Virus record (IMG/VR): IMGVR_UViG_3300045131_002929
Coordinates: 32,001 to 96,000 of that record
DNA from: a virus
Strand: one strand, 5' to 3'
Length of the DNA stretch: 64,000 bases
Below are positions 1-64,000 of this stretch, one piece after another. Each line of letters begins with the position of its first letter. Positions within the stretch are counted from its first letter, which is position 1. Below the pieces are notes generated by a model. The model saw only the letters and a program-made list of their open reading frames with translations, did not search any database and had not been told where the DNA came from. The position numbers and the translations under genes were made by a program.

Positions 1-730
1 ACACGACCGCCTTGTACAGGACGCCGTCGTGCCTGTACAGGTGGTTCACGAAGGCCGGGCGTCCGCCCTTCTCCGGGGCGCGCCTGATCACGACGGCGTG
101 GCCGACGTCGGCCAGGTCCTCGAAGGACTCGGCTTCGAGGGACTCGTTGGCTTTCGCCCAGCAGGCGCGCTTGGCCTCGAGGGCGGCGTCGCCGGCGATG
201 GCGCGGCGCCAAATGGAGAACCACTCCTCGACGAGGGCGGTGACGTCCATAGACGTCTGGCCCTCCGCCCAGAGCGGCGTCCTGGGCGCGCACGCCCACA
301 TGGTCTCGATGACGCGGGCCGCGGCGTCGTTCATGGCCCAGAGTTCGGCCTTGATCTCGGGCAGGCGGTGCGGCCCGCGGACGTCGACGTCGACCGCGGC
401 CGCGTAGCGCGCGGCCTGAACCGCCAGGTCGCTGTCCTGGAGCTCGACTCCGAGCATGGCGGCTAAGCCGAGCGCGGCGTCGAGGTCGATGTGGCTCGCC
501 ACACCGTATGCGGCGGGCTTCTCGCCGATCTGGAGGCGGCGGACGCATGGCGCGTCCTCGTTTTCCCGCCCTTCGTGGTGGTCCCAATCGACCGCGGCGG
601 CGATCCCGGCGGGCCTCTGGCCGCCCCAGGTGGCCTCGCACAATCCGACCCGGAGTCCGTCGCGGACGGCCTCGAGGGCGGCTGAGGTGGCTGCTTCGGC
701 GGTTTTGAACATAATGATGCGGTAGCTCAT
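1..730 (-). CDS. Putative DHH-like phosphoesterase with permuted motif order (3'-truncated by the window edge)
   Basis: Not in the ORF track; my translation from ATG 730 (RBS AGGAGG upstream) gives MSYRIIMFKTAEAA...VDWDHHEGRENEDAPC...VASHIDLDAALG...DVRGPHR...FVNHLY, open to base 1. Confidence 0.6.
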   Translation of the reverse strand, partial: MSYRIIMFKTAEAATSAALEAVRDGLRVGLCEATWGGQRPAGIAAAVDWDHHEGRENEDAPCVRRLQIGEKPAAYGVASHIDLDAALGLAAMLGVELQDSDLAVQAARYAAAVDVDVRGPHRLPEIKAELWAMNDAAARVIETMWACAPRTPLWAEGQTSMDVTALVEEWFSIWRRAIAGDAALEAKRACWAKANESLEAESFEDLADVGHAVVIRRAPEKGGRPAFVNHLYRHDGVLYKAVV

Positions 731-835
731 TTCAAAATCCTCCTATTGATTTTGAGCTTTGACTTTATTCAGCATGCGGGTGGGCGCGCATGCCTTCGAT
801 ATGTTTCGTTAAGTGCCTACCGAGCTATCCAGGGC

Positions 836-1153
836 TCACTCATAGTCGGAGCCCTCCAGGAAAGGGCTGGCGGCCCGGCTGGCGGCCAGCACTCGGCTGA
901 CCTGGATGACTTCTGGGGCGGCGCCCCCGAAGCCTACGACCTCGACCGCCGTATCGTGTACGGCGGTCACACGGACTATCTCCGTGACGGGCTTGCCGTC
1001 GCGGAGATACTTGACCCAGACCACGTCCTGTGGCCTGAGATCTAGCGCGGCCACCGCCTCGGGGGGCGGCGGGTTGAACTGCGGGCAGCGGGCCCCGCAG
1101 GATCCGATCTGGCCGCAGTGGGCCAGATCCTGCTGACACTCGAACTTATGCAT
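836..1153 (-). CDS. Hypothetical protein (Cys-rich N-terminus)
   Basis: 105 aa; GAGGAG RBS; tightly packed in the leftward gene run. Confidence 0.6.
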   Translation of the reverse strand: MHKFECQQDLAHCGQIGSCGARCPQFNPPPPEAVAALDLRPQDVVWVKYLRDGKPVTEIVRVTAVHDTAVEVVGFGGAAPEVIQVSRVLAASRAASPFLEGSDYE

Positions 1154-1154
1154 T

Positions 1155-1457
1155 TTAGCTCCTCAAATACTCTTTGGTCTCAGCGATGGCCAGCTTCACC
1201 ACCTCATCGACGATGCGGTGGCCGGCTTGACGCAGGCCAGCGGCCAGCCTGGCGCGGACAAGCCGCCGCCAGACCTTGGCGGACCGGAGGCGGGCGTACC
1301 CGCCTTCCGGGATCTCGAGCGCGTCGACGGACGCGCTCATATGGGCCATCAAGGCGATGGCCCGATCGAACCGCCGCAGCTCGTCAGGAGCCGCGGCCTT
1401 AACGCCCGGGGACCATGTCCAGTCCCCGAACGAATTCCGCTGCGGATCCATATCCAT
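1155..1457 (-). CDS. Hypothetical protein
   Basis: Start moved to ATG 1457 (MDMDPQRNSF...), preceded by AAGGAGG. Confidence 0.6.
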   Translation of the reverse strand: MDMDPQRNSFGDWTWSPGVKAAAPDELRRFDRAIALMAHMSASVDALEIPEGGYARLRSAKVWRRLVRARLAAGLRQAGHRIVDEVVKLAIAETKEYLRS

Positions 1458-1468
1458 AGAATTCCTCC

Positions 1469-1810
1469 TTAGTTGCCGCCGCATTGGCAGCAGTCAAACC
1501 CCTGACGGTCGCGTCCGTCCGGGCCGTTGTTGCACCCGCAGTAGGTGCAATAATCGTCGGCCTCATGGCCGACTTCCGGGACGTCCCGCTGAAAATAACT
1601 TCTCAGCGTGTCGACGCGACCGTCGCTCCAACGCCGGACGGCGTCCCGCACGAAGCGGGTCGCGCCGTCGAGCTGGCAGGAGCGCTCCTCGCCTACCGGC
1701 GCGGGCTCCTGCGCGATAATCGCGCCCGCGGGCAGATCGCCCGCGTCGTTGCTGGCGTGGTGGTACCACGCCAGGCCCTTGTCGGGCATCCGGTAGAGGA
1801 TACCCATCAC
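1469..1810 (-). CDS. Hypothetical protein with C-terminal zinc-ribbon (CxxC...CxxC)
   Basis: CTYCGC...CCQCGGN; start overlaps the stop of the upstream gene. Confidence 0.6.
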   Translation of the reverse strand: MMGILYRMPDKGLAWYHHASNDAGDLPAGAIIAQEPAPVGEERSCQLDGATRFVRDAVRRWSDGRVDTLRSYFQRDVPEVGHEADDYCTYCGCNNGPDGRDRQGFDCCQCGGN

Positions 1811-2106
1811 TCCACCTCGCGGCGGAGTGCTTCGAGTGCGTCGTCCGACGCCCTCCTGAGATCCATCGCCAGGCTGGCCAGCCTTGCGGCGGCCGCCTGG
1901 ATTGCCGGCTCCTCCGAGCCGGCTTCGAATTCCCAGGCCACGGCGGCTGCCGTGGCCGCGAAAGAGCCCGCGGCCGTGAGGCCGCTGACCTGGTTGTCAA
2001 CCAGGCCGGCTCTAATGTCCCAGGCGTCGCCGCCCAGGACATCGACGCCCGTCAAACGGGCGGCCAGGATTTCCACCTGGCCCAGGAGTTCCATGACGTT
2101 CCCCAT
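1807..2106 (-). CDS. Hypothetical protein
   Basis: 99 aa; TAGGAGG RBS. Confidence 0.6.
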   Translation of the reverse strand: MGNVMELLGQVEILAARLTGVDVLGGDAWDIRAGLVDNQVSGLTAAGSFAATAAAVAWEFEAGSEEPAIQAAAARLASLAMDLRRASDDALEALRREVE

Positions 2107-2140
2107 AAATCCTCCTACGGGTTGGGGGTTTCAATGACAA

Positions 2141-2169
2141 AGGCCGGCCACCTCGACGGTGGCCGGCCT
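2141..2169 (-). terminator. Perfect 12-bp hairpin, possible terminator/attenuator in the leader of the leftward genes
   Basis: AGGCCGGCCACC-TCGAC-GGTGGCCGGCCT; on the minus strand followed by only a short T-run (TTGTCATT). Confidence 0.4.
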
Positions 2170-2283
2170 GGGTGCCTGGACCGAACAGACCCGCGCGCTT
2201 GCCGCGGCCTTGCGGCTAATGGCCCGTCCAATTGATTATGCCCATTTAAGGTCTTTTATTAAGCGCGGGCCGGGCGCCCTCCT

Positions 2284-2308
2284 TAAAGGTTCCGCGGCCG
2301 CTATATTA
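2284..2308 (+). promoter_or_regulatory. Candidate promoter of the rightward structural operon
   Basis: TAAA-N14-TATATT in the divergent intergenic gap; similar motifs in other intergenic gaps (see findings). Confidence 0.35.
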
Positions 2309-2341
2309 ACAACTAGCCAACAACCAACCGTGGAGTCAGAT

Positions 2342-2692
2342 ATGAGCCTGCTTTCAAAGACAGCCCGCGAGTTCCTAGCCTTCAGGAAGCGAGCCGCGAT
2401 GAGCCCGCCGAAAGACCAGCCGGAGCCGGCGGCCAGCCCCGAGGCGGCCATGGCCGAGGCCCAGCAGGCGGCGCAGATGGAGCTGGAGCGCGCCAAGCTG
2501 GACGCGCAGACCATGGTCCAGGCGGAAAAGACCAAGATCGAAGCCGAGAACGAGGTGCGCAGGATGCGCGAGGAGGCGAAAACGGCGCAGCAGCCGCAGC
2601 CTGGCGCGGATTCTTCGCAGATGGCGCCGCCGAACCCCTTGGGCAATCCGCCGCCCGGGCTGCCCGCGCAAGGCGGCATGCCGCAGGCTTAA
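2342..2692 (+). CDS. Hypothetical coiled-coil, Pro/Gln-rich protein
   Basis: ATG 2342 after GGAG; MSLLSKTAREF...; helical core and low-complexity tail. Confidence 0.7.
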   Translation: MSLLSKTAREFLAFRKRAAMSPPKDQPEPAASPEAAMAEAQQAAQMELERAKLDAQTMVQAEKTKIEAENEVRRMREEAKTAQQPQPGADSSQMAPPNPLGNPPPGLPAQGGMPQA

Positions 2693-2731
2693 AGGCCGCA
2701 GGGCAGCTTCACAGCCGGGAGGGCACGCCGC

Positions 2732-2998
2732 ATGGACAAGCCGTTCGCACCCCGCGACCCCATAGCCCACGGGCCGGTCGACGGAACCCACCTGACCGAC
2801 TACTGGCGGGCCGCATGCCTGCGCGACGCCGACGCCGCCGGCCCGGGCATGGTGCCGGCCGGCCTGGCCGCGTGCAGGGACGCCGCGCCGGGCGCCAGAG
2901 GCTGGCCGGGCGCGCGGACCATACTCCAACCTGACGGAAAAATAATGTTCCACGACGGCGGCGCCTGGCGCGGGCTGCAGGAGGACGCGGGATGGTAG
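2732..2998 (+). CDS. Hypothetical protein
   Basis: GGGAGG RBS; overlaps the next gene. Confidence 0.55.
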   Translation: MDKPFAPRDPIAHGPVDGTHLTDYWRAACLRDADAAGPGMVPAGLAACRDAAPGARGWPGARTILQPDGKIMFHDGGAWRGLQEDAGW

Positions 2999-3246
2999 AG
3001 CAGCTGAAGGGCGGGGCCGCCGACGGCAGGCCGGCGCGGACCTTCGACAAGGCCGACCTGGCCAAGGGGCGCGCCGTGGAGCGCGAGCACACGGCCGACC
3101 CGCGGGCCGCGGCCGAGATAGCCAAGGACCACCTGGCCGAGTTCCCGGACTATTACGCCGAGCTGGCGCGGATGGAGGCCAAACTGGAGCGGCGCGAGCT
3201 GAACAAGCGCGCATATCTGCTCGGCTACCTAAGGCGGGACCGCTGA
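2992..3246 (+). CDS. DUF5661-like phage protein
   Basis: Signature GxxVExEH...AxEIAxDHLxExPDYYxxLxxME. Confidence 0.8.
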   Translation: MVEQLKGGAADGRPARTFDKADLAKGRAVEREHTADPRAAAEIAKDHLAEFPDYYAELARMEAKLERRELNKRAYLLGYLRRDR

Positions 3247-6200
3247 TGGCGCCCAAACTCAATTTCAAACCGCACGGCCGCGGCCTGCACCTGGACGCGG
3301 CCTCGAAGGCCCGGGCCACGCGCGTCGTCGAATCGGGCGGCGCGCTGATGTCGCCCGCGCTTTTCGGCGTGTACAAGCCGGCCGCAGTGCCCGCCTCTAA
3401 ATCCGCGTCGGGCGCCGAAGGCCAGTGGGCCGTGGACGAGAACTACTACTACTGGAACGCAGGCGGCCGCTGGCATAGGTCGGCGCTGGCCGCTTGGAGC
3501 CCGGAACTGTTCGGCTCGAGCAGCAGCAGCAGCAGCACAGGCGGCGAAAGCTTCTCGTCGGACAGCAGCTGGGGCACCTCCAGCAGCTCGAACAGCTCCA
3601 GCAGCTCGTCGCTTTCCGACTTGTCAAGCCTGAGCTCCAACTCCTCCAGCTCGTCGAACTCCTCCAGCTCGTCCAGCCAGTCGAGCTCCTCAAGCTCGTC
3701 CAGCAAGTCCAGCCAGTCGAGCTCCTCAAGCTCGTCCAGCCGCGGCGACGACTGCGAATGGATCCAGCGCTCGCCGCCTAAAGGCCCGCCGGCGCCGGGA
3801 CTCTGGTCGGCCTGCGCCATGAGCCGCGGCGGCAGGCTGCGCGCGGCGGCTGAGTATGGCGGCCGCATATGGACGTCCACGGACCACGGCGTGAGCTGGC
3901 AGGGCCGCGGATGGGCCAGCGGCGGCGCCATAGGCGACCTGCCCAAGGATCCGAACACGACGCCCTACGACATGGCGCGGCAATGGTGCCTGCTGACGGC
4001 GGCCGACGACGACAGCCGGCTGGTGGCCGCCGAGGACGGCGGCTTGATATGGGTCAGCACGGACTGCGGCATGCACTGGGCCGCGGGCACGGGCCTGGCG
4101 CCGCGCGAGTGGCGCGGGCTGGCGCTGCGCACCACGGACGGCGTGCGGCTGGCGGCCTTGGCCCTGGACGGCACGCTGGCCCTATCCTCGAACGGCGGGC
4201 AGTCGTGGACCGAATCGGCCGGACCCTGCGTCAACGCCTACGCGCTGGCCGCCGCGGCGGGCGCGACCGGGTCGAACGACATACTGGCCGTGGCCGGCTC
4301 GCCAGGCTACGTGCACATATCCCAGGACTCGGGCGCGACGTGGTCGGCCAGGGAGTCGCTGGACAAGCGCGACTGGCGCGGCCTTGCCATGGACGACGAC
4401 GGCCTTGTGCTGTACGCCTGCGCCGATAAGGAGCACTGCTGGAAATCGCTGAACGGCGGCGTGGCGTGGTCGAAGCTGGAGTCGCTGGGAAGCGGCGACT
4501 GGTCCGACGTGGCATGCGGGCCGGACGGCTCCTGCCTGATGCTGGGCGAGAACGCGGGCGCGCTGCGCGTCAGCTACGACTACGGCGGTAGCTGGCGGCG
4601 CATGGCGGCCGTGCAGCAGGACAACCTGAGCAGCTCCAGCGACGCCGTGAACGGCTGGACCGGCGTGGCCATGTCGGGCACCGGCTTCTACCTGATGGCC
4701 TGCGCGTACGGCGGCGGCGTCTGGACGTACGGATGCCTGAGCTCCACATCCTCGTCCTCCCAAGGCGACGCGTGCGCCTGGGTGGAGCGCTGGCAGCTGG
4801 GCACGCACCTTTGGCGCGCCGTGGCCTACTCGCCGCGCGGCGACCGCTGCGTGGCCGTCGGGCTCGGCGTCGGCGTGTGGCTGGGCGAGTTCCATGGCAC
4901 GCGCTGGAAGGTGTGGCCCGCCCCGCTGCAGCCCGGCCTGCCGCCCGCCTACGCCTCGCAGTCCGGCTCGCCGGAGAACCCCAACATGGACTACAGCAGC
5001 TCGAGCAGCTCGAGCAGCTCGCTGTCGTCGGAGCAGAGCAGGGCCACGAAGGGCTGGAACTGCTGCGCCATAAGCGCGGACGGATCGGTGGCCCTTATAG
5101 GCCAGGACGGCGGCAGCCTGCAGATTACGAAGACCTTCGGCGCCAGCTGGACCGTGGCCGCGGGGATAGCCCGCTGGTCGAGCTGCTCCATATCGGAGAA
5201 CGGCAACAAGATGATAGCCGGCACCAACGGCGGCCGCGTGTGGATCTCGCAGGACAAAGGCACCACATGGGTCGAGCAGACGCGCCTGCCTAGGACGCGC
5301 TGGCTGGCCGTGCTTATGGAGGGCGACGGCCGCAGGGCCTTCGCGGCCAGCAGCATCGGCATGATCTACGGCCTGGGCCTGCGCGACTGGTTCGAATCCA
5401 GCAGCTCCAGCTCCAGCTCGGGATCCGCCGACGACCCGGTGGTGACGCTCGCCGGCCTGCCGCCAGCCAAGACCAACAATAGAACGGCGGCCGTCACCGT
5501 GCTGAGCGGGCCCGACATAGGCCGCGGCCTGGTCACGCATTACGGCTATTCGGTGGACGGCGGCGAATATGAGTTCGAAGTGCCGCTGGCCGAGCCCCTG
5601 CTGCTGGCCAACCTTTCCGAAGGGCCGCACAAACTACGCGTGGTCGGCCGTTACCAGTACGACCTGCACGGCAATACGGGCGGGTATGAGGGGATCGACC
5701 ACCCGCTGGAGCATTCGTGGGCCGTGGACACCGTGCCGCCGCAGGCCGTCACCCTGACCGGGATCTCGCTCGCGCTGGCCAACAGCTCGACGGCCAACAT
5801 CACGGTGCACGCCGCCGCCGACGTGGTCGGCTACCTATGGCGGCTGGACGACGGCCCGTGGGTGGACGACGTGGTGCCGATCGGCGCGCCGCTGATCCAG
5901 CTGACGGGCCTTGCCGAGGGCCGCCATGTGGTGCACGTCAAAGGCGTGGACGCGGTCGGCAACTGGCAGGCGGCCCCCACCGTGACCGACAGCGCGGCCT
6001 GGACCGTGGACACGGTGCCGCCGGCCTACGTGGCCCTTACAGCGCCCGCCGCGCTCGTCACGAACTCGACAGTGGCCGCCTTCACCGTCAGCGGCGCGGT
6101 CGACGTGGTGGCGTACAAGTGGCGGCTGGACGCGGGCGCATGGGGCAACGAGGTGGCCATATCCAGCCCGGTCATAAGCCTAGCCGGCCTGGCCGAGGGC

Positions 6201-6974
6201 GTCCACCAGCTGTTCGCGCTGGGCCGCGACGCCGCCGGCAACTGGACGGCCGCGGAAGCCGCCAGCCAGCAGTGGACGGTCGACCTGACCCCGCCCGCGG
6301 CCACGGTGGCGGGCTACCCGGTCGGACCGGTCAACTACGCGTCCACCAACATAGCCGTGGGCGGCGCCGGCGTGGTGTCGTACCAATACAAAGTCAACGC
6401 GGCCGGCACGTATACGGCCGACATACCCGTAGGCACGCCGCTCGTGGCCACCGGACTGGCCAACGGCTTGAACAGGATCTACGTCCGCGGCAGGGACGCC
6501 GCCGGCAACTTGCAGCCCGCCGCGAGCGCCACGCAGACCGGCGAATGGACCGTGGACACCACGCCGCCGCCAGCCGTGACGCTGACGGGCGGCTTGACGG
6601 GCCTGACGACCGCGAAGGCCACCGTCTTCACAGTCGCCGCCGACGCTGACGTGGCCGCCTACAAATGGGAACTGTTCACGAACGGGACCGGCCACGGCCT
6701 GAGCCAGGCCATACCCATATACCTGACCGACTCCATCCACATACTCGACACGATATCGGAGGGCGAGCATTACATTAGGGTCATAGGCTATGACCTGGCG
6801 GGCAACCCGCAGCCGACGCCCACCATAAGCCAAACCTGGACGCTGGACACGACGGCGCCCGTGGCGCAGCTCAGCGGGGTGCCCGTAGGGGCCACATCGA
6901 CGCGCGGCGCCACCGTGACCGTAGGCGGATCAGGGGTCGTCAAATACAAATACGAGCTGGTGTACCATGTTTAG
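3246..6974 (+). CDS. Giant virion fibre/adhesin A: poly-Ser linkers, Asp-box (BNR) beta-propellers, 5.5 Ig-like repeats
   Basis: SxDxGxxW Asp-boxes (STDHGVSW, SQDSGATW, SYDYGGSW, SQDKGTTW); ~90-aa repeats ending DAAGNW...WTVDT; ends with a half repeat. Confidence 0.8.
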   Translation: MAPKLNFKPHGRGLHLDAASKARATRVVESGGALMSPALFGVYKPAAVPASKSASGAEGQWAVDENYYYWNAGGRWHRSALAAWSPELFGSSSSSSSTGGESFSSDSSWGTSSSSNSSSSSSLSDLSSLSSNSSSSSNSSSSSSQSSSSSSSSKSSQSSSSSSSSRGDDCEWIQRSPPKGPPAPGLWSACAMSRGGRLRAAAEYGGRIWTSTDHGVSWQGRGWASGGAIGDLPKDPNTTPYDMARQWCLLTAADDDSRLVAAEDGGLIWVSTDCGMHWAAGTGLAPREWRGLALRTTDGVRLAALALDGTLALSSNGGQSWTESAGPCVNAYALAAAAGATGSNDILAVAGSPGYVHISQDSGATWSARESLDKRDWRGLAMDDDGLVLYACADKEHCWKSLNGGVAWSKLESLGSGDWSDVACGPDGSCLMLGENAGALRVSYDYGGSWRRMAAVQQDNLSSSSDAVNGWTGVAMSGTGFYLMACAYGGGVWTYGCLSSTSSSSQGDACAWVERWQLGTHLWRAVAYSPRGDRCVAVGLGVGVWLGEFHGTRWKVWPAPLQPGLPPAYASQSGSPENPNMDYSSSSSSSSSLSSEQSRATKGWNCCAISADGSVALIGQDGGSLQITKTFGASWTVAAGIARWSSCSISENGNKMIAGTNGGRVWISQDKGTTWVEQTRLPRTRWLAVLMEGDGRRAFAASSIGMIYGLGLRDWFESSSSSSSSGSADDPVVTLAGLPPAKTNNRTAAVTVLSGPDIGRGLVTHYGYSVDGGEYEFEVPLAEPLLLANLSEGPHKLRVVGRYQYDLHGNTGGYEGIDHPLEHSWAVDTVPPQAVTLTGISLALANSSTANITVHAAADVVGYLWRLDDGPWVDDVVPIGAPLIQLTGLAEGRHVVHVKGVDAVGNWQAAPTVTDSAAWTVDTVPPAYVALTAPAALVTNSTVAAFTVSGAVDVVAYKWRLDAGAWGNEVAISSPVISLAGLAEGVHQLFALGRDAAGNWTAAEAASQQWTVDLTPPAATVAGYPVGPVNYASTNIAVGGAGVVSYQYKVNAAGTYTADIPVGTPLVATGLANGLNRIYVRGRDAAGNLQPAASATQTGEWTVDTTPPPAVTLTGGLTGLTTAKATVFTVAADADVAAYKWELFTNGTGHGLSQAIPIYLTDSIHILDTISEGEHYIRVIGYDLAGNPQPTPTISQTWTLDTTAPVAQLSGVPVGATSTRGATVTVGGSGVVKYKYELVYHV
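3671..3740 (+). repeat. Exact 34-bp direct repeat (36-bp period) inside the poly-Ser tract
   Basis: GTCCAGCCAGTCGAGCTCCTCAAGCTCGTCCAGC at 3671 and 3707. Confidence 0.85.
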
Positions 6975-9891
6975 CGGCGAGATCGACGTCGGCGTGCCGA
7001 TCATCATACCCTCCGGCTCGCCGGACGGCTCGTACACCGTGCGCGTGGTCGGCTGCGACGCTGCCGGCAACTGGCAGCCGGTGGAGCTGGCCACCGAGCC
7101 GCCCGAGTGGACCGTCTACACCAAGTTCAACATGACCATGGCCACGCCGCTTGGCGTCGGCACGGCCAGCCCCGCCACGGCCCAGTCAGGCCCTGGCGAG
7201 GCGGTGGCCATAAGCGCCTTGGCCGGATCCGGCTACATATTCTCCCGGTGGGTCGCCACGGGACCGGCCACATTCGAGGACTACGAATCCGCCGTGACCA
7301 CGGTCACGCTGGCCGGCGACGCCTCCGTGCGCGCCGTGTTCGGCACGCTGGTCGTGAGCTACACGCTGAACTACTCGGCCCAGGCCCACGGGGCCGTAAC
7401 CGGCGAGGCCGTCCAGGTGGTAGTCCGGGGCGCGGGCGGATCTTCCGTCACGGCTGTGGCCGAAGCCGGCTATCATTTCAGCGGATGGAGCGACGGGGTC
7501 ATGTCTGCCACCCGCGTGGACTCCAACGTCATGGCCAGCATCGCCGTATCCGCGCACTTCGCGCTGGACGCCGCGCTGTACACCGTGATCTTCGCCGCGG
7601 GCGCGCACGGCTCGCTCTCGGGCGACCTGACTCAGTCGGTGGCTTACGGCGACAGCTGCACAAGGGTGTTCGCCCTGTCCGCGACAGGCTACCGATTTTC
7701 CAGATGGAGCGACGGCTCGACCTATTCGTACCTCACGTTGACCGGCGTGACGTGCGACATGACGCTGACCGCTTTCTTCGAGATAGAGACAGGATATAGG
7801 TACTTGAAGTACCAGGCGTCGACGGGCGGCAGCATAGCGGGCAACGCCGACCAGTCGATCCCCACCGACAGCACAGGCTCTCAAGTCACGGCCGTCGCTC
7901 TGGCCGGCTATCACTTCAAAATCTGGAGCGACGGGTCGGCGCGGGCCACCAGGACGGACACTGCCGGCTATGACAAGACGTTCACGGCCTATTTCGAAGT
8001 GAATTTCTTCACCGTGGCCTACGCGGCCACGGATGGCGGCTCCGTGACGGGAACCCTGATCCAGAAGATCAACGCCGGCAGCTTTGGGTCCGAAGTCGTG
8101 GCCACGCCCGACGAAGGGCACCATTTCACCTACTGGAGCGACGGGCTGGCCACGGCCGCACGGACGGAGTACGACGTCACCTACAACATGACGCTGACCG
8201 CCAACTTCCTGCCCGACGCCAGCAACGTCACGCTGGCCTACTCCGCGGGCCTGCACGGCGCGATCGAAGGCGTGGCCACGCAATCCGTGCCCGTTGGCGG
8301 CTCGGGCTCGCAGGTAACGGCGGTTCCGGACGCGGGCTACAGATTCGCCTACTGGGACGACGGCGTGGGCACGGCCGCGCGCACCGACTCGAACGTCATG
8401 TTCGGCAAGGCCCCCACCGCCTACTTCGAACGTTTGAAATACACCCTGGAGTATACGGCGGAATACGGCGGCGAGATCCAAGGGACCACTCTGCAGACCG
8501 TGTCCCCGGGCGGCGACGGCACTTACGTGGCGGCCGGGGCCCATACTGGATACCGTTTCATCAAGTGGTCGGACGGCCTGGCCACAGCGGGCCGCGTAGA
8601 CTGGAACGTGACTTGCAGCTTATCCGTGTCCGCTTTCTTCGATATCATCAAAAGCGCATACGTGCTGACCTACACGGCCGGAATGGGCGGCTCGATATCA
8701 GGCTCGAAGACGCAGCTAGTCGCCAGCGGGGGCACTGGATCCTCTGTGACCGCCATGCCCGCCGCGGGCCATCATTTCGTGATGTGGAGCGACGGGCTGG
8801 CCACAGCCGCCCGGACGGACTCCTTAGTGTACTGCGACAAGGCGCTCACGGCCTACTTCGCCGCCGACTCGGCGGCTTATCTGCTTGCATACGCCACGGA
8901 CGGCAACGGGACGCTGGCGGGCGCCGCGGTCCAGTCCGTAGCGTCCGGCGGCTCCGGCACCGAAGTCGTGGCCGTGGCGAACACGGGATACCACTTCAGC
9001 GGTTGGAGCGACGGGTACGCGCGGGGGGCCCGCACCGACCTGAACGTCAAAATGGATATAACGGCCACGGCCATGTTCGCGCTGGGCGGCCAGAACTGCG
9101 TGGTGACATATTCCGCCGGGCCATGCGGCTCGGTTACCGGAATACTCACCCAGTCGGTGGCCCAGGGCGGCGCGTGCACGGCCGTGACGGCCGTGCCGGA
9201 CTCCGGCTACCACTTCGTGACGTGGAGCGACGGGTCGACGTCGGCCACCAGGACCGACCTAGGCGTGGCCTGCGACCGAACGTACATGGCCGTGTTCGAC
9301 CCGAGCGTGTACACGGCCGACTATAGGGCAGGGCCGAACGGGTCTATCAGTGGATCAGCGCACCAGTTGATATCGCACGGTCACAATGCCAGCTCAGTGA
9401 CGGGCGTGCCTTCAGGTTATTATAGAAAGTCCCACTGGAGCGACGGATACCCGTTGACGGCGAACATGGGCGTGCGCGTAGACCAAGCCGTGGACCACAA
9501 CATAGACGCCGCGATCTACTTCTATCTGCCAACTTACAGCGTCTCAGTCTCCGCGGGGGCAGGCGGCACGGCCACCCCTGACACCGTGGGCGGCGCCATC
9601 GCCATGGCGGGCGAAACCGTGGTCGCGCTGCGCGCCGAGCCCGCCGTCGGATACGTGTTCAGCAAGTGGACGGTGCTGCGCGGCAGCGCGCCCGCTGCCC
9701 CTACGGCTGCGGACACTACGGTCACGGTGGGCGCCGACACCTCGATAAGGGCCGACTTCGCCGTCCTCGTGCCGAGCGCCGCCTTCGTAAGCGGTGTTCC
9801 GACCGGAACCACGAACGTGCAAGGCGGCACAGTCGTCGTCGGTGGGTCGAACGTGGTATCGTATAAGTATGAAATAGTCAAAGTCAGTTAG
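6967..9891 (+). CDS. Giant virion fibre/adhesin B: about 12 divergent InlB B-type repeats flanked by two half Ig-like repeats
   Basis: Ten G(Y/H)xFxxW(S/D)DG-type repeats of ~73 aa plus two GYxFSxW repeats. Confidence 0.8.
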   Translation: MFSGEIDVGVPIIIPSGSPDGSYTVRVVGCDAAGNWQPVELATEPPEWTVYTKFNMTMATPLGVGTASPATAQSGPGEAVAISALAGSGYIFSRWVATGPATFEDYESAVTTVTLAGDASVRAVFGTLVVSYTLNYSAQAHGAVTGEAVQVVVRGAGGSSVTAVAEAGYHFSGWSDGVMSATRVDSNVMASIAVSAHFALDAALYTVIFAAGAHGSLSGDLTQSVAYGDSCTRVFALSATGYRFSRWSDGSTYSYLTLTGVTCDMTLTAFFEIETGYRYLKYQASTGGSIAGNADQSIPTDSTGSQVTAVALAGYHFKIWSDGSARATRTDTAGYDKTFTAYFEVNFFTVAYAATDGGSVTGTLIQKINAGSFGSEVVATPDEGHHFTYWSDGLATAARTEYDVTYNMTLTANFLPDASNVTLAYSAGLHGAIEGVATQSVPVGGSGSQVTAVPDAGYRFAYWDDGVGTAARTDSNVMFGKAPTAYFERLKYTLEYTAEYGGEIQGTTLQTVSPGGDGTYVAAGAHTGYRFIKWSDGLATAGRVDWNVTCSLSVSAFFDIIKSAYVLTYTAGMGGSISGSKTQLVASGGTGSSVTAMPAAGHHFVMWSDGLATAARTDSLVYCDKALTAYFAADSAAYLLAYATDGNGTLAGAAVQSVASGGSGTEVVAVANTGYHFSGWSDGYARGARTDLNVKMDITATAMFALGGQNCVVTYSAGPCGSVTGILTQSVAQGGACTAVTAVPDSGYHFVTWSDGSTSATRTDLGVACDRTYMAVFDPSVYTADYRAGPNGSISGSAHQLISHGHNASSVTGVPSGYYRKSHWSDGYPLTANMGVRVDQAVDHNIDAAIYFYLPTYSVSVSAGAGGTATPDTVGGAIAMAGETVVALRAEPAVGYVFSKWTVLRGSAPAAPTAADTTVTVGADTSIRADFAVLVPSAAFVSGVPTGTTNVQGGTVVVGGSNVVSYKYEIVKVS

Positions 9892-9899
9892 GAGCGGCC

Positions 9900-12800
9900 A
9901 TGGCCTGGAGCGACGAAATACCTGTCGGGACGCCGATAACCATCCCCTTGGACCTGGTGGACGGAGTGTACCGCATCCTGGTGATAGGTAAGGCCCCCGC
10001 GGGCAACTGGCAGGCCACCGCGCTGACCAGTTCCAACTGGACGCTGGACACGACGGCGCCCACGGCTGTGATCGGGTCGCCGCCGGCCAGTCTCACAAAC
10101 CTCACCTCTTTCTCGATCGCTATAACGGGCGCAGGGGTAACCCAGTACAAATACGCATTGAACGGCGGCGCGTACAGCCAGCCCAGTAGCATAAGCTCGC
10201 GCATCGCCCTAAGCGGGCTCGCCGATGGAGCTTACTCGCTGGACGTGGTCGGGCGCGACGCGGTCGGCAACTGGCAGACGACGCCCACGACCTACAGTTG
10301 GGTAGTGGACACCACGGCCGCCGTGGCCGTGCTCTCCAATACCCCGCAGCCCGTGACCCAAGAAACTTCGGCGACTATCTCCGTGGACGGAACCGACGTG
10401 GTGGCCTATATGTATAAGCTGAATGGCGGAGCATGGTCCGCCTCCACCCCGGTGGCCACGCCTATAGCTCTGGCTAACCTTACTGAGGGGACCTATTCGC
10501 TATCCGTCAAAAGCGTGGACGCGGCCGGCAACTGGCAGGTGGCGCCCACGACCTACAGTTGGGTAGTGGACACCACGGCCCCCATCGCGGTGCTGTCCAA
10601 CGCTCCACAGCCCGTGACCGCGGCGACTTCGGCGACTATATACGTGGGCGACGACGTGGTGGCCTATATGTATAAGCTGAATGGCGGAGCATGGTCCACT
10701 TCCACCCCGGTGGCCACGCCTATAACCCTGTCGAACCTTACTGAGGGGGCTTACACGCTGGACGTGGTCGGGCGCGACGCGGCCGGCAACTGGCAGGTGG
10801 CGCCCACGACCTACAGTTGGGTAGTGGACACCACGGCCCCCATCGCGGTGCTGTCCGGAGTTCCGCAGCCGCTATTCCTAACGATTGATGTTAGTCATGC
10901 GCATATATACGTGGGCGGAACCGACGTGGTGGCCTATATGTATAAGCTGAATGGCGGAGCATGGTCCACTTCCACCCCGGTGGCCACGCCTATAGGCGTG
11001 GACCTTTACCACGGAGCTTACTCTCTGGAAGTGGTCGGCTGCGACGCGGTCGGCAACTGGCAGACGACGCCCACGACCTACAGTTGGGTAGTGGACAAGC
11101 CGCTGTTTGCTGTGCTGTCCGGCGCTCCGGAGGAACATACCAAAGAGACTTCGGCGACTATATACGTGGGCGGCGACGACGTGGTGGCCTATATGTATAG
11201 GCTGAATGCCGGGTTATGGTCCGCCTCCACCCCGGTGGCCACGCCTATAACCCTGTCGAACCTTACTGAGGGGGCTTACACGCTGGACGTCAAAGGCTTG
11301 AATCCGGAGAGCAGCTTGCCGACGTGGAACCGCCTGCACTACTGGGTGGTGGACACGACGGCGCCCACGGCTGTGATCTGGTCGCCGCCGGCCAGTCTCA
11401 CAAACCTCACCTCTTTCTCGATCAATATAACGGGCGCAGGGGTAACCCAGTACAAATACGCGTTGAACGGCGGCGCGTACAGCCAGCCCATTAGCATAAG
11501 CTCGCACATCGCCCTAAGCGGGCTCGCCGATGGAGCTTACTCTCTGGAAGTGGTCGGCTGCGACGCGGCCGGCAACTGGCAGACGACGCCCACCACGGCC
11601 AGCTGGACGGTCGACGCCACGGCCCCCATCGCGGTGCTGTCCAACGCTCCACAGCCCGTGACCGCGGCGACTTCGGCGACTATCTCCGTGGGCGGAACCG
11701 ACGTGGTGGGATATGCGTATAGGCTGAATGGCGGAGCATGGTCCAATTACGTCCCGGTGGCCACGCCTATAACCCTGTCGAACCTTGCTAAGGGGGCTTA
11801 CTCGCTGTACGTGGCCGGCCACGACGCGGCCGGCAACTGGCAGGTGGCGCCCACGACCTACAGTTGGGTAGTGGACGAGGCGCTCACGGCCGTGCTCGGC
11901 GGCAGCGTGCCGAGCGGGGTCTACACCCAGTATGTCCAAGGGATAAGCGTGGGCGGCTACGGCGTGACTCACTATAAATATTCGCTCAACGGCGGGGCCT
12001 ACACCGACGAGGCGCCTATAAGCGCGGCTATAGATCTGCCTATGTTGCCGGACGGCGAATACACGCTGGACGTCATAGGCAGGGGGCTGGCGGGGAACTG
12101 GCTGGGCACCCCCACCCACGCCGCCTGGTCTTTACTGATACCGCCGCCTGTGGCTACGGTAAGCGGCATCCTCAACCCTTCTCTCAGCACTGTAAACGCC
12201 TCCATAGGCGGAGCAAGGGTGGCCGCGTTTAACTACAAGCTAGACCAGATGACTACTATAGGTCCCGTCGTCGCAAGCGGGTACGGGCTCAGTCTGAACA
12301 TCGAGCCCAACGGGCCGCATCAGTTGTCTGTGTGGGGAATCGACCTCGCAGGCCGGGTGCAGACTACGCCTACGGTTGTAGAGTGGACCGTGGACTCCGC
12401 CCAGCCTGTATTCAACCTAGTCTATGACGCCGGCGGCGCGAACGGCACCGTTCCGTTCGATAACAAATGGTATTTTATGAACAGCAAGGTGTATCTAGCT
12501 AGCGCGTCCACTTTGAACTACCCCTCTAAAAAGTTCAACAGCTGGTTTATGTCCGACTACGGCTCTAGGAATCCCGGTGAATACATAATGACGCCTACCG
12601 CAGCGCCCCAAGGCGGGCATATTATTTTCTGCCAAGCCCAGTGGACCATTTTTAATTGGTATGCCGCTAATTCCAGTATTCTGTATATCACCGGTGTTGT
12701 CAATAACGTGCCCCAGAGCGGAACCGTCACAATACCCTATTCCTTAGGGCACCAAGCTGTAACTGTAATTGGCAACAATTGTTTTAAAGATATGTCGGCC

Positions 12801-13298
12801 ATATCCAGTGTGGTTTTGAACTGCACCTCGCTTAGCGAAATACAAAGCCAGGCGTTCGCCGGCTGCAGCGGAATGACTTCCATAACCACGCCTAACTCCC
12901 TGACCCGCTTAGGCGTTAGCGCGTTCGAAGGGTGCTCCAGCCTGACGGCCTTTACGATCCCTGTCGACTTGACCGTTATTCAAAACCGCGCCTTCTACGG
13001 CTGCTCCAGTATATCTTCAATCAATATAGGCGCCACGAATGTTAGCTTGGTAGGCGAGGCCGCCTTCCAAGGCTGCGCCAGCTTGAGCGACTTGTCTTTC
13101 GGTACGACGCTGCAGGTTGTAGGCGCGAACGCTTTCACGGGCACTGGCATCACCCATGCACACTTCAAAGGCAACGCGCCGTCCATTCAATCCACATCCT
13201 ACCCGGCAGGCACCGTGCTGCATTATGTTCCAGGCAAGACCGGCTGGACTAATCCGATGGCAGGTTTCACGACCGTAGGCGACGAAACACCCTACTAG
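9900..13298 (+). CDS. Giant virion fibre/adhesin C: 9.5 Ig-like repeats, one InlB-B-like repeat, C-terminal BspA-type LRR
   Basis: AGGAG RBS; repeats VVAYxYKLNGGAWS...DAAGNWQ...WVVDT; LRR_5-type motifs (IQSQAFAGCSGMTSI, LGVSAFEGCSSLTAF, AFYGCSSISSI). Confidence 0.85.
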   Translation: MAWSDEIPVGTPITIPLDLVDGVYRILVIGKAPAGNWQATALTSSNWTLDTTAPTAVIGSPPASLTNLTSFSIAITGAGVTQYKYALNGGAYSQPSSISSRIALSGLADGAYSLDVVGRDAVGNWQTTPTTYSWVVDTTAAVAVLSNTPQPVTQETSATISVDGTDVVAYMYKLNGGAWSASTPVATPIALANLTEGTYSLSVKSVDAAGNWQVAPTTYSWVVDTTAPIAVLSNAPQPVTAATSATIYVGDDVVAYMYKLNGGAWSTSTPVATPITLSNLTEGAYTLDVVGRDAAGNWQVAPTTYSWVVDTTAPIAVLSGVPQPLFLTIDVSHAHIYVGGTDVVAYMYKLNGGAWSTSTPVATPIGVDLYHGAYSLEVVGCDAVGNWQTTPTTYSWVVDKPLFAVLSGAPEEHTKETSATIYVGGDDVVAYMYRLNAGLWSASTPVATPITLSNLTEGAYTLDVKGLNPESSLPTWNRLHYWVVDTTAPTAVIWSPPASLTNLTSFSINITGAGVTQYKYALNGGAYSQPISISSHIALSGLADGAYSLEVVGCDAAGNWQTTPTTASWTVDATAPIAVLSNAPQPVTAATSATISVGGTDVVGYAYRLNGGAWSNYVPVATPITLSNLAKGAYSLYVAGHDAAGNWQVAPTTYSWVVDEALTAVLGGSVPSGVYTQYVQGISVGGYGVTHYKYSLNGGAYTDEAPISAAIDLPMLPDGEYTLDVIGRGLAGNWLGTPTHAAWSLLIPPPVATVSGILNPSLSTVNASIGGARVAAFNYKLDQMTTIGPVVASGYGLSLNIEPNGPHQLSVWGIDLAGRVQTTPTVVEWTVDSAQPVFNLVYDAGGANGTVPFDNKWYFMNSKVYLASASTLNYPSKKFNSWFMSDYGSRNPGEYIMTPTAAPQGGHIIFCQAQWTIFNWYAANSSILYITGVVNNVPQSGTVTIPYSLGHQAVTVIGNNCFKDMSAISSVVLNCTSLSEIQSQAFAGCSGMTSITTPNSLTRLGVSAFEGCSSLTAFTIPVDLTVIQNRAFYGCSSISSINIGATNVSLVGEAAFQGCASLSDLSFGTTLQVVGANAFTGTGITHAHFKGNAPSIQSTSYPAGTVLHYVPGKTGWTNPMAGFTTVGDETPY
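10045..11878 (+). repeat. Seven ~260-bp intragenic tandem repeats of two sub-types, near-identical at DNA level
   Basis: For example 10045-10237 vs 11350-11542, and recurring blocks such as GGTGGCCTATATGTATAAGCTGAATGGCGGAGCATGGTCC and GCCCACGACCTACAGTTGGGTAGTGGAC. Confidence 0.9.
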
Positions 13299-13312
13299 GG
13301 GGGCAATGAAGC

Positions 13313-14671
13313 ATGGCCTACTCAGAATCATCCATGAGCTCCCTGTCCTCGGACTCCACCGAGCTGCTGAACTCCACCAGCTCGGACTCCTCAGCCTCCT
13401 TCGCCATGGGCAAGGGCGCGGCTGGCAGCTTCGCCTGGTGGCCCACGCGGGCCCCCGTGGCGGACTGGCGCGCCATGGCCGCCAGCCACGACTGCTCGCT
13501 CATACTGGCCGCCGCGGACCGCGAGGCCGGCGGCGGGCTGCACGTGAGCCAGGACGGCGGCCACACCTGGCTGCCCTGCTGGAGCTCCTACCCTAGAAGC
13601 TGGCGGGCCGTGGCCGTGTCGCGCAGGGGCGAGATGATGGCCGCCTGCGACTCCATGGGCATGATCTACGCCACCCACGCCGCCTACGACTCGTCGTCCA
13701 CGCCCGGCGACGCCTGGCACTGGAAGGCGCAGCCCTCCGCGGGCGAGCGCGACTGGCGCGGGGTGGCCATAGGCGAGGAAGGCAATTTCCTGGTGGCCGT
13801 GGCGGCCGGCGGGCGGCTGTGGACCAAGTACTGCCAGGACAACGACATGAGCACCTCGAGCGTCAGCGTGGCCGGCGACAGCAGCTCCTCCGCGAACGAC
13901 TGCGTAGTCTCGTTCAACAGCAAGGGCGGGGCCGCCGTAGAGCCGCTGCGCGTGAACGCCGGCTACTCCATAGCGCTGGGCGAATGGCCGAGGCCGACGC
14001 GGGCCGCGCGCTCGTTCGGCGGGTGGTGCTCCGACTTCCAGTGCCTGACTTTGTTCGACGAGTCGGCCGTCGTCAACTACGACCTGACTTTGTTCGCCAA
14101 GTGGAACAAAGCCACGGGCGCGGCCTTCCACGCCAACGGCGGCGGCGACATACCGGATCAGAGCGCGACGCTTGTCAACGGGCAGTATTACGTGACGGCG
14201 CCGCCGGCGCCGGTAAGGGCCGGCCACACCTTCCAAGGGTGGTATGCTGACGAACTGCTGCAAGGGGCCTTATTCGACTTCGCGGCGCCCATATCAGGAT
14301 TCCGCGACCTGTACGCCAAGTGGCAGATCGACACCTACGCCGTGACTTTCAACAGCAACGGCGGCACGGCCGTGGGGCCGCAGTCGGTGGTGTTCAACAA
14401 CCAAGTAGCCAAGCCGGCCGACCCCGTGTTCGCCGGCTACAGGCTGATCGGGTGGTTCCTAGGGTCGGCGGAATCGTCCTACGATTTCAATTCGGGGGTC
14501 CAAGGTGCTATGGTTCTTAAGGCGAAGTGGACCATATACATTCCAAGCGCAGCCAGCGAGAACCTGTTCGACGACGGGGCGCAGAACCTTATGATGTCCG
14601 CCGGCGACGACCACGAGATAGAGATGAACGAGGCCATCGCGCTGTCCCAAGGCGGCTGCGAGCCTTTCTAA
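13313..14671 (+). CDS. Ser-rich protein with partial Asp-box propeller and three InlB B (Listeria-Bacteroides) repeats
   Basis: SQDGGHTW; FxGW...FD...LxAKW three times. Confidence 0.8.
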   Translation: MAYSESSMSSLSSDSTELLNSTSSDSSASFAMGKGAAGSFAWWPTRAPVADWRAMAASHDCSLILAAADREAGGGLHVSQDGGHTWLPCWSSYPRSWRAVAVSRRGEMMAACDSMGMIYATHAAYDSSSTPGDAWHWKAQPSAGERDWRGVAIGEEGNFLVAVAAGGRLWTKYCQDNDMSTSSVSVAGDSSSSANDCVVSFNSKGGAAVEPLRVNAGYSIALGEWPRPTRAARSFGGWCSDFQCLTLFDESAVVNYDLTLFAKWNKATGAAFHANGGGDIPDQSATLVNGQYYVTAPPAPVRAGHTFQGWYADELLQGALFDFAAPISGFRDLYAKWQIDTYAVTFNSNGGTAVGPQSVVFNNQVAKPADPVFAGYRLIGWFLGSAESSYDFNSGVQGAMVLKAKWTIYIPSAASENLFDDGAQNLMMSAGDDHEIEMNEAIALSQGGCEPF

Positions 14672-14685
14672 CCAGGAGAATCGAC

Positions 14686-15006
14686 ATGTTCGTACGCAAG
14701 GTAATGGCGCTGGGCACGTTGCCCGAAGCCGCCGACGCCGTGTACACGGCCCCCGCCGACGTCACCGGGCTGATCCACAACGTCACGCTGCACAACAAGT
14801 CCGTCAACGCGCAGACCGTCACGCTGCAGTACCACTCGGGGTCCGTGGACTACCAGATGTACAGGCTGCAGATCCCGGCGGCCGACACGGTCAGCCTGGG
14901 CTTCTACAACGAGGGCTTCGTGGTCATGACCGGATGCTCGCTGCGCGGCTACGCCACGGAGGCCGGGGCCGTCAACGTGAAGGTCGACGGAACCGAGGAG
15001 TCTTAA
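14686..15006 (+). CDS. Small beta-rich putative virion protein
   Basis: ATG 14686 after AGGAG; VYTAPA...IHNVTLHN pattern typical of small phage structural proteins. Confidence 0.65.
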   Translation: MFVRKVMALGTLPEAADAVYTAPADVTGLIHNVTLHNKSVNAQTVTLQYHSGSVDYQMYRLQIPAADTVSLGFYNEGFVVMTGCSLRGYATEAGAVNVKVDGTEES

Positions 15007-15007
15007 T

Positions 15008-18000
15008 ATGCTCAAGCAGGCCTCCAAGCGCAGGGCCGGCGACGGCAGGCCTGTGCCCCATTTCGACGTCGCCGACATGGGCGCGAGCTCGTGGTCGGAC
15101 AAGACGACCAAGCTGCTGCTCCACTTCGACGGGTCCATGCTGGACGGGTCGCTCTACTCAAGGTCCGTGCTGCCGGCGGGCGACGCGCGCCTGGACTCCA
15201 CGTCGTCCAGCCTGGGCGGCTCGTCGCTGCGCGTGACCGGCGCCTCGCATCTGGACGTCATGCTGGGACCGGACGCGCTGCCGGGTTCGCGCAGCCTGTC
15301 CATCGAGGGCTTCTTCCTGGTGGACTCCGTGAGCTCGACGTTCAGGGTGTGGGAGTGGTTCCAGGACGCCGCGAACAACCTGGCGCTCGACTACGTGGCC
15401 AACACGGGGTGGAAGGTGAGCAGGCTGGACGCGGGGACGCAGACGACTCTGCTGATAGGGTCGGCGGCCGCCATCCAGACGTGGCTCCACGTCGCCGTGA
15501 CCCGGGTCGGGACCACTTGGCGCCTACTGGTCGACGGGGTCGAACAGGCCGCTTTGGCCTACCAGTGGTCACCCGTGTGGACGTTCGGCTCCACCTTCAG
15601 GCTGGGCCGCAACTACGCCGCCGCGTCGGCTATGGTAGGCAACGTCGACGAGGTCAGGCTGGTCGTGGGCGGGCCCGTGGTGGCTTCCGTGCCTACGGCC
15701 AGGTATGGCGTCGCCGAGCTGCTGACCGGCAGGGGCGCGCAGCTCGTCGACATTAACGGCGCCGGAGTCTACTACTGGGGCGTCTCGCCCGAGGGCGGCG
15801 GCGAACCCGTCGCCTGCAGGTGCGGCGACTACCTGCTGGTCTTCGGCCGGCGCCTGACGCGCGGCGGCTCGATCTTCGAATGCGTCGTCGACACGATGGC
15901 GCTGCAATGGCTGGGCAACGTCAGCTGGGGCGGCTACGACTACGAGCCCTGGCGCGGCTACGTCGAAGCGGTCGGCCAATGCCTGGTCGTAGGCGCCAGG
16001 GCGCTAATGGTGCGCTCCGCCGGCAACCCTGGGCTTATGCTTGGCGACGCGCTAAGTTCGTACTCCGTGAACGGTTACGCCGCGGTAAGCAATAGCGTCG
16101 TCAGGGATAACGACTGCTTCTACGTGGGCAACGCCGGATCCATACGCATGGCCAAATTGGGCGGCGGCGCGTTGTTCACATGGTTCGACGGCATATCGAC
16201 CACTTATCTCACGCACATGCCGGCGGCCTGCATAACCGCCGCGGGCGCCGACAACGGGGTGCGTGTGGCCGCGTTGCGCTCTGGGTCGCAGTACGGCTCC
16301 GGGTGCCAGGCGCTGGTGGTAGGGCGCGGCGGGCTGGTCTCGGCCTACTCGTCGCTCATCGTGACGCTGACGGATCCGATCACCCGGCTGTCCGCGGACG
16401 TGAGCCTGGCCCAGCTGCCTGAGCTTTTCGTGGGCGTGTCCGCGTTCTGTTGGAAGGGCGTGTGCTCCGCCACCCATGTCTACCTGGCGCTGAACTCGCT
16501 CAACGGGTCGCCCGCCGGGATAATCGTCAGGCTGCCGATGGCGGATTGGTCGCTGGCCGGCGTGGAGGCCTTGCGCCTGCACTCGGTCGACGCGCGGCTG
16601 GTCAACATATCGGGCCTGGCCTATGACGGCCGGCACGTGTACTGCCTCGCGTCGGGCCTTGCCGGCGGCGCGCTGGCCAAGGTCGACGAGCTTAACTTCA
16701 CAGCGTCCGGCGTGGAGGTGGTGGAGCTGGGCCCCAACAGCTGGGTGTGGTCCGAGCTTGTGGACTTCGATTCCTACTTGTGCGCCGTGTCCAGGGCGCG
16801 GGCGGTCAAGATTCCCTGCCGCGTCCACTCCGCCGCCTATTTCGAATGTTCCGACGCAGAGCTGCCCTACCCGCTGCCTATTTCGACGGTATCGCTGCTG
16901 CAGATGACGGGCGGTGCGGCTTTCGACGAGACGCTGCGCGGATCGCGCGTGACATCCACGAACGTGGCCTTCGCCGCGTCGGGCGGCAAGTTCACAGGCA
17001 AGGCCTCCATCGTGGGCACTAATTCCTTGCTGACGCTGTACCCGAGCCCGGCCGGCCCGAACTTCCCCATATGCCGCCCCGGCGACTACAACACGGTGGG
17101 CGCCTACACGCTGGACTTCTGGCTGAAGTTCGACGCGCTGCCGACGGACTACAGAACGGTGTTCAACACAGGCGTCGAGGACTATGGGTTTATGGCCCTT
17201 TATTTTAAGCCCGGGAGTTCCCCCAAGATGATTTGCAAAACACATTACGAAGGCGAGTCTCGTAAGCTGCTTGCTGATACCCCGGTCGGCACGTGGTTCC
17301 ATGTGGAGTTTTCCGTGGAGAACCGCGTTGGCCGAAACAGTGGAGCGCGGCTATTTTTGAACGGTAAATCGCAGGTAGACGTTTCTCTGACGGTGTCGCC
17401 TGTTTTAGCCTTGGCCGGCGGCGGCGCGGCTATGAGCTATGGCGGCAGCTTGTTCCTAGTGGCCAGCGGCGGGAATTACTCCGCCTTGTCGGCGCCCAGC
17501 GCCAACATAACCACGCTGGGCGTGTCGCCCAATGGGCAGTTCATGCTCGCGGCCGTGTCCGGCGGCAGCATGTACGCGTCCATCGACGGCGGGGCCAGCT
17601 GGACGACTAGGTCCGCGGCGGGCGTGTTGTCGTGGACTAACCTGATATGCCGCGACGACGGCAGCTGCGTGGCTAGCGTGTGGAACAACGCGACGTACTA
17701 TGAGTCTTCCAATTTTGGCGAATCGTGGTCCGCCAAGTCCGTCGGCACAACCACCACCCGCATAGTCATGTCGTCGGATGGTAGGTACAGGCTTGGCGCC
17801 GGGTCGACTGATGGATGGTATTACGGCAATCCCACCATGCACATATCTTCCGATTACGGCGCCACATGGTCCACTTATAATTACGGCTCAGTCGGCGCAT
17901 TTACGAATAGCGTGGCAATGTCCGCGTCCGGCGCCGTCATGGCCGGCGCGGCGGCGTTGTACGCGGCGAATCTGCCTACCCACGAACGCTACGTGTATAT

Positions 18001-18502
18001 CAGCGTGAACTACGGCGCCACATGGACGCAGCTTACGGGGGCAGGCGGCCGTAACAGCTGGACATGCTGCGCGGTGTCGGCGGACGGCGCGAAGGCAGCC
18101 TTCGCGGCTGTGGGCTCGCGGCTATGGATCTACACCGTGGCGACCGGAACGTTCGACGAGATCACCGACGTGCCCGAGAAGCCGGCTTGGAACTCCGTGG
18201 CGTTGTCCGCGGACGGCTCCAAGGCTTACGCGTTGTCCGGCGACGGCTATCTGTACCGAGTCGATGTGACGGCTGGCACCTTGGAGCCGTCGAACGGCGT
18301 TTTGAATTTTCAGGCCATAGTCGGAGCGGCCGTAGCAAACTATTGGGGGGTGAATCAGTGCGGCATCGGCTACCACAATCAATTCTTCTTCGGCAACGCC
18401 TGGCAAGCCGCCTGGCCCGGCATGCACGTGTCGGACATAAGGCTGACGAACGACGTGCTGCACACCGCCGATTTCACGCCGCCAGCGCAGAAGACGCTTT
18501 GA
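15008..18502 (+). CDS. LamG/concanavalin-like lectin domains plus beta-propellers; putative receptor-binding protein
   Basis: LLLHFDG...WLHVAVTR...LLVDG...VDEVRL; second LamG YTLDFW...WFHV...LFLNG; Asp-boxes SIDGGASW, SSDYGATW, SVNYGATW. Confidence 0.8.
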   Translation: MLKQASKRRAGDGRPVPHFDVADMGASSWSDKTTKLLLHFDGSMLDGSLYSRSVLPAGDARLDSTSSSLGGSSLRVTGASHLDVMLGPDALPGSRSLSIEGFFLVDSVSSTFRVWEWFQDAANNLALDYVANTGWKVSRLDAGTQTTLLIGSAAAIQTWLHVAVTRVGTTWRLLVDGVEQAALAYQWSPVWTFGSTFRLGRNYAAASAMVGNVDEVRLVVGGPVVASVPTARYGVAELLTGRGAQLVDINGAGVYYWGVSPEGGGEPVACRCGDYLLVFGRRLTRGGSIFECVVDTMALQWLGNVSWGGYDYEPWRGYVEAVGQCLVVGARALMVRSAGNPGLMLGDALSSYSVNGYAAVSNSVVRDNDCFYVGNAGSIRMAKLGGGALFTWFDGISTTYLTHMPAACITAAGADNGVRVAALRSGSQYGSGCQALVVGRGGLVSAYSSLIVTLTDPITRLSADVSLAQLPELFVGVSAFCWKGVCSATHVYLALNSLNGSPAGIIVRLPMADWSLAGVEALRLHSVDARLVNISGLAYDGRHVYCLASGLAGGALAKVDELNFTASGVEVVELGPNSWVWSELVDFDSYLCAVSRARAVKIPCRVHSAAYFECSDAELPYPLPISTVSLLQMTGGAAFDETLRGSRVTSTNVAFAASGGKFTGKASIVGTNSLLTLYPSPAGPNFPICRPGDYNTVGAYTLDFWLKFDALPTDYRTVFNTGVEDYGFMALYFKPGSSPKMICKTHYEGESRKLLADTPVGTWFHVEFSVENRVGRNSGARLFLNGKSQVDVSLTVSPVLALAGGGAAMSYGGSLFLVASGGNYSALSAPSANITTLGVSPNGQFMLAAVSGGSMYASIDGGASWTTRSAAGVLSWTNLICRDDGSCVASVWNNATYYESSNFGESWSAKSVGTTTTRIVMSSDGRYRLGAGSTDGWYYGNPTMHISSDYGATWSTYNYGSVGAFTNSVAMSASGAVMAGAAALYAANLPTHERYVYISVNYGATWTQLTGAGGRNSWTCCAVSADGAKAAFAAVGSRLWIYTVATGTFDEITDVPEKPAWNSVALSADGSKAYALSGDGYLYRVDVTAGTLEPSNGVLNFQAIVGAAVANYWGVNQCGIGYHNQFFFGNAWQAAWPGMHVSDIRLTNDVLHTADFTPPAQKTL

Positions 18503-18527
18503 CAAAACGTAAAACAGAGTAAAAAAA

Positions 18528-20006
18528 ATGACAGATGGCGTGATCTACTTCAACGTCGGCACCAAGTGCCTCCACAGGCTGGCCGTGTCGCTGCGCTCAA
18601 TGCGCAGAATACACTCAGGGCCCTGCGCCGCACTTTGCGCCGACGAATGCCCGCGATGGTTCGCGGAGCTGGCCCGCGCGCTCGACGTCGAACTCCGCGC
18701 CTTCGATCCTGAAGGGCTGCCCCCGCTGGTATTGAAGGCGCGGCTGCACCGCCACAGCCCTTTCGACCGCTCGCTCTTCATAGACGCGGACACGCTGGTG
18801 ACCGGCCGCTTCGACGAGCTTTTCGACCTGATAGGCGAATATGGCTTCGCCGTGGGCCGCTTCGCCGGATGGCGCACCAAGGGCCGGACCATCGCCAGCC
18901 GCATAGCGGCCATGGCCCCGGCGTGCGGGCCGGCCATGGTGGCCGCCGCCTTGGCCTACGGCCCGGCTGTGAACACCGGGGTGTTCGGCTTCACGAAGGA
19001 TTCGAAATTTTTAGAGCCGTGGGCGGACCTTACGCTGCGCGCCCACGAGCTCGGGTGCTCCCGCATACCGGACGAGCTCGCGTGCCAGATGCTGCTGCCC
19101 GCCATCCGCAGCGCGACTTTCGACGAACGCTACGGCGAGTCGGTGAAATTCGGCAAGCTGGGTCCGACCACCCGCATAGTCCATTACCACGGCCGCAAGC
19201 ACGCGCAGGGCTTCCCGGCATGCGGCGAGTGGAAGCGGGCCTACTGGGAGCTCATGGCCGAATGCACGGACGAGGTCCGGGCCGGCCTGGCCGCGGACCT
19301 CGGCGACAAGACGCTGCGCAACTACCGGCGGCGCGAGGCGCTGACCTTCGTCACGGCGGTGGATCCGGGCTATCTGGCCAGCCTGCGGGCCAACTTTCCG
19401 CTTATGGCGGAGGTCGCCGGAATAGCTGGCGAGCCTTGGATCTGCTATGTGAACGGGATTCCCATCGACGACCCGCGGCTTGACTTCCTGAAGGGCCGCG
19501 CCCTTGTGCGAGCCTGGGACTTCGACGCGCCCACCCAGCGCGAGCGGATGCTGACCTGTTTCGTGAAGGCCGCGCCGTTCGACGTCAAGACGCCGCGCTG
19601 GGTCAAGGTGGACGCTGACGTCCGGCCGAGTGGCGCCGCTTTCAAATTCGAGGCGGGCTGGCGCGGCGCGGCGCTCGTAGGCCACCGCTGGCATTACACC
19701 AAGCCTGGCCGATGGCTGCGCGGCCTGGAGGAATGGGCGGACGCCCACCCAGGTTTCGCGGGCAGCGCCCGGCTGTTCACGGCGGGCCATCTGGTGGACG
19801 CCGACGCGCAGCTTCGCTACGGCCACCCCAGGATAGCCTCGTTCATGTGCGCGCACGACACGGCGTTCACGCGTAGATGCGCCGAGCTGGCGGGCCCGGG
19901 GCGGCTGCCGGTGCCCAGCCACGACACTTTCCTATGGTACTGCGCGGCGCGGCTGGGCGAGCCTATCGCCCGTACCAACTTCAAGAAGAAGGGCTTCCAC
20001 CCATGA
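18528..20006 (+). CDS. Two-domain GT-A glycosyltransferase-like protein (N-terminal domain GT8-like)
   Basis: SLFIDADT, NTGVFGF, DE, IVHYHG; second DxD in WVKVDAD. Confidence 0.75.
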   Translation: MTDGVIYFNVGTKCLHRLAVSLRSMRRIHSGPCAALCADECPRWFAELARALDVELRAFDPEGLPPLVLKARLHRHSPFDRSLFIDADTLVTGRFDELFDLIGEYGFAVGRFAGWRTKGRTIASRIAAMAPACGPAMVAAALAYGPAVNTGVFGFTKDSKFLEPWADLTLRAHELGCSRIPDELACQMLLPAIRSATFDERYGESVKFGKLGPTTRIVHYHGRKHAQGFPACGEWKRAYWELMAECTDEVRAGLAADLGDKTLRNYRRREALTFVTAVDPGYLASLRANFPLMAEVAGIAGEPWICYVNGIPIDDPRLDFLKGRALVRAWDFDAPTQRERMLTCFVKAAPFDVKTPRWVKVDADVRPSGAAFKFEAGWRGAALVGHRWHYTKPGRWLRGLEEWADAHPGFAGSARLFTAGHLVDADAQLRYGHPRIASFMCAHDTAFTRRCAELAGPGRLPVPSHDTFLWYCAARLGEPIARTNFKKKGFHP

Positions 20007-20734
20007 TAGAGCTGAACGCGCAGTGCCACTCGTTCGGCATGCGGCTATGCTGGATGCTGTCCAGCCTGGCCGACCAGCGCGGAGCCGCCGGCCTGTTCAA
20101 AGTGTCCGTGGCCTACGCCGCCGACGAGCCGGGGGCGCTGGCCGCCTGCAGAGTGCTGGACTATTTCAAGGGCCGCCTGAGCCTAGTCCGCAGGGAGTAC
20201 CCCGACATGGCCGCCATGATGCTGCGCGGCCGCACCCGCTCGGCGGCCGCCATGGACACGGACGCGGAGTGGATCTTCTTCGCGGACTGCGACGCCGTGT
20301 ACCACCCGGACTACATGGCGGCGCTCGCGTCGGAGCTAGGTCGCCTGCGCGGCGAGGCCGCCGGCAAGTGCGTCTGGTCGGCGCGGCGCACGATGGCCGT
20401 GGAGGCCGGCGAGGCGCTGGTGGGCTCGATGGCCAGGCCGGCCTATGTCCCTGACTCTTTCAAAAGGGCCGACGCCGTCTCCACTGCGTGGTCGAAGCCG
20501 TGCCCCTGCGTGGGCAACACCCAGATAGCCCTGGCCGCCGACGTGAGGGCGCGCGGCGGGTACTCGCCCGGCAAAGCCGACGCCAGCTGGCTGGCCGGCG
20601 CGGGCAACACGAAGAGCGACGTCGGCTTCAGAAGGTCGATGGACGGATGCCTCAGGCTCGAGCTGCCTGATCAGATACACATAAACCACAAGCGCGACGC
20701 GGGTTCCGGCAGGCACCTGACGGAGCAAAGGTAG
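20003..20734 (+). CDS. GT2-like glycosyltransferase
   Basis: ATG 20003 overlaps the upstream stop (ATGA); WIFFADCD, GGY...SDVGF, HINH. Confidence 0.7.
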   Translation: MIELNAQCHSFGMRLCWMLSSLADQRGAAGLFKVSVAYAADEPGALAACRVLDYFKGRLSLVRREYPDMAAMMLRGRTRSAAAMDTDAEWIFFADCDAVYHPDYMAALASELGRLRGEAAGKCVWSARRTMAVEAGEALVGSMARPAYVPDSFKRADAVSTAWSKPCPCVGNTQIALAADVRARGGYSPGKADASWLAGAGNTKSDVGFRRSMDGCLRLELPDQIHINHKRDAGSGRHLTEQR

Positions 20735-20744
20735 CAGTAAAAAA

Positions 20745-21752
20745 ATGCCAAGGATGGTCAGTCTCAAGGAGGATCCGGCCGACGACGCCTCGCTGCGGCA
20801 CGGATACGACAGGCACGTCGGCGACGACTGCGGCAGCCGGACTATGGCCGGCACCTATAGGTTCGGCCAGTACTGCCCCATGTTTTTCACGCAGGAAGGC
20901 GCGACAGCCCACCTGGAGGGCATGTACAGGGGCCGGGCCTGCTTCCTCATAGGCGGCGGGCCGAGCTTGGCCACCCACGACCTGGAGCAGCTGCGCAAAG
21001 CCGGCTGCCTGACCTTCGGGCTGAACAACTCGGCCAAGGTCTTCCGGCCGGACCTGTGGACGTGCGTCGACGACCCTGGCCGCTTCCTGTACTCCGTGTG
21101 GCAGGATCCCCGGATAATGAAGCTGGTGCCCATGGCCCACTTCAAAAAGAATCTGTGGACCAGCTGCTTCGTCGGCGGCCAGCCTCAGTGGCGGCGGGCC
21201 GGCACCACGGTTGGCGACATGCCCAACGTCTGGGGCTTCAGGCGCAACGAGAAGTTCGCGGCGCACCGCTTCCTGACGGAGAACACGATCAACTGGGGGT
21301 GCCACAAGGACTTCGGCGGCTGCCGCTCCGTCATGATCGCGGCCATGCGCCTTATGTGGGAGCTCGGGATACGGACCGTCTACCTGCTCGGCGTCGACAT
21401 GAAGATGACCCAGGAGCGCGGCTACGCGTTCGACGAGGGCCGCAGCCCGAACGCCGTGCGCAACAACGAGCACACCTACGCGCGCATGCTGAGCGAATAC
21501 TTCCCGAAGCTGAAGCCTGAGTTCGACGCCCACGGCTACAAGGTGTACAACTGCAACCCGGACAGCTGCCGCGGCATATTCCCGCACAAGCCCTTCGCGG
21601 AGTGCGTGGCCGAGGCCAACGCCGCGATAGGCGACACGGCCAGGGAGCGGACGGAGGGCATGTACCTGGTCCTGGAGGAGAAGGAGCGGCTGGGCACGGC
21701 CGAGGCCGCCCTGGAGGCGACCAAAGGCTTGAAGCCCGCCAAAGAATCCTAA
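20745..21752 (+). CDS. Maf/DUF115-like (sialyltransferase-type fold) glycosyltransferase
   Basis: CFLIGGGPSL...FGLN...WTCVD...S..AA..LG.RTVYLLGVDM...VYNCN. Confidence 0.7.
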   Translation: MPRMVSLKEDPADDASLRHGYDRHVGDDCGSRTMAGTYRFGQYCPMFFTQEGATAHLEGMYRGRACFLIGGGPSLATHDLEQLRKAGCLTFGLNNSAKVFRPDLWTCVDDPGRFLYSVWQDPRIMKLVPMAHFKKNLWTSCFVGGQPQWRRAGTTVGDMPNVWGFRRNEKFAAHRFLTENTINWGCHKDFGGCRSVMIAAMRLMWELGIRTVYLLGVDMKMTQERGYAFDEGRSPNAVRNNEHTYARMLSEYFPKLKPEFDAHGYKVYNCNPDSCRGIFPHKPFAECVAEANAAIGDTARERTEGMYLVLEEKERLGTAEAALEATKGLKPAKES

Positions 21753-21805
21753 GCGATATACTAACATAAGATGCTTGCGTCAAATTTCCAACAGAGTGGA
21801 CAGAC

Positions 21806-22057
21806 ATGGCCGACGAGAATGGATACAAAACCCTTGCGCCGATGGTCCACTACGGGGTCAACCGCAAATACGGCCCGCACATCGGCATAGGCGGCGCCGG
21901 CGCCAAAGTGCATCTATATCCGCAGTTCATCCACATAGGCGGGGCCGACGACGCGGAGCGCGTGCCGCTGACCCCTAGGCAGGTTCGGCTGGTCTCGAAG
22001 ATAATAGAGCAGATGGGCCGGCTGCCGGCCCAGACCGGAGATTCCAATGCTACCTGA
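21806..22057 (+). CDS. Hypothetical protein
   Basis: 83 aa, fills the gap and overlaps the next gene. Confidence 0.5.
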   Translation: MADENGYKTLAPMVHYGVNRKYGPHIGIGGAGAKVHLYPQFIHIGGADDAERVPLTPRQVRLVSKIIEQMGRLPAQTGDSNAT

Positions 22058-22961
22058 CATCTGTCTCACATGCGGCGACAACGAGTCGGCCACCGCCATC
22101 GGCAGGCCGGAAGGCGTGGGCGGCGGGGTGCCCGACTCGGCGTCGCTGTCGCAGACCGGCATGGCCTCGCGCGGCTCGATAGGCGGCCGCTGCAAGAACA
22201 AGCCTGTGCTGTCCATGGTCAGCCGTTCCGCCCGCACCTTCGTCGTCGCGCTTCAGCGCGCCGACGGATCGCCCGTCGACCTTACAGGCCTGACCGCCGA
22301 GTTCGCCGCCAAAGAGGACAACAGGGCGATCACATTCTACATCCGCAAGCCGATGGTCGTGGCCGACGCCGCGGACGGGCTGCTCACGGTGGATCTGCTG
22401 CCGGACGAGGTTCTCCATGGCGGCGTGTGGCTGGCCGCCATCCTGCTTAGCGGGACGCCAGGCCTGCTCGCCACTTACGACTTGTGGCTCCACGTCGAGA
22501 AAAGCATCCTGTCCTCCGACAGGAAGAACAACATGGTCACGATTCCAGAGCTGCGGCTGGTCCTCATGGACCGCTGCCCGGCCGACAATCCGCTGCTGGA
22601 CGACGTGGACTTCTCGGACTCCGACCTCTGCAGCGCCATCACGCTGCCCGTCTACGAGTGGAACGAGACCCCACCCGTGCTCGAGCAATACACCTACACG
22701 CCGGCCACGTTCCCCTATAAGTACAACTGGCTGCAGGCCGCGGCCGGCGAGGCGATGCGCATAACGGCGCGCAGGCTGTCGCGCAACAGGCTGGTGTACA
22801 CGGCCGGCGGCGTGAACGTGGACGACCTGGCCCGGGCGCAGGTCTACGCGCAGATGGGCCAGGAGCTGCGCGACGAGTGGAAGACTTGGATGATGCGCGA
22901 GAAGGTAAGGCTGAACGCCGAACAGATATACGGAGGGGTCCGCTCGCGGATCTACTACTGA
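22047..22961 (+). CDS. Putative neck/head-tail adaptor protein
   Basis: Position upstream of tail genes; PVDLTG beta-sandwich segment followed by a helical adaptor-like domain. Confidence 0.5.
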   Translation: MLPDICLTCGDNESATAIGRPEGVGGGVPDSASLSQTGMASRGSIGGRCKNKPVLSMVSRSARTFVVALQRADGSPVDLTGLTAEFAAKEDNRAITFYIRKPMVVADAADGLLTVDLLPDEVLHGGVWLAAILLSGTPGLLATYDLWLHVEKSILSSDRKNNMVTIPELRLVLMDRCPADNPLLDDVDFSDSDLCSAITLPVYEWNETPPVLEQYTYTPATFPYKYNWLQAAAGEAMRITARRLSRNRLVYTAGGVNVDDLARAQVYAQMGQELRDEWKTWMMREKVRLNAEQIYGGVRSRIYY

Positions 22962-23899
22962 TGGCCGACTATTTCGGAGTCGTCGAAGTCCTTACCACGC
23001 CGGACGACGTCCGGACGGTATGGTGGCGTATGGGCCGCAACTTCAGCCCGGGCGCCCTGGCGCCGCGGTTCTATGTGGACTGGGGCCGCGCAGCCGGGCC
23101 GTGGACATGCCTGAACCCGACTGCGCCTGTGGTCGGCGACTGCCTGTTCGTGGATTCCGCGAGACGGACCTTCGACATGCAGAAGGATCTTTGGTACAGG
23201 GTAAGGGCGGAGTGGGGCGCCTACAGAGACGCGTCGCTGCCCTGCCAGGCGCTGGGCACGCTGAACGCGCAGGCCCGCCTGACAGCCAAGGCCATCGTCA
23301 AATCCCTGTACACCGGAATGAAGAAGGGCGGGATCCACGGGTTCCTGCTGCGGCGTAGGGACTGGGGGCCCAAATGCTCGACCTGCGCCGACTGGGACAC
23401 CGAGGAGCCTACCATAGGCGACTGCCCCGAATGCCACGGCGTAGGCGTGGCCGGCGGCTACTACCCCGGCGTCGACTGCTGGGTGGAGATCGTACAGCCG
23501 CGGGCCCGCGCCCGCTCGCTGACCGAGGGCGGCCTCGGCGTGGCCGACCCGCAGACCGTCACGGGCCGCTGCGTGGCTTACCCCTGGATCACGGCCGGCG
23601 ACCTTTTCGTGCCGGCGCGCTCCAACGAGCGTTTCATCATACGCAAGATCGACCACCTGGCCGACATGGAGACGAAGCCCATCCTGTTCCTGCTCACCAT
23701 GAACAGGCTGCCGGAGACGTCGCCCGCCATGAACGTGCCGATAGCCGGCAGGCCTGAGGTCTTCACGGTGGAGGCCGGGCCTTGCGTCGCGGTACCCGCC
23801 ACGCCGCCCATACCCGACTCGGAGGACGAGCAGGTGCGTTCCTCCGCCGCTTCCGACGACGCCGGATGGCGCAGAGGCTTGAAACACGAACCCTGGTGA
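22961..23899 (+). CDS. Putative head-closure/neck protein with Zn-binding motif
   Basis: Start at TGATG overlap 22961; CSTC...CPECHGVGVAGGYY. Confidence 0.5.
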   Translation: MADYFGVVEVLTTPDDVRTVWWRMGRNFSPGALAPRFYVDWGRAAGPWTCLNPTAPVVGDCLFVDSARRTFDMQKDLWYRVRAEWGAYRDASLPCQALGTLNAQARLTAKAIVKSLYTGMKKGGIHGFLLRRRDWGPKCSTCADWDTEEPTIGDCPECHGVGVAGGYYPGVDCWVEIVQPRARARSLTEGGLGVADPQTVTGRCVAYPWITAGDLFVPARSNERFIIRKIDHLADMETKPILFLLTMNRLPETSPAMNVPIAGRPEVFTVEAGPCVAVPATPPIPDSEDEQVRSSAASDDAGWRRGLKHEPW

Positions 23900-23902
23900 G
23901 CC

Positions 23903-24556
23903 ATGGCCGATTTCACAGAACCAGTATGGACTACGCCGCAGGACGTCGAGCCCTGCGTCCGCTCGTCCATGGAGCGGGACCGGGACCCTTTCAAAATAAC
24001 CGGCCTGGTCGTGCAATTCCTGAGGAGCCGATTCTTCACCGGCGCGAACATAGGCAACCCGGATCTTAAAGGCTACCTATGGTCGGCCGACGACGCCGCC
24101 AGCCGGATCCTGATAGAGCCAGCTTTCCGGTACAAGACGCGCGACGTTGGCAGAAGACCTGCTTATCTCGTTGCCAGACAGCAAGTGGCAGCCGAGCAGA
24201 CGGCTTTGAGCGGCAGCCGGATGACCATGATGTCGGAGAACAGAGGCGGCCTTACCGGGGTCTGCTACAACATGATCGTCAAGGGCTCGCACCAGATAGC
24301 CTGCGTCGGTCAGACGGGAGCGGAGGCCGAGGCGCTGGCCATCGAGGCGTTCTACGCCTGCATGGAGTTCGCGCCCGTGTTGAAAAGCGAGGGCGCGCTG
24401 GGTAGATTAAGCGTAGATGGAATGGGTCCGCTGCAGAAGATCGATGAGAACCAGGAGAATCTATCGGTGGTCGTATCGCTGTCCTGGGCCTACACCCATA
24501 GCTGGACGCTTTCGCAAACGGCGCCCATCTTGAAAAGTATAATAGCAGTCAACTAA
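23903..24556 (+). CDS. Putative tail completion/terminator protein
   Basis: Size and position immediately before the sheath gene. Confidence 0.45.
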   Translation: MADFTEPVWTTPQDVEPCVRSSMERDRDPFKITGLVVQFLRSRFFTGANIGNPDLKGYLWSADDAASRILIEPAFRYKTRDVGRRPAYLVARQQVAAEQTALSGSRMTMMSENRGGLTGVCYNMIVKGSHQIACVGQTGAEAEALAIEAFYACMEFAPVLKSEGALGRLSVDGMGPLQKIDENQENLSVVVSLSWAYTHSWTLSQTAPILKSIIAVN

Positions 24557-24569
24557 AAGAGAGGCGCAA

Positions 24570-27236
24570 ATGGCATACGTTCAACCGCAACTCAAGATCC
24601 ACGAGGAGTTCACAACGGCGCAGGCCTCCGGCGTATCGCCGCTGTACGCGTGCCTCGTCGGACCCAAGTACAAACTACACCGCTACTCACAGAGCGCCGA
24701 GAAGGCTCTGCTAGGCGCCTACTCCCCGAGCGTCGCGCTCACCGGCGCATACCCCGGCAAAGTCGCGGGCGGCGTGGTCGACCAGGCCTCCGTGTCCGTG
24801 TGGCTCGAAAAAGGCAGGCTGGCCTACTACAGCGGCGCCGATTTCGCCATGCCGGCCGGATCCGCGGCGGGCACCAACAAACTGGCCTCCGACAAGACCT
24901 TGCGCGCTTCGATCGGCTACGACCGCGACGCCGCCTTCGGGTCGCGCGACGTGTCGCTCAACGACCGCGTCGAAGTCACATGGACCGAGGGGGCGGACAC
25001 CGGCTACAGGGCCACCCGCGTGATGGGCTTCATCAACGAGGTGGAGGCGGCTGTCGAAAACGTCGTCGCGGGGGCCAACAAGGCCGCCGTGGCCGTCGGC
25101 TCCGTCGCCGTCGCCAGCAACACGATCGACGCGCTGGCCGAGCTCACGCCCGCCGCCGTCGCGGGCAGCGCCTACTCCGGCATCCGATATGGATACCCCG
25201 AGGAGGTCTACACGGTCCGCGTGACGAAGTCCGGCGGCAGCGGCGTGGCCGAGGCCATGATCCTCTCCGACTCCGGCACCGACGACGTCCTCAACAAGGT
25301 GGTCAACTTCACGTCCACCGACATCGGAACCCGCGGCGTCAAGCTCAAATTGACGGCCGACTCGGGCACCGGGCTGTTGACGCTCGGCGAGGAGATCGTC
25401 GTCAACGCCAGCCAGACGTACGCTGTTCCGACGCTCACGCCGAACGCGACGTACGGCGGGCCGGCCGACACGACCTACATCGTCCAGTGCATGCTGGGCG
25501 GAACCGTCGGGATCAACACCGTCGACAACCCAGCCCCCGCCTATAAGGTGACCACGACCAACGGCGTGGACGCCATGGCCTCCACGCAGATCCTCGCGGC
25601 AGGCTCCATCGCCATCGGCAACTACGGAGTGTGCCTAACGGTGGCCTCCGGCGCGAAGTTCTGCAAAGGCGACTCATGGACCGTCAAAGCCAACGCCGAC
25701 ACGTTCGGCGCGATCAAGACGATGGTCCTGGCCGACAAGCTGGTCGACGAGACCGACGCGAACATCAAGTGCACGACGGCCTCGACCGTGACCATCAAGA
25801 TCGGGCTGCCGGCGGACGTCAAACTGCCGCGCGCCGCCTACGCGCTCACCTCGAGCGCGGTCACGGTGCCAGCGGGGCTGACCTACCGCGGCAACTACCT
25901 CGGATCCGACCAGACCTTCCCGGTCATGGCCGGCGACATGTACGTCGACTACCGCGAGTTCATCGCCTCGGGGGCCAACGAGGTCCGCGCCGTGGGCAGC
26001 TCCGCAGACGTGCTCGCGCTCCTCGGACCGGCCAGCGAATCCAACCCTCTCGCCCTCGCCGCCGATTTGGCGCTCGCGAACAGCGGCGGATCGCCCGTCT
26101 ATTACGTCCAGGTCGCCTCCGACGACGTCGCGGGCTACACCGCGGCCCTGGACGCCACGACCAACACGCAGGAGGTCTACTCCCTCGTGCCTTTGACCAA
26201 GGCCGAGGCTGTGAAGAGCCTGGTGGCCGCCCACGTGGCCGACCAGTCCTCCGCCTACAAGAACAACTGGCGCATCGCCTGGTTCGGATCCTCCATCGGG
26301 GATCAGAAGCCCGTCTACGTCAGCGAGGCCGGCATGGACGTACTTGCCACCGTGGTCAAGCCCGGTGGCAACGAGTACGCGGACCTGATCAGCAGCAACG
26401 GCAAGTTCGTCACCAACGAGGTGGCCGTCGGCGATGTGATCCGGTACAACTACCAGCCCAGCACGAGCGGCGTCACGACCTACACGGAAGGCGTGGTCGT
26501 GGCCGTGGTCTCCGAGGACGAGCTGCGCATCTCCGCGCTCGACGAGGAGAACTTCGACAACGAGATCAAGATCGAGCTTTGGCGCCCGCGCTCGCAGACG
26601 GCCATGGCCGGCGACATCGCGGCCGAGTCCAACGGATACGGCAACCGCCGCGTCCGCAACATCTGGCCCGACGCCCTGCCCTTGGAAGACGGAACGGAAG
26701 TCCCGAGCCAGTTCCTGGCCGCGGCCCTCGCGGGCCTGCGTTCAGGCTCCGCGCCCCACCAGCCCTTGACCAACGTGTCGATCGCCGGTTTCGGAATTCC
26801 GACCAGGACCAACATGTTCCCGGCCTCCGACCTGAACACGATCGCGGGCGGCGGCACTTGGATCGTGATGTCCAGCTCCGGCGACGTCATCACGCGCCAT
26901 CAGCTGACCACCGACATGAGCGACATCAACATGCGCGAGGACACCGTCACGTGCAACGTCGACTCGCTCGCCAGGCGGTACCGCTCCGGGTTCGCCGACC
27001 TGACGGGCAAGGGCAACGTGTCGCAGGAGATGCTGGACGTCATCCGCATGCGGCTGCTGTCCGTCTCGTCCGCGATCCTCGCCGTGGCGTGGCCCGCCGC
27101 CATCGGACCGCAGATGCAGGGCTTCGATATAACGGGCATCTGGATCGACCCCGTCCTGAAAGACCAGGTGCACGTCAGGGTGACTCCGTTGCTGCCCTAC
27201 CCGTTGAACAACCTGGACGTCTACATCACCATCTAA
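24570..27236 (+). CDS. Contractile tail sheath protein
   Basis: MAYVQP start; AAALAGL..SAPHQPLTN, LNTIAGGG, RHQLTTD..RE..NVD, PYPLNNLDVYITI sheath-type C-terminus; strong codon bias. Confidence 0.8.
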   Translation: MAYVQPQLKIHEEFTTAQASGVSPLYACLVGPKYKLHRYSQSAEKALLGAYSPSVALTGAYPGKVAGGVVDQASVSVWLEKGRLAYYSGADFAMPAGSAAGTNKLASDKTLRASIGYDRDAAFGSRDVSLNDRVEVTWTEGADTGYRATRVMGFINEVEAAVENVVAGANKAAVAVGSVAVASNTIDALAELTPAAVAGSAYSGIRYGYPEEVYTVRVTKSGGSGVAEAMILSDSGTDDVLNKVVNFTSTDIGTRGVKLKLTADSGTGLLTLGEEIVVNASQTYAVPTLTPNATYGGPADTTYIVQCMLGGTVGINTVDNPAPAYKVTTTNGVDAMASTQILAAGSIAIGNYGVCLTVASGAKFCKGDSWTVKANADTFGAIKTMVLADKLVDETDANIKCTTASTVTIKIGLPADVKLPRAAYALTSSAVTVPAGLTYRGNYLGSDQTFPVMAGDMYVDYREFIASGANEVRAVGSSADVLALLGPASESNPLALAADLALANSGGSPVYYVQVASDDVAGYTAALDATTNTQEVYSLVPLTKAEAVKSLVAAHVADQSSAYKNNWRIAWFGSSIGDQKPVYVSEAGMDVLATVVKPGGNEYADLISSNGKFVTNEVAVGDVIRYNYQPSTSGVTTYTEGVVVAVVSEDELRISALDEENFDNEIKIELWRPRSQTAMAGDIAAESNGYGNRRVRNIWPDALPLEDGTEVPSQFLAAALAGLRSGSAPHQPLTNVSIAGFGIPTRTNMFPASDLNTIAGGGTWIVMSSSGDVITRHQLTTDMSDINMREDTVTCNVDSLARRYRSGFADLTGKGNVSQEMLDVIRMRLLSVSSAILAVAWPAAIGPQMQGFDITGIWIDPVLKDQVHVRVTPLLPYPLNNLDVYITI

Positions 27237-27242
27237 GCAACC

Positions 27243-27269
27243 GACCGGCGCCTAAACGGGGCGCCGGTC
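27243..27269 (+). other. Intergenic hairpin between sheath and tube genes
   Basis: GACCGGCGCC-N7-GGCGCCGGTC; no T-run on the plus strand. Confidence 0.6.
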
Positions 27270-27291
27270 ATAAAAGAAAGGCAGATAAAAC

Positions 27292-27888
27292 ATGGCTGAC
27301 GCAAACACATACACGGACGTCTTCGGCTCGGCGCTTCAGTTTGGCGGATCCTGGAAACTGGACGGCGCCATTCTGACGTTCACAACCGGCGGATCGTTCG
27401 GCGGCGACACTGTCGGAGTCAACAACGACGGTACGACCAAAATCACAAAGGGCACAGTCAAGCAGGGGAAGCTTACTTACGAGCTCGTGGTCCAGGACGT
27501 GCAGTTCACCTACAAACGCCCGGTCAACAGGCTGTTGTCTTTGACGAGCGCCAAGCAGTACATGGTCACAGGCAGGGGCATGGGTCAGTTGCAGATCTCG
27601 TCCATCATGGGTAAGAAGGACGACATGTACCTTTTCATCCAGACGTTCTCCAACCCTTGCAACGTCGGCTCCAACATCATCTCGCTCAAAGCTTGCGACA
27701 ACGCGTGCCCCGTTCAAGCGGAAGCGGGCGAGGAGGCCAGCAAAGGCAAACCGCAGATCTTCAACCTGCTCTACGTGCTGCTCGACAGCATCGCGGCCCA
27801 GGTGCAGGTAGGCGAGCTCTCCTATGTGACCGAGACGATCACCGGAGTCTTCGGAGGCCTTAACCTCGAGACTGAAATCAAAAACTGA
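27292..27888 (+). CDS. Tail tube protein (putative)
   Basis: 198 aa, beta-rich, directly after the sheath gene and followed by a terminator. Confidence 0.65.
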   Translation: MADANTYTDVFGSALQFGGSWKLDGAILTFTTGGSFGGDTVGVNNDGTTKITKGTVKQGKLTYELVVQDVQFTYKRPVNRLLSLTSAKQYMVTGRGMGQLQISSIMGKKDDMYLFIQTFSNPCNVGSNIISLKACDNACPVQAEAGEEASKGKPQIFNLLYVLLDSIAAQVQVGELSYVTETITGVFGGLNLETEIKN

Positions 27889-27920
27889 AAAGTAACGACC
27901 TTCGACAAGACAGCGCGAAC

Positions 27921-27965
27921 AGCCGCCGGCTGCCCGGACGCCGGGCCCGGCGGCTTTCTCTTAAT
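27921..27965 (+). terminator. Rho-independent terminator
   Basis: AGCCGCCGG...GCCCGG-ACG-CCGGGC-CCGGCGGCT followed by TTCTCTTAAT. Confidence 0.7.
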
Positions 27966-28009
27966 CAAGCGCAGGCCGTGATCCGTACGGCCCTCATCAG
28001 CGGGGAACC

Positions 28010-31000
28010 ATGTCCAACAGATCCGCGTTCCTATCCACCGACACGACCCGGCCGGCCTATCAAAGCACGCAGCTGGACGTGGACCGCGCGCGCTCGGAAG
28101 CCGAGAGCCTGCTCAACATAAGAGCCGCTGGCCTATTCTGCATAGCCACCGTGCTTTACGCCATACCCGGCACGGGGCTTTTCAAAGTTCTAGGCGGCTT
28201 CTCCGCCGGAGTCATGACCGCCATGGCCGTGGCCGACGCCGGCGGCCGCCTGCCCGGCGCCAAGTTCACGCCGGCCTACCCGCCCGGCAGCCGCGTGCTG
28301 CTATACAGGCGCAAACACGGCGACCACCCCAATCTGCCCGACGCCCTGATCATCGGATTCCTGCCCGACAGCGCGCTGACCACTTCCGACACGACCAACT
28401 CCGGGCTGCGCCTGCGGCATATACACGACACGCCGCCACGCTTCCGCGCCGCGCCCAACGGCGTCTGGCAGACCAGGCCCGAGGTGAAGGCCGGCATGGT
28501 CAGCGACGAGTCCATGCGCGTGAACTACTCGCACGGCAAACCGCTGGACGCCGCCGACGGCGACTACATGGTCTCGAACGCCTTCGGCGGCGGGCTGCTG
28601 ATCTCCGATCTGATGCTGGCCCTGAAGGCGTCGCCGTCGGCCAAGATCGAAATGTTTCTGCCGGACTCGAAAGTCCGCATCACTTCCGATACTTTCGTAC
28701 ATGCCGGAATGTGCCACGACTTCAAGATACTGGAGGCCTTCGGCGGCGCGAACCGCTCAGAGGATTTCGGGTTCACGCCTTTCGACCTGCTGGGCCTGGC
28801 CCCCGGGGCCTCACTGAAGGAATCCTCCGAGGCGGACCTGCGCGACCTCCGGCTGTACCTCGACCCCGCGAAGAAGCCTTATGGCCATAGGCCGCTGGCC
28901 AGGGTGTCCCGAATGGCCGGGCCCGTCTTCGACGGCCTGCACGACCAGGTCTGCTCCGTGGGGCTGATCGGAACCGGCGGCGCGCAGGACGCCTACAAGA
29001 CCGCCGTGGCCGCCCTGTCGCTTAGGGTGGACGGGGTAGGCAGGCTGTACGGCGCCCGCGAGGCCTCGCTGCTGCGGACGCTGCTCATACCCGTGTTCGA
29101 CGAGAGCGACTTCAAAGAGGAGGTCGGCGAGTATCGCGGCAACACGACAGGCCCCGACGGCGCGCCCATAGCCCTGAACGACCCCGCGTACGCGCCTGCG
29201 CCTGAGACGCTGCGTATGAGCCCGCGCGAGGCCCTGGCCCGCGACGCGGCCAGGCAGACCAGCTCCGAGGACAACGCCGCGGAAGCCGCGGCCGACAGCG
29301 GCGAGTCGCTGCGGACGTTCCAGGCGTGGGGCTACTCCGCGGGCGAGCCCGGGTCGCCGGAAGACGTCACGGACCAGGCCACCGTCAAATACTTCGGCAT
29401 AGAAGACCTGCGCCAGCCCGTGTCTGCGGTGGACGCGGAAAAAGCCAAGCAGCTGGATGTGGACATAACGTTCGGGTCGGCCTACGCCGCGATAGCCGAC
29501 AACGCGGATCTGAAATGCCGCCTGCTGGCGAACCTCAGCACGAAATGGGACGCCCCCGAGGTCGACGCCATATTAAACGCCGCGAGGGCGCTCAGCTCGG
29601 ACCCGCCGGACGCGGGGGCCGAGGCGCGGACAGTCGACTCCCTAGGCTCCACCGGCGAGTTCCTGAAGTTCATGACGATGCCACCCCTCGAGGAGAAGGA
29701 GCAGCGCTACGGCGAGTGCGGCCAGGTCCGCACCATGCTGAACCCTTTCGCGGACTTCGCCAAGGCCACCGACAAGCCGAGCGAGAAGCTCGTGAAGGAG
29801 GACGGCGGCGACAAATTCAAGATCTATGGCAACACCTGCGGCGTCCGTTGCCTGGAGGATGGCTCCGTCGTATTGTCCGGCGGCTTCGGCGAGGAGATAA
29901 GGATGCACCGCGGCAACATCTACCTGACATGCCCGGGCAGTATATACATGCAGCCCGGCAAGGACTTCGTCGCGATGGCGCCGCGGAACGCCGTGCTGAA
30001 GGCGGCGGACGGTTTCGCGGAGGTCACCTCCGGCGGCGTGGTGAACGTGGCGGGCGGCAACGACGTCAACATCTGCGCCGGCATGACCGGCAACACCGGC
30101 GTGCTGGTGCTGGAGAGCAAATCGAAATGCGGACTGCCGCAGCCGGCCGACAGATGGGGCAAGGAAGGCGGATGGGGTGGCATAAGCGCCCAGGAGCGGT
30201 ACGAAAGACTGTCGATAGTCGACACGGAAGCCGCGGAGCCTTCGGCCGGAACAGGCGGCGGCGTGGTGATACGCTCCAACACGGACGCCGCGCTCATAAC
30301 GGACAGCCTGCTCGTGGACGGCCCCGCGGCGGACAAGCCGCCGAACGTGGAGATGTTCGCGCGCGACCTGCTGACCCACTCGAGGCGCAGCATGCACTAC
30401 CTAGACAAGAACGGCGTCATGGCCGTGGTGGGCAAAGACGGCACTTCATGCTCGCTGACGAGTCTCGGCATGGCACTTGCCGCCCCCTGGACCAGCATAA
30501 TGACCAACCAGATGGACATCTACGGCAAGACCTTGAACACGGCGTGGCTCGGCCGCGGATCCGACGGCAAGCCCTACCATGAGACCGTGACGCTGGTTAC
30601 GAACCCGAACCCCGCCGTCAACGTGGCCGGCACGCTGACGGCGCCCCATCTGGTGGACGCCTCGCTGAGCGCCGGGATGGACGATCTGAACGCCTTCTTC
30701 GAGTATAAGCGCAGCTTCGCCACGGAGGCCGGCCTGGATCTATCGCCGGATCTCGCGGGGTACAACGCCGTCCCGCTGGCCGAATCCGACATCCCCTCCG
30801 CGAAGAGCGGCGGGGCCTGGTCCATCACGGCATTGTTCCCATGCAGCAGGGCGTACGGCACGTCCACGCTTGTGTTCCCCGAGGCCTTCTGGCAGACCGC
30901 GCTGGCCGACTCCATCACATGGAACGAGCCGCAGATGCCCCTGCATGCGAACCTGCTCCCCTACAGCATGCCCTGGCCGGGGTACGACGCCTGGAACGAC

Positions 31001-31105
31001 CCGCGCTCCTATCAGTACATAAAAATCGAGGACGGCAAATGGACGACGGCCATGGCGCCGCTCAGGGCCGGCTATAGGATAAACGAGAAGTCGATGGTTG
31101 AGTGA
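28010..31105 (+). CDS. Putative baseplate central spike (gp5/VgrG-like) protein
   Basis: N-terminal OB-like segment (YPPGSRVLL...IIG) and beta-helix-like run EDGSVVLSGGFGEEIRMHRGNIYLTCPGSIYMQPGKD. Confidence 0.45.
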   Translation: MSNRSAFLSTDTTRPAYQSTQLDVDRARSEAESLLNIRAAGLFCIATVLYAIPGTGLFKVLGGFSAGVMTAMAVADAGGRLPGAKFTPAYPPGSRVLLYRRKHGDHPNLPDALIIGFLPDSALTTSDTTNSGLRLRHIHDTPPRFRAAPNGVWQTRPEVKAGMVSDESMRVNYSHGKPLDAADGDYMVSNAFGGGLLISDLMLALKASPSAKIEMFLPDSKVRITSDTFVHAGMCHDFKILEAFGGANRSEDFGFTPFDLLGLAPGASLKESSEADLRDLRLYLDPAKKPYGHRPLARVSRMAGPVFDGLHDQVCSVGLIGTGGAQDAYKTAVAALSLRVDGVGRLYGAREASLLRTLLIPVFDESDFKEEVGEYRGNTTGPDGAPIALNDPAYAPAPETLRMSPREALARDAARQTSSEDNAAEAAADSGESLRTFQAWGYSAGEPGSPEDVTDQATVKYFGIEDLRQPVSAVDAEKAKQLDVDITFGSAYAAIADNADLKCRLLANLSTKWDAPEVDAILNAARALSSDPPDAGAEARTVDSLGSTGEFLKFMTMPPLEEKEQRYGECGQVRTMLNPFADFAKATDKPSEKLVKEDGGDKFKIYGNTCGVRCLEDGSVVLSGGFGEEIRMHRGNIYLTCPGSIYMQPGKDFVAMAPRNAVLKAADGFAEVTSGGVVNVAGGNDVNICAGMTGNTGVLVLESKSKCGLPQPADRWGKEGGWGGISAQERYERLSIVDTEAAEPSAGTGGGVVIRSNTDAALITDSLLVDGPAADKPPNVEMFARDLLTHSRRSMHYLDKNGVMAVVGKDGTSCSLTSLGMALAAPWTSIMTNQMDIYGKTLNTAWLGRGSDGKPYHETVTLVTNPNPAVNVAGTLTAPHLVDASLSAGMDDLNAFFEYKRSFATEAGLDLSPDLAGYNAVPLAESDIPSAKSGGAWSITALFPCSRAYGTSTLVFPEAFWQTALADSITWNEPQMPLHANLLPYSMPWPGYDAWNDPRSYQYIKIEDGKWTTAMAPLRAGYRINEKSMVE

Positions 31106-31202
31106 CGACTGTAAAGCCGCCCCCGCTGTAGATTATATCTGGGCCGTCGTTTCGACGGCGTCAAGTAGCGAGTAGAGCAAACGAGACGAAAGGTAGGAGC
31201 CT

Positions 31203-31703
31203 ATGGACGGAGCAAGCGCGGCAGAGCAGGATATGAACGAGCGGAAGGCATGCCCGCGGTGCGGGTTGCCGCTGGCGAAGGACTACTCCGACAAGCCCTC
31301 GGCCGAAGACCGCAAGAACTACATAAGGGCGGTGCTCGGCGGCAAACGCTTCCAGAAGGAGTTCACCTTCTTCGACGGCGCCCTCAAGGTCATGTTCCAG
31401 GAGATGACCGGCGGGGAGTCCAAGAAGCTGTTCGCGGCTATCAGCGAGCTCGAGTCCGATTCGAACCTAATGCCCAAGGCCGTGCGCATGAAAATGGGAC
31501 TATGCACCGTGTACGTCGACAAAGGCGGCCAGCGCGCGGACACCCTGAACGCCGAAGTCACGCGCGAAAGCCTCGAGGCGGCCTATGACAAGGCCTATGG
31601 CAGCTTGCCCGAGAGCGTGGTGGCCACAGTCCACGGCGCTTTCGCCGCGTTCAACAGCATAGTCGGCAAGATCGGGGAGTCCTGCCTGGATAAAAATTTT
31701 TAA
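31203..31703 (+). CDS. Tail assembly chaperone (gpG-like)
   Basis: Upstream of tape measure; ends ...DKNF* on slippery A AAT TTT; N-terminal CPRC. Confidence 0.75.
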   Translation: MDGASAAEQDMNERKACPRCGLPLAKDYSDKPSAEDRKNYIRAVLGGKRFQKEFTFFDGALKVMFQEMTGGESKKLFAAISELESDSNLMPKAVRMKMGLCTVYVDKGGQRADTLNAEVTRESLEAAYDKAYGSLPESVVATVHGAFAAFNSIVGKIGESCLDKNF

Positions 31704-31737
31704 GTGGGCGTTGGACGAGGCTCGCGGCCAGCGCCCA
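31694..31737 (+). promoter_or_regulatory. Programmed -1 ribosomal frameshift signal
   Basis: A AAT TTT heptamer (31694-31700) in the correct frame, then stem TGGGCGTTGG/CCAGCGCCCA starting at 31705. Confidence 0.8.
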
Positions 31738-32035
31738 TCATAAGGGCTATATAGACTACGGCAAAATGGAGGCGTGGACGGTCAGGGAAGTCCTGCGCGA
31801 GCATATGGCGCTGGAGGAGGCGGGCCGCGAGCACCATCGGGACGCCCTTATGATGCAAGCCGCGTGCGGATCGAAAATGGCCGAGGCCGCGGACCGCTTC
31901 GTAAAAGCGCACTCGCCTTGGCTGCTGTCGGCGGAGAACGCGCCCAGCCCTGAAGAGGCGGCCGCGTTGAAAGTGAAAGCCCTGGAAGAGCTGTACAGGA
32001 CCAATCTGCAAAAGAAAGAGCAAGTGTCCCCATGA
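31700..32035 (+). CDS. Tail assembly chaperone frameshift extension (gpT-like)
   Basis: The -1 frame is open from 31700 (LSGRWTRLAASAHHKGYIDYGK-MEAW...) to the stop overlapping the tape-measure start. Confidence 0.75.
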   Translation, partial: LSGRWTRLAASAHHKGYIDYGKMEAWTVREVLREHMALEEAGREHHRDALMMQAACGSKMAEAADRFVKAHSPWLLSAENAPSPEEAAALKVKALEELYRTNLQKKEQVSP

Positions 32036-35000
32036 ACATGCACCCGGCAGGTCTGGCCGAGATCCTCGGCCCTATGTTCGCCCAGGCCATGGGCCGGCTA
32101 GGCGGCGGCGGCGGCTATGCGCCAGGCATGTTCGGCACAAGCCTGGCCGGCGCCGCCGCGGACCTGCTGGCGCCGGGCAATCCTGCGTTCCAGATGATAG
32201 CCCAAATGTACGGGCCCGAGATACAGAAGTCGATATTCGGCGAGAACATGATGGCCGGGTACGGCGGACCGGGCTCCACATGGAACGTCGCCACGCGGCA
32301 CATGGAGCTCGACAAGTACCGCCTGAACATGACGCTGAACCGCTCGTCCAGGGAGCAGATCGAGAGCTACAACCAGCAGCAGTACGAAAAGGCTATGATG
32401 GGGAAGTACGCCACCCAGGCCGACTGGGAGCGTAACAAGTCCACGGTTCTAGCCGGCAGGGGATCCGACCCGCACTACGGGGCCATAAACGTCATGACGG
32501 CCATGGGCGGCTACTCCGGCATAGGCATCGGGATCCAGAACGCGGCCCACGCCTTCGGCTACCGCTACGGGCCAGGCAGGGGCCAGCGCGTCACGAACGC
32601 GGCCGCGGAGTCGGACATGGTCGCGCTGACAAACAGCCTGCTGGACGACGCCTTGAACCGCGGCGCCGACTACGGCTCGCTCAACGGACGGGAGATAGGC
32701 GACGTCGCGGCCGACCTGCTGCTGTACGGGCCGGGCCGTAGAATGTCCGGCAAGCGCAGGCTATCCTCTGAGGACTCCGACCGGCTCGGCGAGCTGCGCG
32801 GCCGCAGGCGGCTGAGCAAGACCGAAAGCGCGGAGAAGCGTGAGATCGAGGAGCGCGAGGCCTTCAACGAGGAGTACAACGCCTTCGGCAATCCGCTGAT
32901 CGGACCGATGAGCATCGGCGACGCGAAGACGCGGATACAGCGGACCTCGCGCGAGCTATCCTCGCTGAAGGATCTGCTCGGCAAGGACGTCAACGGGATA
33001 ATAGCCCAGCTCAAAGACACCTTCGGCACCGAGACCACCAGCCTTTACGGCATTGAGCGGACCGGCAAGGCCTTCAACAGGCTGCGCTTCATGGGCGAGG
33101 CCGCGGGGCTCGACCCGAAGACCATGCTGCCGATCGCGCAGGGCATGGCGGCGCTCACCAAACAGCTCACCGGCACAAGCGCGGGCGCGCTCGCGTCGTC
33201 GCAGCTCGCCGGCGCATTGATGGCTAGCGTGCCGCGCAACCTGCCCGGCGTCAACCTGGAAGAACTCAACCAGACCATCGCCTTGAAGACGGTGGGCGCC
33301 AACGAAAGCGACTACGCGCGGACCATAGGCGCCGGCATAGTCGCCGCCGGCCGCAAAGGCGGGACCCGCGGAGTCGCCGAGTTCAAACGCAAACTCGCGG
33401 CCCGGATGGCTGAGGGGGCCACCCCGTCCATGAAAGATGTGGCGGCTCTAGCCGGCGTAGAGGAGAACCAGATAGTGTTCGGCCGCGACGCCAAGGCCGT
33501 GCGCGACCTCGTGGCGGAAGACCCTTTCGCGGGCCAGATGACGATGGCCTACAACGGCAACCAGATCATGAACGAGCGGCGCGGGATACTGCGCAGCTCC
33601 CTGGGGTCGGCCTACAAGGACGGAATGGAGAAGCTGCAGACGCGCGAGCTGGAGAAAAAGCTGATGGCCAAGGGCGTCCCGCTGCTCTCGCTCGGCGTCA
33701 TAAACAGAGGGTACGAGGCGCTGGCCCGCAGATGGGGCGTCCCGGGCGCCAATCCGGACGACCAGCTGGCCGGGATAATAGGCGCGGCCGGTCCGGCCGG
33801 CGCGGCCCTGATGGAGAGCGAGCGGAAGCGCGCGGTGGCCGACAAATACGCGCTTGCCGGCGGCGGCGCGCTGGGCATGCTCAAAGAGCTAGGCCCCGCA
33901 GGCATTTTCAACAGAAGCGCCACTGAAGCCCTGCGCTCCTTCGGCGGGGTGCTGGGCAAAGAGGCCGCGAGCGCCGCTCGCGGCGACCTTGAAGGCGGCG
34001 ACAAAGCTGTGCTGGAGCAGGAATACAAGACCATGGCCACCATGCGCGATTCGATGGCGGCCGGCGGCAGCCTGCGCAATTTCATAGACACCGGCGATTT
34101 CAGCCGGGCCGCGCCTACACGCCCGGCGCGTGGCGGCGACAGCCAGGCCGGCCGGCAGGCCGAATACATGCTGGCCGCCGCCCAGTCGAAGGCCACGGCC
34201 GCGCCAGGCCCGGCCGCCGCCGCCTCGGTGGCCGCCCTGGCCAAATACAAGAAGCTGCTGGCCGCGAACGGTGGCGACGGCTCTAAAGTTTTGAACATGC
34301 TCGGCGATTCGGACCATAAGCTCGTGACCGCAGCCATAGCCGCGGAGGTGGAGCTCGAGCGCGACGTCTTCGCATCGCCCGGCAAGACTACCGAGGCGGA
34401 GGCTACCGCCTACTTGACAGCCTTGCGGGACCGGATGCCGGACTTGAGTACCGAAGAAAAGAAACTGATCGCCGACATGCGGGTCGATCTTAAGACCGGC
34501 ACGACGTTCGCGGAAGCGCAGGCGGCCGCGCAGGCGGCCAGTCCTAGCGCTGCCTCATCTCTGGCCGGCAAGTCGGCCGCTTTCGCTAGGACCATCCGGG
34601 CTTTGAACACGGCCCCGCCGCCTGTGAAGTCTACGACGGAGTCGGCGCTGGACGACTGGATGTCGAGCAGAAGCGGCCTTTCCAACCTCGCGCGGACGTC
34701 GCTGGCCGCCGAGGATTCCGACTGGAACGCCAAGCTGGACGCGCTTGAGAGCGCCGCCGACCCGGCGGACAAGGGCGTCGTGCGGGCCATGCGCGACGCA
34801 GTGGCCAACCGAAGACCCGACGAGTCTATAAACGAGACGATTGACGGGGCTTACTTTCTTACGCGGACAGGTCGGCCGATACTCGATAACTTCAAAAAGC
34901 TGAACGACTCGCTCAGGGCGGCCGGCAAAGTGGACTTCGACGCTTCGAGCATAGCGCCCAACCCCTACTTGGCGGCCGAAACGAAAGAAGCCGAAAAAAA

Positions 35001-36318
35001 ACTGGATCGCATAGTCAAGTCCGCGGGCGGCTCGGCGGAAGGGCATGCCGCCGCCCAGTCCATGCTGCTCGACATCCGAGGCGGAGCTAGCGCGAACGCG
35101 GCCTTCCGCCGACTGGCCGGAGTACAACGCGAGGCCCTGGCGGACACGGAGCGGCAGCTCGGCGGCAAGGGGTTTCTGTTCCAAGGCGGCGACGAGCCTT
35201 TCATAGGCATGACGCCTGAGGAGCTGGACGAACTGGGCGCCGCGGCCGCGGCGGGCAACGCGGACGCCCAGCAATTGAAAGACTATGTCGAAGCGCGCCT
35301 TAGCGTGCGCGGCGGCCTGGACAAGATGAATCTGTCGCGTGGATCCATGCAGAAACTGCGTGCGGACACGCGGGCGGCGTACGCCCGCAAAGCCGGAGCC
35401 TACGGCGCGGCGGCCAACCGCGACATAAGGGCGCGGGTGGCGACCAAGATGCTCGGCGACGCGGAGGCCGGCACGGACATAGGCGGCCAGCGCTTCGTCA
35501 ACATGTCAAGCGACAAGTCATCATACCTGGAGGCCGTCAACTCGCTGAGCTCGGGCAACAAAGGCAAACGCAGAAACAGACTAGGTCAGCTGGAAGACAT
35601 AACCTGGCGCACCTTCGGGCCGGGCAACACCATAAAGACCCACACCGCCGCCGAGCTCGAGCCGGAGATGCGCAGGCAGGTGGCCGAGGCCATAAGCGGC
35701 GAGGCCTACTTCAGATCAGGGCTGGATTCCGACACCGAGTTCAAAAAACCGGGCGACATGACCTACGACGCGCGCGAGGCCGCCTCGAAGCTGGCCTACG
35801 AGGATATAATGGGCAACGCCTCGTACGAATCCATGCGGGCCCAGGGCCGCGACACGGCCAAAGGCGGCGAGCAGGCGATCAAAGGCGACGCCACGGGCGA
35901 CATATTCAACGGCGCCAAGGGCGACGAGTACAGGACTAAGATAGAGAAGGCCCAGGCGGCCGGCAAATGGGAGGAGGTGTCCAGTCTAATGCTGGAGGCC
36001 CAGGCCAAAGGCGCGCTGGGCGGCGGGGAGTTCCTTACGGCCGACCAGATTAAAGAAGAAGAGCAAAAGATCAAAGTGGCCGACGACACGCTTAGGCGCA
36101 GCTCCGCGCCAGACGCCGCGCGCAAAGCAGCGCAGAACGAGAAGAGCAAGGCCAAGGAGAAGCTGCAGCAGAACCAAGAGGCGCAGGACAAGTTCAAATC
36201 GGCGGCCAAGGAGATCGGCGACGCCAACAAGATGAGCCTGGAGCGCATGGTGCAGAAATTGGTGGAATACGTCAGCAAATTCATGACCGACGGGATGCCC
36301 GTGAAGCCCGCCCCTTGA
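32032..36318 (+). CDS. Tail tape measure protein
   Basis: 1428 aa, Ala/Gly-rich and helical, immediately after the frameshifted chaperone. Confidence 0.8.
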   Translation: MNMHPAGLAEILGPMFAQAMGRLGGGGGYAPGMFGTSLAGAAADLLAPGNPAFQMIAQMYGPEIQKSIFGENMMAGYGGPGSTWNVATRHMELDKYRLNMTLNRSSREQIESYNQQQYEKAMMGKYATQADWERNKSTVLAGRGSDPHYGAINVMTAMGGYSGIGIGIQNAAHAFGYRYGPGRGQRVTNAAAESDMVALTNSLLDDALNRGADYGSLNGREIGDVAADLLLYGPGRRMSGKRRLSSEDSDRLGELRGRRRLSKTESAEKREIEEREAFNEEYNAFGNPLIGPMSIGDAKTRIQRTSRELSSLKDLLGKDVNGIIAQLKDTFGTETTSLYGIERTGKAFNRLRFMGEAAGLDPKTMLPIAQGMAALTKQLTGTSAGALASSQLAGALMASVPRNLPGVNLEELNQTIALKTVGANESDYARTIGAGIVAAGRKGGTRGVAEFKRKLAARMAEGATPSMKDVAALAGVEENQIVFGRDAKAVRDLVAEDPFAGQMTMAYNGNQIMNERRGILRSSLGSAYKDGMEKLQTRELEKKLMAKGVPLLSLGVINRGYEALARRWGVPGANPDDQLAGIIGAAGPAGAALMESERKRAVADKYALAGGGALGMLKELGPAGIFNRSATEALRSFGGVLGKEAASAARGDLEGGDKAVLEQEYKTMATMRDSMAAGGSLRNFIDTGDFSRAAPTRPARGGDSQAGRQAEYMLAAAQSKATAAPGPAAAASVAALAKYKKLLAANGGDGSKVLNMLGDSDHKLVTAAIAAEVELERDVFASPGKTTEAEATAYLTALRDRMPDLSTEEKKLIADMRVDLKTGTTFAEAQAAAQAASPSAASSLAGKSAAFARTIRALNTAPPPVKSTTESALDDWMSSRSGLSNLARTSLAAEDSDWNAKLDALESAADPADKGVVRAMRDAVANRRPDESINETIDGAYFLTRTGRPILDNFKKLNDSLRAAGKVDFDASSIAPNPYLAAETKEAEKKLDRIVKSAGGSAEGHAAAQSMLLDIRGGASANAAFRRLAGVQREALADTERQLGGKGFLFQGGDEPFIGMTPEELDELGAAAAAGNADAQQLKDYVEARLSVRGGLDKMNLSRGSMQKLRADTRAAYARKAGAYGAAANRDIRARVATKMLGDAEAGTDIGGQRFVNMSSDKSSYLEAVNSLSSGNKGKRRNRLGQLEDITWRTFGPGNTIKTHTAAELEPEMRRQVAEAISGEAYFRSGLDSDTEFKKPGDMTYDAREAASKLAYEDIMGNASYESMRAQGRDTAKGGEQAIKGDATGDIFNGAKGDEYRTKIEKAQAAGKWEEVSSLMLEAQAKGALGGGEFLTADQIKEEEQKIKVADDTLRRSSAPDAARKAAQNEKSKAKEKLQQNQEAQDKFKSAAKEIGDANKMSLERMVQKLVEYVSKFMTDGMPVKPAP

Positions 36319-36340
36319 AAACATCCAGCTAAGGCCGGAC

Positions 36341-36922
36341 ATGTCGAATCTGACAAGGCTTTTCTGCGCGCCGCGCATATGCTCGTTCGAGTACTTGGAC
36401 GATGGCGCCGCGCCTATGCAGGTGTTGTCGCTGACCACCGACGCCTCGGACGACAGGGTGGACCTGCTGGTCTCGGAATACCAGTCCAACCTGAGCGTGA
36501 TCCACCAGCTGAGCTACTCCTTCGACAACTACGCCTACGCCTTCGTGTTCGGCGACAGGCCCACGACCTACGAGATATCCGCCGTCGTCTTTCCCGACGT
36601 CTTCGTATGCCCGGCGGCCACTAAGAAGCGGACCAAGCCCGGCAAGCCGGAGAGCGCCAAAGACAAGGATCCCATATACCTGGACTTCGTGCACGCGTTC
36701 TTCGAGGACCACAAGCTGAAAACGGGGAACGTGAACCCATCGCCGGTCTACGCCACTGTGGGCGCCATGTATGCGGGCTCCGGGACCAACGCCAAGACCA
36801 TAAAGGGCTATATAGTGTCGTACGAGATATCGGCGGCGCCCGAGGACTCCATGCGGGCCGACGTCAAATTCACGATGCTCGGCTTCCTGAACTCACGCGA
36901 CCAGTACGACGCGAAAGACTAA
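36341..36922 (+). CDS. Putative tube-initiator/baseplate protein, paralogue 1
   Basis: Follows tape measure; shares HQxxYSFDNxAYxxxFG(D/E)R and PEDSM motifs with the next gene. Confidence 0.55.
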   Translation: MSNLTRLFCAPRICSFEYLDDGAAPMQVLSLTTDASDDRVDLLVSEYQSNLSVIHQLSYSFDNYAYAFVFGDRPTTYEISAVVFPDVFVCPAATKKRTKPGKPESAKDKDPIYLDFVHAFFEDHKLKTGNVNPSPVYATVGAMYAGSGTNAKTIKGYIVSYEISAAPEDSMRADVKFTMLGFLNSRDQYDAKD

Positions 36923-36924
36923 AA

Positions 36925-37455
36925 ATGGCTAAAGCTGAAACGAATCTGAATCTATTCGCGAAGCCTTGGGTGGGCGGTTTCTTCAACGCCGACCCTGACG
37001 AGCCTTCGTCGGCGGCCTCGCTGATGACCGTGACGGACGGCGGCCTGGACGGAACGACGAACGGCGCGAGCCTTAACCTGATCTTCTCCTCGCTCAAGAC
37101 GTCCACGGACGTCATGCACCAGGCCCACTACTCCTTCGACAACGACGCCTATGTCCTCACTTTCGGAGAGCGGCTCGGAGTCTATGAGGTCAGCGCCACG
37201 ACTTTCCCGACCGATAAGCTATGCGACGGGGCGGCCAAAGATATAAAATATGTGCAAGGCATGTTCAGCCGCCATAAGCTGAAAGGCGTGTTCAACGAGC
37301 CGGGCGCTGATAACTCGCAGCCGCGCATGGTGCGTTTGAACCTAGGCTCTAAGACGATCCTCGGTTATTTCATCTCCTTCCACACGTCGGCCATTCCCGA
37401 GGATTCTATGGCCATACAGGTCCATTTCACTCTAGTCGGCTATGTAAAGAAGTAG
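36925..37455 (+). CDS. Putative tube-initiator/baseplate protein, paralogue 2
   Basis: Shares the same two motif blocks with 36341-36922. Confidence 0.55.
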   Translation: MAKAETNLNLFAKPWVGGFFNADPDEPSSAASLMTVTDGGLDGTTNGASLNLIFSSLKTSTDVMHQAHYSFDNDAYVLTFGERLGVYEVSATTFPTDKLCDGAAKDIKYVQGMFSRHKLKGVFNEPGADNSQPRMVRLNLGSKTILGYFISFHTSAIPEDSMAIQVHFTLVGYVKK

Positions 37456-37463
37456 GTTGCGCG

Positions 37464-38138
37464 ATGGAATGCAAAGTCAACAGGCTCTTTTCGGTTCTCG
37501 CCCGCGGCGGCCGCTCGCCTTACGGCAGGGAGGTCTGCGGCAGGGTCGAGGCCGACGATAGATTCGAAGCGGTGCTCGCGGCCGCCTGCCCCGCGGGCGA
37601 GCCCGCCTACCAGGCTTTCTGCGCGGACCAGGCCGTCCAGGCCGCCGCCGGCAGCTACCTGGCGGGGCGGCTGCGGGAGCTGGATCCCGTGAACACCTAC
37701 GCCTTCCCGTTGCGGCATGCGTGGGCCGCGGAGGTCGACTGCGCTTCCGCGTCGGCCCGCGTGAGTCTGAACGCCGGCCCTAGGTCGTGGGTGGCCGGGG
37801 AGTTGCGGGCGCGGGCCAACCAGGCCCTCGGCCTGGTATACGCGAGCTGGCGCGGGCCTGAGCGCGCCGAGCCCTGCGCCCTGGCCGAAGGCTCGGCGGC
37901 GTTCAACGTGGCCGGGCTGGGCCGCGTGGAGCTGGCCGGCTGGGACTACGCCCCGCTGACCGTGTCGATAACGGCCCCCTTCGAAAGGGAGCTGACCGAG
38001 CTGGAAGCCGCTCTCCGCTCAAAGCCGATGCCTTGGCATACGCCCGAGCTGCGCGAGGCCTTCGACTCCAAATTCGAGCTGCGCGATAGGGTGGCCGCGG
38101 CCGTTCTGAACATTCTCATGGAACACAAGGGGGCCTGA
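37464..38138 (+). CDS. Hypothetical protein in tail operon
   Basis: 224 aa, contiguous with neighbours. Confidence 0.6.
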   Translation: MECKVNRLFSVLARGGRSPYGREVCGRVEADDRFEAVLAAACPAGEPAYQAFCADQAVQAAAGSYLAGRLRELDPVNTYAFPLRHAWAAEVDCASASARVSLNAGPRSWVAGELRARANQALGLVYASWRGPERAEPCALAEGSAAFNVAGLGRVELAGWDYAPLTVSITAPFERELTELEAALRSKPMPWHTPELREAFDSKFELRDRVAAAVLNILMEHKGA

Positions 38139-38140
38139 TC

Positions 38141-40063
38141 ATGACTGACAGGAAGGACGTGCCGCCTCCGGCGATGACGAAACACTTCGCGGTGTTCAAG
38201 CGCGACGCCGCCTGGAAGGCGGCTTTCGACGAGATATCGTCGAACTACGTACTGCCGAGGATCGGCGGGTCCGGCCGTTTCACAGCGGGGGCCTCCTCGG
38301 CGATAGACCTGACCGCTGATCCGCGCGGCAGACTCACCCGCGTGTCCGTCCGCGCGCGGGTCCTCGTCGGCAGGGCCAGCTCGAAACGCGAGATAGCCTG
38401 CACTTCGATCGACGTCGTCTACGATAAGCGCAGCATACCCACGGCCTCGTTCAGGCCAGCCGTGGGCTTCCCGCTGGAGAGCCCGGACCGGTTGTCGAAC
38501 TCCGTGTTCAAATTCGAAGGCTACATGGAAGGGACGCCAGTCGAGATCCGGCTCTATTATAACCAGCCAGGCCTCGTGCGCAAGAAAGCGCCCGGCCCGC
38601 GGAAAGCCAACGAGTACCCGCTGTTCAAGGGCTACATCACATCCATATCAGGCGACAAGTCGACGGCCAGCTCGACGTCGTCGGGCATCGTAGTCCATTG
38701 CATCCACAAGGGATGGTGCCTGGCCTCGCTGCCGCCCGTGTCCCGGATCTTCGTGGCCGGGTGGGGCAACACCACCCTGGACACGCTGATGGCCAGCAAG
38801 ACTCCGCTGGCCAACGGCAGCGACGCGACGAAGCCGGGCGCGACGCCGCCTTCGCTGGACCTGCTCACGAAGGCCGACAATCTCTTCAGCGGGTTCAAAG
38901 ACTACCTGGCGGCCGTCGCCAAGAACGAGGAGCTGGCCAGCCCCGGCGTGCGCGGCTCCGGCGACAAAGCCGCGCTGAGCTTCCTCGAGAGCAACCTGAC
39001 GGTGTCCAAGAACGCCACTTTCGGAGCGGAGACGGACAAAGGCAGCAGCGCCACCATGCGCATGCGGATCGCCGGCGCCATGTCCGAGTCGCTCACCGCC
39101 AACTGGAAGACGCAGACCGCCTACGACCTGATCTCCGCCCATATGGGCTCCTTATACTCCTCCGTGGCGTGGACGGCGGACGGCATGCACCTAATGGCGG
39201 ACGTCTCCGCGCTGAAGGCCCATGAGCTGCTGCTGGACTCCTCCTACCTGTTCGGCGTCTCGAAGAGCCAGATGGTGAACCCGCGGAAAGTGGCCGGCGT
39301 GGCTTTGGTCACCCAGTACCTGTCGCAGGATAAGCATCTGGACTCGGGGGCCGCGTCCGGCTCCAAGGACGCCCAGAAGCTGGTGATGTACCCGCCGCAG
39401 ACGGACGAGCAGGCCAAGTACCACACCTTCGCGGAACACGCCGCCAAGGCCAGGGCCGACATCAAGGCGGCCTTCACGGACATGTTCGGCGGCGAGGACA
39501 AGGCCGGCGGCGCCGGCATGTACCTCGTCGTGCAGCCGCCGGCGTGGGCGTCCGGGATATTCAGCAGCGAGTCGCCGGACTGGTCCAGCGGCCTTGACAA
39601 CTTCGTACGGTCGACGGACAACGGCGACCTTTTCAAAACAGGCTCCACGTTCGACGCGCTTAAAACCAAGAACGACCTTGACAAGCAGCGGTCGTATTGG
39701 CAGAAGCTGCAGGACGCCATCGCCATGTGCGAGTTCGGCCACCGCGTGTGGCGCGGATCCACGATGCGCATATCCACGCCGTTCATACCGGACATAGCCC
39801 TGGGCCAGCGGGTGAAGATAAAATGCGAGGCGCGGAAGGACGGGGTCAAGAACGACCTGTCCGTGTTCGGCGGCAACGTGCTGCACGGAGCCGTCGAGAC
39901 GGTGACCATCCACGCGGAGCCCGGCGCCTTCTACATGGACATCGACCTGGACATGGTCCGGTCGGACAAGGACAACGAGCTTTACGGGTTCCCCACCCAC
40001 CCGCTGTTCAAAACGGTGACGGCGTCGTCCGAGACCAAACCCATCTTCCAAGAGCTGCCCTGA
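38141..40063 (+). CDS. Putative baseplate hub protein
   Basis: LFKGYI near the N-terminus; ...PDIALGQRVKI...GAVETVTIH at the C-terminus, as in gp27/gpD-like hubs; gene context. Confidence 0.5.
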   Translation: MTDRKDVPPPAMTKHFAVFKRDAAWKAAFDEISSNYVLPRIGGSGRFTAGASSAIDLTADPRGRLTRVSVRARVLVGRASSKREIACTSIDVVYDKRSIPTASFRPAVGFPLESPDRLSNSVFKFEGYMEGTPVEIRLYYNQPGLVRKKAPGPRKANEYPLFKGYITSISGDKSTASSTSSGIVVHCIHKGWCLASLPPVSRIFVAGWGNTTLDTLMASKTPLANGSDATKPGATPPSLDLLTKADNLFSGFKDYLAAVAKNEELASPGVRGSGDKAALSFLESNLTVSKNATFGAETDKGSSATMRMRIAGAMSESLTANWKTQTAYDLISAHMGSLYSSVAWTADGMHLMADVSALKAHELLLDSSYLFGVSKSQMVNPRKVAGVALVTQYLSQDKHLDSGAASGSKDAQKLVMYPPQTDEQAKYHTFAEHAAKARADIKAAFTDMFGGEDKAGGAGMYLVVQPPAWASGIFSSESPDWSSGLDNFVRSTDNGDLFKTGSTFDALKTKNDLDKQRSYWQKLQDAIAMCEFGHRVWRGSTMRISTPFIPDIALGQRVKIKCEARKDGVKNDLSVFGGNVLHGAVETVTIHAEPGAFYMDIDLDMVRSDKDNELYGFPTHPLFKTVTASSETKPIFQELP

Positions 40064-40105
40064 CGCTATATTCAGTTGTACTGGGTTTTCAACTTGGAGG
40101 ACAGC

Positions 40106-40864
40106 ATGGCCTATTTTCCACCTACACAGCAGCCGCGGCCGCAGGGCAAGACCCTGGCGCCCGACGAGTTCCACGCGTGGAAGGCGGACCCCACTAAAGA
40201 GCGGATGGCTTTGCTGCTGGCCAAGGTGGACCCGGTCATCGACAAGGCGGTGTCCAGCTACGGCGGGTCTTCGGGCCCATCGCTGAAAGTCCGCGCTAAG
40301 ATCATGGCCGCGCAGACCATCGCCAAGTTCGACCCGACCAAGGGGATGCACCTGAACTCCTATCTCATCCAGAATCTGCAGGCTTTGAACAGGGAACGCG
40401 CGGACCGGCAGAACGTCATACACATACCGGAAGCCTCGCTGCTGGCCAAACATAAGATATACGCGGCCGCCACCGAGCTGAAGTCGGAGCTTGGGCGCGA
40501 CCCGACCATTGACGAGCTGAGCGACCATACCGGACTCGACTCCAAGGCGCTGGCGGCCGCCAAGCGGTACGGCCGGACCACCTCCACCTCGGCCGGCGAA
40601 AGCGATAAGGGCGACCAGGGCGCCCATAGTCAGGGCGACTTCGCCCAGGTCTGGATGGACTACCTGTACCACGATCTGGAGCCGCGCGATAAGAAGATCA
40701 TGGAGTGGACCACGGGATACGGCGGGGCCGACATAAAGCGCAAGGGCGACATAGCGCGCGAGCTAGGCGTGTCCGCCGCGGCCGTGAGCCTGCGCATCAA
40801 CAAAATACTCAAACGGATGGAAGAGGGCCAGACATACGCGGCCAGGGAGGCGGTCACCGAATGA
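40106..40864 (+). CDS. Sigma-70 family RNA polymerase sigma factor (group 3, FliA/SigF-like architecture)
   Basis: ATG 40106 after GGAGG; region 2 KFDPTKGMHLNSY, region 3 ELGRDPTIDELS, region 4 HTH IARELGVSAAAVSLRINKIL. Confidence 0.85.
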   Translation: MAYFPPTQQPRPQGKTLAPDEFHAWKADPTKERMALLLAKVDPVIDKAVSSYGGSSGPSLKVRAKIMAAQTIAKFDPTKGMHLNSYLIQNLQALNRERADRQNVIHIPEASLLAKHKIYAAATELKSELGRDPTIDELSDHTGLDSKALAAAKRYGRTTSTSAGESDKGDQGAHSQGDFAQVWMDYLYHDLEPRDKKIMEWTTGYGGADIKRKGDIARELGVSAAAVSLRINKILKRMEEGQTYAAREAVTE

Positions 40865-41499
40865 GCGAGGATGCCAAATCGACAGGCTCCATACAGGATC
40901 TGCTCGGCTACCTGGAGTATCTGCTGGAGCGCTTCGACGCCAAAACCCGGTGGGCGCTGCCAGCCGGGTCGCAGTCGCTCGGCGACGACCCCGCAGGCCC
41001 GGCCAACTTCCTAGGGTCGCAGGGCAACCCCACCCGGCCTACCACCATACTCGACAAGCTGGACGCCGACTCCGCCCTACGGGTGAAAAGCGGTCTACGC
41101 TCCAAAGCCGAGGCGGCCGCGCTGGGCGGCAATTTCTGGGACGCCGGGCTGGATTCCGACACTAAAGCGTTCTGCGCCGACATAGCGGCGGAGCTGGCGG
41201 CCGAGACGGCCAAGATCGGCAGCCCGGTCAAGACCGGATCCGACGGCGGGTCGGCGGCCGACCAGCCTGACTACGCCAAGATCATATGCGACGGCGACGC
41301 CATGGTGCTCGCCAGGAACGCGCAGTCGGCATATCTGGAGAGCTCCATGGACGGATTCGAACGGCGGCTGCGGGCGCTGTCCTACGAGCGCGGGCTCGGC
41401 CGGCCGGACGGCCTTATGGCCAACCTGGCCTCGGTAGGTCAGGTCGCGGGTTTCCACCTTGGCGTGAAACCACCCAACGAGGATGGAGGGGCCGTCTGA
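40861..41499 (+). CDS. Hypothetical protein
   Basis: ATGA overlap with the sigma stop; GGAGG upstream. Confidence 0.65.
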   Translation: MSEDAKSTGSIQDLLGYLEYLLERFDAKTRWALPAGSQSLGDDPAGPANFLGSQGNPTRPTTILDKLDADSALRVKSGLRSKAEAAALGGNFWDAGLDSDTKAFCADIAAELAAETAKIGSPVKTGSDGGSAADQPDYAKIICDGDAMVLARNAQSAYLESSMDGFERRLRALSYERGLGRPDGLMANLASVGQVAGFHLGVKPPNEDGGAV

Positions 41500-41891
41500 T
41501 GGCTCGGCTGGACATCAACGTGATATCGAGCTCGGCGGACGCGGCGCTGGCCTTGGACGGCGGATCCGTGGGCGGCAAGGCCAAGCTAGCCCAGCGGACG
41601 CTTCTGCTGATGCTGAAAGACCGCGGAACGGCGACCGAGCCTGACATGGACGGCACCGGCCTGCTGGAGACCAGGGCCTGCACGCTCATCAAAGAAGTTC
41701 TGGACAACACCCTGGCCCGCGCGGCCGAGACCGCTTCGGCGCGCATGCTGGCCTACCCGCCGCCAGACTCGGACGGGGAGGACGCGCTCGGGACGCTGAC
41801 CGCTTACTCGGAGGCCGCGGGCGCGGACTCCGCGACGATACGCATAGCCATACAGAACGAGGCCGGCGCCACTGACACATTAACACTGTGA
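41499..41891 (+). CDS. Putative gp25/W-like baseplate wedge protein
   Basis: TGATG overlap; GKAKLAQRTLLLML..RG; precedes the J-like gene. Confidence 0.5.
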   Translation: MARLDINVISSSADAALALDGGSVGGKAKLAQRTLLLMLKDRGTATEPDMDGTGLLETRACTLIKEVLDNTLARAAETASARMLAYPPPDSDGEDALGTLTAYSEAAGADSATIRIAIQNEAGATDTLTL

Positions 41892-41900
41892 GGATTTGAG

Positions 41901-43466
41901 ATGGATCTTACTACGGTCAGCCTACAGGCCCGGGCGGAGGCGGAGGCTCTCATCCGCGACTCGCTGATGTCGCTTTTTCCGACCATCGACGTGTCGCCTG
42001 GCACCGCGCTGCACGAGCTGCTGGCCATCCCGGCCGGCGCCGTCAAGGCTTACATAGACGCGCAGGCGGCGGCGTTGCGGACCAGCCTGGACCTGGCCAC
42101 GAGCGACGATCCGGCCGTGGTCGCGGCCCTGCTTGAGAATTTCAAGCTGGCGCCGAACCAGGGCTCCGAGGGCCAGGGTCTGGTGAAGCTGATCTTCGAC
42201 GCGTCGTCGCAGGCCGTCGTGCAGGCCGGCACCGCGCTTAAGACCGGCGGCACGACTTTAAGAATCCCGCGGACATACGCCGGCGTAGTCGGCATGGCCT
42301 CGATCGCGGCCGCGGAGTCCGGCTTGTACAGGGAGCTGGAGCGCGAAGGCGACTACTGGGTCATGTACGTGCCCGCCGTGACGACCGGCGGCCAGAACGA
42401 TCCGATCCTGCCCGGCCAGTACCTGCAGACGCTGCATCCCATCGCCACGCTGGTGCGCGCGGAGTCCGCTTCGACTTTCATAGGCGGCCGAACCGCCGAC
42501 ACCCTGGACACGCTGCGTTCGAAGTGGGCCGAGTCCAGGACGATGCCGGCATGCTGCTCGGCCAACCATATCCGCAAACTGCTCGCCATGTCCTCGGTTC
42601 CCGCGCTGGACGTGAAGGTGGCCGGGGCGGGCAGCCTGGAGTCGTGGCGCGCCACCTCGGTGTTCGGCGTGGCGCCCGGCGGCGTGGTCGACGTCTACTC
42701 CAAGACGGCGCTGTTCCCATGCGTGGACTACGTGCAGGTCAAGGCGACGCTGGTCGACGCCGCGTCCAGAACGTGGTCCGCCGTCGTGACGCGGGATCTG
42801 ATGCCCGGCTTCTACAGGATAGAGAGCATAAACTACGGGAGCCGCAGCGCGTCGCGCGACGCCATCGTCTCCGAGACGTGGTCGGCCGACGTCTCGAACT
42901 ACCCATGCGTGAAATGCGGGTCGAACCCGGATCATTTCAGATTCAGCGCTTTCCAGCAGTGCGTGCTGGTCTTCGTCTTCGCGGCCGCGACGCCCGGCGC
43001 GGACGGATCGGCCGCCTTCTTCCTCGAACTCACCGGCATGCCCGGCATAAAGACCCACCAGGCGGCCTTGGACGATCCCGACGCCGGCGTGCCCGGACTG
43101 GATGTCCTGGTCCGCGCCCCTGTTCCGGTGTTCGTATCGCTGGGCGTCCGGCTACATCTAAACCCCGGCGCGCCCGCCCCCGACGTGGAGGCGCTTATGG
43201 TGAGGGCCTCGGCCGCCGTGAACGCGGCGCCCATGGGCCGCGGATGGCTGTCCGGCGGCTGCGTGGCCGCGGCGCTGGCCTCGCCCGACTACGAAGTCGT
43301 GTCGCCGGTGATGCTGGAGGCGACGCTGTTAGGCCAGGACGGGCGCGAGCTCCGGTTCAGGAGCTCGGACACGCTCAGAATCCCGCAAGACGCGGCGGCG
43401 GGGGCCACCCTATCCACCTTATGCTTCATGTGCAGGCCTTCCTCCGTCTCCATAACCGTGAAATAG
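41901..43466 (+). CDS. Baseplate J/gp6-like wedge protein
   Basis: DVSPGTALHELL, AGT, FIGG..ADT..LR, GGVVDVY motifs. Confidence 0.75.
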   Translation: MDLTTVSLQARAEAEALIRDSLMSLFPTIDVSPGTALHELLAIPAGAVKAYIDAQAAALRTSLDLATSDDPAVVAALLENFKLAPNQGSEGQGLVKLIFDASSQAVVQAGTALKTGGTTLRIPRTYAGVVGMASIAAAESGLYRELEREGDYWVMYVPAVTTGGQNDPILPGQYLQTLHPIATLVRAESASTFIGGRTADTLDTLRSKWAESRTMPACCSANHIRKLLAMSSVPALDVKVAGAGSLESWRATSVFGVAPGGVVDVYSKTALFPCVDYVQVKATLVDAASRTWSAVVTRDLMPGFYRIESINYGSRSASRDAIVSETWSADVSNYPCVKCGSNPDHFRFSAFQQCVLVFVFAAATPGADGSAAFFLELTGMPGIKTHQAALDDPDAGVPGLDVLVRAPVPVFVSLGVRLHLNPGAPAPDVEALMVRASAAVNAAPMGRGWLSGGCVAAALASPDYEVVSPVMLEATLLGQDGRELRFRSSDTLRIPQDAAAGATLSTLCFMCRPSSVSITVK

Positions 43467-43473
43467 GTGCCAG

Positions 43474-44985
43474 ATGATAAAGGCGATATCCAGTAAATTC
43501 TGGACCGAGGTCTGCGGCGACTGGCCTGCTCGATTTTTCACTATGTTGGATTCTGTGCTGGCCGCGCAGCCTGACGACGAGGCGGCGGCCGCCAAAGCCT
43601 CGCTAGGGCCCAAGAGCTTCAAGCCTTTCAAGTCAGAGCGCTTCAAGCCTCTTTTCTTCGGCCCCTACGACGTCAAGCCGCCCAAGGCGATCCTGGACGG
43701 ATCCGCCGCCCTGGACGGGTCCGAACCGCTGAGCGGCAGACGCGCGGCCGGCTACTCGCTGCCTGCGCCCGCCGGGCTGATAGGCGCCGACTACATATCG
43801 ACGGCGCCCGACGGCTCCGGGCGCATGCTGGAGGCGGCTAGGGACTTCATAGTCGACGCCGAGGCGCGGGAGATCGTATTCAGGCAGGATCCGCTCGGAC
43901 TGCCTGTCCGCTGGGACTCGTCGGCGGGCGGTCGCGAAGGCCGGCTCTGGCTGATCGGCGCTAGACTGGACGACGGAACCGCGGCCCGGACCTCGCGGAT
44001 GTTCGCAGGCATATCCGTGCCTTGCGGCGCGCGCACGGCCGACATAACAGGCGCGCTGTGCGACTGCCTGGTCAACGGGACGGCCAAGGCCTCGCTGGCC
44101 CTGGCCCTGGGCTACATCCTCGACGCCGAGACGTCGAAAGTCGCCGGCGTCGTCGAAAGGGTTTTCAAAGACGCGGGCAGGACGTGGGTTCTCGCCGAAG
44201 GGCTGCTGCACTCGGCCCCTGGCTCATGCTCGGCGGTCGTGGCCGCCGGCTCGAAGGTGCGGCGCGGCGATCTTCTGTTCGACGCCTTCACGCTGCTGGG
44301 CGAGGGCAGCGAGCTGGACCCTGTCAAGGTGCCGGCCCTGTTCATAGGTCCGGAGCTGACCGGCGGCAGGCTGGTCGACGGCGTCATGGTGGACAACGCC
44401 GAGATGGCGGCGCCGGCCTCGCGGTGGCTGCTGGCCAGCAAAAGGGGTGGAAAAGGTCTTGTGGAGGATGTCACGGAGTCGGATTACAGCTATCTTATCG
44501 ACAGGCTGGACGGCGGCGACGCCTACCTGCTGGTGGACGACGGGCTCGACGAATACAAACTGACGGTGGGGAGCAGCGGACCGCCCTGCCAGGGGCCGCC
44601 TAGGGACGTGGCCGCCTTCAAAGCTTACGTGAACGAGGCCGAGGCCCGCGGCGTCAGCTTTCCGGCGGCGGTCGCGGCTGGCCGCAACGAGAAGCTGAGG
44701 ATGAACCCGGCCGCCGAGATATGGAACGGGGCGCTGGCCAGGTCGTGCGCGCTGCTCATGGTCGACCCTGGCTTGGACCGAGGCGCGTGGCGGCTGCTGA
44801 CATGGCTGGCGGGGCTGATGCCCGCGTGGACATTCCTGCGCGTGTGCTCGGAGCAGCCCTGCTGCGACACGTACGCGTGCGCGGACTCCGTAAGCGAGTC
44901 CGTGGAAGTGTTCGACTGCGTGGACGTCGAGGACGGATCCTGCTCCATAAATGAAAACATAAACACAACGAGGTTCGCGTTATGA
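43474..44985 (+). CDS. Putative baseplate wedge protein (I/gp7-like position)
   Basis: Follows J-like gene; MPAWT resembles the wedge PAH motif. Confidence 0.45.
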   Translation: MIKAISSKFWTEVCGDWPARFFTMLDSVLAAQPDDEAAAAKASLGPKSFKPFKSERFKPLFFGPYDVKPPKAILDGSAALDGSEPLSGRRAAGYSLPAPAGLIGADYISTAPDGSGRMLEAARDFIVDAEAREIVFRQDPLGLPVRWDSSAGGREGRLWLIGARLDDGTAARTSRMFAGISVPCGARTADITGALCDCLVNGTAKASLALALGYILDAETSKVAGVVERVFKDAGRTWVLAEGLLHSAPGSCSAVVAAGSKVRRGDLLFDAFTLLGEGSELDPVKVPALFIGPELTGGRLVDGVMVDNAEMAAPASRWLLASKRGGKGLVEDVTESDYSYLIDRLDGGDAYLLVDDGLDEYKLTVGSSGPPCQGPPRDVAAFKAYVNEAEARGVSFPAAVAAGRNEKLRMNPAAEIWNGALARSCALLMVDPGLDRGAWRLLTWLAGLMPAWTFLRVCSEQPCCDTYACADSVSESVEVFDCVDVEDGSCSINENINTTRFAL

Positions 44986-45521
44986 CCGAGACACTGCACA
45001 AGACCAGCGGTTGGATAGATATTTTCGAAGTCAGGGGCGGCGTGTGGCTGCCGCTTGGCGGCCAGCACAACATGATAACCAGGCAGGGCGGCGACGTCAT
45101 GGCCGCGGCCTTGGCCGGCCTGCGTAAAATAAACTGCGTGTACTTCGCGTACAGCAACCAGCCCGGCGCGCTGGAGATAGGCGCCTCCGAGCACAACACG
45201 GCCGCCACTTACAGGGCCGCCGTAGCCGGCCGCGGGGTGGCCAGGTCGCTGGCGCTGAGCTCGCCCTGCTTCGCTTCGTCCGGCGACGGCTTCGCCGCGA
45301 ACAGGATGACAGTCACGGCCGTGACCTCGGGATCCAAGCTCTCGGGCGAGGACATGGCGGACGGCGTGTCCGCCATATACCACGCGGCGCTCGTCTCGGT
45401 GGCCGACGAAGGCGACGCGCAGACGGACATGGTGTTCAGCTGCGCGAACCTGGACGTGGAGCGCGTGAAATCAGCGGGTGCGCAGATAGGCGTGCGCTGG
45501 ACCTTGAACTGCTTAAACTAA
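44982..45521 (+). CDS. Putative baseplate/tail-fibre attachment protein
   Basis: HNMITRQG N-terminal and K....IGVRWTL C-terminal pattern. Confidence 0.5.
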   Translation: MTETLHKTSGWIDIFEVRGGVWLPLGGQHNMITRQGGDVMAAALAGLRKINCVYFAYSNQPGALEIGASEHNTAATYRAAVAGRGVARSLALSSPCFASSGDGFAANRMTVTAVTSGSKLSGEDMADGVSAIYHAALVSVADEGDAQTDMVFSCANLDVERVKSAGAQIGVRWTLNCLN

Positions 45522-45532
45522 GAGGCTGACCC

Positions 45533-47122
45533 ATGAACACCTACTGGCCGGCCGCAGTGCCCGCCCTGACCAGAACCAGCACCAACGACTACAAAGAGCT
45601 GAATAGGCCGCTGGCCGAGCTGGCCGCGCGGACCGACTTCCTCAAAGCGCGGATGGACGAGCTGGCCGCCGGCGAATGCCTATCCACGCCCGGCGTCCGC
45701 CTGGCCGCCGAGGCCAAGGAGGGCTACGCCATGGCCTACAGCGGCCAGCGCGGTCTTTTCGCCCCGGCCAGGGCGGCGTGGTCCGCTGAATCGTCCGCGT
45801 CCGGCGCGCCGCTGCCTGGCGACGTCTCGGTGCCGGCCGGCATTCTTATCCGCAAACACACCGACACCTCCGGCGATCTGGTCACGGCCGGGTCGATGCC
45901 CGCCTTCCCGCATCTCTACAACCTTTTCGGATCCGCCTCGCCGGCGCCTGGCCTTTACTATCTGTCGGCGACCGAGCCTGGCCGGCTGACCCTGGACCCG
46001 CCCGCCAATCCAGTGTTGGTGGCGCTGCTTACCGGCGACGGTCTGCTGACGCTGCTTACCGGCGATCCGCGCGGATCCGCCCACGAGCATGTCAGCCTGC
46101 AGCTGGCCGGCGGCGGCTGGCTGGCCGCCGTGCCCGCGAACTTCCCCGCGGCGGCGATCCCGGCGGGCGCCGCCTTTGGCTATGACGCCTACGCGGACGG
46201 CTCCGTGGCGGAGATGACGGCGCTGTACCAGGGCAAGGCTTTCCTGACCAGGAACGACACGGGGGCCAACGTGCCGGCCGACCTTTTCACGCTGGACTCC
46301 GAAGGCATGTGGTGGCTCGCGCCTACGCCGCCCGGCGACATGACGGTCTGGCTGACCCGGCCTGCCGCCGCGGCCGCCGGGGCCGTGCGCGCCATAGTGT
46401 CCACCACGCCCGGCGATCTATCCGTATCCGTGGCGAACGGGGTGGCCTTGATCGGACTGGCCGAAGGCGAGGCCGCGTATGGAGTGCCCGGCTCGACTGT
46501 GGTCAAGGGCATCGACGGCCGCTCCGTCCGGTTCGGGGATGTGGTGGAGTCCATAATCGGCGAGGGCGGCATAAGCGTGGCCGCCACGGTGGCCGGCGGC
46601 AAGGGCACTGTGACCATATCCGGTCTGGAATGGGCCGAGCGCCTGATAGACGCCGTGCCGCCGATACCAGCCCTCGGCCACTGCTTCCAAGCCGGCTCGC
46701 CTTCCACGGCGAGCTTCACCGCCTACACGCCGAAATGGAGCGCGGGCTTCAAAAAACTAAAATTCTGGATGTGGGTGCGCGGCGCGCCGCTCGGCCGGTT
46801 CCCCGTGGAGGGGGCCCGCGTGGCCTACTCCATATTCTACCCGCCGGGCCATCTCGGGTCGGACATGCCGCCGGGCGAATACAAAAACGGCGCGTGGAAT
46901 CCGAGGCAGGCCCTGCCTAACGGGTCTTACGAATCGCTCGAGAACTTCGTGGACATACCGGGCTTCAGTCCGTGCCTGAACGAAAAGATGTACATCATGG
47001 AGGCCCCGCAGGCTCGGTGGGTGGACGTCGGACCTGAGTGCCTCGTGAATTTCTCCATCACGTTCGGCGGTGTGAGGCCCGTGTTCCTGCACAGGGTCGG
47101 CATATCCGTCATGAGCGCGTAG
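45533..47122 (+). CDS. Putative tail fibre/baseplate protein
   Basis: NRPLAELAARTDFLK coiled-coil start; PGLYYLSATEPGRLT motif. Confidence 0.55.
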   Translation: MNTYWPAAVPALTRTSTNDYKELNRPLAELAARTDFLKARMDELAAGECLSTPGVRLAAEAKEGYAMAYSGQRGLFAPARAAWSAESSASGAPLPGDVSVPAGILIRKHTDTSGDLVTAGSMPAFPHLYNLFGSASPAPGLYYLSATEPGRLTLDPPANPVLVALLTGDGLLTLLTGDPRGSAHEHVSLQLAGGGWLAAVPANFPAAAIPAGAAFGYDAYADGSVAEMTALYQGKAFLTRNDTGANVPADLFTLDSEGMWWLAPTPPGDMTVWLTRPAAAAAGAVRAIVSTTPGDLSVSVANGVALIGLAEGEAAYGVPGSTVVKGIDGRSVRFGDVVESIIGEGGISVAATVAGGKGTVTISGLEWAERLIDAVPPIPALGHCFQAGSPSTASFTAYTPKWSAGFKKLKFWMWVRGAPLGRFPVEGARVAYSIFYPPGHLGSDMPPGEYKNGAWNPRQALPNGSYESLENFVDIPGFSPCLNEKMYIMEAPQARWVDVGPECLVNFSITFGGVRPVFLHRVGISVMSA

Positions 47123-47130
47123 GCGGCGGC

Positions 47131-47412
47131 ATGGACGCTGACACCCCACTGAACCACCTGAGCTACGGGCACATGCCTAAAACCTTCAGCGGAAACATGT
47201 CGGGCATGATGCCGTGCCGCGTGACCGGCAAGTCCGGCCCTATGCACATGGTCGACGTGTACCGCGACGGAATAGCCGCTGGGCCTACGGGCATGAGCCA
47301 GCCCATGCTGGTCATGGGTATGAATCTAGCCGATACGCTGCCTACCGGCACCTGGCTGCTGGCTTCGCCGCAAGAGCTGGCCGTCACCGGATTCACGGAG
47401 ATCGACGGCTGA
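47131..47412 (+). CDS. Hypothetical protein
   Basis: ATG 47131; fills the gap in the operon. Confidence 0.55.
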   Translation: MDADTPLNHLSYGHMPKTFSGNMSGMMPCRVTGKSGPMHMVDVYRDGIAAGPTGMSQPMLVMGMNLADTLPTGTWLLASPQELAVTGFTEIDG

Positions 47413-47445
47413 CGGCACAGTCGAATTAAAACGGACAGGTCGCGA

Positions 47446-48516
47446 ATGGCTGAACCTCTCATCGAGCCTATGAGTCAAGGGATCCTGGATCTGACCGGGC
47501 TCCAGAGCTCGCTGCCCTACAACTGCCTCGGGGTGGTCCGCATGATACGGCCCGCGATGGCCGGGGTGCAGGGCCTGTGGCTTTGGACCTGCGCCTTGGG
47601 GGACTGGGCCGGCCACTATTACATATCCGCCTCGCTGGATCTGAAGGTCAGGGTGTCGGGCGGCGTGACCGGATCGGCCACTCTGCTGAACGCCGCGCCT
47701 TTGGCCCGCGTCGGGGATTTCTGGCTCACCCGCGGATCGGTGGTGGTGGCCGGCGGCGTAAGCTGCGCCGCGATGGACTGCATGGACCACTACACATACT
47801 CGTATGAAGGCGGCAGCGTGGTGGCCGGCTACTGCATGGTGCCAAACCTCGACACCGCGACTGTGGCGGAAAGCGTTCGATACGTGGACGCCATGAATCT
47901 GCGCTGCGTGGCCTGCGCTGAAGGCGGCCCACCCTACGACCTGGACCGATACGTGCGCAAGCTGGCCCCGGCCTACGTGAAGGATATGATCGCGATCACG
48001 GACGACATGCCGGCAGACCAGCGCGCCGAAGCCGAGGCCGCGAACGCCTCCATGGCGGGCGGCTACTCCGGCCGCGGCACTGCCTACGGCCTGAAGGCCC
48101 AGGTGGAATGCCTGCCGGTCATGGGTTGGCGCAAGGTCGCGGACGGCAAGATCTACGGCACATACATGTCGAACGAGGGCATGGCTCCGCGCGTGCTGCG
48201 CAGATTCAAACAGGATCCTGACTGGAGCTCCAGCTCCAACTCCAGCTCGAGCCGCTCGTCGAACAGCAGCTCGTCGAAATCCTCGCAGAGCTGGTCGTCG
48301 CTATCCTCCGCCCATGACCTCGACGCCGACCCATCCTCGCAGTCCAGCCCCTCGTCCGAATCTTCGTCCAGCCCCTCGTCCGAATCCTCGTCGTCGAGCT
48401 TCTCCTCGGACTCGTCCGTGTCCGATTCGGACAGCTCGTCATCCATGTATGGGGAGTTCGTCATAGTCAAAACCGACATGCTCACATCCTTCCGCGGAGG
48501 TCTGCGATGCGGGTAG
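47446..48516 (+). CDS. Hypothetical protein with C-terminal poly-Ser tract
   Basis: ~70-aa Ser-rich tract, including a 21-bp direct repeat with 24-bp period at 48342-48386. Confidence 0.7.
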   Translation: MAEPLIEPMSQGILDLTGLQSSLPYNCLGVVRMIRPAMAGVQGLWLWTCALGDWAGHYYISASLDLKVRVSGGVTGSATLLNAAPLARVGDFWLTRGSVVVAGGVSCAAMDCMDHYTYSYEGGSVVAGYCMVPNLDTATVAESVRYVDAMNLRCVACAEGGPPYDLDRYVRKLAPAYVKDMIAITDDMPADQRAEAEAANASMAGGYSGRGTAYGLKAQVECLPVMGWRKVADGKIYGTYMSNEGMAPRVLRRFKQDPDWSSSSNSSSSRSSNSSSSKSSQSWSSLSSAHDLDADPSSQSSPSSESSSSPSSESSSSSFSSDSSVSDSDSSSSMYGEFVIVKTDMLTSFRGGLRCG

Positions 48517-49850
48517 TCATGATGCTGGACCGCAACACCTGCGAGGCTTTCCCCTATTATCTGCCTGACAACCCCTATTTTGAAGTTCTAGGCATGGTTT
48601 CGGACGTTTCAAACAAAGGGCTGACGACGTCCGAGCTAGCCGACTGGACTATAAAGCCGACCACCCTATGGCTGTGGCGCGACAAGGAGCGCGGAACTTT
48701 GAAAGTGTCCGAATGGTCGGAGCTGGCGAGTATGCTGCTGACCCGGACCTCGGAGGACGGCACCGGCGAGGACGGCGTCGTTAAACACTCTAAAGCCGTT
48801 CTCGGTCAGATAGCGCCTGTCGGCAAAGCCGCCGGCGAGCTGGCATGGGAGCAGTTCATGCGCCGGAGCGGCACCTCGTACTACGCGGATCTGTTGAAAT
48901 CCACGAACCCGAACTCGGTCGACAAGACTTACCAACACGCCGGCATAGACGCTAAAGGCGTGTACTCGCCTGCCGGCGCCATGCTGGACGGTGTGGTCGC
49001 GGACAGGGTGGAAGTAGCGCCGGACGCTAAAAAAGGAGTTTTCATCAAAACAGGCGAAGACATAACCGGCAAGTACGTGGAGAACGTGATGCCTGACCCG
49101 GCCGCCGAGCCGCCCGTCACCGCCGGCTCCAAAATGGTCGGCTGGCGCGTGGCGCGCGATCGCGTGACCGGCACGGCCTTCCACGAGATAACGGCCGATC
49201 TTAAGATGGAGCGCCACCGCGGCGAGGTTGTATGGCGGCCGCTGACCGGCAACATGAACAAGATGCTCACGCGGGCGGCCGTGCGCTGGATCTCGGACTG
49301 GAACTCCGACACAGATGAGAACGGCCGGGTGTCGTCGGTGACGCCGGTGTGGACCTACCTGAGCGTGGCCTGGGTCATAACGAAGAGCGAGTACACGCGC
49401 GCCGTCGAGTTCCTGATGGCTGATAGCGGCAGCCTGGACGTATGGCGCAAGATAGACTCGGCGGAGAGCGACCCGGCAGATCCAGCCGGCATGTACGGCA
49501 AAGTCGATGTGCGGGTTCCGCCCAGGCCGAAGACCGACGCCGAGCTCTACTCGACATCCTCCGCGTCGTCGTCAAGCGACTCAAGCACCTCGCATTCGTC
49601 AGACCCGCCGCCAGTCGTCTACGAGTATCACACCACCAGCTCGGAGTCATATTCAAGCTCCAGCCACAGCTCGGAGTCGCCTTCCAGCGGATCGTCCGCG
49701 TCGAGCGCCTCGTCGACATCCGAGTCAAGCGCAAGCTCGGGCGAATACGGCGACCCCATGATCCTGGACGTTGAGTACGGGCTGTCGGCGGGCTTGGGCA
49801 AAACCACTAAAATGAAATTGCTTGTAGGGAGGGCGCCCGCATGGACGTGA
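48507..49850 (+). CDS. Hypothetical protein with C-terminal Ser-rich tract
   Basis: 10-bp overlaps with both neighbours. Confidence 0.7.
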   Translation: MRVVMMLDRNTCEAFPYYLPDNPYFEVLGMVSDVSNKGLTTSELADWTIKPTTLWLWRDKERGTLKVSEWSELASMLLTRTSEDGTGEDGVVKHSKAVLGQIAPVGKAAGELAWEQFMRRSGTSYYADLLKSTNPNSVDKTYQHAGIDAKGVYSPAGAMLDGVVADRVEVAPDAKKGVFIKTGEDITGKYVENVMPDPAAEPPVTAGSKMVGWRVARDRVTGTAFHEITADLKMERHRGEVVWRPLTGNMNKMLTRAAVRWISDWNSDTDENGRVSSVTPVWTYLSVAWVITKSEYTRAVEFLMADSGSLDVWRKIDSAESDPADPAGMYGKVDVRVPPRPKTDAELYSTSSASSSSDSSTSHSSDPPPVVYEYHTTSSESYSSSSHSSESPSSGSSASSASSTSESSASSGEYGDPMILDVEYGLSAGLGKTTKMKLLVGRAPAWT

Positions 49851-51841
49851 CGACTTGGGATTTCGAGGGTTCGGACTGGGCGAACCCGGACCCCGGCGAC
49901 TGGCGCTATCTGGGCGCTCTGTCGAGGGCGCTGCATGAGCGGCGCGAGGCGGCCGGGCTGACCACGCGCGGATCCGCCGTATGGCGCGACTGGACGCACA
50001 CGCCCGCCGCGTTCGACTTCACAGCTTTCGATGCCGAGCTCGCGGAGACCGCCGGGGCCTTCATAGACGACGCCATGGCCTCCGTCGAAGAGCATCTGGA
50101 CCGGCGGGTAGCGGAGGTCGGCTGCGGCGACAGGCGCATGGCCTGCGGCCCGCTGAAGGAGGATGACGCTTATTGGGTGATCGGCGACCTTGGTTACGAC
50201 GGGGTGGTCGTGGAGAAGATCCGCGTCGATGGGTCTACGGTGGAGACCGAGGTCAAATGGACCTCGGCTTCCTGTATGACGAACGGCGCGGCGCTCGTTC
50301 GAAGCCTTATGTACAGAATGTCGTGGTCGCGGATGCTGGAGCGCGCCGGAGCCGACCAGTCGGCGCCGGAAGCCGCTCCGAGCATAGGCATGGACGGGTT
50401 CACCTTCAAAAGCCAGGCCATGCGCGCCTGGGTATCGCTAAGAAGGCGAATGCTGCCTACTCTGACGTGGGCCGCCGTGGAAGCCGCTGAGAAGGACTCC
50501 GACGGCAAGCCGCTTCCGGACGCCGCCTTCGACTTCCTGCATTGCGTGCGCAGCCGGTCGCGCGACAGGTATGACAACTGCCGCGGCTCGCAGATGGTCA
50601 CCGGCTCCGACGGGTCGTGGTTCGACGACTCGCCGCTGTCCAGCGTGAACGCGGCGTTCGGCGGCGTCTGCCGCTTCTGGTGGTGCTGGATGTACGGCGT
50701 CTACTACGGCTTCGTGCCTTTCGACGTAACTTGGCGGACGGGCGAGCCTTTCGAGCAGCGAGGCATGGGCGTCATCCCGATGAAAGGCAAGGACACGTAC
50801 AATCCCGGCAGGAACGCCGGGAAATGGTGCGACTGCGGCCTGGAGCTCTGGGAGTCGCCGGCCCCGAATCCGGACATATGGCGCGACGGACCGAGCAACT
50901 ACCCGCGCGACAGGCTCGTGGACTTCGAGGCCGAGGCGGCCGTGGAGTACGACGGCGGATCCCTATACGGGCCGCGCGTGACCGTAAGCAATGACAAAGT
51001 CGTGGAGTGGTGCCTGGTGGACGGAGTGTGGCCGCCCGCGCGGCATATGATGGACGGCAGTTTGCGGTACGAGGCGGCATGCCCTGACCCTTATAAGAAG
51101 ACAAGCGGCGGCACCGGTTATTTCACCACGGGCTTCAACCTGCCCTTCGGCGGCGGGGCCATGTGCGAAGGCGCCAAGAACAGAAGCCTGAAATGTGAAT
51201 ACGATCAGTACGAAGACGGCGTGGCCGTGGTGCAAGTGCGGCTCAACTCCAGCATGCCCTGGCAGTATGAGCGCATCTTCTGCGTATCCTGCGTCGGCGA
51301 CTTCTTCCTAGGCTCGACGCAAGGTTCCATCGGCTCAGTAGGGTGGGTGGCCGAAGGGCCCGGCGAGGTGTCGTGGACGGAGAAAGACAAGATGGGCCGC
51401 AAGACGATCAAGCTGTGGAACGCCGGCGAGGCGGGCAGCGTGAGCACGTGGTGGCAGACTCTCGAGATCCGCTCGCTGGCTTCCGGCAGAGGGGCGGCCC
51501 GCGTGGAGATCTTCGAGGATCGGACCGATGTGCGCACCGGATCCGAGGGGTCGACGGGCTTCGAGGACATAGAAAACAGCGTGACGGCCTATTCGACCAT
51601 GGACGCGGTGGCCAGCGACGCGTATGTGCCGCCTACGGCGCCTGGCGTGCCGCCTTACGCGGTCCACTCCACGCTCCAGGAAGCCGGATCGCTCACCATA
51701 GCAGGTTCGAAGGACCCCGTGGCGGCCTCGGCTTGGGCGACCGGCCGCAAAGGCGGGTCCAAGGGTCGTTGTTATTTCGCGTTCTCCAAGGTGGCGCTGC
51801 CGGCCATGGTCCGGGTAGCCACTTCTTTCACCTTCAAATAG
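49841..51841 (+). CDS. Hypothetical protein (Trp/Cys-rich, probably virion)
   Basis: 666-aa ORF, GGGAGAGG RBS. Confidence 0.7.
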   Translation: MDVTTWDFEGSDWANPDPGDWRYLGALSRALHERREAAGLTTRGSAVWRDWTHTPAAFDFTAFDAELAETAGAFIDDAMASVEEHLDRRVAEVGCGDRRMACGPLKEDDAYWVIGDLGYDGVVVEKIRVDGSTVETEVKWTSASCMTNGAALVRSLMYRMSWSRMLERAGADQSAPEAAPSIGMDGFTFKSQAMRAWVSLRRRMLPTLTWAAVEAAEKDSDGKPLPDAAFDFLHCVRSRSRDRYDNCRGSQMVTGSDGSWFDDSPLSSVNAAFGGVCRFWWCWMYGVYYGFVPFDVTWRTGEPFEQRGMGVIPMKGKDTYNPGRNAGKWCDCGLELWESPAPNPDIWRDGPSNYPRDRLVDFEAEAAVEYDGGSLYGPRVTVSNDKVVEWCLVDGVWPPARHMMDGSLRYEAACPDPYKKTSGGTGYFTTGFNLPFGGGAMCEGAKNRSLKCEYDQYEDGVAVVQVRLNSSMPWQYERIFCVSCVGDFFLGSTQGSIGSVGWVAEGPGEVSWTEKDKMGRKTIKLWNAGEAGSVSTWWQTLEIRSLASGRGAARVEIFEDRTDVRTGSEGSTGFEDIENSVTAYSTMDAVASDAYVPPTAPGVPPYAVHSTLQEAGSLTIAGSKDPVAASAWATGRKGGSKGRCYFAFSKVALPAMVRVATSFTFK

Positions 51842-51853
51842 AAAGGATCGGCC

Positions 51854-52612
51854 ATGTTCTCAATGGGCGAGTTGATTGCGTCGAGGCGGAGCGAGCTGCT
51901 GGCCGCCTACCCGGAGATCGAGGAGCTGCTGGTGGGCCAGTCGCGCGGCGGATGCTTCAGCTGCTCGGCCCGAAAGGCGCTGAGCGCCGTCCGCGCGCTC
52001 GGTAAACGTGTGGACGGCCTCATACCAGACGAAGTTTTCAAATCCGTCACCGTCGGCGACCTGAAAACAGGCGGGCGGGGAGCCTTCATGGCCGGAAAAC
52101 CGGAAGCCTACTCGCCTGACGCGTCGGATATGGACGACGAAGCGCGCGTGGGCTGCCTCGACTGCGTGCTCAAACACCTCGCGCGGGCGCTCGTACTGCT
52201 GGAGGAGAGCGAGCTTGGCTACCCGCAGCACCGCGACCTGGCCATAATCCAGGTGGAAAAAGCCTTGACCCACGCTCCAGATGACGCGGAACTGCGAAAA
52301 ATAGCCGCCGCCATCAACTCAGGAGGCCTTTTCGGCGCTTTCGCCAAGGCTGTAGGCCTGATAAAGACGAAATTGGACTCCGGCAAGGGCGGTAGGTGGC
52401 TTTGGATGGCAGTCGGCCACCTCGGCGAGGCCGAAGCGGAGGCTTTGCTCGACAATCAGATACTCGCGGAGGAGATCAGGCAGTTCAGAGTCGCGCTGAT
52501 GGGCGGCGTGAAGCTCGACATGAAGGCTTTAATGGACAAACTGGAGATGCTCAGACGCCGCCAGCGCGACCTGGAGGCCGCGAACATGCCTAAAAGCGAG
52601 TGGAATTCGTAA
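51854..52612 (+). CDS. Hypothetical protein with two CxxC motifs
   Basis: GCFSC and GCLDCVLKHL. Confidence 0.7.
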   Translation: MFSMGELIASRRSELLAAYPEIEELLVGQSRGGCFSCSARKALSAVRALGKRVDGLIPDEVFKSVTVGDLKTGGRGAFMAGKPEAYSPDASDMDDEARVGCLDCVLKHLARALVLLEESELGYPQHRDLAIIQVEKALTHAPDDAELRKIAAAINSGGLFGAFAKAVGLIKTKLDSGKGGRWLWMAVGHLGEAEAEALLDNQILAEEIRQFRVALMGGVKLDMKALMDKLEMLRRRQRDLEAANMPKSEWNS

Positions 52613-52636
52613 AAAAATACCTGAAAGGCGGCCGCC

Positions 52637-52855
52637 ATGACTCCGGAACTGATAAAAACGAACAAAAAACTGATTCTGAGCGTGTTTCCGGAGGCGGCCG
52701 GGGCCTTCGAGGCCGCCTCAGGGTGCCGGAGCTGCGGTTCCGCCCGGGCTCTAGGCGCGCTATTTTCTATAATAGCCCGGCTCCCTAAGAAGGGGCGGGC
52801 CGTGGATAAGCTGGCCGGCATCATACCAGCGCTGGTTCTCCGGGACAATCCGTGA
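52637..52855 (+). CDS. Small CxxC protein, paralogous to the N-terminus of the upstream gene
   Basis: GCRSCGSARAL vs GCFSCSARKAL. Confidence 0.6.
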   Translation: MTPELIKTNKKLILSVFPEAAGAFEAASGCRSCGSARALGALFSIIARLPKKGRAVDKLAGIIPALVLRDNP

Positions 52856-52871
52856 CTCGAAAGGCATTCCG

Positions 52872-53222
52872 ATGGCTTACATAGAGCTAAAACACAGCCT
52901 ACAGCTTGAAAACGGGCGCTGGAGGCTGAAAATGTGGACGGCGAAGGCCGTCGACATGTCCGAAAAGGTGTTCGTGTACCAAAAAATGCCTGATTTACCC
53001 TACCAGCAGCCCGATCTGGCCTATTTCGTGAACATAGCTTCGGCCGCGGACATGGCTGACTACCCGGAAGACGCGGCAGGGCCTGATTTTCCGTTTTTCA
53101 GGAAAAACGGAGCCGATCTCAGCTTCGCGTCGCTGGTCATGGCGGAGCAGGCGGCTGAGTCGGCGGCCGGCGACGCCGGCGCCTTGGCCCGGACAGTGAC
53201 TAAACTCGACGTCTATATATAA
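52872..53222 (+). CDS. Hypothetical protein, paralogue 1
   Basis: FVY...FVNIASAADM...R...DL.F. Confidence 0.65.
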   Translation: MAYIELKHSLQLENGRWRLKMWTAKAVDMSEKVFVYQKMPDLPYQQPDLAYFVNIASAADMADYPEDAAGPDFPFFRKNGADLSFASLVMAEQAAESAAGDAGALARTVTKLDVYI

Positions 53223-53234
53223 CAGGGGGGCGCC

Positions 53235-53531
53235 ATGGCTTGGTCCATTGATACGAACACCTACGGCTCGGACGAGGAGCGCTCGCCTGGGTTCCGCCTC
53301 ACTGTGCGGGTCACGGGCGGCTACCCTTTCGTGTACGACGGCGAAGACTTCCTGAACACGGCTTCCTGCGCCGACATGCTCGACATCCGCTCGGAGGCCG
53401 AGGCGGCGGCCGGGCCGCTCGTCAGGCGGGCGGCCATCGACCTGGTGTTCCGCTGCCCCGACGCCCTGGACGACATGCTGGCCGCGGTGGAGCGCGACCT
53501 GGCTATCCTCGAGAGCTTCGAAAACAGCTAA
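53235..53531 (+). CDS. Hypothetical protein, paralogue 2
   Basis: FVY...FLNTASCADM...R...DLVF. Confidence 0.65.
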   Translation: MAWSIDTNTYGSDEERSPGFRLTVRVTGGYPFVYDGEDFLNTASCADMLDIRSEAEAAAGPLVRRAAIDLVFRCPDALDDMLAAVERDLAILESFENS

Positions 53532-53538
53532 AAGCTGG

Positions 53539-54075
53539 TCATTTGGCGGCGGCCTCGGCCCGCGCCATCTCCTCGTTCAAAGCGGGGTCCGCAGCGCGGG
53601 CCGCTTTGATCTCCGCCAGCATCTCGGCCTCGGCCTGAGCCAGCTGCTCCGGGCTCATGATGTTGTCGTTGAGGATCGGGTTCAGCCCTCTGTCCGACTG
53701 CGCCCTGGCCGCTAGGCAGGCCCTTGACAGCGCCGCCAGCATGTCGTGGTCGGCGGCGGCGCCGCCGGACCGTCTGCCCAGCTCCGTGATGGCCGCGATG
53801 CGTTTGGCGGCCTCCGTCGCCGAGAGCATTCTGAATTTATCCTCGCCGTCGGCCATGTCGACATACTCGGTGACCACGAACCCGCCCCGCGCGAACACGC
53901 GCTTTATGTGCACCTTCTGCTGGTTGTCGGGCGACGCGCGGATCACTCCGGCGAATGACGTCTCGGCCTCCTGGGGCAGGCTTCGATCCTTCAGGATGTT
54001 AAAAACCGAACTTGCGCCTTTCTTGTTTGCGCATGAAGCTTCTTTTCGTGTAGCCTTTACTTTCTGGACGGACAT
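53539..54075 (-). CDS. Hypothetical protein
   Basis: 178 aa; AAGGTGG upstream; converges on the structural operon. Confidence 0.65.
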   Translation of the reverse strand: MSVQKVKATRKEASCANKKGASSVFNILKDRSLPQEAETSFAGVIRASPDNQQKVHIKRVFARGGFVVTEYVDMADGEDKFRMLSATEAAKRIAAITELGRRSGGAAADHDMLAALSRACLAARAQSDRGLNPILNDNIMSPEQLAQAEAEMLAEIKAARAADPALNEEMARAEAAAK

Positions 54076-54922
54076 TGCCAGCCACCTTACTTTTGGGGTT
54101 CTCTACTGCCACTACCTCGCCGGGGTGGAGATTCACCAAGCGCTCCGCGTCCACCTTGGACCACTCGTAGCCTTTGGATATGTTCAAAGCCCTATAATGG
54201 GCCGAAGCCTCGAGACCGTACGCTCCGGAGCATACCGGACTGGACGCGCATACGATTATCCTGCCTATCTTCGACTCCGACAGCGCCAGAAAAGGATTCG
54301 GCGTGTACCCCTTCCAGTTGGAGGGGATCACCATCGACAGCGCGCCGAGGCCCGCGTCGGCGGCCGCGGCCTGGACGGCTGCCGCCGCGTACGGCCTGTC
54401 GAACACGAAAAGATCGCCTATCTCCCTGTCGAAACCTGCGCATATGGAGGCCTTTATGAACGATCTCAGTATTTTTATGAACGTGAACGAGTCGTACAGG
54501 ATCAGCCCGGAGGCCTGCATGGGCCGCAGCGACGCCGGGAACACAAGGAAGCTGCCTGCCGGCGACTTGGCTATCATGTCGCACGGGCAGGGCTGGCTCT
54601 GCGTCCGCTTCTCCCACACGTAGCTGTAGTCGGGCAGTCCGCGGATGAACTCCAGGGCCTCGCGCCTACTGGCCAGCCCGATGAAGTTCGAGCCTGCGGT
54701 CATCACCCGGGACGAGTAGCGCAGCTTGGCCAGCATGTACGCCGCGTGCGGCTCGTCGACGAGCTCCGCGAGATCATCGCGCCGGGCCTTGAACCAATTC
54801 CAGAAGCTGGCCGTGTACGCGTCCTGCGAATGCAGACATTTGGGGCAGGCTATGTAGGGCGAAGGCTCACCGCACTTTGGACATAGACCGCCAACGGCTG
54901 TAGAGTATCTGAGACGCTCCAT
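53999..54922 (-). CDS. Hypothetical protein with N-terminal zinc finger
   Basis: Likely start ATG 54922 (MERLRYST...CPKC...CPKC); the longer ORF would overlap the opposite-strand gene. Confidence 0.6.
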   Translation of the reverse strand: MERLRYSTAVGGLCPKCGEPSPYIACPKCLHSQDAYTASFWNWFKARRDDLAELVDEPHAAYMLAKLRYSSRVMTAGSNFIGLASRREALEFIRGLPDYSYVWEKRTQSQPCPCDMIAKSPAGSFLVFPASLRPMQASGLILYDSFTFIKILRSFIKASICAGFDREIGDLFVFDRPYAAAAVQAAAADAGLGALSMVIPSNWKGYTPNPFLALSESKIGRIIVCASSPVCSGAYGLEASAHYRALNISKGYEWSKVDAERLVNLHPGEVVAVENPKSKVAGNVRPESKGYTKRSFMRKQERRKFGF

Positions 54923-54946
54923 GTCAATCACCCGGAGGATTAAAAA

Positions 54947-56173
54947 ATGCGTGATCAATACGACGATGCGGATAGAGGCCAGCTTTTCAGACTGGGTAAA
55001 GTAATCAACATTCCCGAGTTTGTCAAGACCGCCAGCGTATCGGATCCTGAAGACTTGAAAGGCCTGGCCCCATCCTCGTTCGGCGATCCGGCGCGGCGCA
55101 AGTTCCCGCTGGGCAGCAGGCACGACGCCTGGCTGTCCAGACTGTACTTCGCCAAGAACGCCTCGATGTATAAGGACGCCGGCGAGCGGTCGGCGGTCCG
55201 GGCGCGCATAGAGCGCGCGGCCGGCGTTTGGGGACTGCCCGCCGAGTACGAGACGAACGGCGGGATGCCTAAAAAGGCCAGGCAGCGGTTCTCGATCCCT
55301 ATCAAGGCCGCCGGCGGCTGCACCTTGGACTCGCTGGTGCTGGACTCGCCCCGCGATCTCGAGAAGGCCGCCATCCAGATCTTCGACAACAAAGGGCTGT
55401 TCACTTTCGACCAACGCAGCTCCGTGGCCCGCAAAATGTCGCAGCTGCCCATCTGCAAAGAGGCCGCGCTCAGGCCCGACGTCGCGGAATACATGGAAAA
55501 GGCCGCCGGATACGGAATGGCCTCCAAGTCGGACCTGATGGCCGCCGTAAGCTCACGCGCGCTGCTCTACGACAAGATCGACCCGGCGGTGGCCGCCAGA
55601 GCCTCCACGCTGGCCGACAAGCTCGCGGAGGCTTCGGACCTCATGCCCGCCGACCTTGGCAAGGTGGCGGCCGTCCTAGGGGCCTGCGACGAGGCCTGCG
55701 GACTGAACAGGCACTACTCGCGCGGGCTGCAGACTCCGGAGGAGGCGGTCTTCAAATGGACATGCAAGACGGCTTCCGAAGCTTTGCGCGACGGCAAGGT
55801 GCGGCTCATGAACGGCCGCTCGGTGCCTATCGAGAAGCTCTCCGAGGAGGTGCTGGACCGCTATTTCAACGACGTCCAAGGCGAAATCCCGACGGGCAGC
55901 CATATGGACAAGCTGGCCATGGCGGCGAGCCTGCCGCGGCCGGACGCGGACGATCTGCTGAAGTACGCGGAGGTCGACGACCTGAACCAGGAGTCGGCGG
56001 ACGGCGACCGCCCGCCCGTGGACAGGGACGCCACGGGCAGGGACGCCGCCCACAAGGCGGGCAAGGCGAAGCGGGACTACGAAGAGGGTCGCGACGAGCC
56101 TGCCGCGACGGACTGCACCGGCAAGAAGGCCAGCCTGCTGGCCATGTTCGCGAAGGCCGTCACCGATGACTGA
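54947..56173 (+). CDS. KxA-motif-rich protein (possible head/scaffold-associated), DUF6582-like N-terminal segment
   Basis: GGAGG RBS; SSFGDPARRKFPL...RIERAA..WG; 14 of 30 Lys are in K-x-A. Confidence 0.65.
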   Translation: MRDQYDDADRGQLFRLGKVINIPEFVKTASVSDPEDLKGLAPSSFGDPARRKFPLGSRHDAWLSRLYFAKNASMYKDAGERSAVRARIERAAGVWGLPAEYETNGGMPKKARQRFSIPIKAAGGCTLDSLVLDSPRDLEKAAIQIFDNKGLFTFDQRSSVARKMSQLPICKEAALRPDVAEYMEKAAGYGMASKSDLMAAVSSRALLYDKIDPAVAARASTLADKLAEASDLMPADLGKVAAVLGACDEACGLNRHYSRGLQTPEEAVFKWTCKTASEALRDGKVRLMNGRSVPIEKLSEEVLDRYFNDVQGEIPTGSHMDKLAMAASLPRPDADDLLKYAEVDDLNQESADGDRPPVDRDATGRDAAHKAGKAKRDYEEGRDEPAATDCTGKKASLLAMFAKAVTDD

Positions 56174-56798
56174 GAAATATAGAGACGCGGCTGAGGCTTT
56201 CGCTGATCCGGAGCTGTTCGGATCAGCGGCGCTCGTCCTCGCCTACGACATGCTCGGCGACTTCTTCGAATGGGAGCCTGAGACCATCGAGGCGGACCTC
56301 CGCGCCAACGGCGCGCGGCCGGGGCGCGGCTGCATGGACCGGCTTATGGCCGCTGCCACCGTGCGGTCGTCCGCCGCCTTCCACGAGAGTCTGGAGACCT
56401 TCATGGACGTCTGCCACGCCTTGAACTTCGGCAGGGTGTCGGCTTCCGCGATGTCGAACGCGGACCTGGACGACGTGGCGTGGGGCTGCGTCGAGGCCCG
56501 CGTGATAGAAGGCACCGAGGCCTTCGACGCGAACGGGTTCGCGGACGACGTCAGACTGTACGCTGGGTTCCTGCTCGACAGGGCCGGCTTCGACAAGGCG
56601 CCGCGCATACTGGACTTCGCCGAGCTGCCGCAAGGCCGCGGGGCCGACCTGCCGCTGGACGGCACGCTGCTCGGCGTGTTCGCGTCGAACGTCGCGGAGA
56701 TGACGGAGCAGCTGGACGCCGGCGCGTCGGCCCGGCTGCAGAAGCTGTTCGAGCAGATGCGCCGGCTGCCTTTGCGCTCAGGCAAAGTGCCTAATTAA
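56166..56798 (+). CDS. Hypothetical acidic protein
   Basis: 210 aa, overlaps the upstream gene; WEPETI motif. Confidence 0.65.
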   Translation: MTEKYRDAAEAFADPELFGSAALVLAYDMLGDFFEWEPETIEADLRANGARPGRGCMDRLMAAATVRSSAAFHESLETFMDVCHALNFGRVSASAMSNADLDDVAWGCVEARVIEGTEAFDANGFADDVRLYAGFLLDRAGFDKAPRILDFAELPQGRGADLPLDGTLLGVFASNVAEMTEQLDAGASARLQKLFEQMRRLPLRSGKVPN

Positions 56799-59521
56799 GA
56801 CCACTGGGCCTGCGCCGGATCCGTCAGATCCTCCACGTCCAGCGTGGGCGTCAAAGTGTCCACCAGGCTCGGGTACATGCCCCTTATGTGCCATATCGCC
56901 GAGCACGCGAAATTCAGAGCGTGGGCGAAATCGTCAGTGCAGCCGTCCTCCCTGACCATAAGCGTGTACGAGGACCCCCGCGGCGTCTCATGGGTCTCCT
57001 GCAGTATGGCCATGAGATCCCTCAGAATGTCAGGGCATGTGTCGTACGCCGGCAGTAGGACCTTGCGCCGTTTGATCATCTCGAACAGGATCATCAGCGA
57101 CCTGGTCTTGTCCATGTTGTAGCATGACCGGCCGCCCTGGCCTTTGTAGTAGGATATCACCTTGCGCGAGGAAGGCGAGAACACCAGCTGGAACGGGATG
57201 ACCTGGCTTGCCGGGTAGCCGGACTGGATGAGGACCGCCTCGCGGATCATGCCCGCGCCGGAGAAGTCGTGGGCGATATAGGCCGCCTTGGACATCTGCG
57301 CCAGATCTATCACCCGCTGCGCCTCCTGCTCCGGCTTCATGCCCATAGGCAGCCGCTCCGAGTACATGCAGATCAAGTCGTCGTTCGGCGGCCTTATGCC
57401 GACCAGCGAGACGGCCGTCGTGGACTCACCCGAGGACCCGAACCCGCTCCAGTCGACACCCATGACGACCGGCCCCATGCACTTCAGATGATCGCCGAGC
57501 GCTGAAAGCGTGTTCGGCTTGCCGTGCGACGCGGCCCTTATGTCCTCTTCCGTGAAAGGCTTGGCGCCCTCGTCGCAAGGCTCGCCGAGGATCTCATTGT
57601 TGAACTTGGCCTTGCTGTAGGCGCGCGGGCCCTCCATCTTGCCGAGCAGATCCTTCCACTTCACCTTGCTCCAGCAGTGGATCGGATGCACCGCCTGCGG
57701 CACGTGGTACCCCTCGCAGACGCCGCGCAGCCGCGGCCGGGCGTGGACGAAGAAGCCCTTGCGGACGTCGAGGTCGGAGCCGCACTTCGCGCAGCAGCAG
57801 GTCTCCTTGCCTATCATGCGCTCTAGGTCGTGCGCCAGGGAAGCCACGTTCTCCTTGCCGCAGCCGCAGGGGGTCACCCATTCCGCCATGGAGGAAGATT
57901 TGAAGAGTTTGGACAGCGTGTTGGAGTTGGTCAGCGGCGTGCCCGAGAACTGCAGGAAGCCGGCCGTGTCCTCCTGGGCCGACGTGCACTCCTCGATGAC
58001 GGGCAGGAATTCCTCGTTGATGTCCTGGGCCTCGTCCACGGCCACCTTGGCCACCGCGAAGCCGCGGAGCCGATCGGGGTCGAGGAAGGCGTACGAGAAG
58101 TTCAGCGTGGAGCCGTTCGCCAGCACCTTCTCATAGATGGACTTCTCGCGGCCCTTGTCGACGAGGGCGCGGGCCGTGTCGGAGCTGGACAGCAGGACGT
58201 CCACGTATTTCGTGGAGAACCGCTTGGCCTGCTCGTAGCGGGGCTGCACGAAAAGAGTGTGGAAGTAAGGAGTGACCGCGCCTTGTATAACTCCTTGACT
58301 GGCGAGGCTTAGTGAGTTATGGCTGACTATTCCGTCTAGGATGAAATTATGATGAGTGTCGACTTCTATGTCCAGTGTAAGCGCTGCCGGTATTGGTTTT
58401 ATGCTTACTATCTCGTCCCATCTCACGTCCCCGAACGCCGCGCCTCTTATCTTGCCGGCAGATTCCGGCAGCGGCGGGAATGGTTTGCCTGGTACCTGTA
58501 AATAGGATTTGAATAGCTCCAGCCCCCTTCGCGTCTCTACTCTAACGACGTAAGAATCTAAGCACCTTTTACCATTGCGCGATGTCTTCCGCCTGGTTAT
58601 GGAGGAAGGTATTCCGAATTTAATCAGTAAAGACCTCACGCCCATGGCAAGTTTTCTTGACGCGGAGCTGTAGGAGCACTCCACGGCGCCTCGCGGCGCG
58701 TGCGCGCCTATATGGCCATCCGTCGCCCACAGCCTTGTGAGAAATAAAACGGTGTCCTCTCTGTTCAGATCAAACGCCCATTCAGGTATGAACTTGGTGT
58801 CGGAATAACAACCGAGCAGCCCGTCCGCCTTCAAGTACTCTACGAAAATAGAATGCCGAAAAAGCCTGACGTGCTTCGCCGTCGTGCCGTATTTGCCGGA
58901 CACTTCCCCGGCATTCTCACCCACTAAATCTATAAACTCGTCGAGAGCCTCTCCCGGGCAGGCTGTGAAGACGACGCGGTCTCGATGCGCCATGGACCCG
59001 TCGCCTATCAAGTACGCGGTGACGGCGATTCTAGCCCTGGTCTCTACCCTGCTGGAGAAAGACCCGTGCCTCGCCAGCGACGCCAAACGACTGCCTACCT
59101 CCAACTTGGACGCCGCTTCATACCCGGAATACGTCAACAGCCTGTGGTTCGGCGTGACCGAGAAAGCGGACCCCATACGAGTCTCTATCCGGAGCAAAGG
59201 CTGCGTTCCGTTGTCGAAGATATTGAGTATCCTCTGGGAGTCGGCCTTGAATTCAGGGTCGACGCATGAGACCTCATCACCAACCTTCAGCTCGAACGCT
59301 TTTTTATACAAACCATTGGACAAACGTACTAACTCGTTGATTTCAAGACATTTCCCCATTTGACGTCCGCACATATAGATAAGACGTTTCGGCTGCTCCA
59401 ATCTGAAGAAAGGCTCGAACATGAAATGCCGCTCGAGCGTGAGCGATTTGCCGTTCAGTTTGAATAGCCTTAGAAGCGGCACGAGATTGTCCAGTTTCAC
59501 TTTCGGCTCTTCAGCCATCAT
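56795..59521 (-). CDS. terL: Terminase large subunit, intein-containing
   Basis: Walker A GRQMGK|S after intein removal; DRLRG; Walker B VAVDEAQD; coupling motif SGTP; nuclease GVDW...DDFAHA. Confidence 0.9.
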   Translation of the reverse strand: MMAEEPKVKLDNLVPLLRLFKLNGKSLTLERHFMFEPFFRLEQPKRLIYMCGRQMGKCLEINELVRLSNGLYKKAFELKVGDEVSCVDPEFKADSQRILNIFDNGTQPLLRIETRMGSAFSVTPNHRLLTYSGYEAASKLEVGSRLASLARHGSFSSRVETRARIAVTAYLIGDGSMAHRDRVVFTACPGEALDEFIDLVGENAGEVSGKYGTTAKHVRLFRHSIFVEYLKADGLLGCYSDTKFIPEWAFDLNREDTVLFLTRLWATDGHIGAHAPRGAVECSYSSASRKLAMGVRSLLIKFGIPSSITRRKTSRNGKRCLDSYVVRVETRRGLELFKSYLQVPGKPFPPLPESAGKIRGAAFGDVRWDEIVSIKPIPAALTLDIEVDTHHNFILDGIVSHNSLSLASQGVIQGAVTPYFHTLFVQPRYEQAKRFSTKYVDVLLSSSDTARALVDKGREKSIYEKVLANGSTLNFSYAFLDPDRLRGFAVAKVAVDEAQDINEEFLPVIEECTSAQEDTAGFLQFSGTPLTNSNTLSKLFKSSSMAEWVTPCGCGKENVASLAHDLERMIGKETCCCAKCGSDLDVRKGFFVHARPRLRGVCEGYHVPQAVHPIHCWSKVKWKDLLGKMEGPRAYSKAKFNNEILGEPCDEGAKPFTEEDIRAASHGKPNTLSALGDHLKCMGPVVMGVDWSGFGSSGESTTAVSLVGIRPPNDDLICMYSERLPMGMKPEQEAQRVIDLAQMSKAAYIAHDFSGAGMIREAVLIQSGYPASQVIPFQLVFSPSSRKVISYYKGQGGRSCYNMDKTRSLMILFEMIKRRKVLLPAYDTCPDILRDLMAILQETHETPRGSSYTLMVREDGCTDDFAHALNFACSAIWHIRGMYPSLVDTLTPTLDVEDLTDPAQAQWS
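58316..59350 (-). mobile_element. Intein (345 aa) with LAGLIDADG homing endonuclease
   Basis: Starts CL, block B TPNH, LAGLIDADG motifs AYLIGDG and RLWATDG, ends HNFILDGIVSHN followed by Ser(+1); visibly lower GC than the exteins. Confidence 0.93.
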
Positions 59522-60194
59522 AGCACCTATGTTTCAGGGCCGCGGCCCATGTTGGCGTAGGCGGGCGGCCCGCCGACGGTATGTCCGCGAGCGGCAGGCA
59601 GCTGGCCGCCCGCCACTCGGCCGGTCCGGAGAAAGGGCAGTGCGCGCAGAGCCGGTCCAGGCCCCAGACCGCCGTCGGCGGCTCCGCGCGGTAAAGGTCG
59701 GCCATGCCGAGCAGCCTGGCCTGCGGCACCGCGCCGCTGCACGGCAGCCACCCGCGCGGATCCAGCGAGAAGCCGCACCGGTAAGGCATCCTGCACGGGG
59801 TCGAGGCCAGCCCTAGGTCGGTAGGCGAGGCGAACACCGGCAGGTGGGCCTTGAGGCGCGGCGGCCGGCCCCCGAGCCGCACCGCCCGGCGCCAGCGGCC
59901 CGGGGGCGGCGGCAGGACGCCGTTGGTGTCGACCTTCACAGAGCCGACCAGGCCGGCGTCGACGGCGGCCGCCAGCAACTCGGCTATCTCGGCGAAGGCC
60001 GGATGCAGCAGCGGCTCGCCGCCGGCCACCTTCACCCGCTCCGCCCTCGCGCCGGTAGCCGACAACTTATCGATAAATGACGCTATGGCCGCAGGGTCCA
60101 CCAGTCCCGCGTCGGCGGGCCGGAGATGGCACAGCCGATTGCAGTCGGGGCAGGCCAGGTTGCAGGCCATGACGATGTTCAATTCCACACGCAC
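59511..60194 (-). CDS. Radical SAM protein with C-terminal Cys cluster (SPASM/twitch-like)
   Basis: CNLACPDC (CxxxCxxC), GGEPLLHP, TNG; C...C...C...CAHC tail; GTG start. Confidence 0.85.
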   Translation of the reverse strand: MRVELNIVMACNLACPDCNRLCHLRPADAGLVDPAAIASFIDKLSATGARAERVKVAGGEPLLHPAFAEIAELLAAAVDAGLVGSVKVDTNGVLPPPPGRWRRAVRLGGRPPRLKAHLPVFASPTDLGLASTPCRMPYRCGFSLDPRGWLPCSGAVPQARLLGMADLYRAEPPTAVWGLDRLCAHCPFSGPAEWRAASCLPLADIPSAGRPPTPTWAAALKHRCYDG

Positions 60195-60317
60195 TGCTAC
60201 TTCCTACGGTAGGTTAAAAATAAGCCGGATCCAGTCATAATATACCAGTCTGCGGACCTAACTATTTTTTTTAACTCCGAACTCTGGCCGGCCCAACAAC
60301 ACGAAAGGAGAGGCAGT

Positions 60318-60491
60318 ATGCGTAAAACGGCAAGAAAGGCACAGAGGGTGAGGGGGTTGGAGTTCGCGGACGGATCGAAAGGCCCGGCGCTGTCGACGCC
60401 AGGCTTGAAGACGGCCAGGCGACCGGACAGGAGCGAGGGTGTCAAACCGAACCCCGGCGACGCCGACAGAAGGCGCGGGTCCGGTGGCTGA
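60318..60491 (+). CDS. Possible small basic protein
   Basis: AAAGGAG RBS then MRKTARKAQRVRG... (57 aa, below the ORF-track cutoff). Confidence 0.35.
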   Translation: MRKTARKAQRVRGLEFADGSKGPALSTPGLKTARRPDRSEGVKPNPGDADRRRGSGG

Positions 60492-60495
60492 CGCC

Positions 60496-60675
60496 ATGGA
60501 CAGACTGCTGCGGATGCTCAACGACGCCGTCGAAGAGCATTCCGCGGACGAGCCCGACGAGCTGTCGGGGGAAGGGGATTTGGAGTCGGAGGAAGCCGGC
60601 GGCCAGCCCGTTACGGTCAATGAATTCCACAACCACGGGGTGGTCGTAATACAGAACAACCACTATTACCGCTAA
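60496..60675 (+). CDS. Possible small acidic protein
   Basis: MDRLLRMLNDAVEE...NNHYYR; start uncertain. Confidence 0.35.
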   Translation: MDRLLRMLNDAVEEHSADEPDELSGEGDLESEEAGGQPVTVNEFHNHGVVVIQNNHYYR

Positions 60676-60689
60676 AGTTGGCACGGGGT

Positions 60690-61022
60690 TTGCGTCGCGC
60701 GCGAATATAGTATTATCTTATTTTTAGTATTTAATAATACTCTTAAGATTTATCCTATTTCGCGCGCGTGTGTGTGCACGCCCGCGTACGCGCCTGCGAT
60801 AAGTATTATTCTTATTAAAACTATTAAACTGTAAGAATAAGAGTAATACCTTTCTCGCGCGCGTGCATGGGCGCAGGTGCGGGGGCGTGCAGGCCTGGGC
60901 GTGCGGGCGCCTTTTAAGAATAAAAATATATATTTTATTTATGCAGCTTCGCTGCTAATAAATAAAAATATATTACGAAAACGAAGGCGTTTTTGAAAAA
61001 GAAATTTGGAAAATTGTGAAAT
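60690..61022. other. AT-rich non-coding tracts separated by CGCGCG blocks; candidate replication origin
   Basis: Three AT-rich blocks (~60704-60760, 60799-60855, 60912-61022) in an otherwise GC-rich genome. Confidence 0.55.
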
Positions 61023-61091
61023 CGATCGGAGAGCCTCCGCTCGGGTGGGGGCTGCGCCCCCCCTCGCTGGGCTCCGAAGATCGAAGCCATG

Positions 61092-61267
61092 GGAGCTCGG
61101 AGCTCGGAGCTCGGATCATTCACAGCTAGCCGGCTTCGAAGCCTGGGCTAACATTCAGCTTCGAAGCTTGGGCTAACATTCAGCTTCGAAGCTCGGATCA
61201 TTCACAGCTAGCCGGCTTCGAAGCCTGGGCTAACATTCAGCTTCGAAGCCTGGGCTAACATTCAGCT
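61092..61267. repeat. Nested iteron-like tandem repeats
   Basis: GGAGCTC x3; 82-bp period unit x2; 25-bp unit GCTTCGAAGC(C/T)TGGGCTAACATTCA x4; palindrome GCTTCGAAGC at 61133, 61158, 61183, 61215, 61240. Confidence 0.92.
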
Positions 61268-61299
61268 GCGACAACCAACCAACCGAACAAGGAGGCCGA

Positions 61300-62370
61300 A
61301 TGTCCAGAATCATCTTCATCGGGGACGGCCACATGTCCGAGCTCGCCTGGAAGTCCAGGCCTTCAGCTCGGTGGGACGCGAAGTCCGCCCTGCTGGCCAT
61401 CGTCGGCGCGGAACGCGGCAGGGCCGACGCGCTCGTCTTCTGCGGGGACTGCTTCGACAGCAGAAGGCCCTCGCCGGACGAGTTCAAAGCCATGGCGGAC
61501 TGCCTCGACGGCAGCGGCCTCAGGGTCCTGCACGTCCAGGGCAACCACGACAAATGCCGCGGCGAAGGCTGGATGAGCCTGCTAGGCTCGGAAAGCCTGC
61601 ACGGCCGGGTCGTCGACGTCAGCGGGGTCAAGCTGGCCGGGGTGGACCACAGCGGCCCGGACGAGCTGGAGGCCGTGCTAGGCGGGATCTGCGACAGCGG
61701 GCCTTTCGACGTCCTAGTCCTGCACCAGGCGCTCAGCGAGGCCGGCAGCAGGGAGCCGGGATGCCTCAGCAAGGCGGACGTCCCGCACTGCGCCCGGATC
61801 GGCATGGTGGTCGGCCACACCCACAACCCGATGGCCTGCCGGGACTCCGAGGGCCGCTGGGTCGTCAGCCCGGGCTGCACCCACCGGCGCAAGGTGGACG
61901 AGCCGCCCGGCACGTACGCCGTCCTCGAGGACGGCGCGTTCAGCTCGGAGCGCGTCCAGTGGGGCCGGGAGCTGCTCGAGCTGACCGCCGAGGCGGCCGC
62001 GGCCCGCGAGGAGCCCGCGGCCGATCCGCCGCAGCTGGCCAGAGTGCGCGGGGCCGACCCGCGCACTCTGGCGAAAGCCTGCAACAGGCTGGCCAAGCTC
62101 GGCCTGCTGGTCTTCCCGCAGCTCGAGGCGGGTCCCGGCAGGGAGGCCGTGAAGGTCAGCGTCGGCGAGCTGTGCAGGCTCGAAGACGCGATATCGTCGT
62201 TCGCCAGCTCGCCGGACATGGCGGGCTTCCTGCTGGCCGCCTGCTCCGAGGGCGTCAGGGAGGTCGATCACAGGTCGGAGGTCATGCGGTCCGAGCGGGC
62301 CGAACTCGAAAGGAGGCTGGCAGATGCCCAGGCTGTTAGGAATGCGGGCGTCCAATCTGGGCGTCCATGA
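61300..62370 (+). CDS. sbcD: Mre11/SbcD/gp47-like metallophosphoesterase nuclease
   Basis: GDGH, GDCFD, GNHD, LHQ, GHTH motifs; AAGGAGG RBS; adjacent to the SMC-like ATPase. Confidence 0.85.
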   Translation: MSRIIFIGDGHMSELAWKSRPSARWDAKSALLAIVGAERGRADALVFCGDCFDSRRPSPDEFKAMADCLDGSGLRVLHVQGNHDKCRGEGWMSLLGSESLHGRVVDVSGVKLAGVDHSGPDELEAVLGGICDSGPFDVLVLHQALSEAGSREPGCLSKADVPHCARIGMVVGHTHNPMACRDSEGRWVVSPGCTHRRKVDEPPGTYAVLEDGAFSSERVQWGRELLELTAEAAAAREEPAADPPQLARVRGADPRTLAKACNRLAKLGLLVFPQLEAGPGREAVKVSVGELCRLEDAISSFASSPDMAGFLLAACSEGVREVDHRSEVMRSERAELERRLADAQAVRNAGVQSGRP

Positions 62371-64000
62371 GACGCTCGAGGTGGCGTTCCCGTCGGGGAT
62401 GACGCTGCTCAGAGGCCGCAACGGGTCCGGCAAGAGCACGATGCTCGCCGGCCTTTTTTTCGCCTTGGCGGGCGACCACCCCGAGGAGGGCAAGACCAAG
62501 GCCTCGCTGCTGGCGTGGGGCGCCAGGAAAGGCTGGGTCGAGGTCGACTTCGAGGCCGAGGGCAAGGCCTACAAGGTCCGCCGCGCGCTGGACGCGGCCG
62601 CCGCGTCGCTGGAGGGCGGCGAGGCTAAGATCACAGGCGCCAAGAACGTCGACGCCGCGGTGGCCGACCTGCTCGGCATGGACCGCGACTCGCTGCTGCT
62701 GGCCGCCTTCATGAGCCAGCGGGACAGCACGGACATCCTCACGGCCACGGAGTCCAAACGGCTCAGGGAATGGGCGCGGCTGGCCGGCTTCAAGCACGCC
62801 GAGCGCGTCAGGGAGCGGCTGCGGGCGGCCTCGGCCGAGATACCGCCGCGGCAGGACATGGCGCAAAGGCTGGAGGCGCTGCGGGCCAGCTTGGCGGATA
62901 ACGAGAAAAGAACGGCGGCGGTGGAAGCCTCGCTAGCGCCCCTGGCAGAAACGGCAGCGGCCGCAAAAGCCGCGGCCCTCGTCTATATACCCTCCGGCAT
63001 CAAAGCCTCTGAAAAGGCCCTCAGAATCGCTGAAAACGCCATTAGCCTCGAAAAGACGCTGGTGGGGCTTATGGCGCTGCCGCCTAGGGCCGAGGTCAAA
63101 CCGCCGCCCGACGCCGGGCTGCGGGCCAAGGCGGCGGCCTGGTCCAGGGCGTACGAGCTGGCCGGCGCGATCGCCGAGGCGGAGCAGGGCTTGAAGGCCA
63201 TGCCCGAAGCGGCGGCCGTCGAGCGGGAGCTGGCCACGGCGCGGCAGGAGGCGGAGGCCGAGACGGTCCGGTCCGGCCTATCCGCCGTCAGGTCCGGCCT
63301 GAAGGCGGGCATGACGTGTCCGGTCTGCGACAGCATCCTGGCAGCCGATCCGGGCCAGATCCTATCGATAGGTTCAAACCACAGGGCGGCGGCGCGCAGG
63401 CTGGAGTCGGAGCTCGCGGCCAGAAGAAAAGCCGACGACAGACTGGCGGGCCTGAGGGCGGATTTCGATAAGTCGGCGGCGATGGCGGCGGGCTTCGACA
63501 AAGTGGCGTACGACGCGGCGATGACGGCCGCGGAGGGCGCGGCGCTCGCGGCGCGGGGCAACAAGGCCCGCGACGAGCTGGAGGCCGAGGTCGTCAGGCT
63601 GCACGAGGCGGGCCTGCGGTTAAAGGATATCGCGGCCGTGCCGGACGACACGCCGGACCCCGCTCTGCTCAGAAAAGCCGCCGACGATGCTTCTATTATT
63701 CTAATAGAAGCAAAATCCGAGCTTAGACACTTGCAAAGCTTGAAGGCGATGCTAGTTTTAGAGCTGTCTGAGATCGAGGCTTGGGAGGCGTTGCGGGCGG
63801 TGGAGGACGCGCAGCGGTCGTTTCTGGAGGGATCCAGGGCGGCGCTCGCTCCGGACGCGGCGCCAAGGGCCGCGGCGGCCGCGCTGGCCGCCCCGCTGGC
63901 CCAGGCCGTGTCGGCCCAGCTGTTCATGATGGGCGCCCCCTTCTCGCTATCGATAACCAGCGAGCTGGAGCCGCGGGCCGTGAAGGACGGCCGTAACGTG
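62324..64000 (+). CDS. sbcC: Rad50/SbcC/gp46-like ATPase (runs off the window)
   Basis: Not in the ORF track; ATG 62324 after AGGAGG gives MPRLLGMRASNLGVH...GRNGSGKST (Walker A), coiled coil, and in-frame zinc hook CPVC at ~63317. Confidence 0.88.
   Translation, partial: MPRLLGMRASNLGVHETLEVAFPSGMTLLRGRNGSGKSTMLAGLFFALAGDHPEEGKTKASLLAWGARKGWVEVDFEAEGKAYKVRRALDAAAASLEGGEAKITGAKNVDAAVADLLGMDRDSLLLAAFMSQRDSTDILTATESKRLREWARLAGFKHAERVRERLRAASAEIPPRQDMAQRLEALRASLADNEKRTAAVEASLAPLAETAAAAKAAALVYIPSGIKASEKALRIAENAISLEKTLVGLMALPPRAEVKPPPDAGLRAKAAAWSRAYELAGAIAEAEQGLKAMPEAAAVERELATARQEAEAETVRSGLSAVRSGLKAGMTCPVCDSILAADPGQILSIGSNHRAAARRLESELAARRKADDRLAGLRADFDKSAAMAAGFDKVAYDAAMTAAEGAALAARGNKARDELEAEVVRLHEAGLRLKDIAAVPDDTPDPALLRKAADDASIILIEAKSELRHLQSLKAMLVLELSEIEAWEALRAVEDAQRSFLEGSRAALAPDAAPRAAAAALAAPLAQAVSAQLFMMGAPFSLSITSELEPRAVKDGRNV

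Follow-up and report, generated by a model that had tools for sequence, protein, structure and literature searches.

Two successive gene junctions of a phage cut an Ig-like repeat at the same point: a candidate split-domain joint for a giant appendage

Three consecutive genes, here termed A, B and C, of what appears to be a large, uncultured, myovirus-like lake phage meet at two junctions, and both junctions cut an Ig-like repeat at the same point: each upstream protein ends with the first half of the repeat, and each downstream protein begins with the second half. The cuts and their identical position are directly observed, as are the translation signals at the junctions and the presence of the cuts in independent samples. 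In our opinion, A, B and C are very probably real split genes. The further proposal, that the severed halves refold in trans and form a complementing joint, draws on structure modelling, and we consider its chances evenly balanced.

All three genes lie on the plus strand of the window, i.e., the whole 64,000-nucleotide stretch of DNA analysed. Gene A (3246–6974; 1242 aa) comprises an N-terminal region, poly-Ser linkers and BNR/propeller-like repeats, followed by an Ig-like part in which five intact repeats and one divergent repeat precede the first half of another. Gene B (6967–9891; 974 aa) begins with the second half of an Ig-like repeat, continues through 11 Flg_new_2 (InlB B-repeat) stretches and ends with the first half of an Ig-like repeat. 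Gene C (9900–13298; 1132 aa) again begins with a second half, which is followed by nine intact repeats and a C-terminal BspA-type LRR_5 domain. Translation places A, B and C in separate frames, each stopped by TAG. We call A-B-C a putative fibre because of its domain content and its position in the structural module; A and B have no match among the PHROG tail-fibre families.

The domain assignments rest on Pfam matches and on a model of the intact repeat. The Big_13 (PF19077) match of C (80.3 bits, E 1.7e-22) is above the gathering threshold of 27 bits and that of A (22.7 bits) is under it; C is also matched by Y_Y_Y and Big_3_3. Both Flg_new_2 (PF18998; 278.6 bits, 11 stretches of B) and LRR_5 (PF13306; 153 bits, residues 980–1100 of C) score above their gathering thresholds. 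An AF2 model of an intact repeat (pLDDT 86.5) is an Ig-like sandwich of six to seven strands, with strands at residues 7–9, 21–26 and 31–36 before the cut and at 51–53, 59–68 and 79–85 after it. The cut coincides with the longest loop of the model, residues 37–44. Foldseek relates the model best to the SiiE BIg, PKD, FN3 and Y_Y_Y domains (TM 0.6–0.69, all with E > 0.001), and as modelled the fold is that of a generic Ig-like sandwich.

An HMM of 87 positions, built on 13 intact repeats, defines the two cuts at the level of single residues. Together with the alignment, it bears out the original prediction that an Ig-like domain is split at the same point in two successive junctions: both cuts divide the ~87-aa Big_13-like repeat after strand C (YKYE[LI]). 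The C-terminal half-domain of A (6849–6971) contains strands A-B-C and HMM positions 1–37, followed by a four-residue tail, VYHV; that of B (9769–9888) covers positions 2–37 and is followed by the tail VKVS. Thus, both A and B terminate at HMM position 37 plus four residues, and then TAG. The N-terminal half-domains of B (6967–7122; strands C′-E-F-G, HMM positions 42–86) and of C (9900–10049; positions 41–87) have their start Met in the same alignment column, that of the final Gly in the NGG turn (HMM position 41/42). All four half-domains still match the family HMM (E values of 8e-8, 1.4e-8, 2.8e-5 and 4.2e-11). If two breaks were placed at random in 3348 aa, the chance that each would hit an Ig repeat and that they would lie within one residue of a common column is, on our rough reckoning, ~0.006.

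It should be noted that the two cuts need not be independent. The first halves, at the ends of A and B, are 52% identical and are each other's best match, other comparisons giving at most 46%; since they are mutual best matches, the alignment leaves room for a single ancestral cut that was later duplicated. The second halves, at the starts of B and C, are 44% identical, and the halves of the two junctions have in common the motifs YKYE[LI]V and EIxVGxPIxIP. For this reason, of the original argument that two independent errors at one residue are unlikely, the exclusion of error stands, effectively secured by the independent contigs described below, and the independence of the events need not hold.

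The junctions themselves look like evolved gene boundaries, to judge from the sequence. At A/B (6967–6974), the genes overlap by 8 nt, the B start codon occupying 6967–6969 and the A stop codon 6972–6974; an SD-like GGTG, a motif also found at other starts here, lies 4 nt 5′ of the B ATG. At B/C, a cassette of 23 nt (9877–9899), read directly from the sequence, replaces the 6 nt of intact repeats. It holds the tail codons, TAG (9889–9891), AGGAG (9890–9894), a 5-nt spacer and then, at 9900, the ATG of C; AGGAG overlaps the B stop, and an 8-nt gap separates B from C. Thus, a net insertion of 17 nt supplies the stop, AGGAG and the spacer, and a Gly codon has been turned into ATG. The overlap, the gap, the downstream ATG starts and the AGGAG before C are all as originally described. 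In both B and C, the ATG is the earliest possible start codon of the frame. The start motifs TAGGAGcggccATG and ctGGTGtaccATG resemble other starts of the phage (e.g., ggtAGGAGcctATG at 31203 and ctGGTGagccATG at 23903). The RNA around both starts is low in GC and weakly structured, which is also true of the start of A and that of the following gene.

That the cuts are an artefact of assembly or sequencing, through indels or collapsed repeats, is, in our estimation, a practically negligible prospect. It is true that repeats abound here and that public contigs break within the C repeats near 10230–10300. Against this, contigs from other assemblies and studies carry no indels at the junctions: contig X1 covers 6600–10252 without gaps and includes both junctions; X5, from another study and another year, is identical over 6799–7061; and the JGI contig L002 covers 8066–10230 with three SNPs and no indels. 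Contig X2 (8536–9917), which stops 18 nt past the C start, was left out as a bridge of B/C. The frame-restoring indels by which the original prediction proposed to challenge itself are thus absent at A/B (X1, X5) and at B/C (X1, L002) in public contigs from other lake samples. Moreover, the change at B/C is a net insertion of 17 nt and not an error of a single nucleotide.

Programmed recoding would yield, at least partly, a fused protein of ~3350 aa, by a +1 shift at GTT TAG of A/B and by a −1 shift or a hop at B/C. A +1 shift at GTT-TAG-C would be colinear, leaving 14 residues from YKYEL to the PI of strand E (15 in intact repeats), and the C frame is open for nine codons 5′ of its ATG. The signals, however, speak against such events. 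In a prfB-type +1 frameshift, the slippery CUU-UGA-C re-pairs in the +1 frame, with an SD ~3 nt upstream. At A/B, in contrast to prfB CUU-UGA, the tRNA-Val on GUU would be mismatched at the first position on re-pairing with UUU, and GGTG, the nearest SD-like motif, is 6 nt away on the 5′ side, so that the site does not conform to the prfB type. The sole permissible B/C window (9873–9891; ATA GTC AAA GTC AGT TAG) contains no X-XXY-YYZ heptamer for a −1 shift, and there are no homopolymer runs to allow transcriptional slippage. Nor would recoding need an ATG at the same domain column in B and C, or the optimally spaced AGGAG of C. TAG recoding is rejected, since readthrough would not leave the wrong frame and each of the three stop codons is in use in the window. 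The slip at GTT TAG, named originally as a possible refutation, is therefore not accompanied by a canonical recoding signal, nor is one found at B/C, and we regard recoding as very improbable. A split intein with trans-splicing was also considered and rejected, since A, B and C have no match to intein/Hint families at E ≤ 0.01 and the broken ends align to the Ig repeat itself.

The reading that we favour begins with an adhesin-like, bead-string protein that underwent fission within two Big_13-like repeats, giving A, B and C as genes that would be separately translated and translationally coupled. With the cut in the long loop that directly follows strand C, each upstream protein would end with strands A-B-C and each downstream protein would begin with C′-E-F-G. 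The end of A (or B) leaving the ribosome and the start of B (or C) emerging from the coupled ribosome could then fold into one β-sandwich. A, B and C, presumably in this order, would thereby be locked non-covalently into an appendage of ~3350 residues, with the LRR domain at its tip.

Complex prediction is consistent with such association at one of the two joints. The C-terminal half of B with the N-terminal half of C scores 0.50, against 0.02 for the best of three controls, a result classed as weak support. Of 80 solved complexes, 58 pass the mark behind this verdict, as do 2 of 110 mismatched pairs; only 7 of the 80 solved complexes, along with both of the passing mismatches, do so with scores of 0.60 or less. 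Because the prediction used our own alignments, these counts apply only roughly. At least 94% of the contacts agree between runs, with a partner pLDDT of at least 75, and each half attains a pLDDT of 76–78 with its true partner vs. 38–58 with an unrelated one. The model may simply remember intact Ig domains, and the score may stem from that. As for pairing of the two halves of B in cis, an AF2 model of whole B made without an alignment (pLDDT 27.9) is uninformative. The original prediction of refolding in trans thus finds weak support in the single B/C prediction.

Fission could also have occurred with no subsequent re-association. The genes would then be truly separate, the terminal half-domains would be unfolded vestiges, and B and C would be independent, attached by other contacts, or in the course of being lost. 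Such an outcome we judge unlikely, with an appreciable chance of being right, and the weakness of the complex support is among the points that favour it. A GC content of 65% keeps long frames open by chance, as illustrated by an antisense ORF of 482 aa, and relatives showing a long-term retention of the cut are lacking. Searches for close homologues of A, B and C among 5.8 billion clusters and in IMG/VR found none, the IMG/VR search with B giving no relatives; what was matched were generic bacterial repeat proteins of at most 44% identity and fragments of the genes themselves, such as P0004, which is a fragment of B, and P0189, which is A called from a later start. A domain-pattern scan of IMG/VR gave only a distant locus in a giant-virus MAG (L001). 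Phages related by terminase have only 32–33% identity, and the domain is absent from the two terminase-related records searched (G001, of 191 kb, and G002). A blastn search against GenBank phages gave no match. A profile of the N-terminal half has 1667 matches among the representatives; the best 150 are multi-repeat proteins, and proteins with a single half-domain would rank lower. The check in relatives for the same half-domain termini, which the original prediction had proposed, thus met with no close homologues, and no other clean cut at this position is found among 2218 domain instances in 363 proteins. Several candidates were rejected: P0210, a possible further N-terminal half, is on an ENA contig where many genes are fragmented, and P0132, P0222 and P0357 either begin at a different position or are truncated by the end of a contig.

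Weighing against fission without a joint is the persistence of the core family pattern in both halves despite ~50% divergence between the junctions. Were no joint required, one would far sooner expect the cut to fall between domains. In addition, the junctions are tightly coupled, and B, apart from its halves, consists of Flg_new_2 repeats only, with no other recognisable attachment module.

Should the halves associate, their partners might be less strictly defined than the order A-B-C implies. Since B has a half of either kind, its closure on itself, head-to-tail polymerisation (A-Bn-C) and omission from the chain (A-C) are all conceivable, and the appendages would then vary in length. The identities of 52% and 44%, together with the common motifs, make cross-pairing structurally conceivable. 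Translational coupling, on the other hand, would kinetically favour cognate neighbours, and we hold promiscuous joints to be improbable. A broader and rather unlikely extension is that split Ig-like domains serve as a general connector for long modular appendages in large uncultured phages and giant viruses. The connector of this phage would then have sufficient symmetry to let B be inserted, left out or repeated (A-C, A-B-C, A-Bn-C), with the length and reach of the fibre tunable and the tip unchanged.

Related principles are known from other systems. In chaperone-usher pili, each pilin lacks its final G strand; the next subunit supplies it from a short extension at its N-terminus, and a periplasmic chaperone and an outer-membrane usher are needed. 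As predicted here, an incomplete Ig-like fold is likewise completed by a neighbour, giving a non-covalent fibre; to this extent the original analogy with donor-strand complementation stands. However, pilins lack one strand, and identical or similar subunits polymerise, whereas here half a domain would be exchanged, presumably in the cytoplasm during phage morphogenesis. The missing part is not the G strand only: the cut follows strand C, so that one protein holds three strands and its successor four. Since three strands meet four and no single strand fills a groove, the analogy is only a loose one. Pfam scans of the large neighbouring ORFs gave no chaperone or usher families. A further parallel is an engineered system, in which an FN3 domain, also a small Ig-like sandwich, has reportedly been reassembled with high affinity from two fragments after a cut in a loop, and in which loop cuts were reportedly compared; that system is artificial.

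Among phages, composite domains made from two proteins have been solved before, and on this point the original remark that no description is known for phage fibres needs correcting. In the baseplate tripod of Lactococcus phage Tuc2009, a C-terminal hairpin of BppU completes the β-sheet of BppA domain 2, forming a titin-like composite domain (PMC4742702). Common to Tuc2009 and to the joint predicted here is an Ig-like sandwich in an adsorption device that is made from two gene products, with C-terminal strands completing the partner. In Tuc2009, a 25-residue hairpin of two strands joins the C-terminal domain of its partner, whereas here three strands would meet four, and a C-terminus the next N-terminus; moreover, the split occurs two times in a row, and the domain that it divides is a Big_13-like repeat from giant adhesin-like proteins. 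In the Pseudomonas podophage A1002, the domains of the nozzle proteins gp39/gp42 are split over two genes and rebuilt by added β-strands, as seen by cryo-EM (PMC13730344). The likeness to the present prediction lies in domains of a tail-type protein that are divided between two genes and complemented structurally. The A1002 domains are, however, β-propeller and platform domains with a single split and no chaining of fibres, whereas here an Ig-like bead is divided. Thus, the principle of a phage domain built in trans is already known, and the serial half-and-half Ig split differs from both cases; our literature searches found no described split-Ig fibre chain.

The split A-B-C locus is a clean, testable example, well defined at the DNA level, and it advises caution in annotation: truncated terminal domains of neighbouring phage genes are not necessarily pseudogenes or errors. 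If the halves refold in trans, the locus would provide a natural, enzyme-free connector, in which an end of ~40 residues and a start of ~50 residues form one ordinary Ig-like bead that joins giant proteins, a natural counterpart of engineered split-domain tools. Such a connector would explain how adhesin-like appendages of thousands of residues can be built from genes of manageable size, with segments that recombination at the joint could exchange.

Three consecutive, co-directional plus-strand genes were delineated by translation: A (3246–6974), B (6967–9891) and C (9900–13298). A combines BNR-like propeller repeats with a series of Ig-like repeats of ~87 residues, and long poly-Ser linkers (3515–3740 and further tracts) set its modules apart. 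B comprises 11 Flg_new_2 (InlB B-repeat) stretches; in C, nine intact Ig-like repeats (Big_13, 80 bits) precede a C-terminal BspA-type LRR_5 domain. All three genes (3246–13298) stop at TAG; the 30 further plus-strand genes listed end in a mixture of TAA, TAG and TGA. In each of the four lake runs, contigs from other organisms match gene B over only two pieces (8134–8168 and 9176–9217; 35–42 nt) at 90–95% identity; these matches probably represent an Flg_new_2 motif conserved at the DNA level rather than the phage itself.

The original prediction held that an Ig-like domain is split at the same point at the A/B and B/C junctions, and its description proved right in every detail checked by HMM, alignment and translation. 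Against an HMM made from 13 intact repeats, the last 37 aligned residues of A correspond to positions 1–37 and the first residues of B to 42–86; the end of B corresponds to positions 2–37 and the start of C to 41–87. A and B each extend four residues beyond YKYE[LI] (VYHV and VKVS, respectively) before TAG, and the initiator Met of both B and C occupies the alignment column of the last Gly in the NGG turn. In an AlphaFold2 model of one intact repeat (pLDDT 86.5), strands span residues 7–9, 21–26, 31–36, 51–53, 59–68 and 79–85, and the cut falls after residue 36, where the longest loop (37–44) begins. Thus, by this model, strands A-B-C belong to the upstream protein and strands C′-E-F-G to the downstream one. 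In Foldseek searches, the model groups with the generic Ig-like sandwiches SiiE BIg, PKD, FN3 and Y_Y_Y at TM 0.6–0.69, all with E > 0.001.

An assembly or sequencing artefact at these breaks is exceedingly improbable, since matching public contigs recover the junctions without indels, and none restores one continuous ORF. A JGI contig, L002 (2165 bp), corresponds to 8066–10230 with three SNPs and zero indels, and its stop, gap and start at B/C are identical to those of the window. The 6.5-kb contig of lake-metagenome run X1 covers 6600–10252, including both junctions, gap-free, and the 263-bp contig of run X5, from a separate study and year, covers 6799–7061 at A/B and is identical to the window; no indels relative to the window were reported across four runs. 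Three SNPs common to X1 and L002 are absent from the window, so these two contigs represent an assembly independent of that of the window. Inside gene C lies a 1305-nt block duplication (10036–10335 versus 11341–11640; 300 nt at 90% identity, or 195 nt at 97% when compared with L002). The public contigs end in this block, and the sole inter-assembly SNPs seen (10119–10201) fall there too. Programmed recoding, by which ribosomes would read through the breaks, is also very unlikely: no canonical recoding signal was found at either junction. The sole stretch permitting a −1 shift, 9873–9891, lacks an X-XXY-YYZ heptamer, a +1 slip at GTT-TAG requires a first-position mismatch, homopolymers are absent, and reading TAG as sense still leaves the wrong frame.

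Colinear comparison with intact repeats points to genuine gene boundaries. In intact repeats the YxYx[LI] codons are followed by 6 nt (Asn-Gly) and then by Gly-Ala-Trp-Ser. At B/C, 23 nt replace the 6 and ATG replaces the Gly codon; these 23 nt consist of four tail codons, TAG, an AGGAG overlapping the stop and a 5-nt spacer, a net insertion of 17 nt that supplies precisely the elements needed to begin a coupled gene. At A/B, 7 nt replace the 6 before ATG, and A terminates (GTT TAG) within codons two and three of B. In both B and C, the downstream frame offers no start codon earlier than the ATG. The pre-start motifs, TAGGAGcggccATG and ctGGTGtaccATG, resemble those of other genes of this phage, for instance at 31203, 51854, 23903 and 43474, and both start regions lie within the 5–10% of 60-nt windows of the A–C block that are lowest in GC and least structured, as do the starts of A and of the next gene. 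We regard A, B and C, with high confidence, as real, separately initiated and coupled genes. In four of the intact repeats of C, the NGGAW loop, the same loop as both gene cuts, contains GGCGGAGCATGG (10425–10436, 10683–10694, 10953–10964 and 11730–11741), an SD-like GGAG followed, 1 nt on, by an out-of-frame ATG. The codons of this turn may therefore predispose the loop to become a gene start, which we offer as an idea, not as a result.

The original prediction argued that two independent errors or decay events at one residue are unlikely; the shared position stands, but the two breaks may not be independent, as one ancestral cut, later duplicated, would fit the half-domain identities at least as well as two separate cuts. 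The first halves in A and B are each other's best match (52%, versus at most 46% to any intact repeat), and the second half in B is nearest to that in C (44%); the latter is slightly nearer to an intact C repeat (48%) than to its counterpart in B. The junctions have diverged from each other in about half of their sequence, yet every half is still significant against the domain-family HMM.

The source is a large myovirus-like phage, as indicated by genes for a tail sheath (24570–27236), a BppU_N-like baseplate protein (22047–22961) and a large terminase (56795–59521, minus strand). The window (~65% GC) represents bases 32001–96000 of a 146.6-kb IMG/VR record classed as linear (CheckV completeness 79%), and the public runs holding it are lake-water and freshwater metagenomes. 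The terminase ORF encodes 908 residues, the first ~310 of which weakly match helicase phrog_30356 (E 9e-8) and may represent a fusion or an extra N-terminal domain. The co-directional long ORFs 18528–20006 and 19877–20734, neither with a Pfam match, overlap by 130 nt; the overlap may be genuine, or may instead stem from a frameshift or a mis-called start. In terminase comparisons, the closest phages reach just 32–33% identity, and two terminase-related phage records searched lack the Ig-like repeat domain. No close homologues of A, B or C were found among 5.8 billion protein clusters, IMG/VR and GenBank phages, nor was a second clean cut at this position among 2218 domain copies in 363 mostly bacterial proteins. 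On ENA contig_47102 (5630–8499), a 78-residue Big_13 ORF directly precedes an 832-residue protein starting within the same domain; it was rejected as a real split because many genes on that contig are fragmented (BBP7 in three pieces), which looks like assembly frameshifts.

Engineered FN3 fragment complementation has reportedly been the subject of work by Dutta and colleagues in 2005, to go by its title. Pilus donor-strand complementation has its idea in common with the A/B/C halves but differs in anatomy and machinery. In phage Tuc2009, a C-terminal 25-residue hairpin of BppU completes a β-sheet in domain 2 of BppA, yielding a composite similar to a titin Ig domain (PMC4742702); in the nozzle of podophage A1002, platform and propeller domains split over two proteins are rebuilt through structural complementation (PMC13730344). 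In agreement with the original prediction, our literature search turned up no account of half-and-half Ig cuts chaining consecutive fibre genes.

Complex prediction paired the C-terminal 40 residues of B with the N-terminal 53 of C, using for each chain an alignment built from the repeat halves present in the window. The pair scored 0.50, whereas the highest of three controls reached 0.02, a result that the tool grades as "weak support". Of 80 solved complexes in the benchmark, 58 passed the score mark, as did 2 of 110 mismatches, counts that are rough here given author-made alignments; at or below 0.60 lay just 7 of the 80, plus both passing mismatches. Contacts agreed between runs by at least 94% with partner pLDDT of at least 75, and each half reached pLDDT 76–78 beside its true partner versus 38–58 beside an unrelated chain. 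Since intact Ig-like domains are plentiful among solved structures, the pass may reflect mere likeness. Of the proposed refolding in trans, the prediction thus upholds compatibility of the halves, not binding. Gene fission whose products do not associate is a minority possibility that we take seriously; a variant of the trans-refolding reading, in which halves pair promiscuously, appears rather improbable. A whole-B model, meant as a hint on cis pairing of the two ends of B, was uninformative at pLDDT 27.9.

Were the genes divided between beads, the chain would be severed, whereas a break within a bead would leave two pieces able to fold only together, and B has no further recognisable attachment module. 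We give even chances that the products of A, B and C rejoin, each junction being bridged by a rebuilt Ig-like bead.
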